This document shows, one piece after another, positions 1 to 64,000 of a stretch of 64,000 nt of DNA. A model generated the notes under the pieces. That model did not search any database and was not told the origin of the DNA. It saw only the letters and a list, made by a program, of their open reading frames with translations. Within the stretch, counting starts at the first letter, position 1; each line of letters opens with the position of its first letter. The stretch covers positions 51,088,001-51,152,000 of the forward strand of contig OZ024750.1 of NCBI GenBank assembly GCA_964016885.1. Reading direction: 5' to 3'. A program made the position numbers and the translations under genes. Origin of the DNA: Eledone cirrhosa. Taxonomy: Eukaryota.

Positions 1-2405
1 AGTGACACAGATACGTAAGTAGCGGTTTCCACCTCATCAGTGACACAGATGTGGAAGTAGCAGTTTCCACCTCATCAGTGACACAGATGTGGAAGTAGCG
101 GTTTCCACCTCATCAGTGACACAGATGTGGAAGTAGCGGTTTCCACCTCATCAGTGACACAGATGTGGAAGTAGCAGTTTCCACCTCATCAGTGATACAG
201 ATGTGGAAGTAGCAGTTTCCACCTCTTCAGTGACACAGATGTGGAAGTAGCAGTTTCCACCTCATCAGTGACACAGATGTGGAAGTAGCGGTTTCCACCT
301 CATCAGTGACACAGATGTGGAAGTAGCAGTTTCCACCTCATCAGTGACACAGATACGGAAGTAGGGGTTTCCACCTCATCAGTGACACAGATACGGAAGT
401 AGCGGTTTCCACCTCATCAGTGACACAGATGTGGAAGTAGCAGTTTCCACCTCATCAGTGACACAGATACGGAAGTAGGGGTTTCCACCTCATCAGTGAC
501 ACAGATGTGGAAGTAGCGGTTTACACCTCACCAGTGACACAGATGTGGAAGTAGCAGTTTCCACCTCATCAGTGACACAGATACGGAAGTAGGGGTTTCC
601 ACCTCATCAGTGACACAGATGTGGAAGTAGCAGTTTCCACCTCATCAGTGACACAGATGTGGAAGTAGCAGTTTCCACCTCATCAGTGACACAGATACGG
701 AAGTAGGGGTTTCCACCTAATCAGTGACACAGATGTGGAAGTAGCGGTTTCCACCTCATCAGTGACACAGATGTGGAAGTAGCAGTTTCCACCTCATCAG
801 TGACACATATGTGGAAGTAGCGGTTTTCACCTCTTCAGTGACACAGATGTGGAAGTAGCAGTTTCCACCTCATCAGTGACACAGATGTGGAAGTAGCAGT
901 TTCCACCTCATCGGTGACACAGATACGGAAGTAGGGGTTTCCACCTCATCAGTTACACAGATACGGAAGTAGGGGTTTCTACCTCATCAGCGACACATAT
1001 GTGGAAGTAGCGGTTTCCACCTCACCAGTGACACAGATGTGGAAGTAGCAGTTTCCACCTCATCAGTGACACAGATGTAGAAGTAGCGGTTTCCACCTCA
1101 TCAGTGACACAGATGTGGAAGTAGCAGTTTCCACCACATCAGTGACACAGATACGTAAGTAGCGGTTTCCACCTCATCAGTGACACAGATGTGGAAGTAG
1201 CAGTTTCCACCTCATCAGTGACACAGATGTGGAAGTAGCGGTTTCCACCTCATCAGTGACACAGATGTGGAAGTAGCGGTTTCCACCTCATCAGTGACAC
1301 AGATGTGGAAGTAGCAGTTTCCACCTCATCAGTGATACAGATGTGGAAGTAGCAGTTTCCACCTCTTCAGTGACACAGATGTGGAAGTAGCAGTTTCCAC
1401 CTCATCAGTGACACAGATGTGGAAGTAGCGGTTTCCACCTCATCAGTGACACAGATGTGGAAGTAGCAGTTTCCACCTCATCAGTGACACAGATACGGAA
1501 ATAGGGGTTTCCACCTCATCTGTGACACAGATACGGAAGTAGGGGTTTCCACCTCATCAGTGACACAGATGTGGAAGTAGCAGTTTCCACCTCATCAGTG
1601 ACACAGATACGAAAGTAGGGGTTTCCACCTCATCAGTGACACAGATACGGAAATAGGGGTTTCCACCTCATCAGTGACACAGATGTGGAAGTAGCCGTTT
1701 CCATCTCATCAGTGACACAAATGTGAAAGTAGCCGTTTCCACCTCATCAGTGACACAGATACGGAAACAGGGGTTTCCACCTCATCAGTGACACAGATAC
1801 GGAAGTAGGGGTTTCCACCTCATCAGTGACACAGATACGGAAGTAGCAGTTTCCACCTCATCAGTGGCACAGATGTGGAAGTAGCAGTTTCCACCTCATC
1901 AGTGACACAGATGTGGAAGTAGCAGTTTCCACCTCATCAGTGACACAGATGTGGAAGTAGCAGTTTCCACCTAATCAGTGACACAGATACGGAAGTAGGG
2001 GTTTCCACCTCATCAGTGACACAGATGTGGAAGTAGCAGTTTCCACCTCATCAGTGACACAGATGTGGAAGTAGCGGTTTCCACCTCATCAGTGACACAG
2101 ATGTGGAAGTAGCAGTTTCCACCTCATCAGTGACACATATGTGGAAGTAGCAGTTTCCACCTCATCAGTGACACAGATGTGGAAGTAGCAGTTTCCACCT
2201 CATCAGTGACACAGATACGGAAGCAGCAGTTTCCACCTCATCAGTGACACAGATGTGGAAGTAGCAGTTTCCACCTCATCAGTGACACAGATGTGGAAGT
2301 AGCAGTTTCCACTTCATCAGTGACACAGATGTGGAAGTAGCAGTTTCCACCTCATCAGTGACACATATGTGGAAGTAGCAGTTTCCACCTCATCAGTGAT
2401 ACAGA
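1..2405. repeat. 38-bp minisatellite, about 63 units, runs off the window start
   Basis: Unit AGTGACACAGATGTGGAAGTAGCAGTTTCCACCTCATC. The variant pattern at position 1 recurs at 1141 (30 units, 1140 bp). Confidence 0.97.
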
Positions 2406-2747
2406 TATTATGAAGCAGAATTCTTTCCAGAATCAAACCGTGTGAAAAGAAACCAAGAAATAAATCTTCAAATCGATATTGAATAACGTATTTGAAATGA
2501 ATGTTACAAGTTCGATATCTTTACTCGAATTAAAGGAGATAAAACTCTTCCAGGTAAGCTAAACAAAATCTTATGAATGTAATTTCATGCAGGTAAGTAA
2601 GCGGCTGGTAGATTCAGTCGGAGTATGTTTGCAATATTATGCCTAACACAAGTTAAACATATCGAATGTGTTAAATTTGAAACCGACTCACTGGCGTTTC
2701 CCTTCCTAGTTGATCTTTAATGTTCTAATATGGACTACAGCACACAG

Positions 2748-2953
2748 TTTACACATACACATACCATACACAAGGAAACAGACACACATACACACACACA
2801 CACATACATACACGCACACGCACACGCACATACACACACATACATACACGCACACACACACACACACATACATACACGCACACGCACACACACATACACA
2901 CACACATACATACACGCACACACACACACATACACACATACACGCACACACAC

Positions 2954-3044
<91 letters not shown>
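2748..3044. repeat. (CA)n microsatellite
   Basis: Direct reading; it explains the HT/VC ORFs. Confidence 0.95.
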
Positions 3045-3052
<8 letters not shown>

Positions 3053-3320
3053 CGCAAACGTATGTGCAGACATGAAACCGTACGATAGAGAGACAAAATG
3101 GAGTAAACAAGATTATAGCAGAAAGAGCAGAAATAAGCGGAGGCAGAGAGAAGAAAAGAAAATAGTTATTGAGGAGGTGATATGATATGTTACCAAAGAA
3201 CTTTGACAAACTAATCTATAATCAATAACCAATAACTAATAACTAATGATAATAAAGCTGAAGTAAAAGTAAAATAGTCGGTGTGATTTTATTGGCAAAA
3301 TTAGCAAGATGACTATATCC

Positions 3321-3356
<36 letters not shown>

Positions 3357-3437
3357 GGATATAGTCATCTTGCTAATGCATATATATATATAGTGACGAA
3401 ACATACGTCAATTGCATGAACTCATAATCCTTTATTT

Positions 3438-3493
3438 ACTGCTATATATGATTCGATGATAGCCATTGAATGGCTATGACCTCATCAGGCAGT
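3438..3493 (-). ncRNA. Type I hammerhead motif, mutated GAAU copy of the 7547 family
   Basis: Minus strand ACUGC-CUGAUGA-helix II (AUAGCCA/UGGCUAU)-GAAU-CAUAUA-UA-GCAGU, inside a ~165-bp insert between (TA)n tracts. Confidence 0.6.
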
Positions 3494-3706
3494 TAGTCTG
3501 TTCTTAGATATGCCAGCTCTGTGTTTATAGTGTTGATCGTATCAGAGCCTTGCGACATATATATATATATATATATGGAAAGTTATATTTAAAATTGTTG
3601 GGTTACAACTAGTAAATATTTATAACTGATATAAAAGCACTCGACAAATATTTGGAGTATATTTACAATATTAAATAAATGGAAACTATATTTATAAAAC
3701 CATATT

Positions 3707-3772
3707 TATTTCATTATATATATTTCAGGGATATCATATTAACAATATGCTATGCCTTCCTCAGACAAAATA
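3707..3772 (-). ncRNA. Type I hammerhead ribozyme motif
   Basis: Reverse complement of the 4753-4818 motif. Confidence 0.8.
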
Positions 3773-4752
3773 CAATATAAACAGTTTTATAGATAAATAG
3801 ATTCGACATACCGTAACAACATCGACTTGCATTTGAAGAGGTTGATTTGGCAGTGAAAAAAATTGTACACAGAGAGAAAGAAAGAGAGAAAAAAGAAAGA
3901 AAGACAGAAAACGAAGAAAAGGAAGAAAAAGAAGAAATACATGGAACAAAATAGAGAGATGGAAAGATAGATAAAGAGAAGAACTTCATGTAAAGAAACA
4001 GAAAGAGATATATATATAGAGAGAGAGAGGAAATAGAGATAGATACATATATATATATAGAAAATTAGGTAGTGGGAGGTCTGTTGAGTAAATGTATCAA
4101 TGATACATTTATTTATTTATTTATTTATTTAGCTCTAGTATTAATGTAAGGGAGATATATAGAGAAAAAAATATAGAGAGAGAAAAAAATATAGCGAGAG
4201 AAAAAATTTAAAAATAACCAGATATATGCGAGGCGTAAAAACCCTATGTTTTAATATAGAGGTATTAGTATTTATAAAACATCCACTATATTGTAAATAT
4301 CAGTATTCCTGAATGAGACAAGTATCCATAGTGTGTGAAAATTAATGATCTTATGTTTAGTTTTTTTAAAAATTCATATGTTTATGTGATAGCTACAAAC
4401 ATCCATGTGATCTACATGATCAACTCTGCAAACCCTAAGGTCACGGAAAACATTCACAATGTGGTATAAAAATTTGAGTATACATATATGTGTATTATTA
4501 TTCCTGTCTTTACTCTACAAGATTATCTATCAAGCAGAAATAGAGAGCAGATATTCAATATACTAATAAAAATATATATCAGAAACAAAACTAAAAAATA
4601 ACAATAATAATAATAAGTAATAATAAAATAGAAAACTAAAAAAATATTAAAATATTAAAATATTTTTTTCACTGCCAAATCAACCTCTTCAAATGCAAGT
4701 CGATGTTGTTACGGTATGTCGAATCTATTTATCTATAAAACTGTTTATATTG

Positions 4753-4818
4753 TATTTTGTCTGAGGAAGGCATAGCATATTGTTAATATGATATCCCTGA
4801 AATATATATAATGAAATA
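4753..4818 (+). ncRNA. Type I hammerhead ribozyme motif
   Basis: UAUUUUGU-CUGAGGA-helix II (AGG..CAUAUU/AAUAUG..CCU)-GAAA-UAUAUA-UA-AUGAAAUA; 8-bp helix I. Confidence 0.82.
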
Positions 4819-4855
4819 AATATGGTTTTATAAATATAGTTTCCATTTATTTAAT

Positions 4856-4885
<30 letters not shown>

Positions 4886-4888
<3 letters not shown>

Positions 4889-5080
4889 GAACGAGTAGGA
4901 CGCCGACGGCTGAGCTCAAGCCAGTTTCGACGGCTAATTCTGGACTCCAGAATTAGCCGTCGAAACGGCTTGAGCTCACCCATCGAGGTCCTACTCGTTC
5001 CTATTACCCACTCTACTACCCTAAGTATTGAGTACTTTGGTGCGTTATGGTCCACTTGGTGCCTTACCACATTTCCTTCG

Positions 5081-5082
<2 letters not shown>
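4886..5082 (+). mobile_element. Truncated fold-back copy of the Penelope pLTR 3' end (half hammerhead)
   Basis: Matches 18690-18830, has a short inverted arm, and lies in (TA)n. Confidence 0.8.
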
Positions 5083-5115
<33 letters not shown>

Positions 5116-5662
5116 TATATATATATTTGAATATATATATATATTGGTAAACGGAAAAGAAAATGCTGACAAATTGTTCACAGTGAAAAATAGTTTAATT
5201 AGGAATAAATGAGAATTAGTAATATTATTGGTTAGTATTCAGATTTGGTTTTAAATTTTACCGGTTGCGCATTTCTAATGCTTTTCAAAAATAATTTTGA
5301 GATAGAGCGTCCGTGATGTTTGCTCTAATCTGATTAGTTTTGGGAATTCTACCTGTTTTTATGTTGAAAAAGTGGCTCCAGCGGTATTAAAATAAGTTTT
5401 GCGCCAATTTGTGTTGCAAAAATTCTTGTGGTCAAAACAATTTTGATTGGTCGGTAGAGGTCATGTGAATGTAAAAAATAGATTTTGCGCCAAATGTAGG
5501 TTTGTGTCGGCTGATTGAGAAGTCACTGAGAAATAAATCTTTCACAACAAATATGTGTGTGTGTGTGTAGTAGTAGTAAAGAGGTTCGTTGTTGTGATAA
5601 TGGTCAGCAGGGATGTGTGTGCGAACCGCAGCCTGTTGACAGTTCAAATGCCTATTAAGACA

Positions 5663-5742
<80 letters not shown>

Positions 5743-6232
5743 TGTGTGTGTGTGTGTGTCTTTGTATGTTAATGTACGCGTGTGTAAATGTGTGTGTGTA
5801 TATATATGTGTTTGTGTGTGAGAATGTGTGGGTGGACCAGTATTTATTTCTGGTAAAATGGTGTACATTATTTGATATTTTCAGTAAAATCGATTCTCTC
5901 AATAGAACATCAAAAACCTCAATAATAAAAGGTGTGAAATAATATATAGTATTGGCGTAATACCAAGGTGTGTGTGAGTGTGTCCAGATTGTGCGTACTG
6001 CAAGGGGGATCCATTAGGCCTTGCCGTATTGGAATACCTGTGCACAAATATGTATCTGGAGTGTGTCCAGATTGTACGTAGTGCAAGGGGAATTCATTAG
6101 GCCTTGCCGTATTGAAATACTTGTGTACAAATATGTATGTACCCATCAGTGTGCAATGCATGTGTGCATTTATGTATGTGTGTGTGTCGGCACGTTTATA
6201 TCTATAGACATCAAAATGTATATATATATACG

Positions 6233-6264
<32 letters not shown>

Positions 6265-6265
6265 A

Positions 6266-6298
<33 letters not shown>

Positions 6299-6314
6299 AA
6301 TATATATATATATA

Positions 6315-6367
<53 letters not shown>

Positions 6368-6415
6368 ATAAATGCTCTGAAATATCGATAAAATCTCGAT
6401 AAAAGCACTGGATAT

Positions 6416-6458
6416 GTAGTCCTGAAGATTTCTAATAAGAATGAAACGCGTAGATTAC
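6416..6458 (+). ncRNA. Minimal type I hammerhead
   Basis: GUAGUC-CUGAAGA-U UUCU AAUA AGAA U-GAAA-CGCG-UA-GAUUAC; outer stem CUCGAUAAAAGCA/UGCUUUUAUCGAG. Confidence 0.9.
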
Positions 6459-6725
6459 TTCCCTTGCTTTTATCGAGAATCTAATTGTAATACGTGACGT
6501 ATTCTATTCTATAGCGATTAGGTCTTCAAAATGTTTATTATAAACATACAGAATATTTTCGAATATTCTATGTCTATATTCACATATATATCGCTATTTC
6601 AGAGCATTTATTCCAATTTCTAATTTCTGCCGGACCGGCAACCGCTCTTTCAAACCAGTTCCTGTACACAGCTAAGTATTCTATAAGTCTCTAGCTGTGT
6701 CATTCTCGATAAAAGCACTGGATAT

Positions 6726-6768
6726 GTAGTCCTGAAGATTTCTAATAAGAATGAAACGCGTAGATTAC
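6726..6768 (+). ncRNA. Minimal type I hammerhead (second unit)
   Basis: Identical to 6416-6458. Confidence 0.9.
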
Positions 6769-6890
6769 TTCCCTTGCTTTTATCGAGAATCTAATTGTAA
6801 TACGTGACGTATTCTATTCTATAGCGATTAGGTCTTCAAAATGTTTATTATAAACATACAGAATATTTTCGAATATTCTATGTCTATATT

Positions 6891-6927
<37 letters not shown>

Positions 6928-6928
6928 T

Positions 6929-6973
<45 letters not shown>

Positions 6974-6986
6974 TTCTGAGCATTAC

Positions 6987-7270
6987 AGTACAATTTAATA
7001 TAAAATTATGATCAACACTAATGTGTTTTTTTTTGCAAATTGACAATAAATTAGCCAGGTTTAGAAAGGTTTGAATTTTGAAATTTAAACTTGTCTAGGC
7101 ACCAGGGCAGTTGCCATTTTACGTCTGTAAGTATAGATTTATTGTTTTTTAGATCGATACAGGCGGACTATATGTACTTGAATTAAGGTATTTCTATCTG
7201 GCTAGTTTATTGTCAATTTGCAAAAAAAAACACATTAGTGTTGATCATAATTTTATATTAAATTGTACTA
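6987..7270. mobile_element. MITE-like fold-back insert in (TA)n
   Basis: ~72-bp inverted arms at 6987-7058 and 7198-7270; no HHR core seen. Confidence 0.65.
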
Positions 7271-7387
<117 letters not shown>

Positions 7388-7438
7388 AATCTTGCTAAAC
7401 AAATTCAGAAACGAAATATATATATATATTTATATATA

Positions 7439-7486
<48 letters not shown>

Positions 7487-7546
7487 GCAAGGCTCTGATA
7501 CCATCAACACTATAAACACAGAGCTGGCATATCTAAGAACTGACTA

Positions 7547-7602
7547 ACTGCCTGATGAGGTCATAGCCATTCAATGGCTATCATCGAAATATATATAGCA
7601 GT
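7547..7602 (+). ncRNA. Type I hammerhead ribozyme motif
   Basis: ACUGC-CUGAUGA-GGUC AUAGCCA UUCAA UGGCUAU CAUC-GAAA-UAUAUA-UA-GCAGU. Confidence 0.85.
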
Positions 7603-7645
7603 AAATAAAGGATTATGAGTTCATGCAATTGACATATGTTTCGTC

Positions 7646-7694
<49 letters not shown>

Positions 7695-8000
7695 AGATAT
7701 ATATATATATAAAAACAAATAACGAAACGAAATTAAATTTCGTTTCGCTTCTAACTCACTTTTGTATGACTGACGCTTAAACAATTAAGTTAAAGTGTAC
7801 ATCTACATATGTATACGGAAGTATTAGTATGCATATAAATACACACATGTATACATATGTACATGTACTCAGCTTTTCACTAGACACTTTACAGTGAGTG
7901 TCAGCTAGTCTGTATGTAACCACACAGACGGACCGGGTTTTAGAGTCATACGGGTTTTCAAGGAAACACATTTCCTCTATTCTCCACAGGGCCAGACAGG

Positions 8001-8045
8001 AATATTGGACTAGTTTCGATGTTATTACATCTCATCAGCAATATT
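8001..8045 (-). ncRNA. Minimal type I hammerhead (GUC)
   Basis: Reverse complement of 8957-9001. Confidence 0.92.
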
Positions 8046-8463
8046 TACCCATCTTCCGGCTTCTCTGGAGAATTGTAAAAGCACATATCGTTATATGCTT
8101 TTTCTATGAAAATTAGTAGTGGGTAGACTAATTTGCATAGAACGTGAGTCAATGTACGCACCGGTTCAGCGGAAACGATAAAAACAAATAACGAAACGAA
8201 ATTTAATTTCGTTTCGCTTCTAACTCACTTTTGTATGACTGACGCTTAAACAATTAAGTTAAAGTGTACATCTACATATGTATACGGAAGTATTAGTATG
8301 CACATAAATACACACATGTATACATATGTACTCAGCTTTTCACTAGACACTTTACAGTGAGTGTCAGCTAGTCTGTATGTAACCACACAGACGGACCGGG
8401 TTTTAGAGTCATACGGGTTTTCAAGGAAACACATTTCCTCTATTCTCCAGAGGGCCAGACAGG

Positions 8464-8508
8464 AATATTGGACTAGTTTCGATGTTATTACATCTCATCA
8501 GCAATATT
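8464..8508 (-). ncRNA. Minimal type I hammerhead (GUC)
   Basis: Reverse complement of 8957-9001. Confidence 0.92.
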
Positions 8509-8956
8509 TACCCATCTTCCGGCTTCTCTGGAGAATTGTAAAAGCACATATCGTTATATGCTTTTTCTATGAAAATTAGTAGTGGGTAGACTAATTTGCA
8601 TAGAACGTGAGTCAATGTACGCACCGGTTCAGCGTAAACTGTAAAGTGTCTAGTGAAAAGCTGAGTACATGTACATATGTATACATGTGTGTATTTATAT
8701 GCATACTAATACTTCCGTATACATATGTAGATGTACACTTTAACTTAATTGTTTAAGCGTCAGTCATACAAAAGTGAGTTAGAAGCGAAACGAAATTTAA
8801 TTTCGTTTCGTTATTTGTTTTTATCGTTTCCGCTGAACCGGTGCGTACATTGACTCACGTTCTATGCAAATTAGTCTACCCACTACTAATTTTCATAGAA
8901 AAAGCATATAACGATATGTGCTTTTACAATTCTCCAGAGAAGCCGGAAGATGGGTA

Positions 8957-9001
8957 AATATTGCTGATGAGATGTAATAACATCGAAACTAGTCCAATAT
9001 T
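8957..9001 (+). ncRNA. Minimal type I hammerhead (GUC)
   Basis: AAUAUUG-CUGAUGA-GAUGU AAUA ACAUC-GAAA-CUAG-UC-CAAUAUU; outer stem AUUCUCCAGAG/CUCUGGAGAAU. Confidence 0.93.
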
Positions 9002-9236
9002 CCTGTCTGGCCCTCTGGAGAATAGAGGAAATGTGTTTCCTTGAAAACCCGTATGACTCTAAAACCCGGTCCGTCTGTGTGGTTACATACAGACTAGCTG
9101 ACACTCACTGTAAAGTGTCTAGTGAAAAGCTGAGTACATGTACATATGTATACATGTGTGTATTTATATGCATACTAATACTTCCGTATAAATATGTAGA
9201 TGTACACTTTAACTTAATTATATATATTTATATATG

Positions 9237-9313
<77 letters not shown>

Positions 9314-9314
9314 G

Positions 9315-9385
<71 letters not shown>

Positions 9386-9386
9386 G

Positions 9387-9467
<81 letters not shown>

Positions 9468-9489
9468 GTATTTATATATATATATATAT

Positions 9490-9567
<78 letters not shown>

Positions 9568-10349
9568 ACAGGAGGCTGGAGTGGCTGGTGCAATTCCCTG
9601 AAAGGTTTATTATACTGTGATCATTTCAATGACCGGGTTCAGTATGAGTCCGGTGACATCACTGTCAGTTAGACAGAGGCATATTATATCACCTAGTCTC
9701 TCGGCTGACCACTCGAGTACTATAGGGCAGCTTATTTGGATATGACTTACATCTTTCTATGTTATGGGAAGCATTGTCTGTATCTGTGTTTGCAAATGTT
9801 TTCTGGTATTGTAGCAGAACGTTGGAGGGTTTCTCATCGATATGCACGAAGAAATATCAGACATTCCTTGAATGTTCATAAAGTTGATAGAGAGAGTTTG
9901 TTCGTGTTTCTAGTAATGGAAGACAGCCAATCAGTAAAGATATCTTGATTTATAATTCCAGACCAGAGAAATGTAAATTTCTTACGACACTAATTGAATA
10001 CTAATCAGATGGGTTTCTCAAATAGTAATTCATTTAAATATTAGTTCGACTGTAGTTTCTTAAATGCTGTGACCCAACGGCATTACATTAATGATATGTA
10101 AAGGAAAGTAGAATTCTACTTGACAAGAAACTGAATAGTAATAGCTAGTATACGAGTAGTGGTCGTCCAATAGAATTGAAAGCTTTATAACCACATTACA
10201 TACAATTTGCACAATTGGTAAAGTGTCAATGACTGTCAGTGTAATCTAGTTAAATAAGCTCTAAGACTTGTTGGTTTCCATCACAGTGATACTCTTGAAA
10301 ATTGCTTAACTTTAGCGGTCGGTGTTTCTATATGTCTTTACAAAGAATA

Positions 10350-10380
10350 ATTATCATTATCATCACAACCAACATCCTAT

Positions 10381-10412
<32 letters not shown>

Positions 10413-10460
10413 AGCAGCATCATCATCATCACCGTTATCATCATCATCATCATCATCATT

Positions 10461-10492
<32 letters not shown>

Positions 10493-10497
10493 TATCG
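10350..10497. repeat. (CAT)n/(CAG)n trinucleotide repeat
   Basis: Direct reading. Confidence 0.9.
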
Positions 10498-11699
10498 TTC
10501 TATTTATCAAACTTATAATCGTCATAAGCATCAGTATTCTCGTGTCTTACAGATGAGAAGGACAAAATAATGCACATTCTGTAGCACAACTGTCTCTCAT
10601 CATAAAAGCAAATCCAATTAGTTATGATGTAAGAGTTTCTAACTCTAATTTTACATCTAACTCTGACTCAAACCTTCACCTTAACCTTAGCCCTAATTCT
10701 AACCCATGATAGAATTAAACTTGGACTGAGATATCGAATTTGACGGAAGAAAGGTCTTGGTATATTTAATTGTCTTAAATATTGTTTAAATAATAAGGAA
10801 TTGTCATATTCTACTTTTATAACAAGTCCTACATTTGAGACGTGACTGATGCAGTGAAAATAAAATAAATTTACATACATAACAAATATAATTATTAAGC
10901 AATGATATATTGAAAATTCCAGGTATAGCTGTCATGTATAACTGCGAAAAATACTGAATATTCAATGACCCTGGTAACATAGAATTCTCTTTAAACTGAC
11001 AGCTTCCAGTGCTGAGAGGATATCATTGATTCAGTTTAGAATAGGCAGGTCGTGTAAAACGATGTAAAGCGATCATCGCAAAATCTAGCCAAGTTATCTA
11101 ACCACATAACCACGTAAGCATGGAAACAACAGAGAATAAAATATATGGAAATGAATATTAGGCAATTAATCCATGCAGGAGATATCAATAAAAATATACC
11201 ATCGATAGTTATAGATAAATTAATCGTCCACCTATACATGGGACATATGTCTGTGGTATTCTAATAGAATTTTCACATAGCTCTATTTTAATTTTAAATT
11301 CATGAACCTGATTATATCTACTTAACCTTTTGTGACAAGCAGTGAATTGACAGAGTTGTTAGGACCTCGGATAGAATGCTTTGCCGTAATCTGTCTAAGT
11401 TCAAAATCCACTGAAGTCAACTTTGCCTTTCATTCTTTCGAGGTCGCCACAGTTGATTCTTTTTCCATATCTTTCTCTGGAAGGAAACGATTGTGTTGTG
11501 TTCAGACTTGTAGAGGGTAGGCTAATCTGTCACTACGGCACCCGTATATGTTTATGAGAAGTGCTGCTCAATACATATATATATATGTGTATGTGTAAGT
11601 CAGTTAACTATCTGCTATGATATTTAGCTCCTAACAGAATTTTACAAAGATTGACTTTTGCAACACATTTTATCAAAATATATTTTGGTGGAACACAAT

Positions 11700-12260
11700 A
11701 ACTGAGTTTTCTCCGAGACACTTAATTAATGAAATTAAAAAATAGACAATTAAACATCGCCCTAGGTTGGGCAGCTTTCAACAAGAACAAGGAAGTACTA
11801 ACATGAACATGAGTTTCCTATCATTTGAAGTATCTTTGATACTTACACCCTACCAGTTGTGCTATATGGTCCTGACTGTGTTAATTGGACGACAAGGTCA
11901 CTTCAGAAGCTCTCTATATTCCAGAACCACACCATGAGACTTATGACTGGCAAGCGGCTCATCAACCGTATTTGTATCAGTGAGCTGCTCAACATTACCA
12001 AACTTAGACCAATTACATCAATTTTCAAGTCAAGAGTACTCTAACTATACGGTCATATAAAAAGATCAACTTGTTGTGTCAGTAGCTTATGCCTGGAAGG
12101 AGGGTTGGCTGGTAAGAGAAGCAGAGGCCGGCAGCCAAAACGATGGCTTGACAATGTCAACTTATGGATTGGACTTGATCTTTTCACTTTGAAGTCTGCT
12201 GCTGGTGATCGAACTTTGTGGAGAGGGATATCACATGATAATGCGCAGTCTGTAACTGGC
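11700..12260 (+). pseudogene. RTE-like LINE, 3' ORF fragment
   Basis: Frameshifted translation gives GWAAFNKNK, LPVVLYG..W, LYGHIKR, LEG..AGKRSRGRQPKRWLDNV, typical of the RTE C-terminus. Confidence 0.75.
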
Positions 12261-12477
12261 GGAGTTTAGGCGTCACAATAATCAAGTGTCTATCATTTTG
12301 CGTTAGTAATTCGTTATGTAAAATACGTTGTAATATAATGATAAAAAAAGAATAAAATAAAAAAAGAAGATAAAGGAAGAGGAAACCCACCCAGAGTCGT
12401 GAAATCTTAAAATTACACTTGAAATTTGATACGATTTAACTTATAGGGCTTAACCCTTGAGTTTCTCTTTATCACCC

Positions 12478-12975
12478 TCAATCTCGTCATCGTCAATCTC
12501 AGCTACGTCATCTCAGTCTCAGCTACGTCATCGTCAGTCTCAGCTACGTCATCATCAGTCTCAGCTACGTCATCGTCAGTCTCAGCTACATCATCGTCAG
12601 TTTCAGCTAGGTTATCGTCAGTCTCAGCTACGTCATCGTCAGTCTCAACTACGTCATCATCAGTCTCAGCTACGTCATTGTCAGTCTCAGCTACGTCATC
12701 GTCAGTCTCAGCTACGTCATTGTTAGTCTGAGCCACGTCATCATCAGTCTCAGCTACGTCATCGTTATTATTATTTACGTCATCGTCAGTCTCAACTACG
12801 TCATCATCAGTCTCAGCTACGTCATCGTCAGTCTCAGCTACGTTATCGTCAGTCTCAGCTACGTCATCGTCAGTCTCAGCTACGTCATCGTCAGTCTCAG
12901 CTACGTCATCGTCAGTCTCAGCTACGTCATCGTCAGTCTCAGCTACGTCATCATCGGTCTCAGCTACGTCATCGT
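12478..12975. repeat. 21-bp minisatellite
   Basis: Unit TCAGCTACGTCATCGTCAGTC, about 23 copies; the minus strand reads (DDDVAET)n. Confidence 0.93.
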
Positions 12976-12988
12976 TATTATTATTAGC

Positions 12989-13605
12989 AAGAGCGGTGGA
13001 TTGGCAGTATCGGTAGAGGGTCGGATGCCATGCTTTGCAGCACAAAGTTACGGCCCTTTATGGTCTGAGTTCAAATCCCGCCGAGGTTAACTTTAGCTTT
13101 CATCCTTACGGGGTCGATAAAATAAAGTACCAGTAACGTACTGGGTAATTGCTGGCCTTGTGCCAATAGTAGAAACAATTATTATAAAGAGGTGTGGATT
13201 GGCAGAATCGGTTGAATGTCGGATACGCTTTGCGGCATAGTGTCACGTCCCTTTACGTTCTCAATTAGGATCGCGCCGAGATTAAGTTTTACCTTTCATC
13301 CTTTCGGGGTCAATAAAATAACAGTAATACACTGGGGTAGATTTATTCGACTTTCCCCTCCCCCAATTTGCTGCCCTTGTGCCTATGGTAGAAATCATTA
13401 TTCTGAAGAGTGAACTGGATTGGCAGTATCGGTAGAGGGTCTAACGCCATGCTTTGCAGCTAAGAGTTACGGCCCTTTATGGTCTGAGTTCAAATCCCGC
13501 CGAGGTTAACTTTGCTGCCTTTCATCCTTACGGGGTCGATAAAATAAAGTACCAGTAATGTATTGGGTAATTGCTGGCCTTGTGCCTAAATAAGAAACAA
13601 TTATT
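12989..13605 (+). mobile_element. Three head-to-tail tRNA-derived SINE copies
   Basis: A box TGGCAGTATCGG, B box GAGTTCAAATCC, conserved body CTTTCATCCTTACGGGGTCGATAAAATAAAGTACCAG. Confidence 0.85.
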
Positions 13606-14035
13606 ATGAAGAGTGAAGCATTGATATGAGTGGGTAGTTGTGATAGAACTGTAGTAGAATATAAACATTTTAAAGTTTTGAAAAGGATTACATTGTCGTA
13701 CTCTATATTATGATGCATATATATGTATTTAGGTAAACTACATACTATATTAAATACAACACGACAAATTACATCAATTTAACCTTGTATGCGTTAATAA
13801 TATTTCTTAACTCTCTTAACATGCTTATTTCTAATAAAAAACCCAAAAGACCTATATAACCTTATTCGGTAATGAAAGTCAACTCGGTGTTTACGTTTAT
13901 CTATTACGTTAGAGCACATAACGCCAAATTTGAGGGGGAAACCCTGTAATTGCGTCACGTCACACAACTAAAAGTAATTACTGGCCCACTAAAGGCTTGA
14001 ATTACACAGTTTGGAAACCGCTGGTCTACTAACAA

Positions 14036-14257
14036 ATAATTGTTTCTACTTTAGCCACAAGGCCAGCAATTTTAAGGGAATGGATAAGTCGATTAAATCG
14101 ACCCCAGTGCATTACTGGTAGGTTATTTATCGACCCCGAAAAGATGAAAGGCAAAGCTAACCTCGGCAGGATTTGAAATCAGAACGTAAAGAGCCGGAAC
14201 ACTATGCCGAAAAGCATGTTGTCCGACGTTCTACCGATTCTGCCAATCCATCGCCCA
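14036..14257 (-). mobile_element. SINE copy
   Basis: Reverse complement of the same SINE family. Confidence 0.8.
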
Positions 14258-15151
14258 TGGTCTACTTTCAAATAATGGCAAAGCTTTTTCAGTTTGGCGT
14301 GTCAACATTTTAATTTCTTTATAATCCCGTTCTTGGTTTGTCATTTATATGAATATTTTAGTTTTCCGGAAAATGTTTTATTGATAAGCTTTTTATAAGA
14401 CACTAAATACAGGGAGATTTCTTTTTTAAAAGTTGTCTACAATATGTCATTGTTGTGTGACGAGCCATAGGTTTACTTTTACTGTTAGTATTCAATTTCT
14501 CATGAATAATATTTCAATTATTTCACTGATATGAAACCCTAGACAGACACTGGTGTAATAAAATGAAATGTATTTCTAATTTTAATGGAGAGCACCGTAT
14601 AGCAATATTAAGCTACCGGGAGCGTGGTTTAAATTCACGGCGACAGCTTCAAGCATCATTTTAATTCAGAATTCGTCTACTTTGCAAAAGATAGTTGAAA
14701 ATATATAAATGTCACATGAGGCCATTACCTCCCATCCTATAAACATGACGACGTGTATCTTCCTAAGAAATAAACACTAATAGAAAGTGTATTGAATAAT
14801 GGAGCGCTATATTTCAATTTGTATAACCTTTTAGCTTTTATGACAAAACCTCCAAATATTCTAACAATTTCTATGATTTACCTATCAAATTTGAGCATAC
14901 CTTCAGGGAAATTATTTCAAAAGGAGGAAATATTTACTTCAAGCGAGCTTATAGTTTCCAGTCTACTTTTATAGTCTAGAAGTGTTTCCTATAATAATAT
15001 TATCGTCTCTTTCTGTCTACTGAACGTTGATCTCTTTTGGTCTTGTTTGTATTCAAATCTGTTAATTTTATTATGATATATATAACTTTGGATAAGCAAA
15101 TATTCTAATCTAGACGTCAGCTGTTATTGCTGCCTCATATTATATAAATAG

Positions 15152-15340
15152 AAGGGCGGCGAATTGGCAGTATCGGTAGAGGGTCGGACATGCTTTCCAG
15201 GATAGTTACGTCCCTTTACGATCTGAGTTCAAATCCGGCCGAGGTTAAATTTGATTTTCATCCTTACGGGCTCGATAAAATAAAGTACCAGTAATGTACT
15301 GGGTAATTGCTGGCCTTGTGCCTAAAATAGAAACAATTAT
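15152..15340 (+). mobile_element. SINE copy
   Basis: A box, B box and conserved body. Confidence 0.85.
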
Positions 15341-15666
15341 ATAAATATAAGACTGGCTTAGTATGGACGACATATATGATTCTGCCATTCTAAAGTAACC
15401 AAACACGAATTACTAAAATATTTGATAATAGGCACAGGTGAAACTGCTAATTAGGTATTTTAGTAATCAGTACTAAATATATAAAGCTTATATATGGGTT
15501 ACATGATATACATGTGCAAATCGCATAGATAAGTTATTGACATGTAACATATAAAAAAAAAAAAACTTGGGCGATTTATATAAAAATAATTTTTTACCAA
15601 ACAGTGCTTGTTTTTACCCTAAATGGAGAAGCAGGATACTTCAAATAATATATAATTTGGCTGGAA

Positions 15667-15749
<83 letters not shown>

Positions 15750-15898
15750 AGCAAAAGGGATATTTAATTTGTTGGTAATTCGAAAAATATAGATGTTTAT
15801 AACTGATTCAAAGCACTCGACGAAAAACGTTCCAGGAAAAAACTTGAACCGTTAAGATCTTCTTCCTGGTTATGTCAATATTTATAAAACAAACTTTG

Positions 15899-15959
15899 TA
15901 TTTTATCTGATGAGGGCCTACCAATGTTTTAGTACCCTTAAAATATATATAATAGAATA
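15899..15959 (+). ncRNA. Degenerate hammerhead (4753-type family; GAAA changed to AAAA)
   Basis: UAUUUUAU-CUGAUGA-GGG..CCC-UU AAAA-UAUAUA-UA-AUAGAAUA. Confidence 0.5.
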
Positions 15960-16027
15960 AATATGGTTTTATAAATATAGTGTCCATTTATTTAATATCA
16001 TTTTATATATATATAGGAACAAGTAGG

Positions 16028-16123
16028 ACCCCGACGGATGAGCTCAAGCCGTTTCGACGGCTAATTCTGGACTAAATGAACATTTTTATCCTGGTAAATG
16101 AATAGCCGAACTTCTCAGGGGGT
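16028..16123 (-). ncRNA. Hammerhead-like motif with CUGAGAA core (inverted pLTR)
   Basis: ACCCC-CUGAGAA-helix II CGGCUA/UAGCCG with insert-GAAA-helix III-GUC-GGGGU. Confidence 0.65.
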
Positions 16124-16379
16124 AATTCCATATATGGTAAAAGTGATTGTCACAAGGATTGGTCAAAAGTTTGTTGTTGAGACACATGATTCTATCATGG
16201 CATTTTGTGGAAGGTAGGGGTAGCTGAACTTGCCAGTAGAAGAAATAGGGAGAGGGAGTGGAGGAAACCTAGTCAAGCGTTGAAAGTGACAACTACAGCA
16301 GATTCTAAGGATAGAAAGTCGAAAAAAGAGAGTTTGATGGTATTTTTGTTGATTTAAATTCACCGATATTTTTTCCTGC

Positions 16380-17457
16380 ATTCGGCGGTGGATTGTACCG
16401 TGATGATGGGCTCCTTACCCTTAAAAGGTACAACCCCAGTAGTACAGACCGGGGCCGTAAACAATTAATCAGCTTCTTCCGCGACTGGAGATTTAAAATA
16501 ACCCTACAGACGTCCTTAACCCGAGTAAACTTCCTGGACATTACTCTTAACCTCGATAACGACCTGTACTACCCATACAGCAAACCAAACGACAACCTGC
16601 ACTACATCCACCACCGGTCGAACCATCCTAGAAACATCACCAATAACCTGGTTAAAAACATCTCCCTCCGCATATCTCGTTTGTCCGCTTATGAGCAGAT
16701 ATTCGAGGAACATGCGCCTTATTACAACCAGGCCCTCAAGTGGAGTGGCTTCCGGGAGGAAATATCCTATTGTCCAGCTTCCATTAGCGGAACCAGCAGG
16801 CCACACCGCCGCTGACGCAACGTAACTTGGTTCAATCCTCCCCACAATACCGAGGTGACAACAGCTGTCGGGAAAATCTTCTTTAGGCTCATCGAAAAAC
16901 ACTTCCCACAACAACACCGCTACCACAACGTAATCAACAAAAATACCATCAAACTCTCCTACAGCACCGCACCAAACTTAGCACAAAACATCGTCTCTAA
17001 CAACAAAAAACTCAACCCCTATGGAAGAAATAACCTAGATAGCAGCGGAGATCCGACCAGGAGGTGTAACTGTCCTGATGGATCCCTTTTCCCCCTCGAC
17101 AACAGATGCAGATATCGTAATGTGATCTACCAGTGCAATGTGAGGACGGACACCTCCAACAAAGCTTATATAGGATTAACCGCTTGTGACTTCAAGACCC
17201 GACTATACCAACACAGACATACTTTCCGGAACCCGGCCCGGCGTCACGTCACTACACTTTCGGGCCACATCTGGGACCTCAAAGATAACAATAGAACCTA
17301 TAATCTCACTTGGAGCTTACTGTCCAGAACCAACTCTTACACGGGAGGACGCCGTCCGTGTAACTTATGCTCGGAGGAAACATTACAAATGCTGTTTTCG
17401 ACTTACCAACTCAAACCCCATAATGACCCGGGGGGGGGGGGGGTAGACAAGGGCTGA
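16380..17457 (+). pseudogene. Penelope RT C-terminus plus GIY-YIG endonuclease (one internal stop)
   Basis: GLYRDDG, VNFLDITL, YIH..SNHP, WFNPP, KLSYS, NVIYQC..YIGLT, CNLC. Confidence 0.9.
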
Positions 17458-18639
17458 AATACCCCACATGCCGACTTTGTAAGGGGTAACCCCTGCTTAC
17501 AAAGGTAGACGTAACTTTTTTTTATATATTGTTTAATATATTTTTTATCGTTTCCTCTATATTTACTTCTCCCCCCCCCCTCCCTTCCTAGGCCTTCCAC
17601 CCCAGATCTCCTTCTTTGTCGTCATTCTTTTCACCTTCTCACCCACCCCGATTCAGCCCTTCGGTCCTCTGTAGCCTCAGTACCCCCACGCCCCTTATTG
17701 TATGATAGAATTGGCCGATTCCGCTTTTTAAAGCAGATGTGCTAGACCCCAGATACTTGCTTTCTCCTCTGATTGCTACCCCATTTCCGTGATTTCTAGA
17801 TTTCTTAGTGGTATTTCTGCTTTAGTTTCTCTTATATCAGTATTTTTTTTTGGGGGGGGGGGGGGGGGAGGGGGGATTCTGAATAAATTTTTCGTATTAG
17901 TTTTTCGTATATATTGTACGAGTATTTATGTAGATTGTATTAGAATTTATGTATTGTAGCAGTATTTATATATATTGTATTAGTTTTTTATATTTATTGT
18001 ATGAGTATTTATGTAGTTTGTATTAGAATTTATGTATTGTAGCAATACTTATATATATCGTATTAGTATTCATGTTTCGGGATTCTGAATTAATATTTCG
18101 TATTAGTTTCGGGATTCTGAATTATTATTTCGTATTAGTTTTTTTAGTATTTTGGCCCCCTACTTGTTGACCTGTCATTGTAAGATAGATTTGGCCGATT
18201 ACTACTAACTCATAAAATTCTTTCACTACAATCTCGTATTTAATACTCCGTCCCACCTATTAAACTTATCTATAGTTTAGCAGTACCAGTGAGAGATTTG
18301 ATGATTGTGGAAGGGGACTCATAACCAGAAATTGTTTTTTTTTTATTTTTTTAATATTTTTTATATTGTTTATATATTTACTCCATATAGATTTACTTAT
18401 TGTTTAAACTGCCTCCTCCCCCCTTCTCTAGTATACTTTTTTCGACCTTCTATCCTTAGAATCTGCTGTAGTTGTCACTTTCAACGCTTGACTGGGTTTC
18501 CTCCACTCCCTCTCCCTATTTCTTCTACTGGCAAGTTCAGCTACCCTACCTTCCACAAAATGCTATGATAGAATCATGTGTCTCAACAACAAACTTTTGA
18601 CCAATCATTGTGACAATCACTTTTACCATATATGGAATT

Positions 18640-18735
18640 ACCCCCTGAGAAGTTCGGCTATTCATTTACCAGCATAAACATTTTCATTTAGTCCAGAATT
18701 AGCCGTCGAAACGGCTTGAGCTCAGCCGTCGGGGG
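18640..18735 (+). ncRNA. Hammerhead-like motif with CUGAGAA core (3' pLTR)
   Basis: CCCC-CUGAGAA-G..CGGCUA/UAGCCG..C-GAAA-CGGCU UGAGCUC AGCCG-UC-GGGG. Confidence 0.7.
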
Positions 18736-19698
18736 TCCTACTTGTTCCTATTACCCACTCTACTACCCTAAGTGTTAAGTACTCTGGTGCGTTATGGTCC
18801 ATCTGGTTCCTTACCACATTTCCTTCGTTATATATATATATATATAAATGAAACACTAGTACCGAGGTCGATTTTTCTCCCACTCTCTTTCTCAGGAAGG
18901 AATGAGTTGTGTTCAGACCTAAGAGGTCAAGGTTAAAGTGGCCTATCTGGATGACTCCTTACGACTCCATCAGGAGTTAAAAACCTTATTTCTTCATATC
19001 ATAAAAGTATTTCAGTGTCAACATCTTAAAAGAATAGAATAGATTAATCTGAGAAGAAGGTAACAGTAGAAACAGCAGGTCCCTCAACGAATTAGTTTGT
19101 ATAAAAACGATTTAGATTTATAATATAAAAATTAAATTTTTATAATAAATATTCATCGTGTTTGTAATAAATATGAGAATGTGATATATTTATTAGAGCG
19201 CAGAGACTGGTTGGTCATTTTGATTGTCCGTTCACCCACAGCAGTGTATGTTCTGAAGTCGGTCAGTTTGCAGGAATACATCGCGTCCCGTTAATATTTG
19301 TATGGGAGAGGTATTAATATAAGGATGGAGTGAAGGAAGTATAGGAGAGAGGGCAATAAAAGTGATGAATTCCATTAGATATATGTTGCTTGAAAGTTAA
19401 ATGTTGGTAATGGAGTCCGTAGAAAAGTGTGAACATAATCTTCCGCTACAAATAGCAAAGAGCACGATAGACATCTCCACACATTCAGTAACAAATAAAC
19501 ATTGCATTGCCTTGGGAGAATATACATAGACACACATACACACATAGACACATAGACACATACACACATACACACAGACACGCATACACATAGACACACA
19601 TACCCACATACATACAGACACACACACACATACACCTATATATATAGTGGTTTCGCAGAATTAAAATTCCAGTCGGTTCTTCTGTTGTTCTTTTAATA

Positions 19699-19737
<39 letters not shown>

Positions 19738-19739
<2 letters not shown>

Positions 19740-20632
19740 CCGAGAATAGGAATCTCGGCCCACGAAATAACGAAACACAATCTTCGAAATGCATGGCAAA
19801 GGGCTCAATAGTTTGGATAAACCAGAGCTATAACTATTGTTTAAATACCAACACATAGAGACAATGCTTAAAATCATTCGCACAGCCGAAAAAACGACCA
19901 GGAAAATTCGGGTCACACAAATCATAAATTAATAAATTAATAAATTAAATGAATGTAAAATCTTACCCGGACCCGCTAGAAGGATGTTAAATTCTAGCTT
20001 TTGGGGTTTCGGCAGTTCCTTAATCAATTATCGTCAGCCCACATAAAAAATATACCTGACTTCTGGTAAAGAGACGAACGAGGAAACTGCTTTCTCAGCA
20101 GGCATTTCGTTCAAAAATACAGAGGCACCCGTTACTAAACGCACATGGAGTCCAGCAAGGGAGGGAACCCCTATATTATGCGAATGAATTCAGTAATGTG
20201 TATATTTTTGTAAAAATACAAAATATCACATATCGAATTAGAGTTCTCAACAGACGTGTTAAAATTAACAAGAGCTATTCATCAGTCAATAAGATCTACT
20301 AAAAAATCAATAAAATTAACTGGTCAATAGCTAAAGACTGGAGATAAATACAAATAAATAATCGAGAATCGGAATCTCGGCCCACGAAATAACGAAACAC
20401 AATCTTCGAAATACATGGCAGAGGGCTCAATAGTTTGGATAAACCAGAGCTATAACTATCGTTTAAATACCAACACATAGAGAAAATGCTTAAAATCATT
20501 CGCACACCCGAAAAAACGACCAGGAAAATTCGGGTCACACAAATAATAAATTAATAAATTAATAAATTAAATGAATGTAAAATCTTACCCGGACCCGCTA
20601 GAAGGATGTTAAATTCTAGCTTTTTGGGTTTC
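19738..20632 (-). mobile_element. Partial tandem (period ~622 bp) retrozyme/pLTR-like element in (TA)n
   Basis: 19738-20010 is repeated at 20360-20632; the unit carries an HHR-like motif. Confidence 0.75.
19964..20104 (-). ncRNA. Hammerhead-like motif, CUGAGAA core, long helices II and III
   Basis: UGCCUG-CUGAGAA-AGCAGUUUCCU..AGGAACUGCC-GAAA-CCC..GCUAGAA/UUCUAGC GGG-UC-CGGGUA. Confidence 0.7.
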
Positions 20633-20676
<44 letters not shown>

Positions 20677-20687
20677 TTTAATTATAA

Positions 20688-20719
<32 letters not shown>

Positions 20720-20739
20720 ATATATGTATTTAATTATAA

Positions 20740-20804
<65 letters not shown>

Positions 20805-20810
20805 TTTAAT

Positions 20811-20859
<49 letters not shown>

Positions 20860-21054
20860 CACACATATACACATACATACACACACACACATATACACAT
20901 ACATATACACACACAAAACCTCATATATATTTACACACATATGCTTATACATATATATATATATAAATATGTATATTTATAATATATATGCAAAGTATAT
21001 AAAATATGTAGGAAAATGATAATATAAGCTAGACATATGAACAACAGAAACAGG

Positions 21055-24000
21055 AGAGAATAGAGAGTAATAGAGTGTAATGGAGAGTAATGGAGAGTAA
21101 TAGAGAAGAATAGAGAGGAATAGAGAGTAATGGAGAGTAATAGAGAGTAATAGAGAGGCATAGAGAGTAATAGAGAGTAATAGAGAGGAATAGAGAGGGA
21201 TAGAGAGTAATAGAGAGTAATAGAGACGAATAGAGAATAATCGAGAGTAATAGGGAGTAATGGAGAGTAATAGAGAGTAATAGAGAGTATTAGAGAGTAA
21301 TATAGAGGAATGGAGAGTAATAGAGAGTAGTAGAGAGAGATAGAGAGTAATAGAGAGTAAGAGAGAGTAATGGAGAGGGATAGAGAGTAATAGAGAGCAA
21401 TATAGAGGAATATAGAGTAATAGAGGGTAATGGAGAGTAATAGAGACGAATAGAGATGAATAGAGAGTAATAGAGAGTAATAGAGAGGAATAGAGAGTAA
21501 TAGAGAGTAATGGAGAGTAATGGAGAGTAATATAGAGTAATAGAGAGGAATAGAGAGTAATTGAGAGTAATAGAGAGGAATAGAGAGTAATAGAGAGGAA
21601 TAGAGAGTAATTGAGAGTAATACAGAGTAATAGGGAGTAATGGAGAGTAATAGAGAGTAATAGAGAGGAATAGAGAGTAATAGAGAGTAATAGAGCGGAA
21701 TAGAGAGTAATAGAGAGTAATGGAGAGTAATAGAGAGTAATAGAGTGTAATAGAGAGTAATAGAGAGGAATAGAGAGAAATAGAAAGTAATAGAGAGTAA
21801 TAGAGAGTGATAGAGAGTAATAGAGTGTAATATAGAGGAATAGAGAGTAATAGAGAGTATTAGAGAGAGATAGAGAGTAATAGAGAGTAATAGAGAGTAA
21901 TGGAGAGTAATAGAGAGTAATAGAGAGCAATGGAGTGTAATAGAGAGTAATAGAGAGGAATAGGGAGTAATAGAGAGTAATAGAGAGGAATAGAGTGTAA
22001 TAGAGAGTAATAGAGAGTAATGGAGAGTAATAGAGAATAATAGTGAGGAGTAGAGAGTAATATAGAGTAATAGAGAGGAGTAGAGAGTAATAGAGAATAA
22101 TGGAGAGTAATAGAGAGTAATAGAGTGAAAGAGAGAGTAATAGAGAGGAATAGAGAGGAATAGAGAGGACTAGAGAGTAATAGAGAGTAATGAAGACTAA
22201 TAGAGAGCAATAGAGAGGAATAGAGAGGAATAGAGAGTAATAGAGAATAATGGAGAGTAATAGAGAGTAATAGAGTGTAATATAGAGTAATAGAGTGTAA
22301 TAGAGAGTAATAGAAGTAATAGAGAGGAATAGAGAGCAATAGAGAGGAATAAAGAGGAATAGAGAGTAATAGAGAGTAATAGAGAGGAATAGAGAGTAAT
22401 GGAAAGGAATAGGGAGTAATAGAGAGTAATAGAGAGTAATATAGAGTAATAGAGAGTAATGGAGTGTAATAGAGTGTGATAGTGAGTAATAGGCAGGAAT
22501 GGAGTGTAATAGATAGTAATAGCGAGTAATAGAGAGTAATGGAGAGTAATAGAGAGTAATAGAGAGTAATGGAGAGTAATAGAGAGTAATGGAGAGTAAT
22601 AGCGTGTAATAGATAGTAATAGAATGTAATAGAGAGTAATAATGAGTAATGGAGTGTAATAGAGAGTAATAGAGAGTTAATGGAGTGTAATAGAGAGTAA
22701 TAGAGAGTAATGGAGAGTAATGGAATGTAATAGAGTGTAATAGAGAGTAACAGAGAGTAATGGTGTGTAACAGAGTGTAATAGAGAGTAATGGAGAGTAA
22801 TAGAGAATAATGGAGAGTAATGGAGAGTAATGGAGAGTTATGGAGTGTAATGGAGTGTAATAGAGAGTAATAGAGAGTAATAGAGAGTAATGGAAAGTAA
22901 TGGAGAGTAATGGAAAGTAATAGACAGTAATGGAGTGTAATAGAGAGTAATAGAGAGTAATTGAGAGTAATGGAATAGAGATTAATAGGGAGTAATGGAG
23001 AGAAATAGAGAGTAATAAAGAATAATAGAGAGTAATAGATACTAATAGAGTGTAATAGAGAGTAATAGAGAGTAATAAAGAGTAATGTAGGGTGATAGAA
23101 TGTAATAGACAGTAATATAGAGTAACAGAGAGTAATAGAGTGTAATAGAGAGTAATGGAGAGTAATGGTGAGTAATAGAGAGTAATAGAGTGTAATAGAG
23201 AGTAATTGAAAGTAATAGAGAGTAATAGAGAGTAATATAATGTAACAGAGAGTAATAGAGTGTAACAGAGAGTAATACAGTAATATAGAGTAATAGCGAG
23301 TAATAGAGTGTAATAGAGAGTAATAGAGAGTATTAGAGAGTAATATAGAGGAATAGAGAGTAATAGAGAGTAGTAGAGAGAGATAGAGAGTAATAGAGAG
23401 TAAGAGAGAGTAATGGAGAGGAATAGAGATTAATAGAGAGCAATATAGAGGAATATAGAGTAATAGAGGGTAATGGAGAGTAATAGAGAGGAATAGAGAT
23501 GAATAGAGAGTAATAGAGAGTAATAGAGAGGAATAGAGAGTAATTGAGAGTAATACAGAGTAATAGGGAGTAATGGAGAGTAATAGAGAGTAATAGAGAG
23601 GAATAGAGAGTAATAGAGAGTAATAGAGCGGAATAGAGAGTAATAGAGAGTAATGGAGAGTAATAGAGAGTAATAGAGTGTAATAGAGAGTAATAGAGAG
23701 GAATAGAGAGAAATAGAAAGTAATAGAGAGTAATAGAGAGTGATAGAGAGTAATAGAGAGTAATATAGATGAATAGAGAGTAATAGAGAGTATTAGAGAG
23801 AGATAGAGAGTAATAGAGAGTAATAGAGAGTAATGGAGAGTAATAGAGAGTAATAGAGAGCAATGGAGTGTAATAGAGAGTAATAGAGAGGAATAGGGCG
23901 TAATAGAGAGTAATAGAGAGGAATAGAGTGTAATAGAGAGTAATAGAGAGTAATGGAGAGTAATAGAGAATAATAGTGAGGAGTAGAGAGTAATATAGAG

Positions 24001-27000
24001 TAATAGAGAGGAGTAGAGAGTAATAGAGAATAATGGAGAGTAATAGAGAGTAATAGAGTGAAATAGAGAGTAATAGAGAGGAATAGAGAGGAATAGAGAG
24101 GACTAGAGAGTAATAGAGAGTAATGAAGACTAATAGAGAGTAATAGAGAGGAATAGAGAGGAATAGAGAGTAATAGAGAATAATGGAGAGTAATAGAGAG
24201 TAATAGAGTGTAATATAGAGTAATAGAGTGTAATAGAGAGTAATAGAAGTAATAGAGAGGAATAGAGAGCAATAGAGAGGAATAAAGAGGAATAGAGAGT
24301 AATAGAGTGTAATAGAGAGGAATAGAGAGTAATGGAAAGGAATAGGGAGTAATAGAGAGTAATAGAGAGTAATATAGAGTAATAGAGAGTAATGGAGTGT
24401 AATAGAGTGTGATAGTGAGTAATAGGCAGGAATGGAGTGTAATAGATAGTAATAGCGAGTAATAGAGAGTAATGGAGAGTAATAGAGAGTAATAGAGAGT
24501 AATGGAGAGTAATAGAGAGTAATGGAGAGTAATAGCGTGTAATAGATAGTAATAGAGTGTAATATAGAGTAATAATGAGTAATGGAGTGTAATAGAGAGT
24601 AATAGAGAGTTAATGGAGTGTAATAGAGAGTAATAGAGAGTAATGGAGAGTAATGGAATGTAATAGAGTGTAATAGAGAGTAACAGAGAGTAATGGTGTG
24701 TAACAGAGTGTAATAGAGAGTAATGGAGAGTAATAGAGAATAATGGAGAGTAATGGAGAGTAATGGAGAGTTATGGAGTGTAATGGAGTGTAATAGAGAG
24801 TAATAGAGAGTAATAGAGAGTAATGGAAAGTAATGGAGAGTAATGGAAAGTAATAGACAGTAATGGAGTGTAATAGAGAGTAATAGAGAGTAATTGAGAG
24901 TAATGGAATAGAGATTAATAGGGAGTAATGGAGAGAAATAGAGAGTAATAAAGAATAATAGAGAGTAATAGATACTAATAGAGTGTAATAGAGAGTAATA
25001 GAGAGTAATAAAGAGTAATGTAGGGTGATAGAATGTAATAGACAGTAATATAGAGTAACAGAGAGTAATAGAGTGTAATAGAGAGTAATGGAGAGTAATA
25101 GAGAATAAGAGTGAGGAGTAGAGAGTAATATAGAGTAATAGAGAGGAGTAAAGAGTAATAGAGAATAATGGAGAGTAATAGAGAGTAATAGAGTGAAATA
25201 GAGAGTAATAGAGAGGAATAGAGAGGAATAGAGAGGACTAGAGAGTAATTGAGAGTAATAGAGAGGAATAGAGAGTAATTGAGAGTAATACAGAGTAATA
25301 GGGAGTAATGGAGAGTAATAGAGAGTAATAGAGAGGAATAGAGAGTAATAGAGAATAATGGAGAGTAATAGAGAGTAATAGAGTGTAATATAGAGTAATA
25401 GAGTGTAATAGAGAGTAATAGAAGTAATAGAGAGGAATAGAGAGCAATAGAGAGGAATAAAGAGGAATAGAGAGTAATAGAGTGTAATAGAGAGGAATAG
25501 AGAGTAATGGAAAGGAATAGGGAGTAATAGAGAGTAATAGAGAGTAATATAGAGTAATAGAGAGTAATGGAGTGTAATAGAGTGTGATAGTGAGTAATAG
25601 GCAGGAATGGAGTGTAATAGATAGTAATAGCGAGTAATAGAGAGTAATGGAGAGTAATAGAGAGTAATAGAGAGTAATGGAGAGTAATAGAGAGTAATGG
25701 AGAGTAATAGCGTGTAATAGATAGTAATAGAGTGTAATATAGAGTAATAATGAGTAATGGAGTGTAATAGAGAGTAATAGAGAGTTAATGGAGTGTAATA
25801 GAGAGTAATAGAGAGTAATGGAGAGTAATGGAATGTAATAGAGTGTAATAGAGAGTAACAGAGAGTAATGGTGTGTAACAGAGTGTAATAGAGAGTAATG
25901 GAGAGTAATAGAGAATAATGGAGAGTAATGGAGAGTAATGGAGAGTTATGAAGTGTAATGGAGTGTAATAGAGAGTAATAGAGAGTAATAGAGAGTAATG
26001 GAAAGTAATGGAGAGTAATGGAAAGTAATAGACAGTAATGGAGTGTAATAGAGAGTAATAGAGAGTAATTGAGAGTAATGGAATAGAGATTAATAGGGAG
26101 TAATGGAGAGAAATAGAGAGTAATAAAGAATAATAGAGAGTAATAGATACTAATAGAGTGTAATAGAGAGTAATAGAGAGTAATAAAGAGTAATGTAGGG
26201 TGATAGAATGTAATAGACAGTAATATAGAGTAACAGAGAGTAATAGAGTGTAATAGAGAGTAATGGAGAGTAATGGTGAGTAATAGAGAGTAATAGAGTG
26301 TAATAGAGAGTAATTGAAAGTAATAGAGAGTAATAGAGAGTAATATAATGTAACAGAGAGTAATAGAGTGTAACAGAGAGTAATACAGTAATATAGAGTA
26401 ATAGCGAGTAATAGAGTGTAATAGAGAGTAATAGAGAGTATTAGAGAGTAATAGAGAGGAATAGAGAGTAATAGAGAGTAGTAGAGAGAGATAGAGAGTA
26501 ATAGAGAGTAAGAGAGAGTAATGGAGAGGAATAGAGAGTAATAGAGAGCAATATAGAGGAATATAGAGTAATAGAGGGTAATGGAGAGTAATAGAGAGGA
26601 ATAGAGATGAATAGAGAGTAATAGAGAGTAATGGAGACTAATAGAGAGTAATAGAGAGGAATAGAGAGTAATTGAGAGTAATAGAGAGTAATAGGGAGTA
26701 ATGGAGAGTAATAGAGAGTAATAGAGAGGAATAGAGAGTAATAGAGAGTAATAGAGCGGAATAGAGAGTAATAGAGAGTAATGGAGAGTAATAGAGAGTA
26801 ATAGAGTGTAATAGAGAGTAATAGAGAGGAATAGAGAGAAATAGAAAGTAATAGAGAGTAATAGAGATTGATAGAGAGTAATAGAGAGTAATATAGAGGA
26901 ATAGAGAGTAATAGAGAGTATTAGAGAGAGATAGAGAGTAATAGAGAGTAAGAGAGAGTAATGGAGAGTAATAGAGAGTAATAGAGAGCAATGGAGTGTA

Positions 27001-28595
27001 ATAGAGAGTAATAGAGAGGAATAGGGAGTAATAGAGAGTAATAGAGAGGAATAGAGTGTAATAGAGTGTAATAGAGAGTAATGGAGAGTAATAGAGAATA
27101 ATAGTGAGGAGTAGAGAGTAATATAGAGTAATAGAGAGGAGTAAAGAGTAATAGAGAATAATGGAGAGTAATAGAGAGTAATAGAGTGAAATAGAGAGTA
27201 ATAGAGAGGAATAGAGAGGAATAGAGAGGACTAGAGAGTAATAGAGAGTAATGAAGACTAATAGAGAGTACTAGAGAGGAATAGAGAGGAATAGAGAGTA
27301 ATAGAGAATAATGGAGAGTAATAGAGAGTAATAGAGTGTAATATAGAGTAATAGAGTGTAATAGAGAGTAATAGAAGTAATAGAGAGGAATAGAGAGCAA
27401 TAAAGAGGAATAAAGAGGAATAGAGAGTAATAGAGAGTAATAGAGAGGAATAGGGAGTAATAGAGAGTAATAGAGAGTAATAGAGAGTAATAGAGAGTAA
27501 TGGAGTGTAATAGAGTGTGATAGTGAGTAATAGGTAGGAATGGAGTGTAATAGATAGTAATAGCGAGTAATAGAGAGTAATGGAGAGTAATAGAGAGTAA
27601 CAGAGAGTAATGGTGTGTAACAGAGTGTAGTAGAGAGTAATGGAGAGTAATAGAGAATAATGGAGAGTAATGGAGAGTAATGGAGAGTTGTGGAGTGTAA
27701 TGGAGTGTAATAGAGAGTAATAGAGAGTAATTGAGAGTAATGGAATGGAATAGAGTTTAATAGGGAGTAATGTAGAGAAATAGAGAGTAATAAAGAATAA
27801 TAGAGAGTAATAGATACTAATAGAGCGTAATAGAGAGTAATAGAGAGTAATAAAGAGTAATGTAGGGTGATAGAATGTAATAGACAGTAATATAGAGTAA
27901 CAGAGAGTAATAGAGTGTAATAGAGAGTAATGAAGAGTAATGGTGAGTAATAGAGAGTAATAGAGTGTAATAGAGAGTAATTGAAAGTAATAGAGAGTAA
28001 TAGAGAGTAATATAATGTAACAGAGAGTAATCGAGTGTAACAGAGAGTAATACAGTAATATAGAGTAATAGCGAGTAATAGAGAGTAATAGAGAGTAATA
28101 GATTGTAATAGAGAGTAATAGAGAGTAATTGAGAGTAATAGTGAGTAATAGAGAGTAATAGAGTGTAATAGAGTGTAATAGAGTGTAATCTAGAATAATA
28201 GAGAGTAATAGAGTGTAATAGAGAGTAATATAGAATAATAGAGAGTAATAGAGAGTAATAGAGTGTAATAAAGAGTAATAGAGAGTAATATATAGTAATA
28301 GAGACCAATTGAGAGTAATAGAGAGTAATAGAGAATAATAGAGCGTAACAGAGTAATAGAGTGTAATAGAGAGTAATACAGTAATATAGAGTAATATAGA
28401 GTAATAGAGAGTGATAGAGAGTTACAGAGAGAAATAGAGAGTGATAGAGTGTAACAGAGAGTAATATAGAATAATAGAGAGGAATAGAGAGTAATAGAGC
28501 GTAATAGAGAGTAATAGAGAGTAATATAGCGTTATAGAGAGTAATAGTGAGTAATTGAGAGTAGTAGAGAGTAATAGAGAGTAATAGAGAGTAAC
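21055..28595. repeat. 10-bp satellite (TAGAGAGTAA)n with higher-order duplications
   Basis: The same variant block recurs at ORF-track anchors 22339, 24272, 25447 and 27400. Confidence 0.97.
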
Positions 28596-28805
28596 ATTAG
28601 TCTCCTAATACATATATGAATATATATTGTGAAAGTCAAATATTAATCTAACAATTAATCAGAGAATTGTCGTCTATAGATAGCATAAAAATAGAAATAA
28701 TTATTATGCACACACACAAACATACACAGACACACACACATATACACACACATACACACACACACATATATATATAGAGAGAGAGATATATATATTATTT
28801 TTACA

Positions 28806-28863
<58 letters not shown>

Positions 28864-28870
28864 CATACAT

Positions 28871-29281
28871 GGTGGCTGCCAACTCGTTTTCTAGTACGGC
28901 CACTACTTTATATCCATGTAGGAGAATCCCTACCGATGCGCTGAACGAGTGTGACTTTTTAGTCCAGCCAGCGACTTGAAAACTCTGGTACAAGCACTAC
29001 ACTTGTGACAATTACTGACACATAGTACTGGGCCCAGGGTACCATGTGATGACAAGTGCAGAGGGATCTCCAGATATAAAGCAATGCCTGTGTCGTGAAG
29101 CTTTCATAGAAAGCAAAGGCACTGCACAAAGCCAGTCCCACTCTCTTAAACAAGATGATATTCACCAAAACAAAGAACAAGTCAACATCATTGGATACCA
29201 TCAGGGTTGCAGGTGTTATATCAGAGTTTTCCTTCTCCTAGAATTCTGCCTTGACAAAGGCTAAGGGGTCATCTCTTCCGA
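28871..29281 (-). mobile_element. Retroelement-like fragment flanked by (CATA)n; related to 62676-62940
   Basis: Shared segment GACCCC.TAGCC.TTGTCA.GGCA..TTCTAGGAGAAGG.AA...GA.ATAA.ACCTGC...GATGTTGA. Confidence 0.5.
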
Positions 29282-29319
29282 ACATACATACATATATACA
29301 TAAATACATACAACAAAAA

Positions 29320-31900
29320 CATACGAAATAAGTGAGGGTTCCCTTGAGACTGTGATAAGAAAACTCCAAGATAAGAAAACACCAGGAAGAGACATGATTG
29401 TCGGCTACTGGTACAAAAAACTAATATTCAATCGGAGGTAACTTACTGACCTCTACCAACAAGTTCTTAAGGGAGATACACTTATACCAGAATGGTTGAC
29501 ATTAACACAAACATTACTGGTCCCCAAGAACAAAGACACTCACTTGGCAAAAAACTACCGACCCATTGCATGCCAGAACCTCATGTATAAGATGTATACA
29601 GCCTGCCTCAACCTATTCGTCCAAGATCACTGTGAAAATAATAACATCATCACAGATGAACAAGCAGCTGGAAAGAAAAGGGTTTGGGGATGTGCTGATC
29701 ACCTTCTAATCAACAAAACTGCGATGTCGGAGGTGCGACAACTTAGGAGGAATATGACTACAGTCTGGCTGGACTACTTTAAAGCTTTCGATTCTGTTCC
29801 TCACTCTTGGATGATAGAGGCCCTCCAACTTGCTAAAGTCCCAGACATTATTGTCAGAGCCATAGAGAGGCTGTCTTCTTCTTGGGCTACTATCCTTAGG
29901 TTAAAGACAGAGAGGGAGGACTCTATTTTCACTGATAAAATAAAATATTGCAGGGGTATATTTCAGGGGGACAGTCTCTCTGTGATATTGTTCATCTTGT
30001 CATTAAACCCCTTGTCGTTTCTGCTCAAGAATTGTGAGGGATACATCACTGACTCAGAGGAGGACAGAAATACGAACCTAACCCATAACTTCTTTGTGGA
30101 CGATCTGAAACTCTATGCCAAGAACATGGATGGGATGAAGAAAAATCTTGACCTCGCTACAACGTTCTCAAAGGATATAGGAATGGAATTTGGCCAAGAT
30201 AAATGATCATACATGACTGTAAAGCGGGGGAAAACAACAGCCCAATCTAGCAACATTGTCATCAATGGTCTAACTGTTTCACCGATATCTGATCAGGACT
30301 GCTACAGATACACGGGGATGGATGAGAACATATCCTATAATGGTATCTGTAATAAAGAACACGTAACTAGGGAATACTACACCCGATTAAGAAAGATCTG
30401 GTCATCGGAACTCTCTGCGCAAAACAAAACAGTGGCTCACAATGTGTTTGCTGTGCCTGTCCTAACACCAACGTTTGGAATACTCAATTGGACGATAGAC
30501 GAAATCCGAGCAGTTGATGTTGGAACTCGAAAAATACTGAACAACACCGGAAACTTCCACATCAACAGTGACATAGACCGCCTTTACTTGAAACATAAGC
30601 AGGGATGCAGAGACCTTACATCAGTCCAGACAACATTTGAATGTCGCATCATATCTCTCCGACAACATCTACGAACCTTGAAGCGTAGGAGCCCGCTTCT
30701 CAAGCAAGTCTATCTGCATGAAACAGATAAGATCATGAGAGTTGGGAAGGAACTCCTTGAGAGATATTCCCTGTGTGATAATCAAAAACTCAAAACCAGG
30801 GATGTCGCTCAGCAGTATCGCAGTGAATCCATGGATGAAAAACAGCATGCCTATCAGCAAAAATTCATGCATGGATATGTTGCCAGGAAGCTCCAGAGCG
30901 AGAGTAATATAGATAAGGAAAGTAGTCTATCTTGGACCAACAACCGCTATATTGGCTCCCACTTTGAAGGATACGCTTTTGCAATCCAAAACAGGAGATT
31001 AGCACGAAATACCTGATTCACAAAAGAGATAAGGATGCAGGCAAAACACCTAGATGTGATAACAAGTGCAGGCTCTGCAGAACTAACATAGAGGATATCA
31101 CCCATGTAAGCAGCAGCTGTCCAAAGATGTCATCGCGGTACTATCTAACTATGAGGCATGATGTAGTGGCCAAAACACTGTACAATGCAGTTCCTAAAAA
31201 AGATAGCCCTGATAATAAACACATTAAAAGCTACAACAATGTGGAAGACATCCATGTGCATAATATGAAAAAGTACTAGTAGAATGTTCCAGTAAAAACC
31301 CCAATAAAATGCAGGCATAACAGACCAGATATTATGATATGGGACAGGGAGAAGAAAACATGCACAGTAGTGGAAATTAGCTGCCCAGCAGATGCCAATA
31401 TAATATCAAAGATTAGTGAAAAGGAGAATATTTATGCAGAACTGATGAGAAATCTGCAGATACTCCAACCTGATTACACCTTCAGATTTATGCCTGTGAT
31501 TATTGGGGTACTGGGATATGTTAGTAACTGCCTCAATACAAATCTTGAGAAGCTAGGCTTCACAGGAACAGAAAGAACACAACTAGTTAGGAAATTACAA
31601 GTACAATCCATTAATGGAACAGTAAAAATATGTAAACATTCCAAAAATGTTGCATTTAATAACTGCATATACACATGTACAGTTACAAAGCATACACACA
31701 TGCACACACACAACTCAAAACATACACATCCACACATACAATAACATCCATATCTACACATGCATACATACATATCTACCTAGTTGATGTTGTGTAAATT
31801 CCAATGAGAGAGTCTTGTGTCTATGTTAGAAACCGACTCTCTATTGGTAAAACTTTGTGAAATTATGAAACCAGAAGAACATACATACATACATACATAC
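29320..31900 (+). mobile_element. 5'-truncated RLE-type non-LTR retrotransposon (R4/Dong-like)
   Basis: RT, CCHC and restriction-like endonuclease motifs; ends in (CATA)n. Confidence 0.85.
29330..31660 (+). pseudogene. RT-CCHC-RLE ORF of the R4/Dong-like LINE (stops and frameshifts)
   Basis: NYRPIAC, WLDYFKAFDSVPH, GIFQGDSLS, FVDDLKLY, CRLC..H....C, RHD, RPDI..VVEISCP. Confidence 0.88.
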
Positions 31901-32126
31901 GAATGTACGTAATACATACATATATGACTATACAACAGTATACAGCAACAATATGAACGACAATGCAAAATAACGGCATTGTGATACTAAACACACTTCT
32001 AACTGCTCTCATTACTGTCCAATATAGGTGACCATCATTCATAATATCAACAGAAGAAGTACTTCTATCACTGGAACACAAGTGACACCATTTTCTAAAG
32101 CCTTAGTCGGAGAAATATATGTATTA

Positions 32127-35100
32127 CTGGCAGTTTAGCCCGGCGTTGCTCGGGTTTGTTCATTTAGCTATGAAAAGTTACATACAGGTAAACGTGGCTT
32201 GAAAGCGAATAAGCTTATCAATTAAGTGCATAAAGCAGTTGAACCGGTTATTAAAAGTTACGAACCAATTAGCATTTTGGACAATCAATGATGGGTTAAT
32301 AATCTTCCAATAGCGAATTTTGTAGACAAAAGTTGTAAGATGGTGGCGCTGATGCCGCTGGGTGTCAGATCTGCCCTACTAGGAAATAGTTTTCCAGACG
32401 GCATAGCTCCAACACCGCCAACACCTTCACCCACATCTATAGCACCTCTTTGTAGACGATATTGCGTTTCATCCCTTGAGCACTGTAAGCAAAAAGTCCA
32501 TTCCTGCTCCCTACTCGGGAAACAGGCAAGATAAAGTTGGCCATGGGAGAAGCATGGCTCCTCCAAATGGATGCCCGCCACCGACAATGTTTGCCCTTGT
32601 GACTTGTTAATGGACATGGCAAACATGGTCTCACCGGGAATTAGGATCGCCGGAAATCGAACGGGATATCTGACGCCGAGGGGAAAAGGTTCATCCTTCG
32701 AATGAAAACATTCTATCCTCTCCCGCACCCGTTACAATGGTGGCCTCAATCAAGTGGGGCGTCAGTAACTTGACGATCATGCGAGTACCGTTGTACTGCT
32801 TTGGTGGACGCAAGTTCCTTATTAGCATAATGGGACAGCCAACCCTAAGCTTAAGAATGTGAGGTGGGAGTCCTAGGGGCTCAAGGGAATTTAATAACTC
32901 AACCGGATAATTAACGATATCGTCGGGATCTGACGTCCAGTCGATAGATTTGAAGATGGCTCTTTACTGGGAATCTTCTCAATCAGCTGCTCGTTAATAA
33001 AATTAACCATGGTATTTTTCGGTGCAAGGATGGCTCTTTCGCTGAGCCAATTGAGGTTTTTAAAGTTAGATGAGACATTAGGAAAAACTGCTTCCCAAAG
33101 GTCAGAAGGGCTGCTCACAATATTGCACAGGGAGTCGATTGCTATGCCGCCCTTGTCATCCGCAAGGACCTTGCCCTCACCAAGTGCTAAAATGTTCTGA
33201 GCAAATGCTGCAGACATGTTGTCACCATGCAAATGAGCACGCATATTTGTGCTCAGGTACAAACTCTTAAACTGGAGCCACAACATGGACGATTTAAGGC
33301 AGGCACGCACTTTATCAGCTCTTGTCTCTTTGGGGATGACAGGCAGCGTTTGCCGAAAATCCCCTGATAGCAGAAAGGTTACGCTAACCATAGGAGCCGT
33401 AGAATCCCTAATGTCTTTCAGGGTCCTGTACAATGCACCCTTCTGTGCCATTGTGCGCTCATCTTAAACAATTAGGCAACATTTTTTGAGAACCAGAGCT
33501 TCGTGTGAACTCTCGCTGATATTGCATGTTGGTGTCTCAGTTTTTACTAAATCCAAGAGGAGTTTAAAAGCTGAATGTAGATAATGTCACTGTAACCAAC
33601 TTCCACTGAAGGATACTTCAGATGATCCAGGCGCAGGAAGTCCTCAGACATGAAGTCTCTGTACTGGACCCATAAAGATTTGGGATCACCCAATTCACAC
33701 TTTTGAAGCAAAATGGCAAAGAGTTCCCGTAGACTTTTAGGTGATTTCAACAAAGCACCATCTGCTAAAGTGGAATCCCATTGCGAATCATCTTCCAAAA
33801 CACCACGCTTAAAGCAGGCTTCCTGGTACGTATCACATATTTCTCCATCAACAGTTTTGAGGTTCTGAAAACTTTGTGGGCCTACAACTTCATGCAGAAG
33901 AAGGTGGAGATGAAAGCAATCATGCTGACTTGGAGGCACAGTGTAAACCCTTCCAAGACAGCTGTCAGATTTTACACCAGGGTGTCTTTCAACAGCCTGA
34001 CCTGACTTTCTTCGCACACAAGTGTTTTTCGACCATATAAAGTAGGATGGAACCTGGGGGTACACAATTGTTTGCGCAAATATATCCAACTGGCAAAGTT
34101 TGAAGAACCCCGTCAGAGTGGTCTCTTTCGGATCGGTGGCCAACTTGGTGACGGTTTGGTCCGTAAAGTAAACCCTTTGCCCATTTTCCAAATGTACCAC
34201 AAGCTGTACGATGGTGGGGTGCCGTTGGTGTAGGGGTAAACCAAATAAGCGCCAAAAAGCTTCATTGCTACTGATGTACCGCCCCGCCAGGTATTCTATG
34301 ACCTCCTCCCTGCTATTTTCAGCTTGAAATGCGAACATTGCGGCATCAGAGAGCCCTTATTTAGATATTTGTATATGTATTTTATCGACTTGAGGGAGTT
34401 GCAAAACTCAACGTTGATGTGAGCGTTGAAGATCGCCAAGAGAAGCGGGCAGTAAGGGACCACCCATCTATTGTCGACTTGGCCTCTCTTTACTGTTGTG
34501 GTGAAGCCACCGTTCTCCGGCCGTCTCCGCCTGTACAGGGGGTACCCGTCGCCACGAGTCTGAGTCTGGTCAACAAATTTTTGGGGGTATCCCTTACTGC
34601 ACGACCCCCCTTTCAGACAGGTGTGATGCTCATTAGGATCCGACGCACACGGACCATGTTAGCTTTGACGATGTCATGTAATTCATGGTCAGTTGCTGGG
34701 TTAGGGATTTCAGCCAAAATGAAGCTGTCTATGGCATTTGAATTGATTTTATCAGCTCACCAAATCAAAATGTCAGCATGTGGCAGCCCTCGTTTTTGCC
34801 ATTCGACGGTGAACATGTCACATTTTACAGCCCCATATACCTGACTCTTTTTGATTAAAGCCATGAGTTTAGCCAGTTTCAGTCTGAACACTTTGGCAAT
34901 GAGGTCATGTCTGTTCGAATAATTTTTCCCATGAAAAAGTTCACGGGTTACATTCCGATTCATATGTCTATAGCATTAATCTGTTATATGAAGTGGTATT
35001 TTGCAGGTTGTTATTTGCAATAAGCCGATTGAAAATGCCCCAGATAAGCCGTATGTCAATATGGAACGCTCCACTGCAGTGTTGTCATATAGGGAGTGAA

Positions 35101-35409
35101 GGGCGCCAGAGAGAGTAAAGCATTTAAATTATAGAGGGAATATACCGAACCGTCCTTTTGATCATACATATTGTATCTCTCTCTGCTGTGTTGTCATATA
35201 GGGAGTGAAGAGCGACAGAGGGAGTAAAGCAGTTAAATTATAGAGAGGGGGAATGATCATGATAGATTTTTTCCCTTATTGTTGAGGGATTTGAAATTGT
35301 TTTTGCTTCATGACCTTTTCCTGACAAAAAGCAATAATTGTCCCGACTTTGAATCCGTTGGAAATTGTGGACGTGAATCGGTTACAAACCTTAACACACA
35401 CATCCTCAG

Positions 35410-35420
<11 letters not shown>
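32127..35420 (-). mobile_element. Decayed, internally deleted autonomous Helitron
   Basis: Rep-helicase fragments; 3' hairpin CCCGAGCAACGCCGGG then CCAG (CTAG-like) at 32127; 5' TATATAAATCTGAGGATGT resembles the start of the 53909 element. Confidence 0.85.
32437..34963 (-). pseudogene. Helitron Rep/Pif1 helicase fragments
   Basis: VEWQKRGLPHA (Rep motif), GDFRQTLPVI, LSTNMR, RAILAPKN, FAMSINKSQGQTL, FSHGQLY. Confidence 0.92.
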
Positions 35421-35454
<34 letters not shown>

Positions 35455-35463
<9 letters not shown>

Positions 35464-35796
35464 ATACTTGGGGAGGGTCATATTTGTGTAATATTGCCAG
35501 AATTAATAACAGAACACACTCACTGTTTGGTTGGTTTTCGCTTCTCGCTGTCTTTTATATCGGTAATCTAACTTACTCGGTCCTCAATGTTGCCATTGAC
35601 TGACATTGAGTTGAGGACCGAGTAAGTTAGATTACCGATATAAAAGACAGCGAGAGCGAAAACCAACCAAACAGTGAGTGTGTTCTGTTATTAATTCTGG
35701 CAATATTACACAAATATGACCCTCCCCAAGTATAACAATATTTGTTTCGACACACGATTTCATATAAAAAAACCTCGCAAAACTAATTCATCGCCG

Positions 35797-35797
<1 letters not shown>
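35455..35797. mobile_element. Fold-back derivative of the pLTR of the 42655-44370 Penelope element
   Basis: Arms 35455-35587 and 35611-35741 are inverted and match 44240-44370. Confidence 0.8.
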
Positions 35798-35844
<47 letters not shown>

Positions 35845-35884
35845 GATATTAAATAAATGGAAACTATATTTATAAAACCATATT

Positions 35885-35950
35885 TATTTCATTATATATA
35901 TTTCAGGGATATCATATTAACAATATGTTATGCCTTCTTCAGACAGAATA
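35885..35950 (-). ncRNA. Type I hammerhead motif
   Basis: Reverse complement of 36184-36249, with one helix I mismatch. Confidence 0.75.
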
Positions 35951-36183
35951 CAATATAGACAGTTTTATAGATAAATAGATTTGACATACCGTTCAACATC
36001 GACTTGTATTTGAAAAAGTTGATTTGGCAGTGAAAAATTTCTTCTTTTTCGTCATTTTCTTTCTTTCTTTCCTTCTTTCTTTCTTTCTGTTTACAATTTT
36101 TCACTGCCAAATCAACTTTTTCAAATACAAGTCGATGTTGAACGGTATGTCAAATCTATTTATCTATAAAACTGTCTATATTG

Positions 36184-36249
36184 TATTTTGTCTGAAGAAG
36201 GCATAACATATTGTTAATATGATATCCCTGAAATATATATAATGAAATA
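36184..36249 (+). ncRNA. Type I hammerhead motif
   Basis: UAUUUUGU-CUGAAGA-helix II-GAAA-UAUAUA-UA-AUGAAAUA; N7 differs from 4761 (A vs G), as expected at the variable position. Confidence 0.82.
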
Positions 36250-36378
36250 AATATGGTTTTATAAATATAGTTTCCATTTATTTAATATCGTAAATATACT
36301 CCAAATACTTGTTGAGTGCTTTTATATCAGTTATTAATATTTACTAGTTGTAACCCAACAATTTAAATATAACTTTCC

Positions 36379-36409
<31 letters not shown>

Positions 36410-37142
36410 GTGTATATATATATATATATTATATATATATTATATATATATAAATGTATATATATATAGAGATTCGATTTTACTGATTTCCAATTATATT
36501 ATTTAATAATTAACTAATTAATTTAATTAGACAATTCTGTTGATTGGTTAATTATTAGTGTTTGTTTTATAACATCTAGTCGAGAGCTTATCATGATGAT
36601 TAGCGGAAATTTAAAATATTTCCTTTCGCTAACATTTTGAATGAACCGCCTGGGACCGGGGGTTATTTCCCTTGCCGGAATTAACACGTGATAATTATAG
36701 ATACGATAAGCAGCATGTAGCAGCAACATATAATTTATCACTCCTATCCTAGGAAGAGCGATATACCTTTTGATAAACTGAATCCTACGTTCGAACCCCA
36801 ATACCATGAGCTTGCCTTTCAAGTAAGTCTGATATTTGATTTCGGATTCAAAGAAACACTTTAAACTATTGTTCGTTTAATTTGTCCAGGTGTACTTTTA
36901 TAAACCTGATTAGTTTTATCGTTGCTTTGGTATGTATTGTGTTAGTTTAGCCTACCACAATGTTCGATTTGTCAAGCTATTTAAACGTATGTTATTACTC
37001 TAAGGCCCTACCTTATCGAGCGCTTTGCTAACTCATCACTTCATATAAGTAGGCCGAATTTACTTGCAAACCGCCAGAGATTCGATTTTACTGATTTCCA
37101 ATTATATATATATATATATACATATATTATATATATAACGAT

Positions 37143-37331
37143 ATAACGAAGGAGGTGTGGTAAGGAACCATATGGACCATAAAGTATACTTAGGGTAGTA
37201 GAGTGGGTAATAGGAAAATGTTTAAGCCCGACGGCAGAGCTCAAGACGTTTCGACGGCTATTTCTGGAATGAGTCCAGAAATACCCGTCGAAACGGCATG
37301 AGCTCTGCCGTCGGGCTTAAATATTTTCCTA
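37143..37331 (-). mobile_element. Half-hammerhead fold-back pLTR copy (diverged subfamily)
   Basis: Homologous to 4886-5082; the plus-strand arm has helix III CGGCA/UGCCG. Confidence 0.75.
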
Positions 37332-37350
37332 TATATATATATATATATAT

Positions 37351-37881
37351 ACTGTTGGTACTTTCTGAGGAACACCAACAGTGTGAAACAGAATCTGTCA
37401 ACTTCTCTCCCTTCCTTTGCCGAAAAGAGAAGTAAGTGACATAGTCACTACTTTAAAATGATAGCGCAAGGTTTTCAAAATGTTTTTAATTAAACATACG
37501 GTATATTACCAAATATATTATACATACATTCATGTACATATCGCTATTTCAGAGTACCAATCCTAATTTTTAATTTTTGCTGGACCGGCAATAGCTCCTC
37601 ATTAGTTCCTGATTATTACTGGAATTCTATAAGAATCCAGCCTCTATAATTTTCGGCAGAGGTCAGGGAGTGCGTTGCTCTGAGGAACACCAACAGTGTG
37701 AAACAGAATCTGTCAGCTTCTCTCCCTTCCTTTGCCGAAAAAAGAAGTAAGTGACATAGTCACTACTCTAAAATAATAGCGCAAGGTCTGCAAAATGTTT
37801 TTAATTAAACATACGGTATATTACCAAATATATTATACATACATTCATGTATACATCTCTGTTTCAGAGTACCAATCCTAA

Positions 37882-37890
<9 letters not shown>
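37351..37890 (+). mobile_element. Retrozyme-like tandem array (315-bp unit) in (TA)n
   Basis: HHR cores at 37365 and 37680; body homologous to the 310/312-bp family. Confidence 0.85.
37677..37717 (+). ncRNA. Type I hammerhead (GUC); a second copy lacking helix I at 37365-37399
   Basis: GCU-CUGAGGA-ACAC CAACA GUGU-GAAA-CAG AAU CUG-UC-AGC; outer stem UUUCGGCAGAGG..AGGGAG/CUCCCU..CCUUUGCCGAAA. Confidence 0.9.
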
Positions 37891-37913
<23 letters not shown>

Positions 37914-38008
37914 CACAGAAAATAGAGAATCAGTGTAGCGACGAAAGGAATTCATTTATCCAACACCAATTATATATATTTATATATATATTTATATACG
38001 GCAGTAAT

Positions 38009-39867
38009 ATGGAAAGGCATCATATAGGTATGTCACTTAAAAACATACCTATACATAACAAAAGGGAATACATTCTTGGTATGATACAACGCAATAACGA
38101 CTTTATTCGGCGTGTACGATGGAAGTCTTTCCATTTCGAAAAGGGACACGCCAGTCACTCGTCTGAATCATATGGTTTTAAATCATGTAAAACCCCACCC
38201 ACAAACCCCCATCTGGATGCTTTGGAACAAGACTTAATGAATACGGCCATGAATATTAAGTTTACCAAACATAGAAGTAATGAGCTGCAGAGCAACATGA
38301 AAGCACTACTCCGAAGACTGCAAAATACCAATGGAATTGTTGTGAAAGCGGACAAGACCTCTAACGTGTATACCATGGATATCGATACGTACAACAGCTT
38401 CATACGCAAAGAACTACATAAGAAATATAGAAAAACAAATGGAACTACGCTAGCAAATATTAACAAAGAGGCATACATGGTGGTGAAGAATCTCAGGATA
38501 GACGAACCGAGCTGATTATACCCGCTACCCCCACCTTCAACCTGAAGGACCATAAGGTAAATTTTGACTCTAACCCTAAGATTAGACTTATATACCCTTC
38601 TAAATCAGACATAGGAAAAATTAACAAATATATACTTGACAGAGTAATAATTCAATTGAAAAAGAAAATAGAAATTAAATTATGGGGCAACACTAGCGAA
38701 GCAATTCGCTGGTTTAATAACGTTAAGAATAAGAATAAATCTAAGTTTATACAATTTGACATAGACGAATACTACTCTTCAATCTCACCCGGCACTTTAC
38801 ATAAGGCCCTATCGTTTGCTAAAGTCAATTCCGACCTAACGGAGCACGAAATTAATATTATTCTAGAGGCTAGAAAAACTATTATCAAGTTTGATAACTG
38901 CTACTGGGAACGTAAGGACAGACCCACAAACTTCGACATTACCATGGGCTCCAACGACTCAGCGGAGGTCACCGATCTTGTGGGAATTTACATAGCCCGC
39001 ATACGACATGGTATATTTAGTAATCTACAGGGGGGAATATAAAGAGATTACGGGTTCTTATTAGTTAATAACTTAAATAACCAAAATCTTGAAAGGCTAC
39101 GGAAAAACATTAGAAAATCTTTTAGTGAACTGGGTCTAAAAATAACGTACGAATATAATCTTAAAGTAGTAAATTTTCTAGACGTAACTCTTAATTTAAA
39201 TACCGGACTGATACGACCCTTCCACAAGATAAATTAGAACCTTACCTATATCAATTTTAACTCAAACCACCCACTTTCCATGATCAAATCGGTTCCCTGT
39301 AGTATTTCTCTTAGAATCTCTCGCTTATCGTCTGACTCTGAGATTTTCAGTGAACATGCAGAATACTATAATAATGCATTAAGGAATGCCGACCACCGGA
39401 ATACAATAGAATACATTGATAAGTATCTCCATAACACACATAGCTCTACACGAAATCAAAGATTACGTAACCGGGGTACAGAAATACAAGCTCACACACG
39501 CAGTACCACCAGACATACTAATAATAGAAAATCATCACCAAATAAATCACGTTGTAGAAAGTATATCTGGTATAATCCCATTTTTAATGCTTCGATTAGT
39601 ACAAAACTATCTCTTTCATTCTTTAAGTTAATCAACAAACATTTCCCTAGTTCTCATAAATACAGTAAAATTCTGAACTCTAAAACTCTTAAACTATCAT
39701 ACTCCACAGCACCAAACCTTGAAGCATACATACCTAAACTTAACTTAAAGCAATTAAACAACACTACAAAGCAAATTATTTTAATAACAGATGAGCATAA
39801 CATAGTATCGGCTCTAGAAACAGCAGTCAAGACAACTAGAAACAGCAGTCAATTCTTTTCAAATTAA
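38009..39867 (+). pseudogene. Penelope-like RT ORF (N-terminus to thumb; frameshifts and stops; GIY-YIG missing)
   Basis: SLKNIP, RRVRWK, KADKTSN, QFDIDEYYSSI, ITMGS.DSAE..DLVG, VNFLDVTL, SNHP, WYNP, KLSYS. Confidence 0.88.
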
Positions 39868-40461
39868 ATTTAGATTAAATTCACTTTGATTTATCTTAAT
39901 TTTGGATATAGATATATAAATACGGCTCCTTAATTGTAGAGCTAACTCTGTTTCTAATTGTCGATAACCATATTCAGGCCACTGGGACGAAGCTGGTATG
40001 ATGTGTGTATTTTTAGTAGATACAGCACGTGTTACTGGCCAGTCGCTGATTTGAACTTAATGCGTAAACACAGATGGCTGGACTTCTTCCTTGTTGAAAA
40101 TCCAAGTATCGGCCTACGTGGTTTACCATTCGATTAATTGGTGAAATATATTTCTTTAATGGAATATATACAGGGAAGATAAATCATATTATAAGGTATC
40201 TATTTTTGAAGTTCTAGTTAACTTTATTTAGTTACCTACCTAGCTATGTGTGCTTACACACTTGTAAAAATTATCCCCTGTGATTGATTCATATGTTTAT
40301 TTATATGTTAATCAATTTCTATTTGTTATAAAATGCTCGGACCTATTCATTAGAATCTTGGAGCTTATTTTACGGGTGATATGGTGCATGCCTTTCTGGC
40401 ATGACACCCATAATTTTGATTTAGATTAAATTCACTTTGATTTATCTTAATTTTGGATATA

Positions 40462-40543
<82 letters not shown>

Positions 40544-40650
40544 TAAAAGGAATTCCAACATTGATTTAGTCGTTTTATTTACAATCCTTTAAAATCATAA
40601 TGGTATTAGAAGGAAATAGTATGGTAGAATATTAAATGTTAAGTGTTAAT

Positions 40651-40689
40651 TGAACAAGTTCTTTCATGCTTTCGCAATCTTCAGGTTCA
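40651..40689 (-). ncRNA. Minimal type I hammerhead downstream of the minus-strand Penelope fragment
   Basis: UGAAC-CUGAAGA-U UGC GAAA GCA U-GAAA-GAAC-UU-GUUCA. Confidence 0.82.
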
Positions 40690-41079
40690 TATTTACAGCC
40701 AAGTTTGCAATGTTCAACTGTAATGCGATGGGTAAATTTTGTGCTTTATATACAGTCAAAAGCGGCTTCAGAATGCTAAATTTTGCAAACTGTATTTCGA
40801 CCAATCGGTGTGTAGTTTCACTGGATTACTAAAGCTGATTGGTTCAGGCGTCATGGTTTGTTGAGAATGTCTCACGACTTCTATTTGACCCTATCCAAAC
40901 CATCAATTGTTTGCTATATTTAGAAATGATGAAAATAGCATTTTCTAGGGTTTTTATAAAAGGTCTTCAATAATCATCACATCAACATCACTTTTATTAT
41001 TATTATTGTTGTTGTTGTTGTAAGTGGTGGTAGTCGACATGGTCATAGTCATAGTAGGAGTAATACCCCTAAGAATTAT

Positions 41080-41750
41080 TATTGTTCATTTAGCTTGGGT
41101 TGGAATTTATCAATAAAATTCTTTTCTTTGATTTTTCTCTTGATTTCACTTGGGCTGTGTAATTTGTAGAATGTTTATATTATATATATTTTCTGACCAC
41201 ATGTTACTAGATGGTTACTCAGGAGTATCTGACGGACATTTGGGTCTCTGATTTGCTGTCGGTGCACCCGTACACCTTCCGATAATGCAATTCCAGTTTG
41301 ACCGACATATAGTCCTTCATAATTCGGGCATTTAATGCAGTAAATTCGGTTTCTGCTTTTGCAGTTCATATTTGCATTTGGGAATATTTTTCCAGTTTTT
41401 GTGTTCATATATTGACCGGTGTGTATGGATTGACATGTGCCACATCGACTATCATTGCATTTAGATACAGTGAATGATTGGTCTTTGTTGTTAAGGTCAA
41501 ACTTTGCTTTTGTTAGTAATTGCTTCAAATTTTTCGGCTGTCTTTAACTAAGAGTCAACGATTGGTCTGTGATTAAGCCTTTTAATTCATTACTTTGAGC
41601 AATGAACGGTAGGTTTGCTATGGCAGATATTCTGGTGACATGGGTTGTATGTCATTATAAATGGTATGACCAGTTCTTGGTTTCTTCTTCCTTGGGTTGT
41701 CCTAGGTTGTTGTATAGGTATTTTTATAGTCCGCTGTATGCCATTTTGTA
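41080..41750 (-). pseudogene. Penelope GIY-YIG endonuclease fragment
   Basis: KC..RCGTC, IYCIKC..LYVGQTG..RV..HRQQI, ending FIDKFQPKLN. Confidence 0.85.
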
Positions 41751-41762
41751 TAACTAGAGACA

Positions 41763-41825
41763 TATTTTATCTGCTGAAAACGTAGTGAAGCACCATTGTA
41801 CCTTTGAAATATGTATAATAAAATA
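41763..41825 (+). ncRNA. Hammerhead motif with CUGCUGA core
   Basis: UAUUUUAU-CUGCUGA-AAA..UUU-GAAA-UAUGUA-UA-AUAAAAUA. Confidence 0.6.
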
Positions 41826-41867
41826 TATACTCTGGTTATGATATTTCTCATTTATTAATATTTTGAA

Positions 41868-41917
<50 letters not shown>

Positions 41918-41924
<7 letters not shown>

Positions 41925-42360
41925 ATACTTTGAGCGGGTCATGTTGCCAATAGGAAACACGCGCACAAGTTGCTTTCACTCCAATTTATTATAAACTAAA
42001 AAAATTTTTATTTTTTATTTTTCAACACGGTTGTTCATATATTGTCAAATATATTTCGTCACACATTCTGTGACCTCTTCAGTGACTGGGGATTATTTTA
42101 TTTGTTTTGTGCCTCTCTGAGATGTCACAGAATGTGTGACGAAAGAATTTTGACAATATATGAACAACCTTCCGGTTGCGGAACCAACTGACCAACCGGA
42201 AATTTATTTTTTTATTTTTTTTTTTTATTTATAATAAATTGGAGTGAAAGCAACTGTTGCGTGTGTTTCTTATTGGCAACATGACCCTCCCAAAATATAA
42301 CAATATCGGTTTCAACACACGTTTTCAGATAAAGAATCTTGCTAACCAAATTCAGAAACG

Positions 42361-42365
<5 letters not shown>
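41918..42365. mobile_element. Fold-back element with hammerhead
   Basis: Inverted arms ~41918-42082 and ~42116-42305; the terminus resembles the 35455/44370 pLTR end. Confidence 0.7.
42044..42086 (-). ncRNA. Minimal type I hammerhead
   Basis: GUCA-CUGAAGA-G GUCACA GAAUG UGUGAC-GAAA-UAUA-UU-UGAC; degenerate plus-strand copy at 42116-42154. Confidence 0.75.
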
Positions 42366-42398
<33 letters not shown>

Positions 42399-42560
42399 GG
42401 TATATATACGTTTAAATTTGGGGGTTTACCACTGGGAATAATTTGTCATTCTGCAATGTTAACCGTGACATTTCATGAGAAAAGCACTCGACATTATCCA
42501 ACTCAACTTCAATGTTGAATCATGTTGGTGGTGCGGCAATGGTGTATATGTATTATAAAG

Positions 42561-42654
<94 letters not shown>

Positions 42655-42657
<3 letters not shown>

Positions 42658-44370
42658 TTAGTTTTGCGAGGTTTTTTATATAAAATCGTGTGTCGAAACA
42701 AATATTGTTATACTTGGGGAGGGTCATATGTGTGTAATAATATTGCGAGAATTAATAACAGAACACACTCACTGTTTGGTTGGTTTTCGCTTCTGTGTCT
42801 TTTATATAGTCGAGTATAACTGTAACTATCGACTACCCTTCCAAACACCCTAACAATTGACTACCTGTATTAGACACGGAACTCTGGATTAACGCTATAG
42901 ATGAGAGGGCCCAAATTCTCCACTCACACTATGCTAAACCCATGGCCTCCAAATACCTGATACTCAAAACTCAGCAATGTCCAGTAGTGCTAAGTTTATT
43001 ATTCTGATCGCAGACTTTGTACGAGTGATGAAGAACGTGTCCCGCATGTGCGACCCAACAGAAATGGAAAGACACATCCAACACTTCATCAACCGCATGC
43101 AGTTCTCTGGCTACAACCAAAGAGACAGAATCAGAGTATATGAAGGAGCCACGGAGAAGTATAAGACCCTCATAGAACCGGACATGAAAGGAATTTGCCC
43201 ATTATACAGGAGCAAATCATGGAATAGCTTAGATAGGACTAGACATAAGATAGGGAAAGCCACCTCATGGTACGACGACCAGCGATACCAGAGTGTCATG
43301 TTTCTGGACGCTACCCCTGGAGAGAAATTAGCTAACCAGTGTAGTAAGGCCCCGAGAAAGACCCACTTAAAGATTAAGGTGGTAGAAAAGCTAGGAACCA
43401 CCATAAAATCCCTGATCAGCAAAACCTACCCTTTTAAGAAAACCCACTGTACTAATAGGAAATGTATCATATGTAGAGTAAACCCCCGGATAAACTGTAA
43501 AACTAGAAACGTAGTCTATAGCATAAGATGTACAGAGGGTACTTGCAGAAACATGACAACAACATACATAGGCAAGACAGCCATAAGCTCGTAGCATAGG
43601 TGAAAGGATAGACCAACACTGGGGGGGGGGGGACTGAAAGAACTAAAAAACGGTTCAGTACTATACGAACATGCCAGGCAACAACACAACGGTAACATAG
43701 ACAACATAGAAGTTAGAATAATATCTAAACATAGAAATGACCCAGCAGATAAGCAAATCAGAGAGGCCAGCGAAATAGAACGTAGAAGGCCAAGGCTAAA
43801 CAGAAAAAAATGAATGGAATAACAACAACACCCAAACAAACAACACTGACCTAAGAGAAGTATAAATACATAAATAAATAAATAAATAAATAAATACATA
43901 CACAAGCACAATAACAACAAACACATATAAACACACACTAGTAAACTAAGATAGAATACATTAACCAATACACAGTCACACAAACAAGAACACACATCAA
44001 ACAAAACACAATACACACACGCAAACGCATGCGCAGAGAAGACAAAAAAATAAACAAATAAATAAATAAATAAACAGACTAAATAAAGATGGCGTAAGGA
44101 TACAATGCAACGAGAGGAAACATAATAGCAACACTCACGATGTTGCAGATGTGCAATGAAAGAACTTTGATGGACTATATATATGTGTTTGTGTCTATAT
44201 TGTATCTGTATTTTTGACCGTTGGTCAGTCAATGGCAACATTGAGGACCTAATAAATTAAATTAACCGATATAAAAGACACAGAAGCGAAAACCAACCAA
44301 ACAGTGAGTGTGTTCTGTTATTAATTCTGGCAATATTATTACACAAATATGACCCTCCCCCAGTATAACT
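42655..44370 (+). mobile_element. 5'-truncated Penelope-like element with inverted 5' pLTR
   Basis: 42707-42808 is inverted at 44268-44370; GIY-YIG ORF inside; degenerate HHR at ~44129-44172. Confidence 0.82.
42860..43812 (+). pseudogene. Penelope C-terminal domain plus GIY-YIG
   Basis: LPVLD, HYAKPMAS, SAM, SGY, C..C..C, NVVYSIRC..YIGKT, S.LYEH, RQIREA..I. Confidence 0.85.
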
Positions 44371-44657
44371 ATATATATACACAGATATGTGCATATATGT
44401 GTGTATGTATGTATATTTTTATATGTATATATATGTGTGTGTGTATGTGTATGTATGTATTTCCTTTTCTCACTAGTCAGTTCTTTCGTTGCTACAGATC
44501 ACGCGGCTAAACTAGCGGTCGCTATTTTCAATTTGCAAAGACCTTTAAACTGTATGTTATTACTCTGAGGTTTATTTCTTATCGAGTGCTTGGCTCCACT
44601 GCTGAAGGCATTCGTTGGCTTGGCTGCTGATCAAACTTCGAATATGCTCTACTATTG

Positions 44658-44704
<47 letters not shown>

Positions 44705-44744
44705 ATGTATATCAGAATGGAGGCGGAAAACACCAGTTTGACCA

Positions 44745-44910
44745 TTACTCACCCTGACGGCTGAGCTTTGGCCGTTTCAACAGCTAGATTCGAACTGAAC
44801 CACCGGTATTCGGGTAACGGACATTTACCAGCTAGATTCCACGGCCCGAATACCGGCACTCCAGTTCGGATACCTGTGTTGAAACGGCCAGACCTCAGTC
44901 GTCAGGGTCC
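44745..44910. mobile_element. Fold-back half-hammerhead insert, distant relative of the 18690 pLTR
   Basis: Both arms read GAAACGGC...CUCAG(C/U)CGUCAGGGU. Confidence 0.55.
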
Positions 44911-45150
44911 CTAATTTGTCACTCTATTCTATCTGTCAATTTTTCTTTAATTCCTCATTCTATCTTATGATGAAGGACTAGCGTCCAAAACGTCACGAGT
45001 CTTTTCTTGCTATATCAAGCGGTAAACTGGTATATATCTTTTTTATACTGCATTGTTTTCTTTGCTATTTTCCGTTTACTTTTTACGTATGCCCCCTCCC
45101 CACCTCCGACACAAACTCACACACATAATATATATAAATATATATATAGA

Positions 45151-45288
45151 GAGTCCAGAATTAGCCGTCGAAACGGCTTGAGCTCAGCCGTCGGGGTCTT
45201 ACTGGTTCCTAGTACCCACTCTACTACCCCAAGTATTGAGTACTTTGGTGCGTTATGGTCCACCTGGTTCCTTACCACATTTCCTTCG

Positions 45289-45291
<3 letters not shown>
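45151..45291 (+). mobile_element. Truncated pLTR 3' copy
   Basis: Matches 18690-18830. Confidence 0.8.
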
Positions 45292-45329
<38 letters not shown>

Positions 45330-46694
45330 TTCAAGGATCGGAATTAAGAGTATTCCGCAGTTCACAGTAATAATAATAATAATATTAGCTGAAAGAAGAA
45401 TAGAGAATTTTCTTCTGAGCTCGGATACAAATATATTACACAAATAGAAGTGTGTTACACAGTGAAATGTGTTACAAGTGATTTTTACCGTTACTGTATA
45501 GACAACAATATCTACAGGTTTAATCCTTTACACATATTTCACTGTGTAACACACTTCTATTTGTGTAATATATATATATATATGTACCACAGATACGATC
45601 TCACTCTGCCTCGTTAATGTTCAATCAACACCAAAGTTCTACGTTCTGGGCAATAGAATTGAATCCAACCACCGACAACATAGTTGGATGACCGATAATC
45701 ACACCAAACCGGAGTACTGTGATCCTTGTGATTTCGAGATATACAACCACCGATAGTGTAACGAAGACCAGAAAACCATACTCCATAATATTGAACCAAG
45801 TGATTGATTTGAGCGACCAAAATAACACCACACACATATTGGGTCGGCAATGAACTAGGAATACTGGATCCTCCGTCAATGTCTGGGTGAGCAAAAATAG
45901 ATTTCTATCTGCATTGAAATTTACGAACTTGTGCATCTGCTGTGGTGTCAAACACAAACGCACACGACCGCACAGATTAGCAATGGACTATACCACGCGG
46001 GTTGAACTTGCAAGTGAATTGAAGGATGTGTAACTCTGATATACAGATTATTTATTATTAAGATGTATAAACTTGACATAACTATTATCATCTTATATTC
46101 TCTCAACTAATCACATTTGATTATATTTCTCTATCCCGTTTTCTCCACCCATATTTATAATATTTTTATTTGACAAAATCGTTTTTTTTTACATTGTGTT
46201 TTTGCCTTCTAATACTTGCTTATATTTTTTTATATATTCTCTATATATTTTTTTATCTTTATCCTTATTTTCACTATTATTCTCCTTTATATTTTACCTT
46301 ATTTTTACTTTTATACCTTATTATAGTGTAATCTTCCCCATGCCTTATTATTAATTATAGATTAATTATAGGTTATTATTATTACTCTTTTTCCATTTCT
46401 AATTACCTCATGTACTTTCTCCTCCGTTATATATATATTATATGTCCTTTGTGTGTGTGTAGCCTCTGCACACCCTCTGCACCCTACTATCGACGCCACC
46501 CCATCTATGGTTCAGCTAACCACTCGACTCCCGGGAATGAATATGACCGCAGCTAGTAAATAAGGACCCACACCCTACCCTCCCGCACCAAAATTAGACT
46601 TATCGTCCCCTGCTTTTGCTCTTTACTCTCTTTACTCTTTGTTCTTGAATGTTTGGTTGGTAAAGTCCATAACACCAATCAAACCCCTTTTATA

Positions 46695-46739
46695 GCTCTG
46701 AAGAATCCTACGGTTACGTAAGGAAGAAACATTGTAAGC
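46695..46739 (+). ncRNA. Type I hammerhead motif
   Basis: GCU-CUGAAGA-A UCCUACG GUUA CGUAAGGA A-GAAA-CAUUG-UA-AGC. Confidence 0.72.
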
Positions 46740-46808
46740 CAATAAAAATATTTTTATGTTGTAGACGCTCTTGTGTTCTTTATCATATATATATATATAT
46801 ATATATAT

Positions 46809-46941
<133 letters not shown>

Positions 46942-47120
46942 ATCTACCAAAATATACGGTAGTGTCCAATCCGTATGAAGAACTCAATGTAATCCAAATA
47001 TCATGAAAAGAGAAGATGTATTAAAAATGTTTTCGATGAAAAACACAGAAAAACAGAGTCAAGATAAATTAATAAAAATAATGAATAAAAACAAAGAAAG
47101 AGTTCCTTATATTAAAAAAT

Positions 47121-47259
47121 TCATCATTTTACGATCGTTTCTAGGATATATATGTGTGTGTTGGTATGTATATCATATGGATCTATGAAAAAGTTTTACA
47201 AACTATCAGAGGGAATATACATACCTACACATATATATGCTGTCTTCAGAAATAATGAA
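47121..47259 (-). ncRNA. Hammerhead with ~100-nt helix II (fold-back partner at 47265-47394, plus strand)
   Basis: UUCAUUAUUU-CUGAAGA-long stem (GGUAUGUAUAU/AUAUACAUACC)-GAAA-CGAUCG-UA-AAAUGAUGAA. Confidence 0.72.
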
Positions 47260-47449
47260 GACTGCATGTTTCTGAAGACAGCATATATATGTGTAGGTAT
47301 GTATATTCCCTCTGATAGTTTGTAAAACTTTTACACAGATCTATATGATATACATACCAACACACACATATATCCTAGAAACGATCGTAAAATGATGAAT
47401 TTTTTAATATAAGGAACTGTTTCTTTGTTTTTATTCATTATTTTTATTA

Positions 47450-47488
<39 letters not shown>

Positions 47489-47574
47489 GGAGGTGAGTTT
47501 TTTTGTAGCACAATAAAGCAGTGCAAATATCGGATAAGTAGCACTCTACAGTTTGTAGGAATGGAGTATAAATA

Positions 47575-47712
47575 ATTGTTTTTACTTTTGGTACAAGGCC
47601 AGCAATTATCCCAGGGTATTACTGGTACTTTATTTTATCGACCCCATAAGGATGAAAGGCAAAGTTAACCTCGGCGGGATTTGAACTCAGATCGTAAAGG
47701 GACGTAACTATG
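47575..47712 (-). mobile_element. SINE, partial copy
   Basis: Conserved body and B box. Confidence 0.8.
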
Positions 47713-47714
47713 GA

Positions 47715-48900
47715 GTATAAATAATATAAGATCAAAAGATGGTTAAAAGAGTTCCTCTTTATCACTTCCTTTCTTCCTCTTTTCTTTTTAATTTCTAACC
47801 TCTAATCTGTACTTTTTCTTCCTAACTACTTCTCAATTCTTATCATTACTCACCACAACATTATCCATTCTTCCATCTTTCCTCATATCATTGACCATAA
47901 CAATTATTATTATTTGTTTTAATACATTATAGTATTAGCTGTAATAGTCCTTCGTAAACATAAACTTTTTTTTTTTTTTGACATTAGATTTTTCTTCCTT
48001 AAATTCCTTATCTCATCCTTTCATGCTCGTTTTGACTTTTACATATTATAATACATAAAAACAAATTTAAAACCTAACTCATTTCTTTTAATATATTATA
48101 TTATTACCATTAGAAAATATTTCGTAAACATATATATTTTTTGATGTTAGATATTTTCTTCCTTAAACATTCTTTTCTTCGTTGCCTTCTGCGCTCATTT
48201 TTAAACAAACTATTTACGTACACATATTACGCACACATATTACATTACATAAAAACAAACTTAAACCCTAACTAATTCCTCTAAATTCATAACTCATTCA
48301 TTCTTCTACTTCTTTTCACATTATATTCTTAATAACATTAATATTTTTATTTGAATAATACATATTAATAATTTCTTTTCCTCGCACATATTATTAAACC
48401 CTTCAATATACAAACCTTAATTTAATATTATTCTTAATTCCTTTTTCTCTTCATGCATAAACCTCATTAACTTTTAATTTCAAATACTTTTAAATTATCT
48501 ATTATCTTCCAACGGCTTTTTAACTTCTCTCTGTGAGACAATATTTTTTTTTCTCAGTTATAAAGGCTATCCCTCTCTGTCTCTATCACCCATCTCTACT
48601 TCTCTCTCATCCTTCCTTCTTATACTCCTCCTCCACCATGCTTTACTCTCATCTCCTCCTCTTCCTTACCTTTGCCAACCCCCCCTCACTTTTTCCCAAT
48701 CTCATACATCAATCTTAAATTATTTTTCATATGTTGATTTAATACTTCACTATTCACAAGTGTTTTTTAAGCTTCATATCATGTATCCCTATTTTATCTG
48801 ATGAAAACGCAGATATCATCCCATGATGATATTTGTTTTTGAAATACGCATAATAAAATACTTGGAACTCTTTTAACCATCTTTTGATCTTATATTATAT

Positions 48901-48902
<2 letters not shown>
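47715..48902 (+). mobile_element. Non-coding AT-rich pLTR-like element with ~40-bp inverted ends and a 3' HHR
   Basis: 47715-47755 is inverted at 48865-48902. Confidence 0.65.
48790..48860 (+). ncRNA. Type I hammerhead motif
   Basis: UAUUUUAU-CUGAUGA-AAAC GCAGAUAUCAUC CCAU GAUGAUAUUUGU UUUU-GAAA-UACGCA-UA-AUAAAAUA. Confidence 0.88.
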
Positions 48903-48964
<62 letters not shown>

Positions 48965-48966
<2 letters not shown>

Positions 48967-49157
48967 GAAAAAGTATGACCCCGACGGCAGAGCTCAAGCC
49001 GATTCGACGGCTATTTCTGGACCAGAAATAGCCGTCGAAATGGATTGAGCTCTGCCGCCGGGGTCAGACCTTTTCCTATTTCCCACTCTACTACACTAAG
49101 TATTGAGTTCTCTGCTGCGTTATGGTCCATCAGGTTCCTTACCATAATTCCTTTGTT

Positions 49158-49158
<1 letters not shown>
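48965..49158 (+). mobile_element. Half-hammerhead fold-back pLTR copy
   Basis: Homologous to 4886-5082. Confidence 0.75.
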
Positions 49159-49245
<87 letters not shown>

Positions 49246-49264
49246 TTCCTTACCACAATTCCTT

Positions 49265-49379
<115 letters not shown>

Positions 49380-49381
49380 CT

Positions 49382-49457
<76 letters not shown>

Positions 49458-49484
49458 TACCATCATATTACTTGGACAGTCGCC

Positions 49485-49529
49485 TTCCTGATGATTTCTC
49501 CCGAATGAAACAGTTCTAGTCCTGTAGAA
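49485..49529 (+). ncRNA. Type I hammerhead in an ~90-bp insert between (TA)n tracts
   Basis: UUC-CUGAUGA-U UUC UCCC GAA U-GAAA-CAG UUCUAGUC CUG-UA-GAA. Confidence 0.78.
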
Positions 49530-49560
49530 CCCTTTCTATATTAAATATATATATATATAT

Positions 49561-49809
49561 ACTAGCAAGGCCAACCGGTAAGAAACCCAGGCGTAGGCCC
49601 CGAGCAAGATGTAGTTGAAGAAGAACTATCAGCTTGGCTGGTCATGGTTGGGGATCCAGGCTGGATCGATTGGAGGGAGTTGCTTCGGACAAGACCCGCT
49701 GCAGGGAGTGTTCGAGGAATTTGCCCATACGACACTACGAGTAAATAGGCAATGAAGAAGAAGAAGAAGAAGAAGAAGAAGAAGAAGAAGAAGAAGAAGA
49801 AGAAGAAGA
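49561..49809 (+). mobile_element. RTE-like LINE 3' end with (GAA)n tail
   Basis: Translates LARPTGKKPRRRPRAR, followed by a short UTR and a (GAA)n run. Confidence 0.55.
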
Positions 49810-49862
49810 CGACTATATATTCCCAACTGTTTTCAAGTCCAGCAGTCGCAATTGTGGGAGGG

Positions 49863-49906
49863 ATCGCCCTGATGAGAACCAGTTCAGTTCGAAATGCATC
49901 GACGAT
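49863..49906 (+). ncRNA. Minimal type I hammerhead (AUC)
   Basis: AUCGCC-CUGAUGA-GAAC CAGUUCA GUUC-GAAA-UGCA-UC-GACGAU; outer stem UCCAGCAG/CUGCUGGA. Confidence 0.85.
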
Positions 49907-50058
49907 TGTCTCCCTTGCTTCTGCTGGACACTACCAGAGGGCGTTAACCCCGGTGTTTTTTGTATAGCTACGGCTTTCTAAATGTTTATCTGTAAACATA
50001 TACGAAATTTCTATACATATCTGTATACAGCTATGCCTGAAACTAAATTATAATTCTA

Positions 50059-50097
<39 letters not shown>

Positions 50098-50318
50098 AAT
50101 GAAAGTACAGCATATTCGAAGTTCGAGCAGCAGCCAAGCCAACGAATGCCTTCAGCAGTGCAGCCAAGCACTCGACAAGGTATAGACCTCAGAGTAATAA
50201 CATACAGATTAAAGGGCTTTGCAAATTGAAAATAGCGACCGCTAGTTCAGCTGCGTCATCTGTAGCAACGAAAGAACTGACTAGTGAGAAAAAATATATA
50301 TACATATATACATACACC

Positions 50319-50408
<90 letters not shown>

Positions 50409-50560
50409 AATGCTCTGAAATAGCGATATATATGTGAAGACAAACATAGAATATTCGAAAATATTCTGTATGTTTATAATAAACATTTTGAAGACCCAAT
50501 CGCTATAGAATAGAATACGTCACGTATTACAATTTGAGATTCTCGATAAAAGCAAGGGAA

Positions 50561-50603
50561 GTAACCTACGCGTTTCATTCTTATTAGAAATCATCAGGAT
50601 TAC
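50561..50603 (-). ncRNA. Minimal type I hammerhead
   Basis: Reverse complement of 51434-51476. Confidence 0.9.
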
Positions 50604-51121
50604 ATATCCAATGCTTTTATCGAGAACGACACAGCTAGAGACTTATAGAATACTTAGCTGTGTACAGGAACTGGTTTGAAAGAGCGGTAGCCGGTCCGGC
50701 AGAAATTAGAAATTGGATTTAATGCTCTGAAATAGCGATATATATGTGAAGACAAACATAGAATATTCGAAAATATTCTGTATGTTTATAATAAACATTT
50801 TGAAGACCCAATCGCTATAGAATAGAATACGTCACGTATTACAATAGGTTACTTCCCTTGCTTTTATCGAGAATCTCAAATTGTAATACGTGACGTATTC
50901 TATTCTATAGCGATTGGGTCTTCAAAATGTTTATTATAAACATACAGAATATTTTAGAATATTCTATGTTTGTCTTCACATATATATCGATATTTCAGAG
51001 CATTAAATCCAATTTCTAATTTCTGCCGGACCGGCTACCGCTCTTTCAAACCAGTTCCTGTACACAGCTAAGTATTCTATAAGTCTCTAGCTGTGTCGTT
51101 CTCGATAAAAGCATTGGATAT

Positions 51122-51164
51122 GTAATTCTGATGATTTCTAATAAGAATGAAACGCGTAGGTTAC
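51122..51164 (+). ncRNA. Minimal type I hammerhead
   Basis: GUAAUU-CUGAUGA-helix II-GAAA-CGCG-UA-GGUUAC. Confidence 0.88.
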
Positions 51165-51433
51165 TTCCCTTGCTTTTATCGAGAATCTCAAATTGTAATA
51201 CGTGACGTATTCTATTCTATAGCGATTGGGTCTTCAAAATGTTTATTATAAACATACAGAATATTTTCGAATATTCTATGTTTGTCTTCACATATATATC
51301 GCTATTTCAGAGCATTAAATCCAATTTCTAATTTCTGCCGGACCGGCTACCGCTCTTTCAAACCAGTTCCTGTACACAGCTAAGTATTCTATAAGTCTCT
51401 AGCTGTGTCGTTCTCGATAAAAGCATTGGATAT

Positions 51434-51476
51434 GTAATCCTGATGATTTCTAATAAGAATGAAACGCGTAGGTTAC
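51434..51476 (+). ncRNA. Minimal type I hammerhead
   Basis: GUAAUC-CUGAUGA-U UUCU AAUA AGAA U-GAAA-CGCG-UA-GGUUAC. Confidence 0.92.
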
Positions 51477-51745
51477 TTCCCTTGCTTTTATCGAGAATCT
51501 CAAATTGTAATACGTGACGTATTCTATTCTATAGCGATTGGGTCTTCAGAATGTTTATTATAAACATACAGAATATTTTCGAATATTCTATGTTTGTCTT
51601 CACATATATATCGCTATTTCAGAGCATTAAATCCAATTTCTAATTTCTGCCGGACCGGCTACCGCTCTTTCAAACCAGTTCCTGTACACAGCTAAGTATT
51701 CTATAAGTCTCTCGCTGTGTCGTTCTCGATAAAAGCATTGGATAT

Positions 51746-51788
51746 GTAATCCTGATGATTTCTAATAAGAATGAAACGCGTAGGTTAC
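51746..51788 (+). ncRNA. Minimal type I hammerhead
   Basis: Identical to 51434-51476. Confidence 0.92.
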
Positions 51789-51908
51789 TTCCCTTGCTTT
51801 TATCGAGAATCTCAAATTGTAATACGTGACGTATTCTATTCTATAGCGATTGGGTCTTCAAAATGTTTATTATAAACATACAGAATATTTTCGAATATTC
51901 TGTTTGTC

Positions 51909-51980
<72 letters not shown>

Positions 51981-52576
51981 TGCACATATCTGTATATATA
52001 AAATACCTGGACCAAAACTTCGAAATTGTAGAATATCTAAGTGATGTTTCTGTAAATCTGAAATCAACAAAATCCGCTTGTGGTGTATACAAGTTAGGTT
52101 TCTGGAAGATCGAACAGAGGACTTACTTTCTCAACAGGCTTTCGTTCTAACATAGAGAGAGAAAGAGCGTGTGTGTATGTGTGTGTCTGTGCGTGTGTCT
52201 GTGTGTGTGTACATTTTTCAAAAATATTTCTTCGGTGCTTCAATACGAAACTCATCGCCATGATTTGAATACTGAATAGAAGAAAAAGCCATAGAACATT
52301 TAATCAAAATTATATATATATATATGTGTGTGTGTGTATATATATGTATGCATGTATGTATATATGTGCGCTTATACGTTGTATCCACCTACTTATTTAT
52401 CTATATATATATATGTGTGTATTTCTGTGAGTGTCTGTGTGTTTAGGCATTGTGTCTACGTTTCTATCTATCTATTTATCTATCTATCTCTTTCTCTCTA
52501 TATATATAAATCTCTCTCTTTCTCTCTATATATATACCGAAAAGAAACACACAAACTGACACACACACACACACAC

Positions 52577-52617
<41 letters not shown>

Positions 52618-52779
52618 TGTGTGTGTCAGTTTGTGTGTTTCTTTTCGGAAGCTAAGTAAAGAGAATTATTAAAATAAAAAAAATATCAAAACAGAAAGAA
52701 AGGATGTCGGTTGTCCGTAGAAGGGAGAGAGTGAAATGTGTGAAGGAGAGAGTTATAGGGAGAGGAGGGGCAGTAAGGA

Positions 52780-53375
52780 AGTGGAGGGAGATGGCAGAGT
52801 GACGACTCCCAGAACGACACATTGTATCACGTAACGTAATGAGCAGACGTCATGTGACGCGAGAAATATACAAGAGTAGAAAACAAAATATTTCTTTGTT
52901 ATATTCTGTCGTTGTTGTAATTCCGTTCTTGGTTTTCGTTATCTCCTTATAATATATAACCAGCAATTTCTCTGTGTGTCTGTCCGACAGTGGAAACACG
53001 TGCGTAGAGAGAGAGTGAGAGTGAAAGAAAGAGACAGACTACGAGAGGGGGATCGCGGGAGGGAGAGAGGGAGAGAGAGTGAGTGAATAGACGCTAAAAC
53101 ACGTGCTACAGAAATATTACCTTCCCCTTCCTTTATAGAAACATTACCTTCCCCTCTCCACTGACTTTGGTCACTGAGACCGAGGGAATCGCTGGTTGCT
53201 ATAGAGACACCTTGCACAAGCCAGAAGTAACCAGTTCGAGGCGGTTCTGACTTGACACCATGCGAAGAAGGTTGCCATAGAATTTGTGGTTTGAAGAAGG
53301 TTGCCATTGAATTTGTGGTTGTTGCTGCTGATAATAAGGACCATTTGAAGAAGGTTGCTGCTGATGAGGTAATTT
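52780..53375 (+). promoter_or_regulatory. Possible promoter and first non-coding exon
   Basis: Unique, CpG-retaining sequence with ACGTCA/TGACG/CACGTG motifs, a GA-rich tract and a donor-like GAG|GTAATT at 53368/53369. Confidence 0.3.
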
Positions 53376-53908
53376 ATTAATCAGATTGCGCAGTTCCATA
53401 ACCTACGTTTGATTTGTTCAAGTTTTTTCTTCAATTTTTGTTGTTGTTTTTTTTTATTTCTTATTGAAAAAATATAAATAATAAAATAAGGTTAGAAATT
53501 TAAATACAATTAAATACGATTTAATTTCCATTTCCAGCAGCCAATGTCCAGTGTTCAATTTCATGAAAAAAATGGAAATAATTCAAAAAATTGAAGTTTA
53601 ACTTTTGAACATTTGTTTTGACAATAAAAAAATATTTCCTTATTCACACCTAATGGTATGATTAAAATTTCATAGGAATACTTTTTTCTAACCGCCAGTT
53701 ATTTATTTTCTCCTTTTTCGTTTTAACATATATTTATTTCAAAGATTTCACCGTATAGATAACATATATATTTATACATGCATAAAAAACACACCGAGAG
53801 ACGGTGAACATGTGGTGCCGAAAACATTTCTCATCCAAATCTCAACAATATCAGTATATACACTAGATTTGCTAGCAGAAAACCGCCCACCGGGTGGTTT
53901 TCTGCTAG

Positions 53909-54812
53909 TCTATATATATAAAACTGAGGATGTCTGTCTGTGTGTGTGAGTTCGAATCCCTAAAACGCGAGAACCACCTAACCGACTGTTTTCAAACTTT
54001 ACACATGTAATACTTATGTTTCAGGGAAAGTTCAAGCAAAAAAATTAGAAATGTCCATTGCCCTAGGGACCATATTAGGCGATTTAGCGATCTCATTCTA
54101 TAATTCTTAGTCTTTCTCTTTTTAGATAGATACATACATATAACGTCGCGCCCTTATAATATCTGTCTATATGTCTGCATTACGTTACTTCCCTGAGGAT
54201 GTCTGTCTGTATGCGTGTGTGTGTGTCTGTGAGTTTGAATCCCTAACCGATTTTTTTCAAAATTTACATGTGTATTACTTATATTTCAGGGAGTGTTATG
54301 CACATAAAAAAATTCAACTTTTTTTTATCTCCTAGGGTCTTCATTAGGAGAAAAAATGCGTTTTTTAAGCGTTTTAGGGTTTTTTGAGGCGTTACGTCAG
54401 ACCGATTTCCTTGAAATTGTAACTATGTATTAGTCACTGTCTTCTTCCTACCGTAAGCAAAGAAAATGCAACTTTTTTTATGGCCTAGGGCCCGCATTAG
54501 GTGAAAAACTTCATTTTTCAGCTTCTCAGGACTTTTTGGAGGCGTTACGTCTAGCCGATTTTCCCGAAATTTCAAGGCATATTATGCACATAAAAAAAAT
54601 TCATTTTCTTGATCCGCTAGGCCCCTCATTAGGTGAAAACCTGCATTTTTCCTCCTTCATCGAGAAAAATCTGAAAGATTATCCAGCCATCAGAGTATTC
54701 GGTTTATTTTCTTTACATATTGTCCAGGCATGCAGTTTTTCCACGATTAGGTCTGTTGGCGGCCCGCGTTCCAAAATACCTTATTCCGTGCAACCCCGGG
54801 TACCACTGCTAG
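53909..54812 (+). mobile_element. Non-autonomous Helitron
   Basis: 5' TC-TATATATA; 3' imperfect hairpin CCGTGCAACCCCGG followed by CTAG|T; internal subrepeats. Confidence 0.82.
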
Positions 54813-55199
54813 TGTATTATATAAAGTTGGAAGAAAATATGAGGAAATATTAGTATTTAATGAGGAAATAGTGTCTGTTTGGTTGTTGACAGTGAATACT
54901 GACCACGTGAGTCTAGTTGTTTGGCTCAACAGTATGGTCGTGTATTCCGGGACTCGCACGTTCTGTCCTTCTCGTGAGATGGGCGAAGTATTTGCAAGGA
55001 TAATTACGTCATTATGTGAAGTGAGAAAACAAATTGTTGCTTTGGAAAAAATATATTCTTGGTAAGAAAAATTCATGAGACTAATATTCTTTTCAGAATA
55101 GCCGAATAATTTCCAGCTTCCATATATGGAAAATGATGTAAATAAAGTAAAATTATTAAACATAAAAATACTGAAGGTATTAATAATACAAAAAGAAAT

Positions 55200-56525
55200 A
55201 ATTGTTTCTACTTTAAGCACAAGGCCAACAATTATTCCAGTGTATTACTGGTACTTTATTTTATCTACCCCATAAGGATGAAAGGCAAAGTTAAGCTCAG
55301 CGGGATTTGAACTCAGACTGTAAAGGGACGTAACTATGCTAGAAAGCATGGCGTCCGATCCTCTACCTATACTGCCAATTCACCGCCTCATAATACAAAA
55401 AGAAATAATAATGGTTTCTTATATAGGAACAAGGCCTGCAATTTTGGGTAAGGGAAAGTCGATTAAATCGACCACAGTACATTACTGGTACTTTATTTCA
55501 TCGACCCCGTAAGTATGAAAGGCAAAGCTAACCTTGGCGGCATTTGAACTCTGACCGTAAAGGTCCGTAACTCTATGCTGCAAAGCATGGCGTTCGACCC
55601 TCTACCGATACTTCCAATCCACCTATAATAATGGATTCTTATATAGGCACAAGGCCAGCAAATTTGGGGGGAGGGGAAAGTCGATTAAATCGACCCCAGT
55701 ACGTTACTGGTACTTTATTTCATCGACCCCGTAAGGATGAAAGGCAAAGCTAACCTTGGCGGGATTTGAACTCAGAACGTAAAGGGCCGTAACTCTATGC
55801 TACAAAGCATAGTGTCCGACTCTCTACCGATACTGCCAATCCACCGCCCGACAAAAAGTAATAATCATAATTATTTCTACTTTTGGCACAAGGCCAGCAA
55901 TTATCCCAGTACATTACTGGTACTTTATTTTATTGACCCCGTAAGGATGAAAGATAAAGCTAACCTCGGCGGGATTTGAACTCAGATCGTAATCATAATG
56001 AGAACATTAATAGTAATGTTTTCAGGTTTAGGCTCATGTATAAGTATGCGGGGTGGATGAATGCGTAAACGGAGTTATAGTGTGTCTAAATTATACACAT
56101 ATATATATATATATATACACATGTACATGCCCGTGTGTTTGCGTGTGTGTGTGTGTGGACAAATATATACATACACATATGTATACTAGCATATATATTT
56201 TATCGACCTTGTAAGGAGAATAGGCAAAGCTAACCACGGCGGGATTTAAACTCAGAACGTAAAGGGGAATAAATATATACCACAAAGATGTCAGACGCTC
56301 TACTGATTCTGCCACCCCACCACCCTTTATTATATTAATTGTTTCTGTTTTAGGCACAAGGCCAGCAATTACCCAGTACATTACTGGTACTTTATTTTAT
56401 CGACCCCGTAAGGATGAAAGGCAAAGTTAACCTCGGCTGGATTTGAACTCAGACCGCAAAGGGACGTAACTATGCTGGAAAGCATGGCGTCCGACCCTCT
56501 ACCGATACTGCTAATCCACAGCCCT
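55200..56525 (-). mobile_element. Cluster of six same-orientation SINE copies
   Basis: Copies near 55200, 55410, 55632, 55870, 56197 and 56338. Confidence 0.85.
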
Positions 56526-57056
56526 TTATTATATTAATGCCACTTATTCTGTTGAAATATGATTAGCAAAGTCGATCAGGGTGAGATTCGAACCGCTAAA
56601 GGAAGGGAGAGAGATCCAATATTTTAATCGATGTATATTATGTAACCCCTTTCTCTGATATTATGAATACTAACAGAAAAACCACCCTTCAAGTGGTTTT
56701 TCTGCTAGCATGTGTAGTGTGTATATTGATGTTATACGCAAGTATATACGCATGTAGATATGATGAAATAAAATCGTAATTGACAATATACACAAATTGA
56801 ACGAAGACTGTGTTCCATTGTCTTTTGTAATCCATGATACATTAAAAAAAGACGATATTATATATAAACTGCATTAGGAGAAAATTAGTGACAGAAATAT
56901 ATGAATGTTTATTTAAGCGATCGCTAACCGGAAATGCTGACATTTGAAAATTTTAAAGAAGTGAATCTTTAAATAAGTAATAAATATATTTAATGAACAG
57001 CCACGAAATTTAGTAGATAAATTATGTAATATTCATTCATTATTTATTCAAAGTAT

Positions 57057-57250
57057 AAGGGCGGTGGATTGGCAGTATCGGTAGAGGGTCGGACGCTATG
57101 CTTTGACGTATAGAGTTACGGCCCTTGCCATTCTGAGTTCAAATCCCGCCGAGGTTAATTTTGCCTTTCATCCTTACGGGGTCGATAAAATAGAGTACCA
57201 GTAATGCTCTGGTTAATTGCTGGCCATGTGCCAAACGTAGAAACAATTAT
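57057..57250 (+). mobile_element. Full-length SINE with probable target-site duplication
   Basis: A and B boxes; ATTATTTATTCAAAGTAT occurs on both sides (~57039 and ~57246). Confidence 0.88.
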
Positions 57251-57656
57251 TTATTCAAAGTATTCCAACTTATTTTACTAAGGGGATAAACAATTATGAA
57301 CCGTACGCAGTCCCGCACTCCTTACTTTATTATAGTTTAGATATTGTGTTAAAGGGATAAAAGTAGAGAGAAGATAGGTATAGAAAGATGGGAAACTGGA
57401 GAGAGGGACTTAAGAAAGAAGGAGGAAGGACTAAAATGTGGAGTAGGGGTGGAGGGGGAAGTGGGGTGATGGTTATGGTGGGGATGAGGACTGTGGATTT
57501 CATCGTGGTAGTGGTGGTGGTGGTGGTCGTCGTCGTAGTCGTCGTGATGACACAGATCGACATCAACAAGGGGGATGAAATTCTGTAGAAGCAATGTGAG
57601 AGGACATTACACCTGCTGATGTTGGTATTGAAGGTGACAATCGCTGTTGACATTGC

Positions 57657-58345
57657 TGATGGTGACGATGGGGAAGATGGTGATGATGAGGCTGGTGATG
57701 ATGGAGATGATGATGGCGATGGTGGTGGTGGTGGTGGTGATGATGGGGATGGTGGTGGTGATGGCGATGTTGGTGGTGATGGTGGTGATGGTGATGATGG
57801 TGGTGGTGGTGATGGCGATGATGGTGATGATGGTGGTGATGGTGATGATGGTGGTGGTGATGGCGATGATGGTGATGATGGTGATGATGGTGATGATGAT
57901 GGTGGTGATGGTGGTGATGGTGATGATGATGGTGATGATGGTGATGATGGGGATGGTGGTGGTGATGGCGATGATGGTGATGATGGTGATGATGGTGGTG
58001 ATGGTGGTGATGGCGATGATGGTGGTGAGGGTGGTGATGGTGATGATGGTGGTGATGATGGTGGTGATGGTGGTGATGGTGGTGGTGGTGGTGGTGGTGA
58101 TGGTGGTGATGGTGATGATGGTGATGATGATGGTGATGGTGGTGATGATGGTGGTGATGGTGATGATGGTGGTGATGGTGATGATGGTGATGATGGTGGT
58201 GATGGTGGTGATGGTGGTGATGGTGGTGATGGTGGTGATGGTGGTGATTGTGATGATGGTGATGATGGTGGTGATAGTGGTGATGGTGATGGTGAACATA
58301 TAGCTCCTGGTGATGATGACGATGATGATAATGAGTATGGTGATG
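57657..58345. repeat. (GAT/GGT)n compound trinucleotide repeat
   Basis: Direct reading; source of the poly-His and Gly-Asp ORFs. Confidence 0.93.
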
Positions 58346-58573
58346 GTAAGAGAAAATTAGATGTGTTAAGGTAACACTATCACATGTATGTATACATATA
58401 TCTGTGTGTGTGTGCACATGTGTGTGTGCGAGTGTGTGAGTGTGCGTGTGTGTTTTATATATGTATATCCAAATGAAATGATATGTGTGTGGTGGGTGTG
58501 TGGGTTTGTATTTATGGATGTATGTATAGATATATACATATATATATATACATATACATATATATATATATAC

Positions 58574-58618
<45 letters not shown>

Positions 58619-58625
58619 TATATAC

Positions 58626-58790
<165 letters not shown>

Positions 58791-58819
58791 CATATATATA
58801 TATATGTATATATATATAG

Positions 58820-59196
<377 letters not shown>

Positions 59197-59424
59197 CATA
59201 TATACATATATATGAGAAAAACCACAGACCCTCCATCTCAACTCTACTTTTGAAAAGCAGAAGAACTGTGAAACCGGTAAAGCAACCAAATAAATATATA
59301 TATTTTTTTAAATATAACACTGCGGTTGCATTTTCGATTTCATCTTATTTTCTTTATACTTTCACTCGTGTAGGACGCCTCGGTTATTTTTCATTTTGTA
59401 AAAAAAAACCTCACTTTCTCATAT

Positions 59425-59494
<70 letters not shown>

Positions 59495-59588
59495 GATACT
59501 ATCCGGATACTACCCGGGAGCTTCCAACAGTAATGGTCGCATTCTTTAAGGGTATGTCAATATTTATTTATAAAACTGCTCTATATTA

Positions 59589-59653
59589 TATTTTATCTGA
59601 TGAAAGCACACCATAATTTAACTTGGTGTCTTGGAAATATGTATAATGAAATA
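59589..59653 (+). ncRNA. Type I hammerhead motif (4753-type family)
   Basis: UAUUUUAU-CUGAUGA-AAG C ACACCA..UGGUGU CUU G-GAAA-UAUGUA-UA-AUGAAAUA. Confidence 0.72.
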
Positions 59654-59935
59654 AATATGGTTTTATAAATATAGTTTCCATTTGTTAATATATCGTATTT
59701 TTACTCCAATAATTTGTTGAGTGCTTTATACAGTTATAAAAATATTTGCTTTTTGTATCCCAACAATTTAAATAGAACTTCTACATATATATACATATAT
59801 ATATATATCCCATTTCTCCAACCCCTACATATCTCTCTCTCTCTCTCTCCCCTTCTTTCTGTCTTCCTTTTCTACACTATCTTCCCCCAATAACTTCGTT
59901 TAAGAAATACAAGGGTATTTACATTTTAACCATTC

Positions 59936-60057
59936 TTCTCTGAAGAAACGGCAGAAGCAGCATTTAAAATTGAGTTTTTGCAAATAATTAGAAATAATTA
60001 CCAATTTGCACTTAGCATGACTAGGCCGTATAACTACTGTTGAAACATTTGTAAGCA
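59936..60057 (+). ncRNA. Hammerhead-like motif with long helix II insert
   Basis: CUGAAGA-AACGGCAG..CUACUGUU-GAAA-CAUUUG-UA-AG; helix I is weak. Confidence 0.5.
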
Positions 60058-60271
60058 CTCGGAATAAATTACCTTTTTATGATGTCTACCTGTTATTATT
60101 CATTCTTTATCTATACTCCGGAATACAGAAGAATCAGAAACTGAGTTTCTTCAACTATTCTTCCATAACTCGTTGAGTAACCTCTCACCGTACGTCAACT
60201 CTATCTAGTGTAGTAATTAACCATTACTGCATTCAGGATAATCCTAAGCATTTAAGCATTTCTTGCATAAC

Positions 60272-60318
<47 letters not shown>

Positions 60319-60323
60319 ATATA

Positions 60324-60516
60324 TAACGAAGGAAATGTGGTAAGGAACCAGGTGGACCATAACGCACCAAAGTACTCAATACTTAGGGTAGTAGAGTGGG
60401 TAATAGGAACGAGTAGGACCCCGACGGCTGAGCTCAAGCCGTTTCGATGGCTAATTCTGGACTGAATTAGCCGTCGAAACGACTTGAGCTTAGCCGTCGG
60501 GGTCCTACTCGTTCCT
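60324..60516 (-). mobile_element. Half-hammerhead fold-back pLTR copy
   Basis: Homologous to 4886-5082. Confidence 0.8.
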
Positions 60517-61510
60517 ATATATATATATATATATATATATAAGAGAGAAAGGGACACTGGTTGAAATATAGCTTAGTTTACATATATCTTGTGTTTATCC
60601 CGATATGTATTCGTATTCATCGAGATAAAATTGGTTTTCTTGAGCATCTGCCTAATTGTGTGCTAGTCTTAGATTTTAAGAGCTAGCATTAACTATAGAT
60701 ATTGTATACGTTTCGACCAACCATTGTCAGGCACACGCTCTATAGATACAGATATTCTTTAGAAATAAAGAGAGCTGACGTCTCCTTTGTTATTAATATC
60801 GTTTGATGTATTTAGCTGAAGATATTTTTCATTATGTATTTATTCTTATAAAATCATCTCTTTATGTATGTATTGTATGTGTATGTATTGTAGATATTGT
60901 ATGTATATTCATATTGAGCTACACAGAACTTAAAAAAAAAAAAACACCAGCAAACGTATTACATATATGTATAGACATATATATATATGTATAGATTAAT
61001 ATATGTGTATATGTATGTATATATGTGTATATGTGTATATGTGTGTATATATGTGTATATATGTGTATATGTCAGTATATGTCTGTATATGTGTGTATGG
61101 GTGTGTATGTATATGTGAGTGTGTGTGTATGTGTGTGTGTAGTAAATTTTATCTTAAACCACGAAGACATCTCATTTCTTCTGATTGCGGTTACGGCAGC
61201 CCCTCTCCCGTCGTTCTACTTCAAAATAGTAAATTCTAGTCTGTATATTTAGTTTTCTTACATTATATTTTGCACCCTTTGTTTTGTTTTGTTTTGTTTT
61301 GTGTTGTTACCCTTTTTTTATAATCTAAAACTTCTATAAGAGTATATTAATAGTACATTACTGTTATTAGCTCTTTGTATTTCCAAGAAATGTACCAATA
61401 CTTGGAAGAATCGTAATCTTGCTTTTACTATTTTACTATTTTACTACTTCTTATTATCAACGGCCATAATTACATCGATGCCAACAAGTCAATAAAAGGC
61501 AATAAATAGC

Positions 61511-61587
<77 letters not shown>

Positions 61588-63565
61588 CGGCAGGGAGAAT
61601 GAGGGACAGAGATGACTGAAAAGAAGAAAGAGACAGAGAAGAAGAAATATATATAGAGAGAGAGATGTGAGCAGAGAAAAAGAGGGAGAAATAAATTGTA
61701 GAGATAATCAGAAAAATTCCAAAACCTAATATACACAATACTGAAATGAAATGATTTCGTCGTTGGTAATCTTGAATAATGTAAAGATGCCAACATGTGT
61801 AGGAGATGAACAATTCCGAAGAAACTATACCAAATATAAAGCATAAATAATGCCAATGTGCTTCTATAACATAAGAGATGATTATACCAAATTACTTGTG
61901 TTTGGTTTTAGAGTTTTTAAGAAAAAGGAAATGATTAACCGATTTTTTCTTCATGTTGGTTCAAAGTGAAAAACAATAGCTATGTAATTGAGCCAAGTAG
62001 GTCAAATCAGTAAGAGAACATGTGTGTGGTCACTTGACCTGCTATAAATAGCAGCTAGCTCTCCCTCAAATTACTGCTGTCTTAACAAAGGGTAGCATGC
62101 ATTAGATAATGTTGTCCTAAAAACTCATTGTTTAAATAATGGTTACGGTTAAACTGGATTTGGCTATTAGAAATATCAGTCAAATTTCCTTCAAATTACG
62201 TACTGTTGACATTAACAAGGGAAGTACACATAAGATTATCCAGCTCCAGATATTCAATATTTTAATAAAACATAGTGAAAGAGAACGAGAGTTAGACAGA
62301 GAGACATTGATATAATCCTACTTAGAACCAGTTTAACAAATATGGCTCTTTTAAAGTAGAGAAAAGTCAGAACATTCGCCGTCTTTCTACACAGTTCACT
62401 CTTTGGTTTAAATCGTCGAAAGATTATTTTAGAATCCTCTCGCACATATTGCCATGAAGTGACACTAACTATGCCAGTTGTACATACCTGCACATAACTT
62501 CCGACTAAAACCAGTAAAAGATTATAAGTGTATGTCTGTCTATCTGTATGTATGTATATTCAAAGAACGGAAGAACTCATAAGAGTCAACGGCCATCCAA
62601 AAGTGTGTAAATATGTATATACACATGTACATATATATGTATATGTGTATATACATGGGTGTATATGTATGTATTTGCGCGGGGACATAGAAATAGTCGG
62701 GCTGGACACCCGATCCCACGGTTAAACCACTGGGAGTGAAGGACCCCTAGCCTTTGTCAGGGCATTCTTCTAGGAGAAGGCAACTTAGGAAACTAGGATA
62801 ACTCCGACATAAAACCTGCGGCTCAGTAGTTACCGACGATGTTGATCTTTTCTTCTTTTCGGGTTATAACTACTGTCGCTCAGAGAGTGGGATTGGCTTT
62901 CCTCACTTTAAAAAACACCTTTGCGCACAGGCATTGCACGATAGAATTAATTAATAATTACTAATAATGGTATATCGTGCAATGGCCATACTCGATAACA
63001 AGGGGGCAGCCATCATTTATTTATATAACATATATGCTAACTCATTCCTATTGTAGGTCGACTTTGCTTCGCCACAGCCAAAGCTTCGATTTTACTAAGC
63101 TTCCACTTTTATATATATATATACATATATATACATATATATAGTAATAATAATAAATTTCAAGACTAAAATCCAAAGAGGGCTCGATAAGGATAAATAT
63201 ATATCAAATATATAAGAACCGTAGAGCAAATATTTATTAAAATAACAGATTAAAGTTTAAGCAAAGAATCGCTGCTTTCACGTTGCAACCGGAGGAAGAC
63301 AGGAAGACGATACTTTGGTTCGTGGAAACGTTCGCTGGCAAAGAACGGGAAAAAACGAATAAGATACGTCATTAATAGGAGCGGTGAAAAACAATTACGC
63401 ACAAAGACATATATATATATATATTTAAAGGTTAAACAAGGTTCAATGAATAAATCAAAGAATGAGTTTTACAATAGATTGGAAGTACTCAACAGTATTG
63501 GTTTTCCAGAGTTATTAATATTAATTCAAAATATTAACAAACATAGACATTCGTGTGATCAAGTA

Positions 63566-63632
63566 TATTTTATTATACATATTTCAGAGGTACTGAGCTA
63601 ACTTCAACAGTACGTTCTCATCAGATAAAATA
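63566..63632 (-). ncRNA. Type I hammerhead motif
   Basis: UAUUUUAU-CUGAUGA-GAAC GUACUG..CAGUAC CUCU-GAAA-UAUGUA-UA-AUAAAAUA. Confidence 0.8.
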
Positions 63633-63745
63633 AGATGATGCATGACATACCCTGACATAGTAGATGGTTAAGATTCAGTCATGGTAGTGACTACCAGGAC
63701 TGAATCTTAACCATCTACTATGCCAGGGTATGTCATGTATCATCT

Positions 63746-63812
63746 TATTCTATCTGATGAGGACGTACTGTTGAAGTTAGCTCAGTACCTCTGAAATATG
63801 TATAATAAAATA
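63746..63812 (+). ncRNA. Type I hammerhead motif
   Basis: UAUUCUAU-CUGAUGA-GGAC GUACUG..CAGUAC CUCU-GAAA-UAUGUA-UA-AUAAAAUA. Confidence 0.78.
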
Positions 63813-63853
63813 TACTTGATCATACGAATGTCTATTTTTGTTAATATTTTGAA

Positions 63854-63948
<95 letters not shown>

Positions 63949-64000
63949 GTGTGTGTGTTTCTCTATTTTTCAGTGATACTGGTATTTGTTTGTAAATGTT

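Follow-up and report, generated by a model that had tools for sequence, protein, structure and literature searches.

Three hammerhead motifs with the core CUGAGAA were found in the window (the whole 64-kb stretch of DNA that was analysed), two in the pseudo-LTRs (pLTRs) of a Penelope-like element and one in a 622-bp non-coding unit; homology among copies identifies this core as a C3·A8 mismatch, a single step away from the U3-A8 variant already published. We consider it probable, at roughly 0.6, that the inherited C·A at positions 3-8 gives a folded but strongly slowed ribozyme, which would be tolerated since uncut RNA is the predicted template for copying the elements. An attenuated ribozyme had been one of the options raised by the sequence-only reading of this DNA, and it turned out to be the best account of the core.

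Both strands of the 64 kb were scanned for CUGA..GAAA..UH with three stems; six matches were obtained, three of them with the CUGAGAA core, and the motifs, their long helix II insert and their real helix III were located where they had been described before (Table 1). In the second pLTR copy (plus strand), helix I is formed by 18640-18644 with 18731-18735, GAAA lies at 18708-18711, the predicted cut falls after 18730, loop II has 39 nt and a palindromic loop closes helix III. An extra G in helix I is private to this copy, as a helix III mismatch is to copy 1. The unit hammerhead has a structured loop II of 67 nt and a long helix III. All three have the type I layout, with three helices around the junction and helix I open-ended, and helices I-III were 94-100% paired with covariation. 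Across all subfamily majorities, U4 G5 A6, A9, G12 A13 A14, A15.1-U16.1 and H17 were invariant, whereas a Watson-Crick 3-8 pair was absent from the window's subfamilies (C·A), their relatives having U-A or U·G. The G10.1-C11.1 pair is present in the element, whose 10.2-11.2 pair is U·U or C·U plus a bulged U; in the unit an additional A after the core makes 10.1-11.1 A·A in the family (as in its sister family), the copy present in the window having A·C instead, and mismatches at 10.1-11.1 have precedent in published hammerheads. A possible pseudoknot between loops II and I was limited to the two youngest element subfamilies.

Table 1. Features of the element and of the unit in the window
Feature	Position	Strand	Remarks
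Inverted, 5'-truncated pLTR copy, putative Hydra-clade Penelope-like element	16013..16328	-	96.8% over 317 nt to 18436-18751
pLTR copy 1 hammerhead, type I, C3·A8	16028..16123	-	core 16118-16112; predicted cut between 16033 and 16032
Coding remnant, 5'-truncated: reverse transcriptase end, linker, GIY-YIG endonuclease	16315..17457	+	from translation
3' untranslated region and pLTR	17458..18829	+	ends ~99 nt past predicted cut, in (TA)n
pLTR copy 2 hammerhead, type I, C3·A8, subfamily A1	18640..18736	+	core CUGAGAA 18645-18651
About 1.45 head-to-tail copies of the 622-bp non-coding unit (retrozyme-like, non-autonomous)	19738..20632	-	fixed 3' end in (TA)n
Short hairpin preceding the fixed 3' end of the unit	19740..19758	-	~210 nt past predicted cut; same distance in unit loci compared
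622-bp unit hammerhead, type I, C3·A8, subfamily S3	19964..20104	-	core 20098-20092; predicted cut between 19970 and 19969
Partial hammerhead of the adjoining unit, 3' half, GAAA onward; unit insertion truncated there	20586..20632	-	

At E<=1, Rfam reported the canonical hammerheads near 8 kb alone and none of the three CUGAGAA motifs, and single copies folded no better than their shuffles (z -0.5 to -0.9). When copies were compared, 96.3% of 544 cells were paired and 38 cells had changed on both sides; none of 500 shuffles scored as high, and slid controls reached 29-45% pairing, a comparison that kinship inflates. It is this agreement across copies that argues for a real structure.

The state of the core in each family was then determined. 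Searches that fixed or favoured C3 returned CUGAGAA in 97 of the 100 first matches of 1277 for the element and in 28 of 31 matches for the unit; such searches overstate the share of C3, and family shares were taken with the core letters free. Among the matches listed by the free searches, U3 was the majority in the element (78/100, C3 21/100) and in the unit (53/100, C3 47/100), and A8 was present in 100/100, so that CUGAGAA did not hold up as the majority state of either family. The consensus was not canonical either: C3-G8 occurred in 9 of 49 G8 matches, as scattered copies, and was fixed in no subfamily. CUGAGAA, on the other hand, was fixed in whole subfamilies (C3 in 63 of 74 copies of an older element subfamily), which bears out the earlier view that the core did not arise by decay after insertion. 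Contigs of one sample of undefined kind had both letters at position 3 (20098), repeating the genome result. Position 7 varied among G, U and A in whole subfamilies and position 8 stayed a purine, the majority states at 3 and 8 being always pyrimidine-purine; furthermore, a sister family with UUGA-N-GA (among the matches listed, U3 100/100, G8 99/100 and N7 A, G or U) aligned to CUGAGAA relatives without a gap. Because position 7 varies and relatives align gap-free, the core was assigned as a C3·A8 mismatch and not as a deletion of N7.

The published catalogues of core variants hold the neighbouring U3-A8 form (Perreault 2011, PMC3088659; Schistosoma Cercyon elements, Cervera and De la Pena 2014, PMC4209133). 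It shares A8 with the window's motifs, the Cercyon examples likewise lie in Penelope-like pLTRs, and the majority and youngest members of our element family are exactly this variant. Unlike it, the window copies set C3 against A8 and so lack Watson-Crick pairing there, U3·G8 is also fixed among relatives, and helix III is present, the published motifs being minimal and devoid of it. No natural C3·A8 or fixed U3·G8 was found in the literature examined, whose scope did not extend to the key kinetic papers on 3-8 mismatches; a search for the exact core CUGAGAA in hammerheads gave one, unrelated, paper. Nothing on C3·A8 appeared in the text of the Perreault supplements (PMC3088659, without figures S6-S7 of inactive variants), nor anything on the 3-8 pair in the available portions of PMC11014351 and PMC7151607.

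The coding remnant is interrupted by an in-frame stop (16813-16815), has lost sequence near its C-terminus by deletion, and shares 89.7% DNA identity over 1060 nt with an intact relative. Young relatives carry one 717-aa ORF, read by motif as a reverse transcriptase followed by a C-terminal GIY-YIG endonuclease; Pfam returned no family for the element protein, and 82 homologues were found at 34-54% identity. The intact protein carries RWR, DKT, CNCPDRSIC, CNLC and CKH, in agreement with the Hydra-clade definition (RWK-like and DKT motifs, a CxCX5C linker, CxxC and CxH beside conserved E and N; PMC8557442), and insertions lie in (TA)n with tandem and inverted pLTRs. By protein motifs, ORF layout and insertion habits, the element is a probable member of the Hydra clade. 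Like that clade (Craig 2021, PMC8557442), it combines these protein motifs in a single ORF with (TA)n targets, partial tandems, a truncated copy in inverted orientation and a hammerhead at the 3' end; the clade's hammerhead is canonical, however, and this one is not. The Hydra rows of File S2 of that paper, which had been found with a canonical descriptor, all have a CUGANGA core (26/26), a loop II of <=10 nt and a loop III of 1-3 nt, compared with 39 nt, 7 nt and a non-canonical core here. The file also holds mismatches at 10.1-11.1, as in the window's unit.

When element and unit were compared by blastn, the best matches were just 10-19 nt long (E>=0.32); common ancestry was thus rejected, and the two families are unrelated, as the sequence-only reading had taken them to be. 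An 8-mer common to both loop IIs did not persist across subfamilies and was taken to be coincidental. The unit is repeated head to tail with one hammerhead per 622-bp period (610-614 bp in the sister family), and no coding remnants lay inside the unit copies of the loci examined. It resembles metazoan non-LTR retrozymes (PMC7229834; bioRxiv 10.64898/2026.07.22.740005) in being AT-rich, tandem and non-coding, in having one type I hammerhead per unit and in being apparently mobilised by Penelope-like machinery. It differs from them in length (610-622 bp against ~300 bp), in its non-canonical core, in A·A at 10.1-11.1 and in the long loop II and helix III; retrozymes moreover give rise to unit-length RNA in linear and circular forms, and the unit was described here from genomic DNA.

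The history of the 3-8 pair was followed in an element tree built on endonuclease-coding DNA, free of ribozyme letters (in a pLTR-only tree 24 of 86 rows were dropped, and the old subfamilies with them), and in a unit tree rooted with an outgroup, a U·G family being its sister. A single C3 clade was rejected in both families, with AU p values of 8e-57 (70 rows, 3 dropped) and 2e-72 (55 rows, 5 dropped). By these trees, which are open to recombination bias and have many weakly supported short inner branches, C3·A8 would lie on the trunk of both lineages. In the element the order appears to run from U·G/U-A to C·A through three successive subfamilies and then to U-A, subfamily majorities resting on 4-43 copies chosen non-randomly; mean tip lengths down the ladder were 0.044, 0.038, 0.025, 0.017, 0.011 and 0.003, O2 (0.005) being left out because its value comes from both arms of a single insertion. 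In the unit C·A appears ancestral relative to the U·G sister family and to have given way to U-A twice; U3 and C3 were intermixed in subfamily S6 (8 vs 4). U3·G8 was thus seen in older or sister families and U3-A8 again in three later lineages, among them the youngest element, whose genes are intact. That all three exits from C·A led to U-A is too few to show avoidance of C-G (1 in 8 at even odds, and C-to-T changes are common). The earlier argument that recurrence in two families points to a functional variant is weaker than had been put, because both families are one transition from U3-A8 and three lineages left C3·A8. Such exits fit a state that is tolerated and inferior, not an optimised one.

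All 10 substitutions that fell in helices I and II during the mismatch phase preserved pairing (simulated chance 2e-5 to 1e-3), which argues for selection on the fold; compensatory changes thus kept the helices intact in this phase too. Over the whole element lineage, no change was observed at twelve core sites against 7.4 expected (P about 0.0006). For the mismatch phase alone, core conservation was not significant in either of two tests (0 vs 2.0 expected, P 0.13; 0 vs 0.8 expected, P 0.44), which leaves room for complete catalytic death. The youngest element subfamily gains the pair 10.2-11.2, and its hammerhead fold is the minimum-energy fold; in A1 and A2 that fold lies 3-4 kcal/mol above the minimum, a competing hairpin being favoured.

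No footprint of cleavage was detected at element 5' ends, as just 2 of 322 pLTR pieces begin no more than 2 nt from the cut, nor at the cut among unit pieces of 30 loci; element 5' ends cluster 31-47 nt upstream of it, at the edge of the fold. The element's 3' end points lie at +20 (in the 16013..16328 copy, in (TA)n) and about +100 from the predicted cut. These two points match the two internal reverse transcription starts of the PAc Poseidon element of green anole (Frangieh 2024, PMC11167929); PAc differs in having a canonical C3-G8 core, and its hammerhead is minimal and overlaps the start codon. Copying would start downstream of the cut, at 20-103 nt in the element and at ~230 nt in the unit, so that rapid cleavage would truncate the template. 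An uncut template accords with the scarcity of pieces that begin at the cut and with the anole element, in which hammerhead mutants left insertion unaffected in vitro (PMC11167929).

C·A(+) adopts the same wobble shape as U·G. With such a wobble, G5, A6, A9, G12-A14 and the 2'-OH at position 8 could still assemble, if rarely. While mismatched, the motif probably had little cleavage activity or none, which suggests that the elements depend on its shape more than on rapid cleavage. Slowed cleavage also agrees with a deep scan in which activity was low after single changes in this region of the core (PMC9901934). Helix III would be stable enough here for folding as a monomer, and a weak 3-8 pair may brake cutting as the tiny helix III does in other Hydra elements; such a brake is not general, fungal Penelope-like hammerheads with a large helix III being fast cutters (PMC4209133). 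Tentatively, monomer-competent hammerheads may have been held tuned down, the 3-8 pair passing between U·G, U-A and a catalytically active C·A(+) wobble while avoiding C-G, since fast cleavage would destroy the template immediately upstream of the copying start.

A less likely alternative is that the C3·A8 motif is catalytically dead and its fold is kept as a protein binding or positioning signal near the copying starts, position 3 drifting. The missing cut-site footprint, the 5' ends at the fold edge, the non-significant core conservation in the mismatch phase and the unit's second defect (A·A at 10.1-11.1) all accord with it, as does the finding that hammerhead mutants left insertion of the anole element unimpaired in vitro (PMC11167929). 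However, the unpaired catalytic letters are unchanged across the whole lineage while position 7 and the loops change, majorities at 3 and 8 never depart from pyrimidine-purine, and three lineages went on to amplify with a restored Watson-Crick pair at 3-8.

Near-normal cleavage by C3·A8, through loop II tertiary contacts, protonation of A8 or the element's protein, is unlikely. It would fit the long persistence with >1200 exact-match copies and the maintained helices; minimal hammerheads withstand some core changes less well than those stabilised by tertiary contacts (PMC3884650), and the anole ribozyme required protein (PMC11167929). Against this stand the repeated return to U-A, the competing hairpin of A1/A2 and the low activity of single changes in this core region in a deep scan (PMC9901934).

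A·C mismatches are favourable sites for editing enzymes, inosine pairs like G, and a 5' G neighbour disfavours A-to-I editing. That editing of A8 switches the ribozyme on in RNA through a C-I pair is very improbable: the mismatch and the element's frequent inverted repeats suit it, but the 3-8 pair is tertiary and outside any duplex, A8 has the unfavourable 5' G, unselective editing would strike other core As, and the commoner U3-A8 form would be weakened. Scarcely credible is the register first proposed, with N7 deleted and an extra A after A9 so that C3-G8 is kept: an extra base between 9 and 10.1 is frequent in Penelope-like hammerheads (PMC4209133), but the G in question is U or A in whole subfamilies, relatives whose G stands one position further on need no gap in the alignment, so that homology already contradicts it, and no A6-N7 deletion is among the natural variants in the available part of PMC3088659.

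The 3-8 pair is regarded as essential to hammerheads. By the trees, two independent lineages would have reached hundreds or thousands of copies while mismatched, with the fold kept and the pair then mended three times, and the time-ordered natural variants (U·G, C·A, U-A) offer material on the need for cleavage and on rescue by protein or protonation. If these hammerheads were indeed held tuned down, they would record a dated, repeated natural walk over a ribozyme fitness valley with all intermediates assayable, and standard CUGANGA searches would miss thousands of such ribozymes. Whole families escape that descriptor already, with at least 5153, at least 144 and at least 129 exact-pattern matches.

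The three hammerheads with a CUGAGAA core proposed by the sequence-only reading were recovered in the window, two of them in a broken Penelope-like element, in its pseudo-LTR (pLTR) copies, and the third in the 622-bp unit, and the two families were indeed unrelated, sharing only chance DNA matches of 10-19 nt. Single copies folded no better than shuffled sequences and an Rfam scan missed all three motifs; the evidence for a real structure is therefore comparative. Among 25 copies of the unit and its sister family, 96.3% of 544 cells were paired, against 29-45% in slid controls, and helix II had changed on both sides at four of its six pairs. In the window copy of the unit, the C3 of its subfamily permits a local hairpin by which the core is sequestered in the lowest-energy fold.

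With matches taken in order of genome position and counted as exact-match lower bounds, a pattern fixing C3 gave CUGAGAA in 97 of the first 100 of 1277 element matches and in 28 of 31 unit matches, and C3 was present in 63/74 of an older element subfamily; the view of CUGAGAA as a variant rather than decay was thereby upheld. When the core letters were left free, the family-level check went against CUGAGAA as the majority state, U3 being ahead in both families. The first 100 of 5153 element matches comprised 78 U3 (59 UUGAGAA, 12 UUGAUAA, 5 UUGAAAA, 2 UUGAAGA), 21 C3 and 1 G3, with C3-G8, the canonical pair, in none of them; the first 100 of 144 unit matches comprised 53 U3 and 47 C3, with A8 in all. 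G8 was carried by only 49 element matches: an old subfamily contributed 23 UUGAAGA, C3-G8 occurred in 9 scattered copies, and 17 were others.

The sister family of the unit (73-75% identity, tandem units of 610-614 bp, 129 pattern matches) has a fixed U3·G8 core with A·A at 10.1-11.1; in its first 100 matches U3 was found in 100 and G8 in 99, and N7 was A, G or U. It aligned with the unit without a gap. The fifth letter is therefore N7, which makes CUGAGAA a C3·A8 mismatch and not the suggested N7 deletion plus an extra A. C·A(+) would mimic U·G. C3·A8 is one transition away from U3-A8, a core variant described in PMC3088659 and PMC4209133.

The history of the 3-8 pair was followed in a tree built from the endonuclease-coding DNA that accompanies 73 element hammerheads. 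It formed a ladder from UUGAAAA/UUGAAGA through three C3·A8 subfamilies (O3, then A1, to which the window copies belong, then A2) to U3-A8 subfamilies. Mean tip lengths fell along it (0.044, 0.038, 0.025, 0.017, 0.011, 0.003), which makes the order independent of midpoint rooting. The youngest subfamily is U3-A8 with intact ORFs, and frames above 720 codons were open in 9/15 of its long copies, picked for intact frames, versus 0/28 C3·A8 copies. Rooted on its U3·G8 relatives, the unit tree had two main branches, both beginning as C3·A8 and each yielding a U3-A8 group. A single C3 clade was rejected by tree tests for the element (70 rows, three lone point mutants dropped) and for the unit (55 rows, five dropped). 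All three exits from C·A in the two families led to U-A and none of their subfamilies had C-G at 3-8; with only three events, avoidance of C-G is unproven. U3-A8 cores are already known, as are Hydra elements and retrozymes; no earlier report of a subfamily-fixed C3·A8 or U3·G8 core, or of an ordered walk among 3-8 states, was found in the literature, within an incomplete coverage of the directly relevant papers.

No change was seen at 12 core sites in the lineage of the element, against 7.4 expected from loops (P about 0.0006); position 7 changed twice. Within the C3·A8 phase, no core change was seen against 2.0 expected in the element (P 0.13) and 0.8 in the unit (P 0.44), which is only suggestive of core conservation. 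The fold was clearly kept in this phase: 10/10 helix I/II substitutions of the unit preserved pairing, three being double changes (chance 2e-5 to 1e-3 in a simulation that ignores recombination). The hammerhead was the minimum-energy fold in unit subfamilies S1-S5; in element subfamilies A1/A2 it lay 3-4 kcal/mol above a competing hairpin over GAAA, and in the youngest subfamily this gap was gone and a pair 10.2-11.2 had been gained. Five loop II bases of the two youngest element subfamilies could pair with the helix I 3' bulge, a possible tertiary contact; older subfamilies have lost this match.

Features located in the window and at relative loci (L-numbers) elsewhere in the genome
Feature	Position	Remark
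Short stubs of the element pLTR (n=6)	4885-5087, 37143-37341, 45152-45295, 48962-49162, 58936-59158, 60320-60527	mostly head-to-head
Canonical CUGAUGA hammerheads	7985-8057 (-), 8449-8519 (-), 8946-9016 (+)	tiny palindromic helix III
Unit parts with excess contig depth	19756-19860, 20239-20343	10-100x hammerhead depth
Core-sequestering hairpin, unit subfamily S3	20083-20103 (-)	
Satellite	20919-28600	10-bp repeat, ~670 copies
Loop II/helix I bulge match	L091:5219-5312	
Probable source array, youngest element subfamily	L091-L092, G000:C1:437198500-437217500	4 tandem 3531-bp copies
Sister retrozyme family	L283, L305-L324, e.g. G000:C2:382773685-382776159	arrays of <=5 units

Cleavage by C3·A8 hammerheads would be strongly reduced, given the low activity of single changes in this core region in a full mutational scan (PMC9901934), and the proposal of an attenuated variant is supported as the likeliest reading. 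The elements would tolerate slow cleavage if uncut RNA is copied, as suggested by only 2/322 pieces starting within 2 nt of the predicted cut in a set selected for complete copies, with stubs as by-catch. According to PMC11167929, hammerhead mutants did not impair in vitro insertion of an anole element from another clade, and its ribozyme required the protein. The two reverse transcription start sites of that element resemble the two end points seen here, +20 nt from the predicted cut in 120/322 pieces and about +103 in 146/322.

All 26 Hydra rows of File S2 (PMC8557442) have a canonical core and a loop III of 1-3 nt, and the canonical hammerheads near 8 kb in the window, with their tiny helix III, are alike in this. 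The two families studied here combine a monomer-stable helix III with a weak 3-8 pair. We hypothesize a trade-off in which the monomer-stable helix III of element and unit goes with the weak pair, and keep it at that level because canonical cores are over-represented in the catalogue by bias and the rule does not hold for fungal elements (PMC4209133). The canonical hammerheads near 8 kb belong to another repeat, within a 554-nt inverted repeat.

Intact relatives of the window element lie in 3.5-kb tandem arrays and encode a 717-aa protein with RWR, DKT, a CxCX5C linker and, at the C-terminus, a GIY-YIG domain bearing CxxC and CxH; these motifs and the (TA)n targets correspond to the Hydra-clade definition in PMC8557442. 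The 717-aa ORFs were near-identical across the four copies of the 3531-bp array, probably a source that was active recently. Many element pieces begin 31-47 nt upstream of the predicted cut. The six stubs retain no more of the hammerhead than its 3' half, with one arm ending at +20, the other at about +103 and their junction lying 31-53 nt upstream of the cut, and the same junction zone recurred in 1 Mb of loci; such junctions suggest twin priming that stops at the edge of the hammerhead fold.

Non-coding and partially tandem, the unit has a fixed 3' end about 230 nt downstream of the predicted cut, directly beyond a hairpin, in (TA)n, and fits a non-LTR retrozyme. The excess depth on two of its parts points to commoner, more diverged relatives or many short 3' copies. 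A long satellite also occupies part of the window.

Follow-up and report, generated by a model that had tools for sequence, protein, structure and literature searches.

The window, meaning the whole 64,000-nt stretch of DNA analysed here, is AT-rich animal DNA rich in (TA)n tracts and pieces of retroelements. An insertion on its plus strand (37352–37889) consists of 1.7 head-to-tail copies of a 315-bp retrozyme unit and has (TA)n on both sides (target tracts at 37330..37351 on the 5′ side and 37888..37913 on the 3′ side, neither assigned a strand). The period of 315 is seen when 37364–37574 is aligned with 37679–37889; the two segments are 94.8% identical, with 11 differences. The insertion has no ORF of at least 120 aa, and inspection by eye showed no LTR-like arrangement around it. 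Its 5′ end carries 8 nt of the element's own tail in inverted orientation (37355..37362, minus strand), abutting the core of the first hammerhead ribozyme (HHR); we infer that this piece is a 5′ inversion of the type made by Penelope-like elements (PLEs). The first HHR (37365..37405, plus strand) is without the 5′ arm of helix I, and with an active fold 15.6 kcal/mol above the MFE it is probably inactive. The second (core at 37680) has a predicted active fold 4.1 kcal/mol above the MFE. In the part of their preprint drawn on here, Li et al. (2026; bioRxiv 10.64898/2026.07.22.740005) call a retrozyme "active" when two consecutive units have complete HHRs. Such a pair is present in the 310-bp and 312-bp arrays described below, whose HHR cores are intact, and is absent from the 315-bp array. 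Because only one of its HHRs is intact, this genomic copy is probably unable to release a monomer on its own.

From one predicted cut site to the next, the monomer (37400..37714; plus strand, as are all parts of the unit given below) is 315 nt long, with 36% GC. Folded as a circle it has an MFE z of −3.75 (30 shuffles) and is 64% paired; the antisense strand has a z of −4.16. The first hairpin, H1 (37430..37453), lies inside the block most diverged from the 312-bp family (37427–37470), where identity is 27% and no better than in shuffles (P = 0.32). It is followed by ATAGCG (37461..37466), which pairs with CGCTAT at 37542–37547. The most conserved block (37471..37499) is identical to the 312-bp family at 25 of 28 positions and holds the AATGTTT/AAACAT hairpin H2. 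In hairpin H3 (37500..37519), 8 pairs are retained across the 315-, 310-, and 312-bp families, with one double and two single changes. The segment 37533..37574 contains the main 3′ end of insertions, which follows a short TA-like stretch and lies directly after 37541, and then the tail, some 30 nt long and beginning CGCTATTTCAGAG; the segment is a candidate priming and recognition site. A GC-rich triloop hairpin, GCYG-GAC-CGGC (37579..37589), of which a near match occurs in a 463-bp HHR family too, and a hairpin with a conserved TTCTATAAG loop and a variable stem (37619..37640) complete the body.

The whole HHR module occupies 37650..37741. It is made up of an outer stem (37650–62/37729–41), helix Ib (37665–70/37722–27), helix Ia with two U–U (37674–79/37715–20), the core (37680–37686), helix II, ACAC/GUGU (37687–90/37696–99), GAAA (37700–03), and helix III, ACAG/CUGU (37703–06/37710–13), with a predicted cut after GUC at 37714. 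A descriptor scan of the window gave 21 matches, against 0–2 in each of 20 shuffles. Among them were one HHR of the 315-bp element, two of the 310-bp array, four of the 312-bp array, and the one at 49869; the first 315-bp HHR (37365) was not picked up because its 5′ arm is absent. With its full core and three helices, the 315-bp HHR is of type I by this descriptor, and the helix II, CAG/CUG helix III, and GUC that a preliminary description had read from the letters were all recovered. The Rfam search returned no hammerhead match for it at E ≤ 10. Matches to Rfam HH9 were all below threshold (32 bits in the 463-bp family and 20.6 bits in the 312-bp family, with a gathering score of 52), and Rfam miRNA matches in the window were rejected as hairpin noise.

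The window contains three relatives of the 315-bp element. A 310-bp array (6362..6901, plus strand) has two HHRs with a palindromic ACGCGU helix III, and it begins with a piece of the tail in inverted orientation (6362–6390). A 312-bp array (50400..51921, no single strand assigned) has four HHRs and an inversion at 50845; its copies are 98–99% identical, and the inverted piece occupies 50400–50845. The third is a single 5′-truncated copy (49820..50062, plus strand; HHR core at 49869) with a palindromic AUGCAU helix III and a cut after AUC.

The body that the preliminary description had seen as common to the 315-bp unit and the 310/312-bp family is indeed shared. The local alignment of the 315- and 312-bp bodies scored 150 (z = 27.7), a value reached by none of 1000 shuffles (mean 27, maximum 46) and by none of 2398 window segments (maximum 61), so that the similarity stands well clear of the AT-rich background. 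All the named motifs were found: in the 315-bp element CGCTATTTCAGAG lies at 37542, GGACCGGC at 37582, TTCTATAAG at 37625, and the AAATGTTT..AAACAT hairpin at 37478/37793. The pattern of this hairpin had 10 matches in the window, all within the 315-, 310-, 312-bp, and 49820 elements, and the named motifs as a whole were confined to these families within the window, except for one stray TTCTATAAG. Body patterns were found at 0 loci in viral contigs and 0 in the prokaryote genomes searched. Seven metagenome loci with body patterns were set aside as chance matches: only the pattern aligned (best E = 3e−4), and there was no unit-length match.

The insert at 49820 has a third HHR upstream of the same hairpin, as had been described, and its kinship is weaker than was implied. 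Its body is 50–52% identical to the others in a truncated copy, with a score of 57 (z = 7.5) that lies under the window-background maximum of 61; nhmmer gave E = 1.5e−4, and a body-only model E = 0.0044. Where the 315-bp unit pairs ATAGCG with CGCTAT, this insert has ATAGCT/AGCTAT, a compensatory change. Its module differs in bulge geometry and gave no trustworthy alignment to the other modules. The insert is a real, distant relative of the 315-, 310-, and 312-bp elements.

A further HHR family with a 463-bp unit (7709–9219) is arranged in tandem and inverted copies, with three HHRs, a palindromic ACUAGU helix III, and a circular fold z of −10. Its body has no significant similarity to those of the 315- and 312-bp families (z −0.7 to 0.9) and is absent from the results of the body-only model. 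Loop 2 (TAATAA) and the TTCTC/GAGAA end of a stem are common to it and the 310/312-bp families (nhmmer E 0.03–0.07), and it carries a GCTG-AAC-CGG hairpin. A 14-base pattern taken from the corresponding hairpin of the 310-, 312-, and 315-bp families (≤2 mismatches) had nine matches, all in HHR arrays; three of the nine were in the 463-bp family versus 0.26 expected, a figure that is optimistic, as the edges of the pattern were picked after the 463-bp family had been seen. An isolated HHR (49488–49526), 18 nt before (TA)n, has a helix II like that of the 312-bp family (TTTC/GAAT) and a helix III like that of the 315-bp unit (CAG/CTG); its arms are unlike those of the 315- and 312-bp families.

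The HHR and outer stem of the 315-bp unit had been said to differ entirely from those of its relatives. That reading arises because plain local alignment shows no similarity between the 315- and 312-bp modules (z = 1.0; 182 of 1000 shuffles were as good), nor did single module arms align better (p 0.07–0.52). When the modules were aligned by their pairing, starting at the HHR core, and the core and helix III were left out of the count, 36 of the remaining 69 positions were identical, with 25 transitions, 8 transversions, and three indels. The 13-bp outer stem had 17 of 26 positions identical, 9 transitions, and 0 transversions; eight of its pairs were unchanged, four had compensatory changes, and one went from G–U to A–U. 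Pair-shuffling nulls for this stem gave P = 0.0014/0.00012 with flipping and 0.0012/0.0006 without it. Judged by these sequence comparisons, the outer stem is homologous between the two families, and to speak of a different ribozyme module is an overstatement: the identity of the module (36/69) is not significantly below that of the whole body (138/221; Fisher p = 0.16), although it is lower than that of the conserved body part (126/177). The block most diverged between the two units is the body hairpin H1, not the HHR. Double changes occur in 15 of 74 pairs across the monomer, in body and module alike, a count in which three rows represent two lineages and which is thus near to one pairwise comparison and not an R-scape result; two to three independent lineages in all were aligned full length.

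The preliminary description had left two possibilities, module swapping or deep covariation under selection on RNA structure. The comparison supports covariation and leaves module swapping unneeded. We consider it likely that the 315-bp and 310/312-bp families and, more distantly, the 49820 insert go back to a single non-LTR retrozyme ancestor as complete units, with their ribozymes.

Helix III is the only structural change in the HHR. It is palindromic in the 310-, 312-, 463-bp, and 49820 elements and a non-palindromic 4 bp in the 315-bp element, which differs from its relatives by a 5-nt indel and a change of type, from dimer-type (310, 312, and 49820) to monomer-type. Palindromic helices are therefore predicted to depend on dimers for cleavage, and that of the 315-bp unit to allow cleavage as a monomer. 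The 10.1–11.1 pair is A–U in the 315-bp family, U–U in the 310- and 312-bp families, and G–C in the 49820 insert. The canonical metazoan type I HHR, as outlined in the relevant part of PMC4209133, has a 6-bp helix I, a 4-bp helix II, a short palindromic helix III, and G10.1–C11.1. The 315-bp HHR agrees with it in helix I and II geometry (six positions in Ia, of which four are pairs and two U–U, and 4 bp in helix II) but not in the palindromic helix III or G10.1–C11.1.

One 315-bp period was compared with 4 of 9 public runs at 80% likeness. Matches were obtained in organism A (3951 contigs and 3966 reads), organism B (21 contigs), and organism C (4 contigs). The variants visible among the matches listed comprise 40 of 166 substitution rows and, for loose ends, 24 of 376 rows; the variants from reads consist of short, unphased ends of consensuses, with an agreement of 0.59–0.82 for the three multi-record consensuses cited here. 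In run X1, summed word depth, which is not treated as copy number and comes with the bias of a RAD library, was 250–375 thousand at the body peaks and 4.8–22 thousand on the HHR core. A non-ribozyme linker (37588–98), as variable as the HHR, had a depth of 10 thousand. Seven of 15 joints among those listed linked one part of the body to another past an unlike module; their left edges were staggered over 37648–37672. Because core depth is far under the body peaks and joints skip the module, we conclude that the HHR module varies faster than most of the body.

Among the rows listed, the visible variants are graded, and the predicted pairing is kept in the outer stem, helix I, and helix II. One organism B contig (record 12, attributed to this organism from its depth, 6.85) combines G37655A with C37736T in the outer stem and, in helix Ia, G37674T with C37720A, with both U–U pairs repaired. 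Two organism B contig ends have a perfect 15-bp alternative outer stem. A helix II of ACGC/GCGU with a 6-nt loop was present in 205 raw reads; to judge from its letters this variant probably has a 3-bp helix III, an intermediate, and one organism C contig has the same 3′ half. The 315-like outer stem was joined to the GTAGTC helix I strand of the 310-bp family in 42 contigs, and 23 contigs had the bulge-less spacing of the 312-bp family. Several loose-end consensuses had a damaged HHR core. Joints that go back 315 were found in two organisms.

A swap of the inner HHR cassette (helices Ia, II, and III; about 50 nt) from another retrozyme or PLE lineage by template switching of the reverse transcriptase (RT), with the outer stem retained, would also produce a diverged ribozyme on a shared body. 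The inner helices alone are not demonstrably homologous (in Ia and II, 8 of 20 positions agree, P = 0.18; for transversions, P = 0.077), and a 6-bp/4-bp geometry such as theirs is general among metazoan type I HHRs in the portion of PMC4209133 referred to above. Arm identity between the 315- and 312-bp families (0.52) is no higher than to the 463-bp family (0.44–0.52). The 5-nt indel and change of type in helix III would fit such an exchange; the inversions show template switching at these loci; and the rarity of the module relative to the body among contigs, with body-to-body contigs bypassing it, is what a swap predicts likewise. The loop 2 and stem end that the 463-bp family shares with the 310/312-bp families stand on an unalignable body (5′ arm, p = 0.018–0.094), but a control PLE HHR arm scored p = 0.038, nearly as good as the 463-bp arm. 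Against the exchange, the outer stem is homologous, the pooled inner stems have an excess of transitions (8 transversions vs. 16.5 expected, P = 0.0096), intermediate steps of Ia, II, and probably III occur among the relatives, and the joint edges are staggered. The transition share in the arms is 0.77 between the 315- and 312-bp families and 0.40 between the 315- and 463-bp families. We regard the exchange as unlikely, and ribozyme swapping is not supported.

Block mixing among the variants could also be recombination. Homologous recombination or conversion among subfamilies might shuffle H1, the linker, and helix I on top of covariation, and 315-like and 310-like blocks are indeed combined in variants (42 and 49 contigs). 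H1 cannot be aligned between the 315- and 312-bp families, yet it is common in the run, and depth is uncorrelated with 315–312 identity (rho 0.20, p = 0.29). The same patterns are expected, however, if the copy in the window has derived states, and we hold such a mosaic to be quite unlikely. It is very improbable that the families are an old dispersed satellite evolving at the DNA level, whose pairing and HHRs are relics free of selection: the 315-bp copy has 5% divergence between units, a truncated first HHR, and U–U pairs in helix I, its antisense folds as well as its sense strand (z −4.2 vs. −3.8), several loose-end consensuses have damaged cores, and 8 of 9 Xenopus elements failed to cleave in the part of the Li et al. 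preprint on them (bioRxiv 10.64898/2026.07.22.740005), but compensatory double changes between and within subfamilies, the intact cores of the 310- and 312-bp arrays, the near identity of the 312-bp copies, and the (TA)n ends that stay fixed across thousands of contigs imply selection at the RNA level and for retroposition.

Insertion ends in the reads joined (TA)n at 37541 (240 reads) and 37567 (204 reads), and the arrays of the window end in the same zone. Inverted pieces stand at the 5′ ends of the 310-, 312-, and 315-bp arrays, and opposite-strand joints are seen repeatedly in the runs. The section of PMC8557442 consulted describes as marks of PLEs the partial tandems, the inverted copies at the 5′ end, a 30–40-bp tail, and (TA)n targets. 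The best reading is that the superfamily was moved by a (TA)n-targeting Penelope-like element. The 315-bp unit shares (TA)n targeting, partial tandems, the inverted 5′ copy, a 30–40-bp tail, and an HHR with Hydra-clade PLEs (PMC8557442, in part) and with PLE-derived retrozymes (bioRxiv 10.64898/2026.07.22.740005, in part); it differs from them in having no ORF, and it has no similarity to the PLE remnants of the window. The similarity to a PLE terminus by which the preprint, in its relevant part, recognises a pLTR derivative was found nowhere within the window for the 315-bp unit.

Directly after the 315-bp array, in the same TA-rich stretch, comes a decayed ORF of a PLE (38009–39864) that has the RWK and DKT motifs of the Hydra clade; a 45–55-bp direct repeat lies at 39868 and 40419. 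A second PLE remnant, with YIG, is at 16315–17457. Since Pfam gave no family for 7 of 8 ORF pieces, including all PLE remnants, the Hydra label comes from motifs only. Seven HHRs of PLE type were found at 4761, 3764 (minus strand), 36192, 35942 (minus strand), 7552, 48798, and 63754. Helix II is long in these HHRs and helix III is rich in TA; the distance from their ends to the following (TA)n is roughly 50 or 137 nt, and some form inverted pairs.

The published retrozyme cycle runs through transcription, HHR cleavage, circle ligation, and copying (PMC7229834, in the part that describes it). By analogy with the retrozymes of coral, mussel, and axolotl, multimeric transcripts would be cut at GUC every 315 nt and the monomers ligated to circles. 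A PLE endonuclease/RT would nick (TA)n, prime at the TA-like stretch before CGCUAUUUCAGAG, and copy more than one unit, finishing in a truncation with inversion. On this reading the HHR depends on nothing beyond its core and the pairing of its stems, so the stems turn over by compensatory change, mainly through transitions and G–U steps. Sequence is conserved in those motifs of the body that lie close to the 3′ end or in the loops of hairpins, most plausibly because a PLE or host protein reads them. Several diverged subfamilies retain specific motifs of the body on either side of an invariant 3′ end and tail, and these motifs offer candidates for recognition and priming by the PLE RT/endonuclease, and the superfamily is a natural library of compensatory HHR variants, from palindromic to stable helix III.

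A bolder version makes these elements modular RNA replicons, in which a PLE-read body carries an exchangeable hammerhead cassette that toggles between dimer-dependent and monomer-competent cleavage; we think this doubtful. The body read in this way would consist of the TA-primed 3′ end, the tail, and two hairpins, GCYG-RAC-CGGY and TTCTAT, which even the 463-bp family would have in common although its body cannot be aligned. If true, it would mean natural ribozyme swapping and a first map of the cis-signals for a PLE reverse transcriptase.

As a retrozyme, the 315-bp element is ordinary. On the features tested, its family fits the metazoan non-LTR retrozymes. As characterized in the part of PMC7229834 used here, these have in common with it a short non-coding tandem unit of 150–450 bp, a GC content below 50%, a type I HHR in each unit, and PLEs in the same genome; their monomer is self-paired (Cervera and de la Pena 2020). 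The 315-bp copy differs from that description in its one intact HHR and its non-palindromic 4-bp helix III, and it is known here as DNA sequence. The presence of two types of HHR on similar repeats has a direct, already published precedent in the axolotl, compared here by description. According to the same portion of PMC7229834, HHR_Amex1 and HHR_Amex2 occur in one genome on "slightly different" repeats of 330 or 350 bp and differ in helix III and in a U–U at the base of helix II. This U–U is also found in the 312-bp family; both axolotl HHRs prefer dimers, whereas one type here has a 4-bp helix III. The hammerhead satellite pDo500 of Dolichopoda likewise belongs to an HHR repeat family in which stems I and II have changed in a compensatory way (PMC2837043, relevant part), but there the remainder of the unit is less conserved than the HHR, the reverse of what we found for the stems and most of the body.

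A 2020 review reports no conserved motif in metazoan retrozyme repeats that would indicate the mobilising element (PMC7761336), and the giant squid paper, in the passage concerned, only counts hammerhead matches (PMC6962438). Searches of mostly open-access literature on retrozymes, hammerheads, and Penelope elements of octopus and cephalopods gave no description of such a family. The novelty lies in a candidate map of cis-signals for PLEs, together with a ribozyme that varies faster than most of its body.

Other repeats occur in the window. A small element with an internal inverted duplication lies upstream of the insertion (37138–37332), and related copies are near 4903, 16013, 18690, 45151, 48962, 58953, and 60321. 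ORF pieces at 32285–34658 (minus strand) resemble a Helitron helicase, and the repeat at 55405 we take to be an octopus SINE-like sequence, which would make the DNA that of a cephalopod, probably an octopod. A LINE-type RT remnant was identified at 29442–31744 (Pfam RVT_1, E = 4.8e−20). Two satellites complete the inventory: one at 1–2406 with 63 copies of a 38-bp unit, and one at 21054–28594 with 757 copies of a 10-bp unit and an extreme GC skew.

Follow-up and report, generated by a model that had tools for sequence, protein, structure and literature searches.

A two-armed array of a 312-nt hammerhead repeat in Eledone cirrhosa and its probable two-ended insertion by the reverse transcriptase of a Penelope-like element (PLE)

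The insertion and its hammerhead motifs

We analysed a stretch of 64,000 nucleotides from Eledone cirrhosa (GenBank assembly GCA_964016885.1, contig OZ024750.1, positions 51,088,001 to 51,152,000 of the forward strand), which we refer to as the window. At positions 50401-51912 the window holds a young copy of a common non-coding 312-nt repeat, a non-LTR retrozyme. In this copy 1.43 units on the minus strand stand head-to-head with 3.42 units on the plus strand, and (TA)n tracts lie on both sides. The unit was numbered from window position 51159, the base after a predicted hammerhead cut, which is unit position 1. The features of the insertion are the following.

50328..50400, no strand: (TA)n target tract, left (repeat listing 50328-50401, 37 copies)
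50401..50845, minus strand: tailed arm (A arm), unit positions 34-312 and then 1-166, 1.43 units
50401..50434, minus strand: one-sided tail of 34 nt, unit positions 133-166, with no counterpart at the outer end of the B arm
50561..50603, minus strand: type I hammerhead motif of the minus arm (motif scan), read through; predicted cut between 50567 and 50566
50845..50847, no strand: head-to-head joint, with 1-nt microhomology at T50845, common to both arms
50845..51912, plus strand: untailed arm (B arm), from unit position 311 to fixed site 132, 3.42 units
51122..51164, plus strand: type I hammerhead motif 1, predicted cut 51158/51159
51434..51476, plus strand: type I hammerhead motif 2, predicted cut 51470/51471
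51746..51788, plus strand: type I hammerhead motif 3, predicted cut 51782/51783
51913..52000, no strand: (TA)n target tract, right (repeat listing 51912-52000, 44.5 copies)

The outer end of the A arm, at unit position 166, is a fixed site of the 312-nt family; base 50400, just beyond it, is compatible with both the left (TA)n tract and unit position 167. The B arm carries a 2-nt deletion directly before its end at unit position 132. The A arm has zero internal mismatches against the middle unit of the plus array, pairwise comparison of the three full plus-arm units gives 3, 5 and 2 differences in 312 positions, and the tandem array as a whole (50845-51921) has a period of 312, 3.5 copies and 98% matches. 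The GC content is 0.31 over 50001-52000, flanks included. No stop-to-stop frame of at least 120 aa overlaps 50401-51912, and the element is thus non-coding, with no ORF for RT and GIY-YIG.

A preliminary description of the window had placed this array exactly, with cut sites before 51159, 51471 and 51783 at a period of exactly 312, and its estimate of about 3.4 passes for the sense arm agrees with the 3.42 units measured. The recent insertion that it proposed is supported: singleton differences between units of the subfamily amount to about 0.25% per base, which indicates that the 312-nt subfamily is young. The same description had the sense segment start at the predicted cleavage site. The start does lie within 2 nt of that site, but A50846, which is H17, the last base of the 5' cleavage product, matches the plus arm only, so that the segment begins 1-2 nt upstream of the scissile bond; G50847 is the first base of the predicted 3' cleavage product.

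The hammerhead motif was called from a motif scan and from the published description of metazoan type I motifs, and an Rfam scan of the whole 64-kb window returned 0 matches at the gathering score. It is made up of a 6-bp stem I, CUGAUGA, a 4-bp stem II, GAAAC, a palindromic stem III of two base pairs, and GUA; in motif 1 of the window copy the base of stem I is a U-G pair. Each pass over unit positions 276-6 carries the motif (4/4 motif-bearing passes in the window), the core is intact in 292 of 306 family units, and by our reading by eye the differences between the 310-, 311- and 312-nt subfamilies leave stems I and II paired. Folded as a single strand, the region did not adopt the active monomer fold, as expected with a stem III of 1-2 bp, and in a predicted co-fold two copies of the motif pair through the palindromic stem III. 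Metazoan type I motifs with a short palindromic stem III are described as needing a second copy to fold and as cleaving poorly as monomers (PMC4209133), and the window motif fits this description. The RNA of the unit would be a candidate for self-cleavage, judging by its motif.

The window holds several further repeats. Two head-to-head hammerhead mini-insertions of another family lie in (TA)n at 35845-36380 and 3580-4860; in both, one arm is longer at its outer end, and the arms of the second are separated by about 850 nt of other sequence. At 7709-9220, between (TA)n tracts, two minus units of a 463-nt hammerhead repeat stand head-to-head with about 1.2 plus units. Two single hammerhead fragments lie directly to the left of the insertion; the one at 49810-50060 resembles the 312-nt unit downstream of the cut site, and the one at 49455-49550 resembles short insertions in three other loci (L218, L222 and L231). 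The motif scan gave 11 further type I hammerhead-like motifs outside the insertion, between 3715 and 63804. Broken reading frames occur at 16315-17457, 37889-39867, 41175-41543, 29442-31744 and 32285-34658, which by eye we take to be pieces of PLE-type RT/GIY-YIG, LINE-type RT and Helitron-type helicase. Positions 21054-28594 are taken up by a 10-nt unit repeated over 7.5 kb, with extreme GC skew, and 63 copies of a 38-nt minisatellite occupy 1-2406.

Outer ends and arms across the 312-nt family

Genome-wide searches were performed on the 3.0-Gb assembly. An internal 38-mer of the unit has 19,093 exact matches in the genome, the hammerhead pattern has 13,399, across the 310-, 311- and 312-nt subfamilies, and one form of the tailed end of the 312-nt subfamily has 129. 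The first set of loci comprised 38 taken from the best BLAST matches, 39 of 724 candidates having been scored. The second comprised 79 further stretches, which together with 20 of the 38 loci of the first set cover 100 of the 129 tailed-end matches, and the third comprised 13 loci of sister subfamilies. One stretch (L198) was dropped, its joint being identical to that of L197, so that the 312-nt subfamily is represented by 116 loci in addition to the window; 98 of these were chosen by their outer end. Arms containing N were left out of the variant analysis, and minor second elements within the fetched stretches were dropped. With its 312-nt period (in a range of about 150-450), low GC, one motif per unit, lack of coding capacity and dispersed occurrence, the repeat has the features by which non-LTR retrozymes are recognized. 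A distant relative at L104:2440-2880 (76% identity over 97 nt) also has the head-to-head layout, with unequal outer ends.

The head-to-head layout was found at 104 of the 116 loci; the remaining 12 consist of 11 single-orientation loci and 1 compound one. The outer ends are fixed and come one of each kind: at 93 of the 104 head-to-head loci one arm ends at unit positions 164-172 and the other at 116-143, the others being 1 locus with two tailed ends and 10 with an atypical end. The mode of the untailed end is position 132 (46 of 103 such ends), which is 34 nt short of 166. Where loci had not been selected by their ends, 28 of 38 had one end of each kind, as did 11 of the 13 loci of the sister subfamilies, and two untailed ends were found in none of either set. 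(TA)n adjoins 193 of 220 outer ends. In either allele class, the first target base beyond position 166 tracks the base that the element itself has at 167, suggesting that 1-2 nt of primer and template pair; target-site duplications are unreadable because the flanks are themselves (TA)n. The insertions thus show head-to-head 5'-truncated arms, a tail of 30-40 nt at one end and an AT-rich microsatellite target, all of them features of the PLE insertion layout.

The inner ends, by contrast with the fixed outer ones, are ragged and scattered. Arm lengths are continuous, from 0.1 to 22 units, and only weakly linked between the two arms of a locus (rho 0.27, n=88); in 31 of the 87 simple loci neither of the two could be contained in its partner. 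The joints are not palindromic, inner ends lying at most 10 nt apart in 4/87 loci with 5.9 expected, and a palindromic fold-back was rejected on this count. Arms that start just after the end site of the other arm number 3/110 and 3/100, against 3.2 and 2.9 expected; this is the chance level, and a linear twin-priming geometry, in which the arms would abut, was therefore also rejected. Among joints without inserted bases, 26 of 69 share at least 3 nt, compared with 6.6% by chance (p=8e-14), and inserted bases are present at 18 of 87 joints.

The two arms also share their variants. At seven variable sites the arms agree in 446 of 452 tests, where 318 would be expected if they were independent, and 21 of 84 informative loci carry a total of 24 rare variants that are fixed in every unit of the locus. 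Of these, 19 are present in both arms and 6 are private to one locus, the largest number of units concerned being 19/19; in the window, 167T is found in all four covering passes, and it was seen in 3 loci of the set. The 17 distinct fixed variants, which were checked for an RNA-editing signature, comprise 5 A>G, 5 A>T, 3 T>C and 4 others. A further 36 variants, 23 of them rare, are found in some but not all units of a locus, a pattern that a single circle without later change does not predict. The agreement between arms could also reflect the dominance of one source locus at a time, and the fixed variants could reflect later gene conversion or consensus polishing during assembly. In one run of unrecorded kind the unit appears as a 342-nt contig that closes on itself at a period of 312; a DNA tandem would look identical. 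Unit position 190 is the one most often mixed within a locus (10/73 loci, for example L061, L065 and L039, against a median of 1). It lies directly 3' of a GC-rich palindrome and may represent a sequencing error, a mutation hot spot or a modified RNA base.

The inner joint and the predicted cleavage site

The joint of the window insertion lies beside a predicted cleavage site, and the preliminary description took it for a footprint of cleavage in vivo, naming a uniform spread of junctions in other copies as a result that would speak against this. Such a genomic footprint would have mattered, and the family data speak against it. Inner (5') ends at most 3 nt from the cleavage site number 3/196 in 98 loci, with 4.4 expected under uniformity (p=0.82). 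In all 116 loci they number 5/229, with 5.1 expected, and in the 13 loci of the sister subfamilies 0/26. The junctions of these copies show no excess at the site, and 300 cleavage sites are read through in the 98 loci, so that the footprint fails the test proposed for it.

Joints were also counted genome-wide, using patterns that require three mismatches upstream of the tested site. At the cleavage site they found 23 joints, of which 19 were of the type seen in the window and 4 were flush, compared with 17 (16 and 1) at a control site that is likewise preceded by GTA, and 5 at a second control site, which was tested in one register only. Since the test pattern is blind to the 311-nt subfamily and the control is not, these counts leave room for an excess of up to about twofold. 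By our estimate, the joints matched at the site make up no more than about 1% of all inner ends, which the matches to the internal 38-mer put at several thousand. The distribution of inner ends departs somewhat from uniformity (chi-square p=0.01-0.02): 45 of 210 lie in the stretches 12-27 and 246-262, where an internal inverted repeat has its feet, with 22 expected in these stretches, which were chosen post hoc. The densest 9-nt window of inner ends holds 16 against a mean of 13.2, which is not significant (p=0.066).

How then should the window joint be read? In the model that accompanied the preliminary description, reverse transcription reached the 5' end that self-cleavage had left on the RNA, after which a template switch made the inverted arm. 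The plus arm of the window does begin at most 2 nt from the predicted site, four further loci end at -2 or -1 (L039, L045, L050 and L055), and among the 38 BLAST-picked loci 4/74 ends lie within 2 nt of the site (1.2 expected, p=0.03). The BLAST query started at the cleavage site, which biases that set toward ends there, and, as each locus has two inner ends, about 1 locus in 30 is expected to have one within 2 nt by chance (2 x 5/312). Moreover, an RNA already cut at the site would lack A50846, the base 5' of the scissile bond, and as the other arm does not template this base, the model must assume one untemplated addition. The inverted arm stops at a fixed site of the family, and is not a copy of the primer end of the first arm; in the 31 of 87 loci where neither arm fits inside the other, neither can have copied the other by fold-back. 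Taken with the 0/26 ends of the sister subfamilies and the 23 versus 17 joints genome-wide, these points make the model very unlikely in our view. Given the scattered inner ends of the other copies, the position of the window joint beside the cleavage site is likely due to chance. The wider proposal that a hammerhead RNA was retro-inserted after being copied several times over, either round a circle or along a multimer, is, on the other hand, supported. The quantified rejection of a cleavage-site footprint is the main contribution of this locus, and it agrees with in vitro data on a PLE in that hammerhead cleavage does not set the ends of insertions.

Proposed mechanism and comparison with known systems

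We propose that the RNA of a non-LTR retrozyme was copied, likely round a circle, by the reverse transcriptase of a PLE, with each broken strand of the target serving as a primer. As a whole we consider this account probable; our confidence is higher for a PLE-type two-ended insertion and lower for the circle. The RNA of the unit would cleave itself as a dimer and be ligated into a circle, as may be presumed from work on other retrozymes (PMC7229834). A PLE protein would nick both strands of a (TA)n tract, and each 3' end would prime one cDNA, presumably at the fixed RNA sites 166 and 132, 34 nt apart. Each cDNA would run for 0.1-22 passes, through a ligated or uncut hammerhead site, and stop at a scattered point, whereupon microhomology, or the addition of a few bases, would unite the two ends. 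In its most specific form, dual-primed rolling-circle reverse transcription, a dimer of the PLE enzyme would copy a single 312-nt circle with an obligatory 132/166 asymmetry; arrays would be born multimeric, and the inverted repeat and the tail would come from the same step. We give this form about an even chance. If it is true, the PLE inverted repeat and its one-sided tail both arise from one step, and retrozyme arrays are multimeric from birth.

The same PLE machinery with two primers could also have used a long uncleaved linear multimer, or two RNAs of one source locus, in which case circles and cleavage would have no role in mobilisation. Unprocessed RNA is described as the dominant substrate in vitro, where mutation of the hammerhead left insertion normal (PMC11167929), monomers of motifs whose stem III is short and palindromic cleave poorly (PMC4209133), and cleavage was not seen for 8 of 9 Xenopus retrozymes as described in bioRxiv 10.64898/2026.07.22.740005. 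The 36 partial variants also fit a multimer, and an uncleaved one would give read-through just as a circle would. Against this stand the 24 rare variants fixed across all units and in both arms, for which a bottleneck of one unit is required, and the arms, which do not abut as parts of one molecule; we therefore regard a linear or two-molecule template as unlikely. It is highly improbable that a single primed cDNA gave rise to the second arm by self-priming or fold-back, that the tail was made by endonuclease resolution and that unequal crossover lengthened the arrays later. Each of these steps has been proposed before, fold-back for the palindromic joints of PLEs (PMC3846280), endonuclease resolution for their tail (PMC8557442) and later local amplification for retrozymes (bioRxiv 10.64898/2026.07.22.740005), and at a few joints the 15-nt inverted repeat within the unit is indeed used (16-nt overlaps). 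The joints of this family are nonetheless not palindromic, many arms cannot be contained in their partners, and arm lengths are continuous with ragged inner ends.

That the inversion is an artefact of assembly or of fold-back reads seems hardly credible. No contig among those listed bridges the window joint, and one locus (L038) has an N gap at its joint. The layout recurs at 104 of 116 other loci with scattered, non-palindromic joints and unlike outer ends, which fold-back chimeras would not yield, and the inversion, which the preliminary description had allowed might be an assembly artefact, is accordingly taken to be real. Contigs from two runs of a single outside sample show 11 joints from minus to plus arm among the 15 listed, a weak indication, as the short side spans 20-29 nt.

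The element adds a member to the non-LTR retrozymes, a class that has been published before, as have the layout and the link between retrozymes and PLEs. Metazoan non-LTR retrozymes are described as dispersed, low-GC tandem repeats of about 300 nt with one type I hammerhead per unit and no ORF (PMC7229834), and their movement has been proposed to occur via circular RNA with enzymes of PLEs or LINEs (PMC7229834; bioRxiv 10.64898/2026.07.22.740005). The window repeat resembles the retrozymes of Cervera and de la Pena (2020) and of Li, Clavereau and Pollet (2026) in those features. It differs in being two-armed: the word "inverted" is absent from PMC7229834, and the preprint, in its text from abstract to discussion, mentions neither head-to-head arms nor fixed ends (bioRxiv 10.64898/2026.07.22.740005), both of which are found here. 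The preprint further suggests that arrays grow by later local amplification, whereas the present arrays appear to have been multimeric at the outset. For retrozymes of other species, cleavage and circles have been demonstrated (PMC7229834; bioRxiv 10.64898/2026.07.22.740005), whereas here the motif is read from DNA. In the literature covered, in which subscription journals are thinly represented, we found no published two-armed retrozyme arrays, no twin priming by PLEs and no two-primer rolling-circle reading.

For PLEs with an endonuclease, an inverted pLTR and a one-sided tail of 30-40 nt are the known insertion layout (PMC8557442, PMC3846280). The present insertions have in common with them the head-to-head 5'-truncated arms, the tail at one end (34 nt here), the microsatellite target and the microhomology at the 5' joint. 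They are unlike them in lacking an RT/GIY-YIG ORF, in that both arms are rolling arrays of a short unit, and in their non-palindromic joints.

A helper PLE was sought by comparing the unit by BLAST with 50 PLE-bearing (GIY-YIG) loci, out of 10,596 candidates, and no pLTR in them was matched; the matches obtained were neighbouring short hammerhead insertions. The five RT/GIY-YIG loci that were scored by eye, out of 20 long ones retrieved (L218, L222, L227, L229 and L230), have the head-to-head layout with a one-sided tail of about 35-60 nt. A likeness of the untailed end to the PLE family of L229 and L230 was set aside, as it extends over 6-8 nt and is too short to count. Several RT/GIY-YIG families carry, 3' of the frame, a hammerhead-like motif in which UUGAUAA or UUGAAAA replaces CUGANGA (L104, L213, L214, L218, L222, L224, L225, L229, L230 and L232), a change that, going by the motif, would keep the 3-8 pair.

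In LINE-1 twin priming, two primers at one target site give an inverted arm that is joined by microhomology. The insertions described here are unlike its products: the two start sites are fixed at a distance of 34 nt, a poly(A) end is lacking, and the arms share sequence instead of abutting. A large, young set of insertions of this kind constrains the origin of the inverted repeats and one-sided tails of PLEs and of the tandem arrays of animal retrozymes.

The closest experimental counterpart is Poseidon PAc of the green anole, for which both strands were found to be cut and extended in vitro, with two start sites in the RNA that bound the tail (Frangieh et al. 2024, PMC11167929). The two systems share these two internal start sites of reverse transcription bounding the tail, their place downstream of the hammerhead and the AT-rich target. 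In the account given for Poseidon PAc, hammerhead mutants did not impair insertion, and the RNA-seq reported there has no ends at the hammerhead site (PMC11167929). The systems differ in that the template of Poseidon PAc was linear and its start sites were alike on both strands, whereas one of each was found here at 93 of 104 loci. The pairing of ends, the independence of arm lengths and the variants common to both arms provide concrete predictions for the in vitro PLE assay that already exists.
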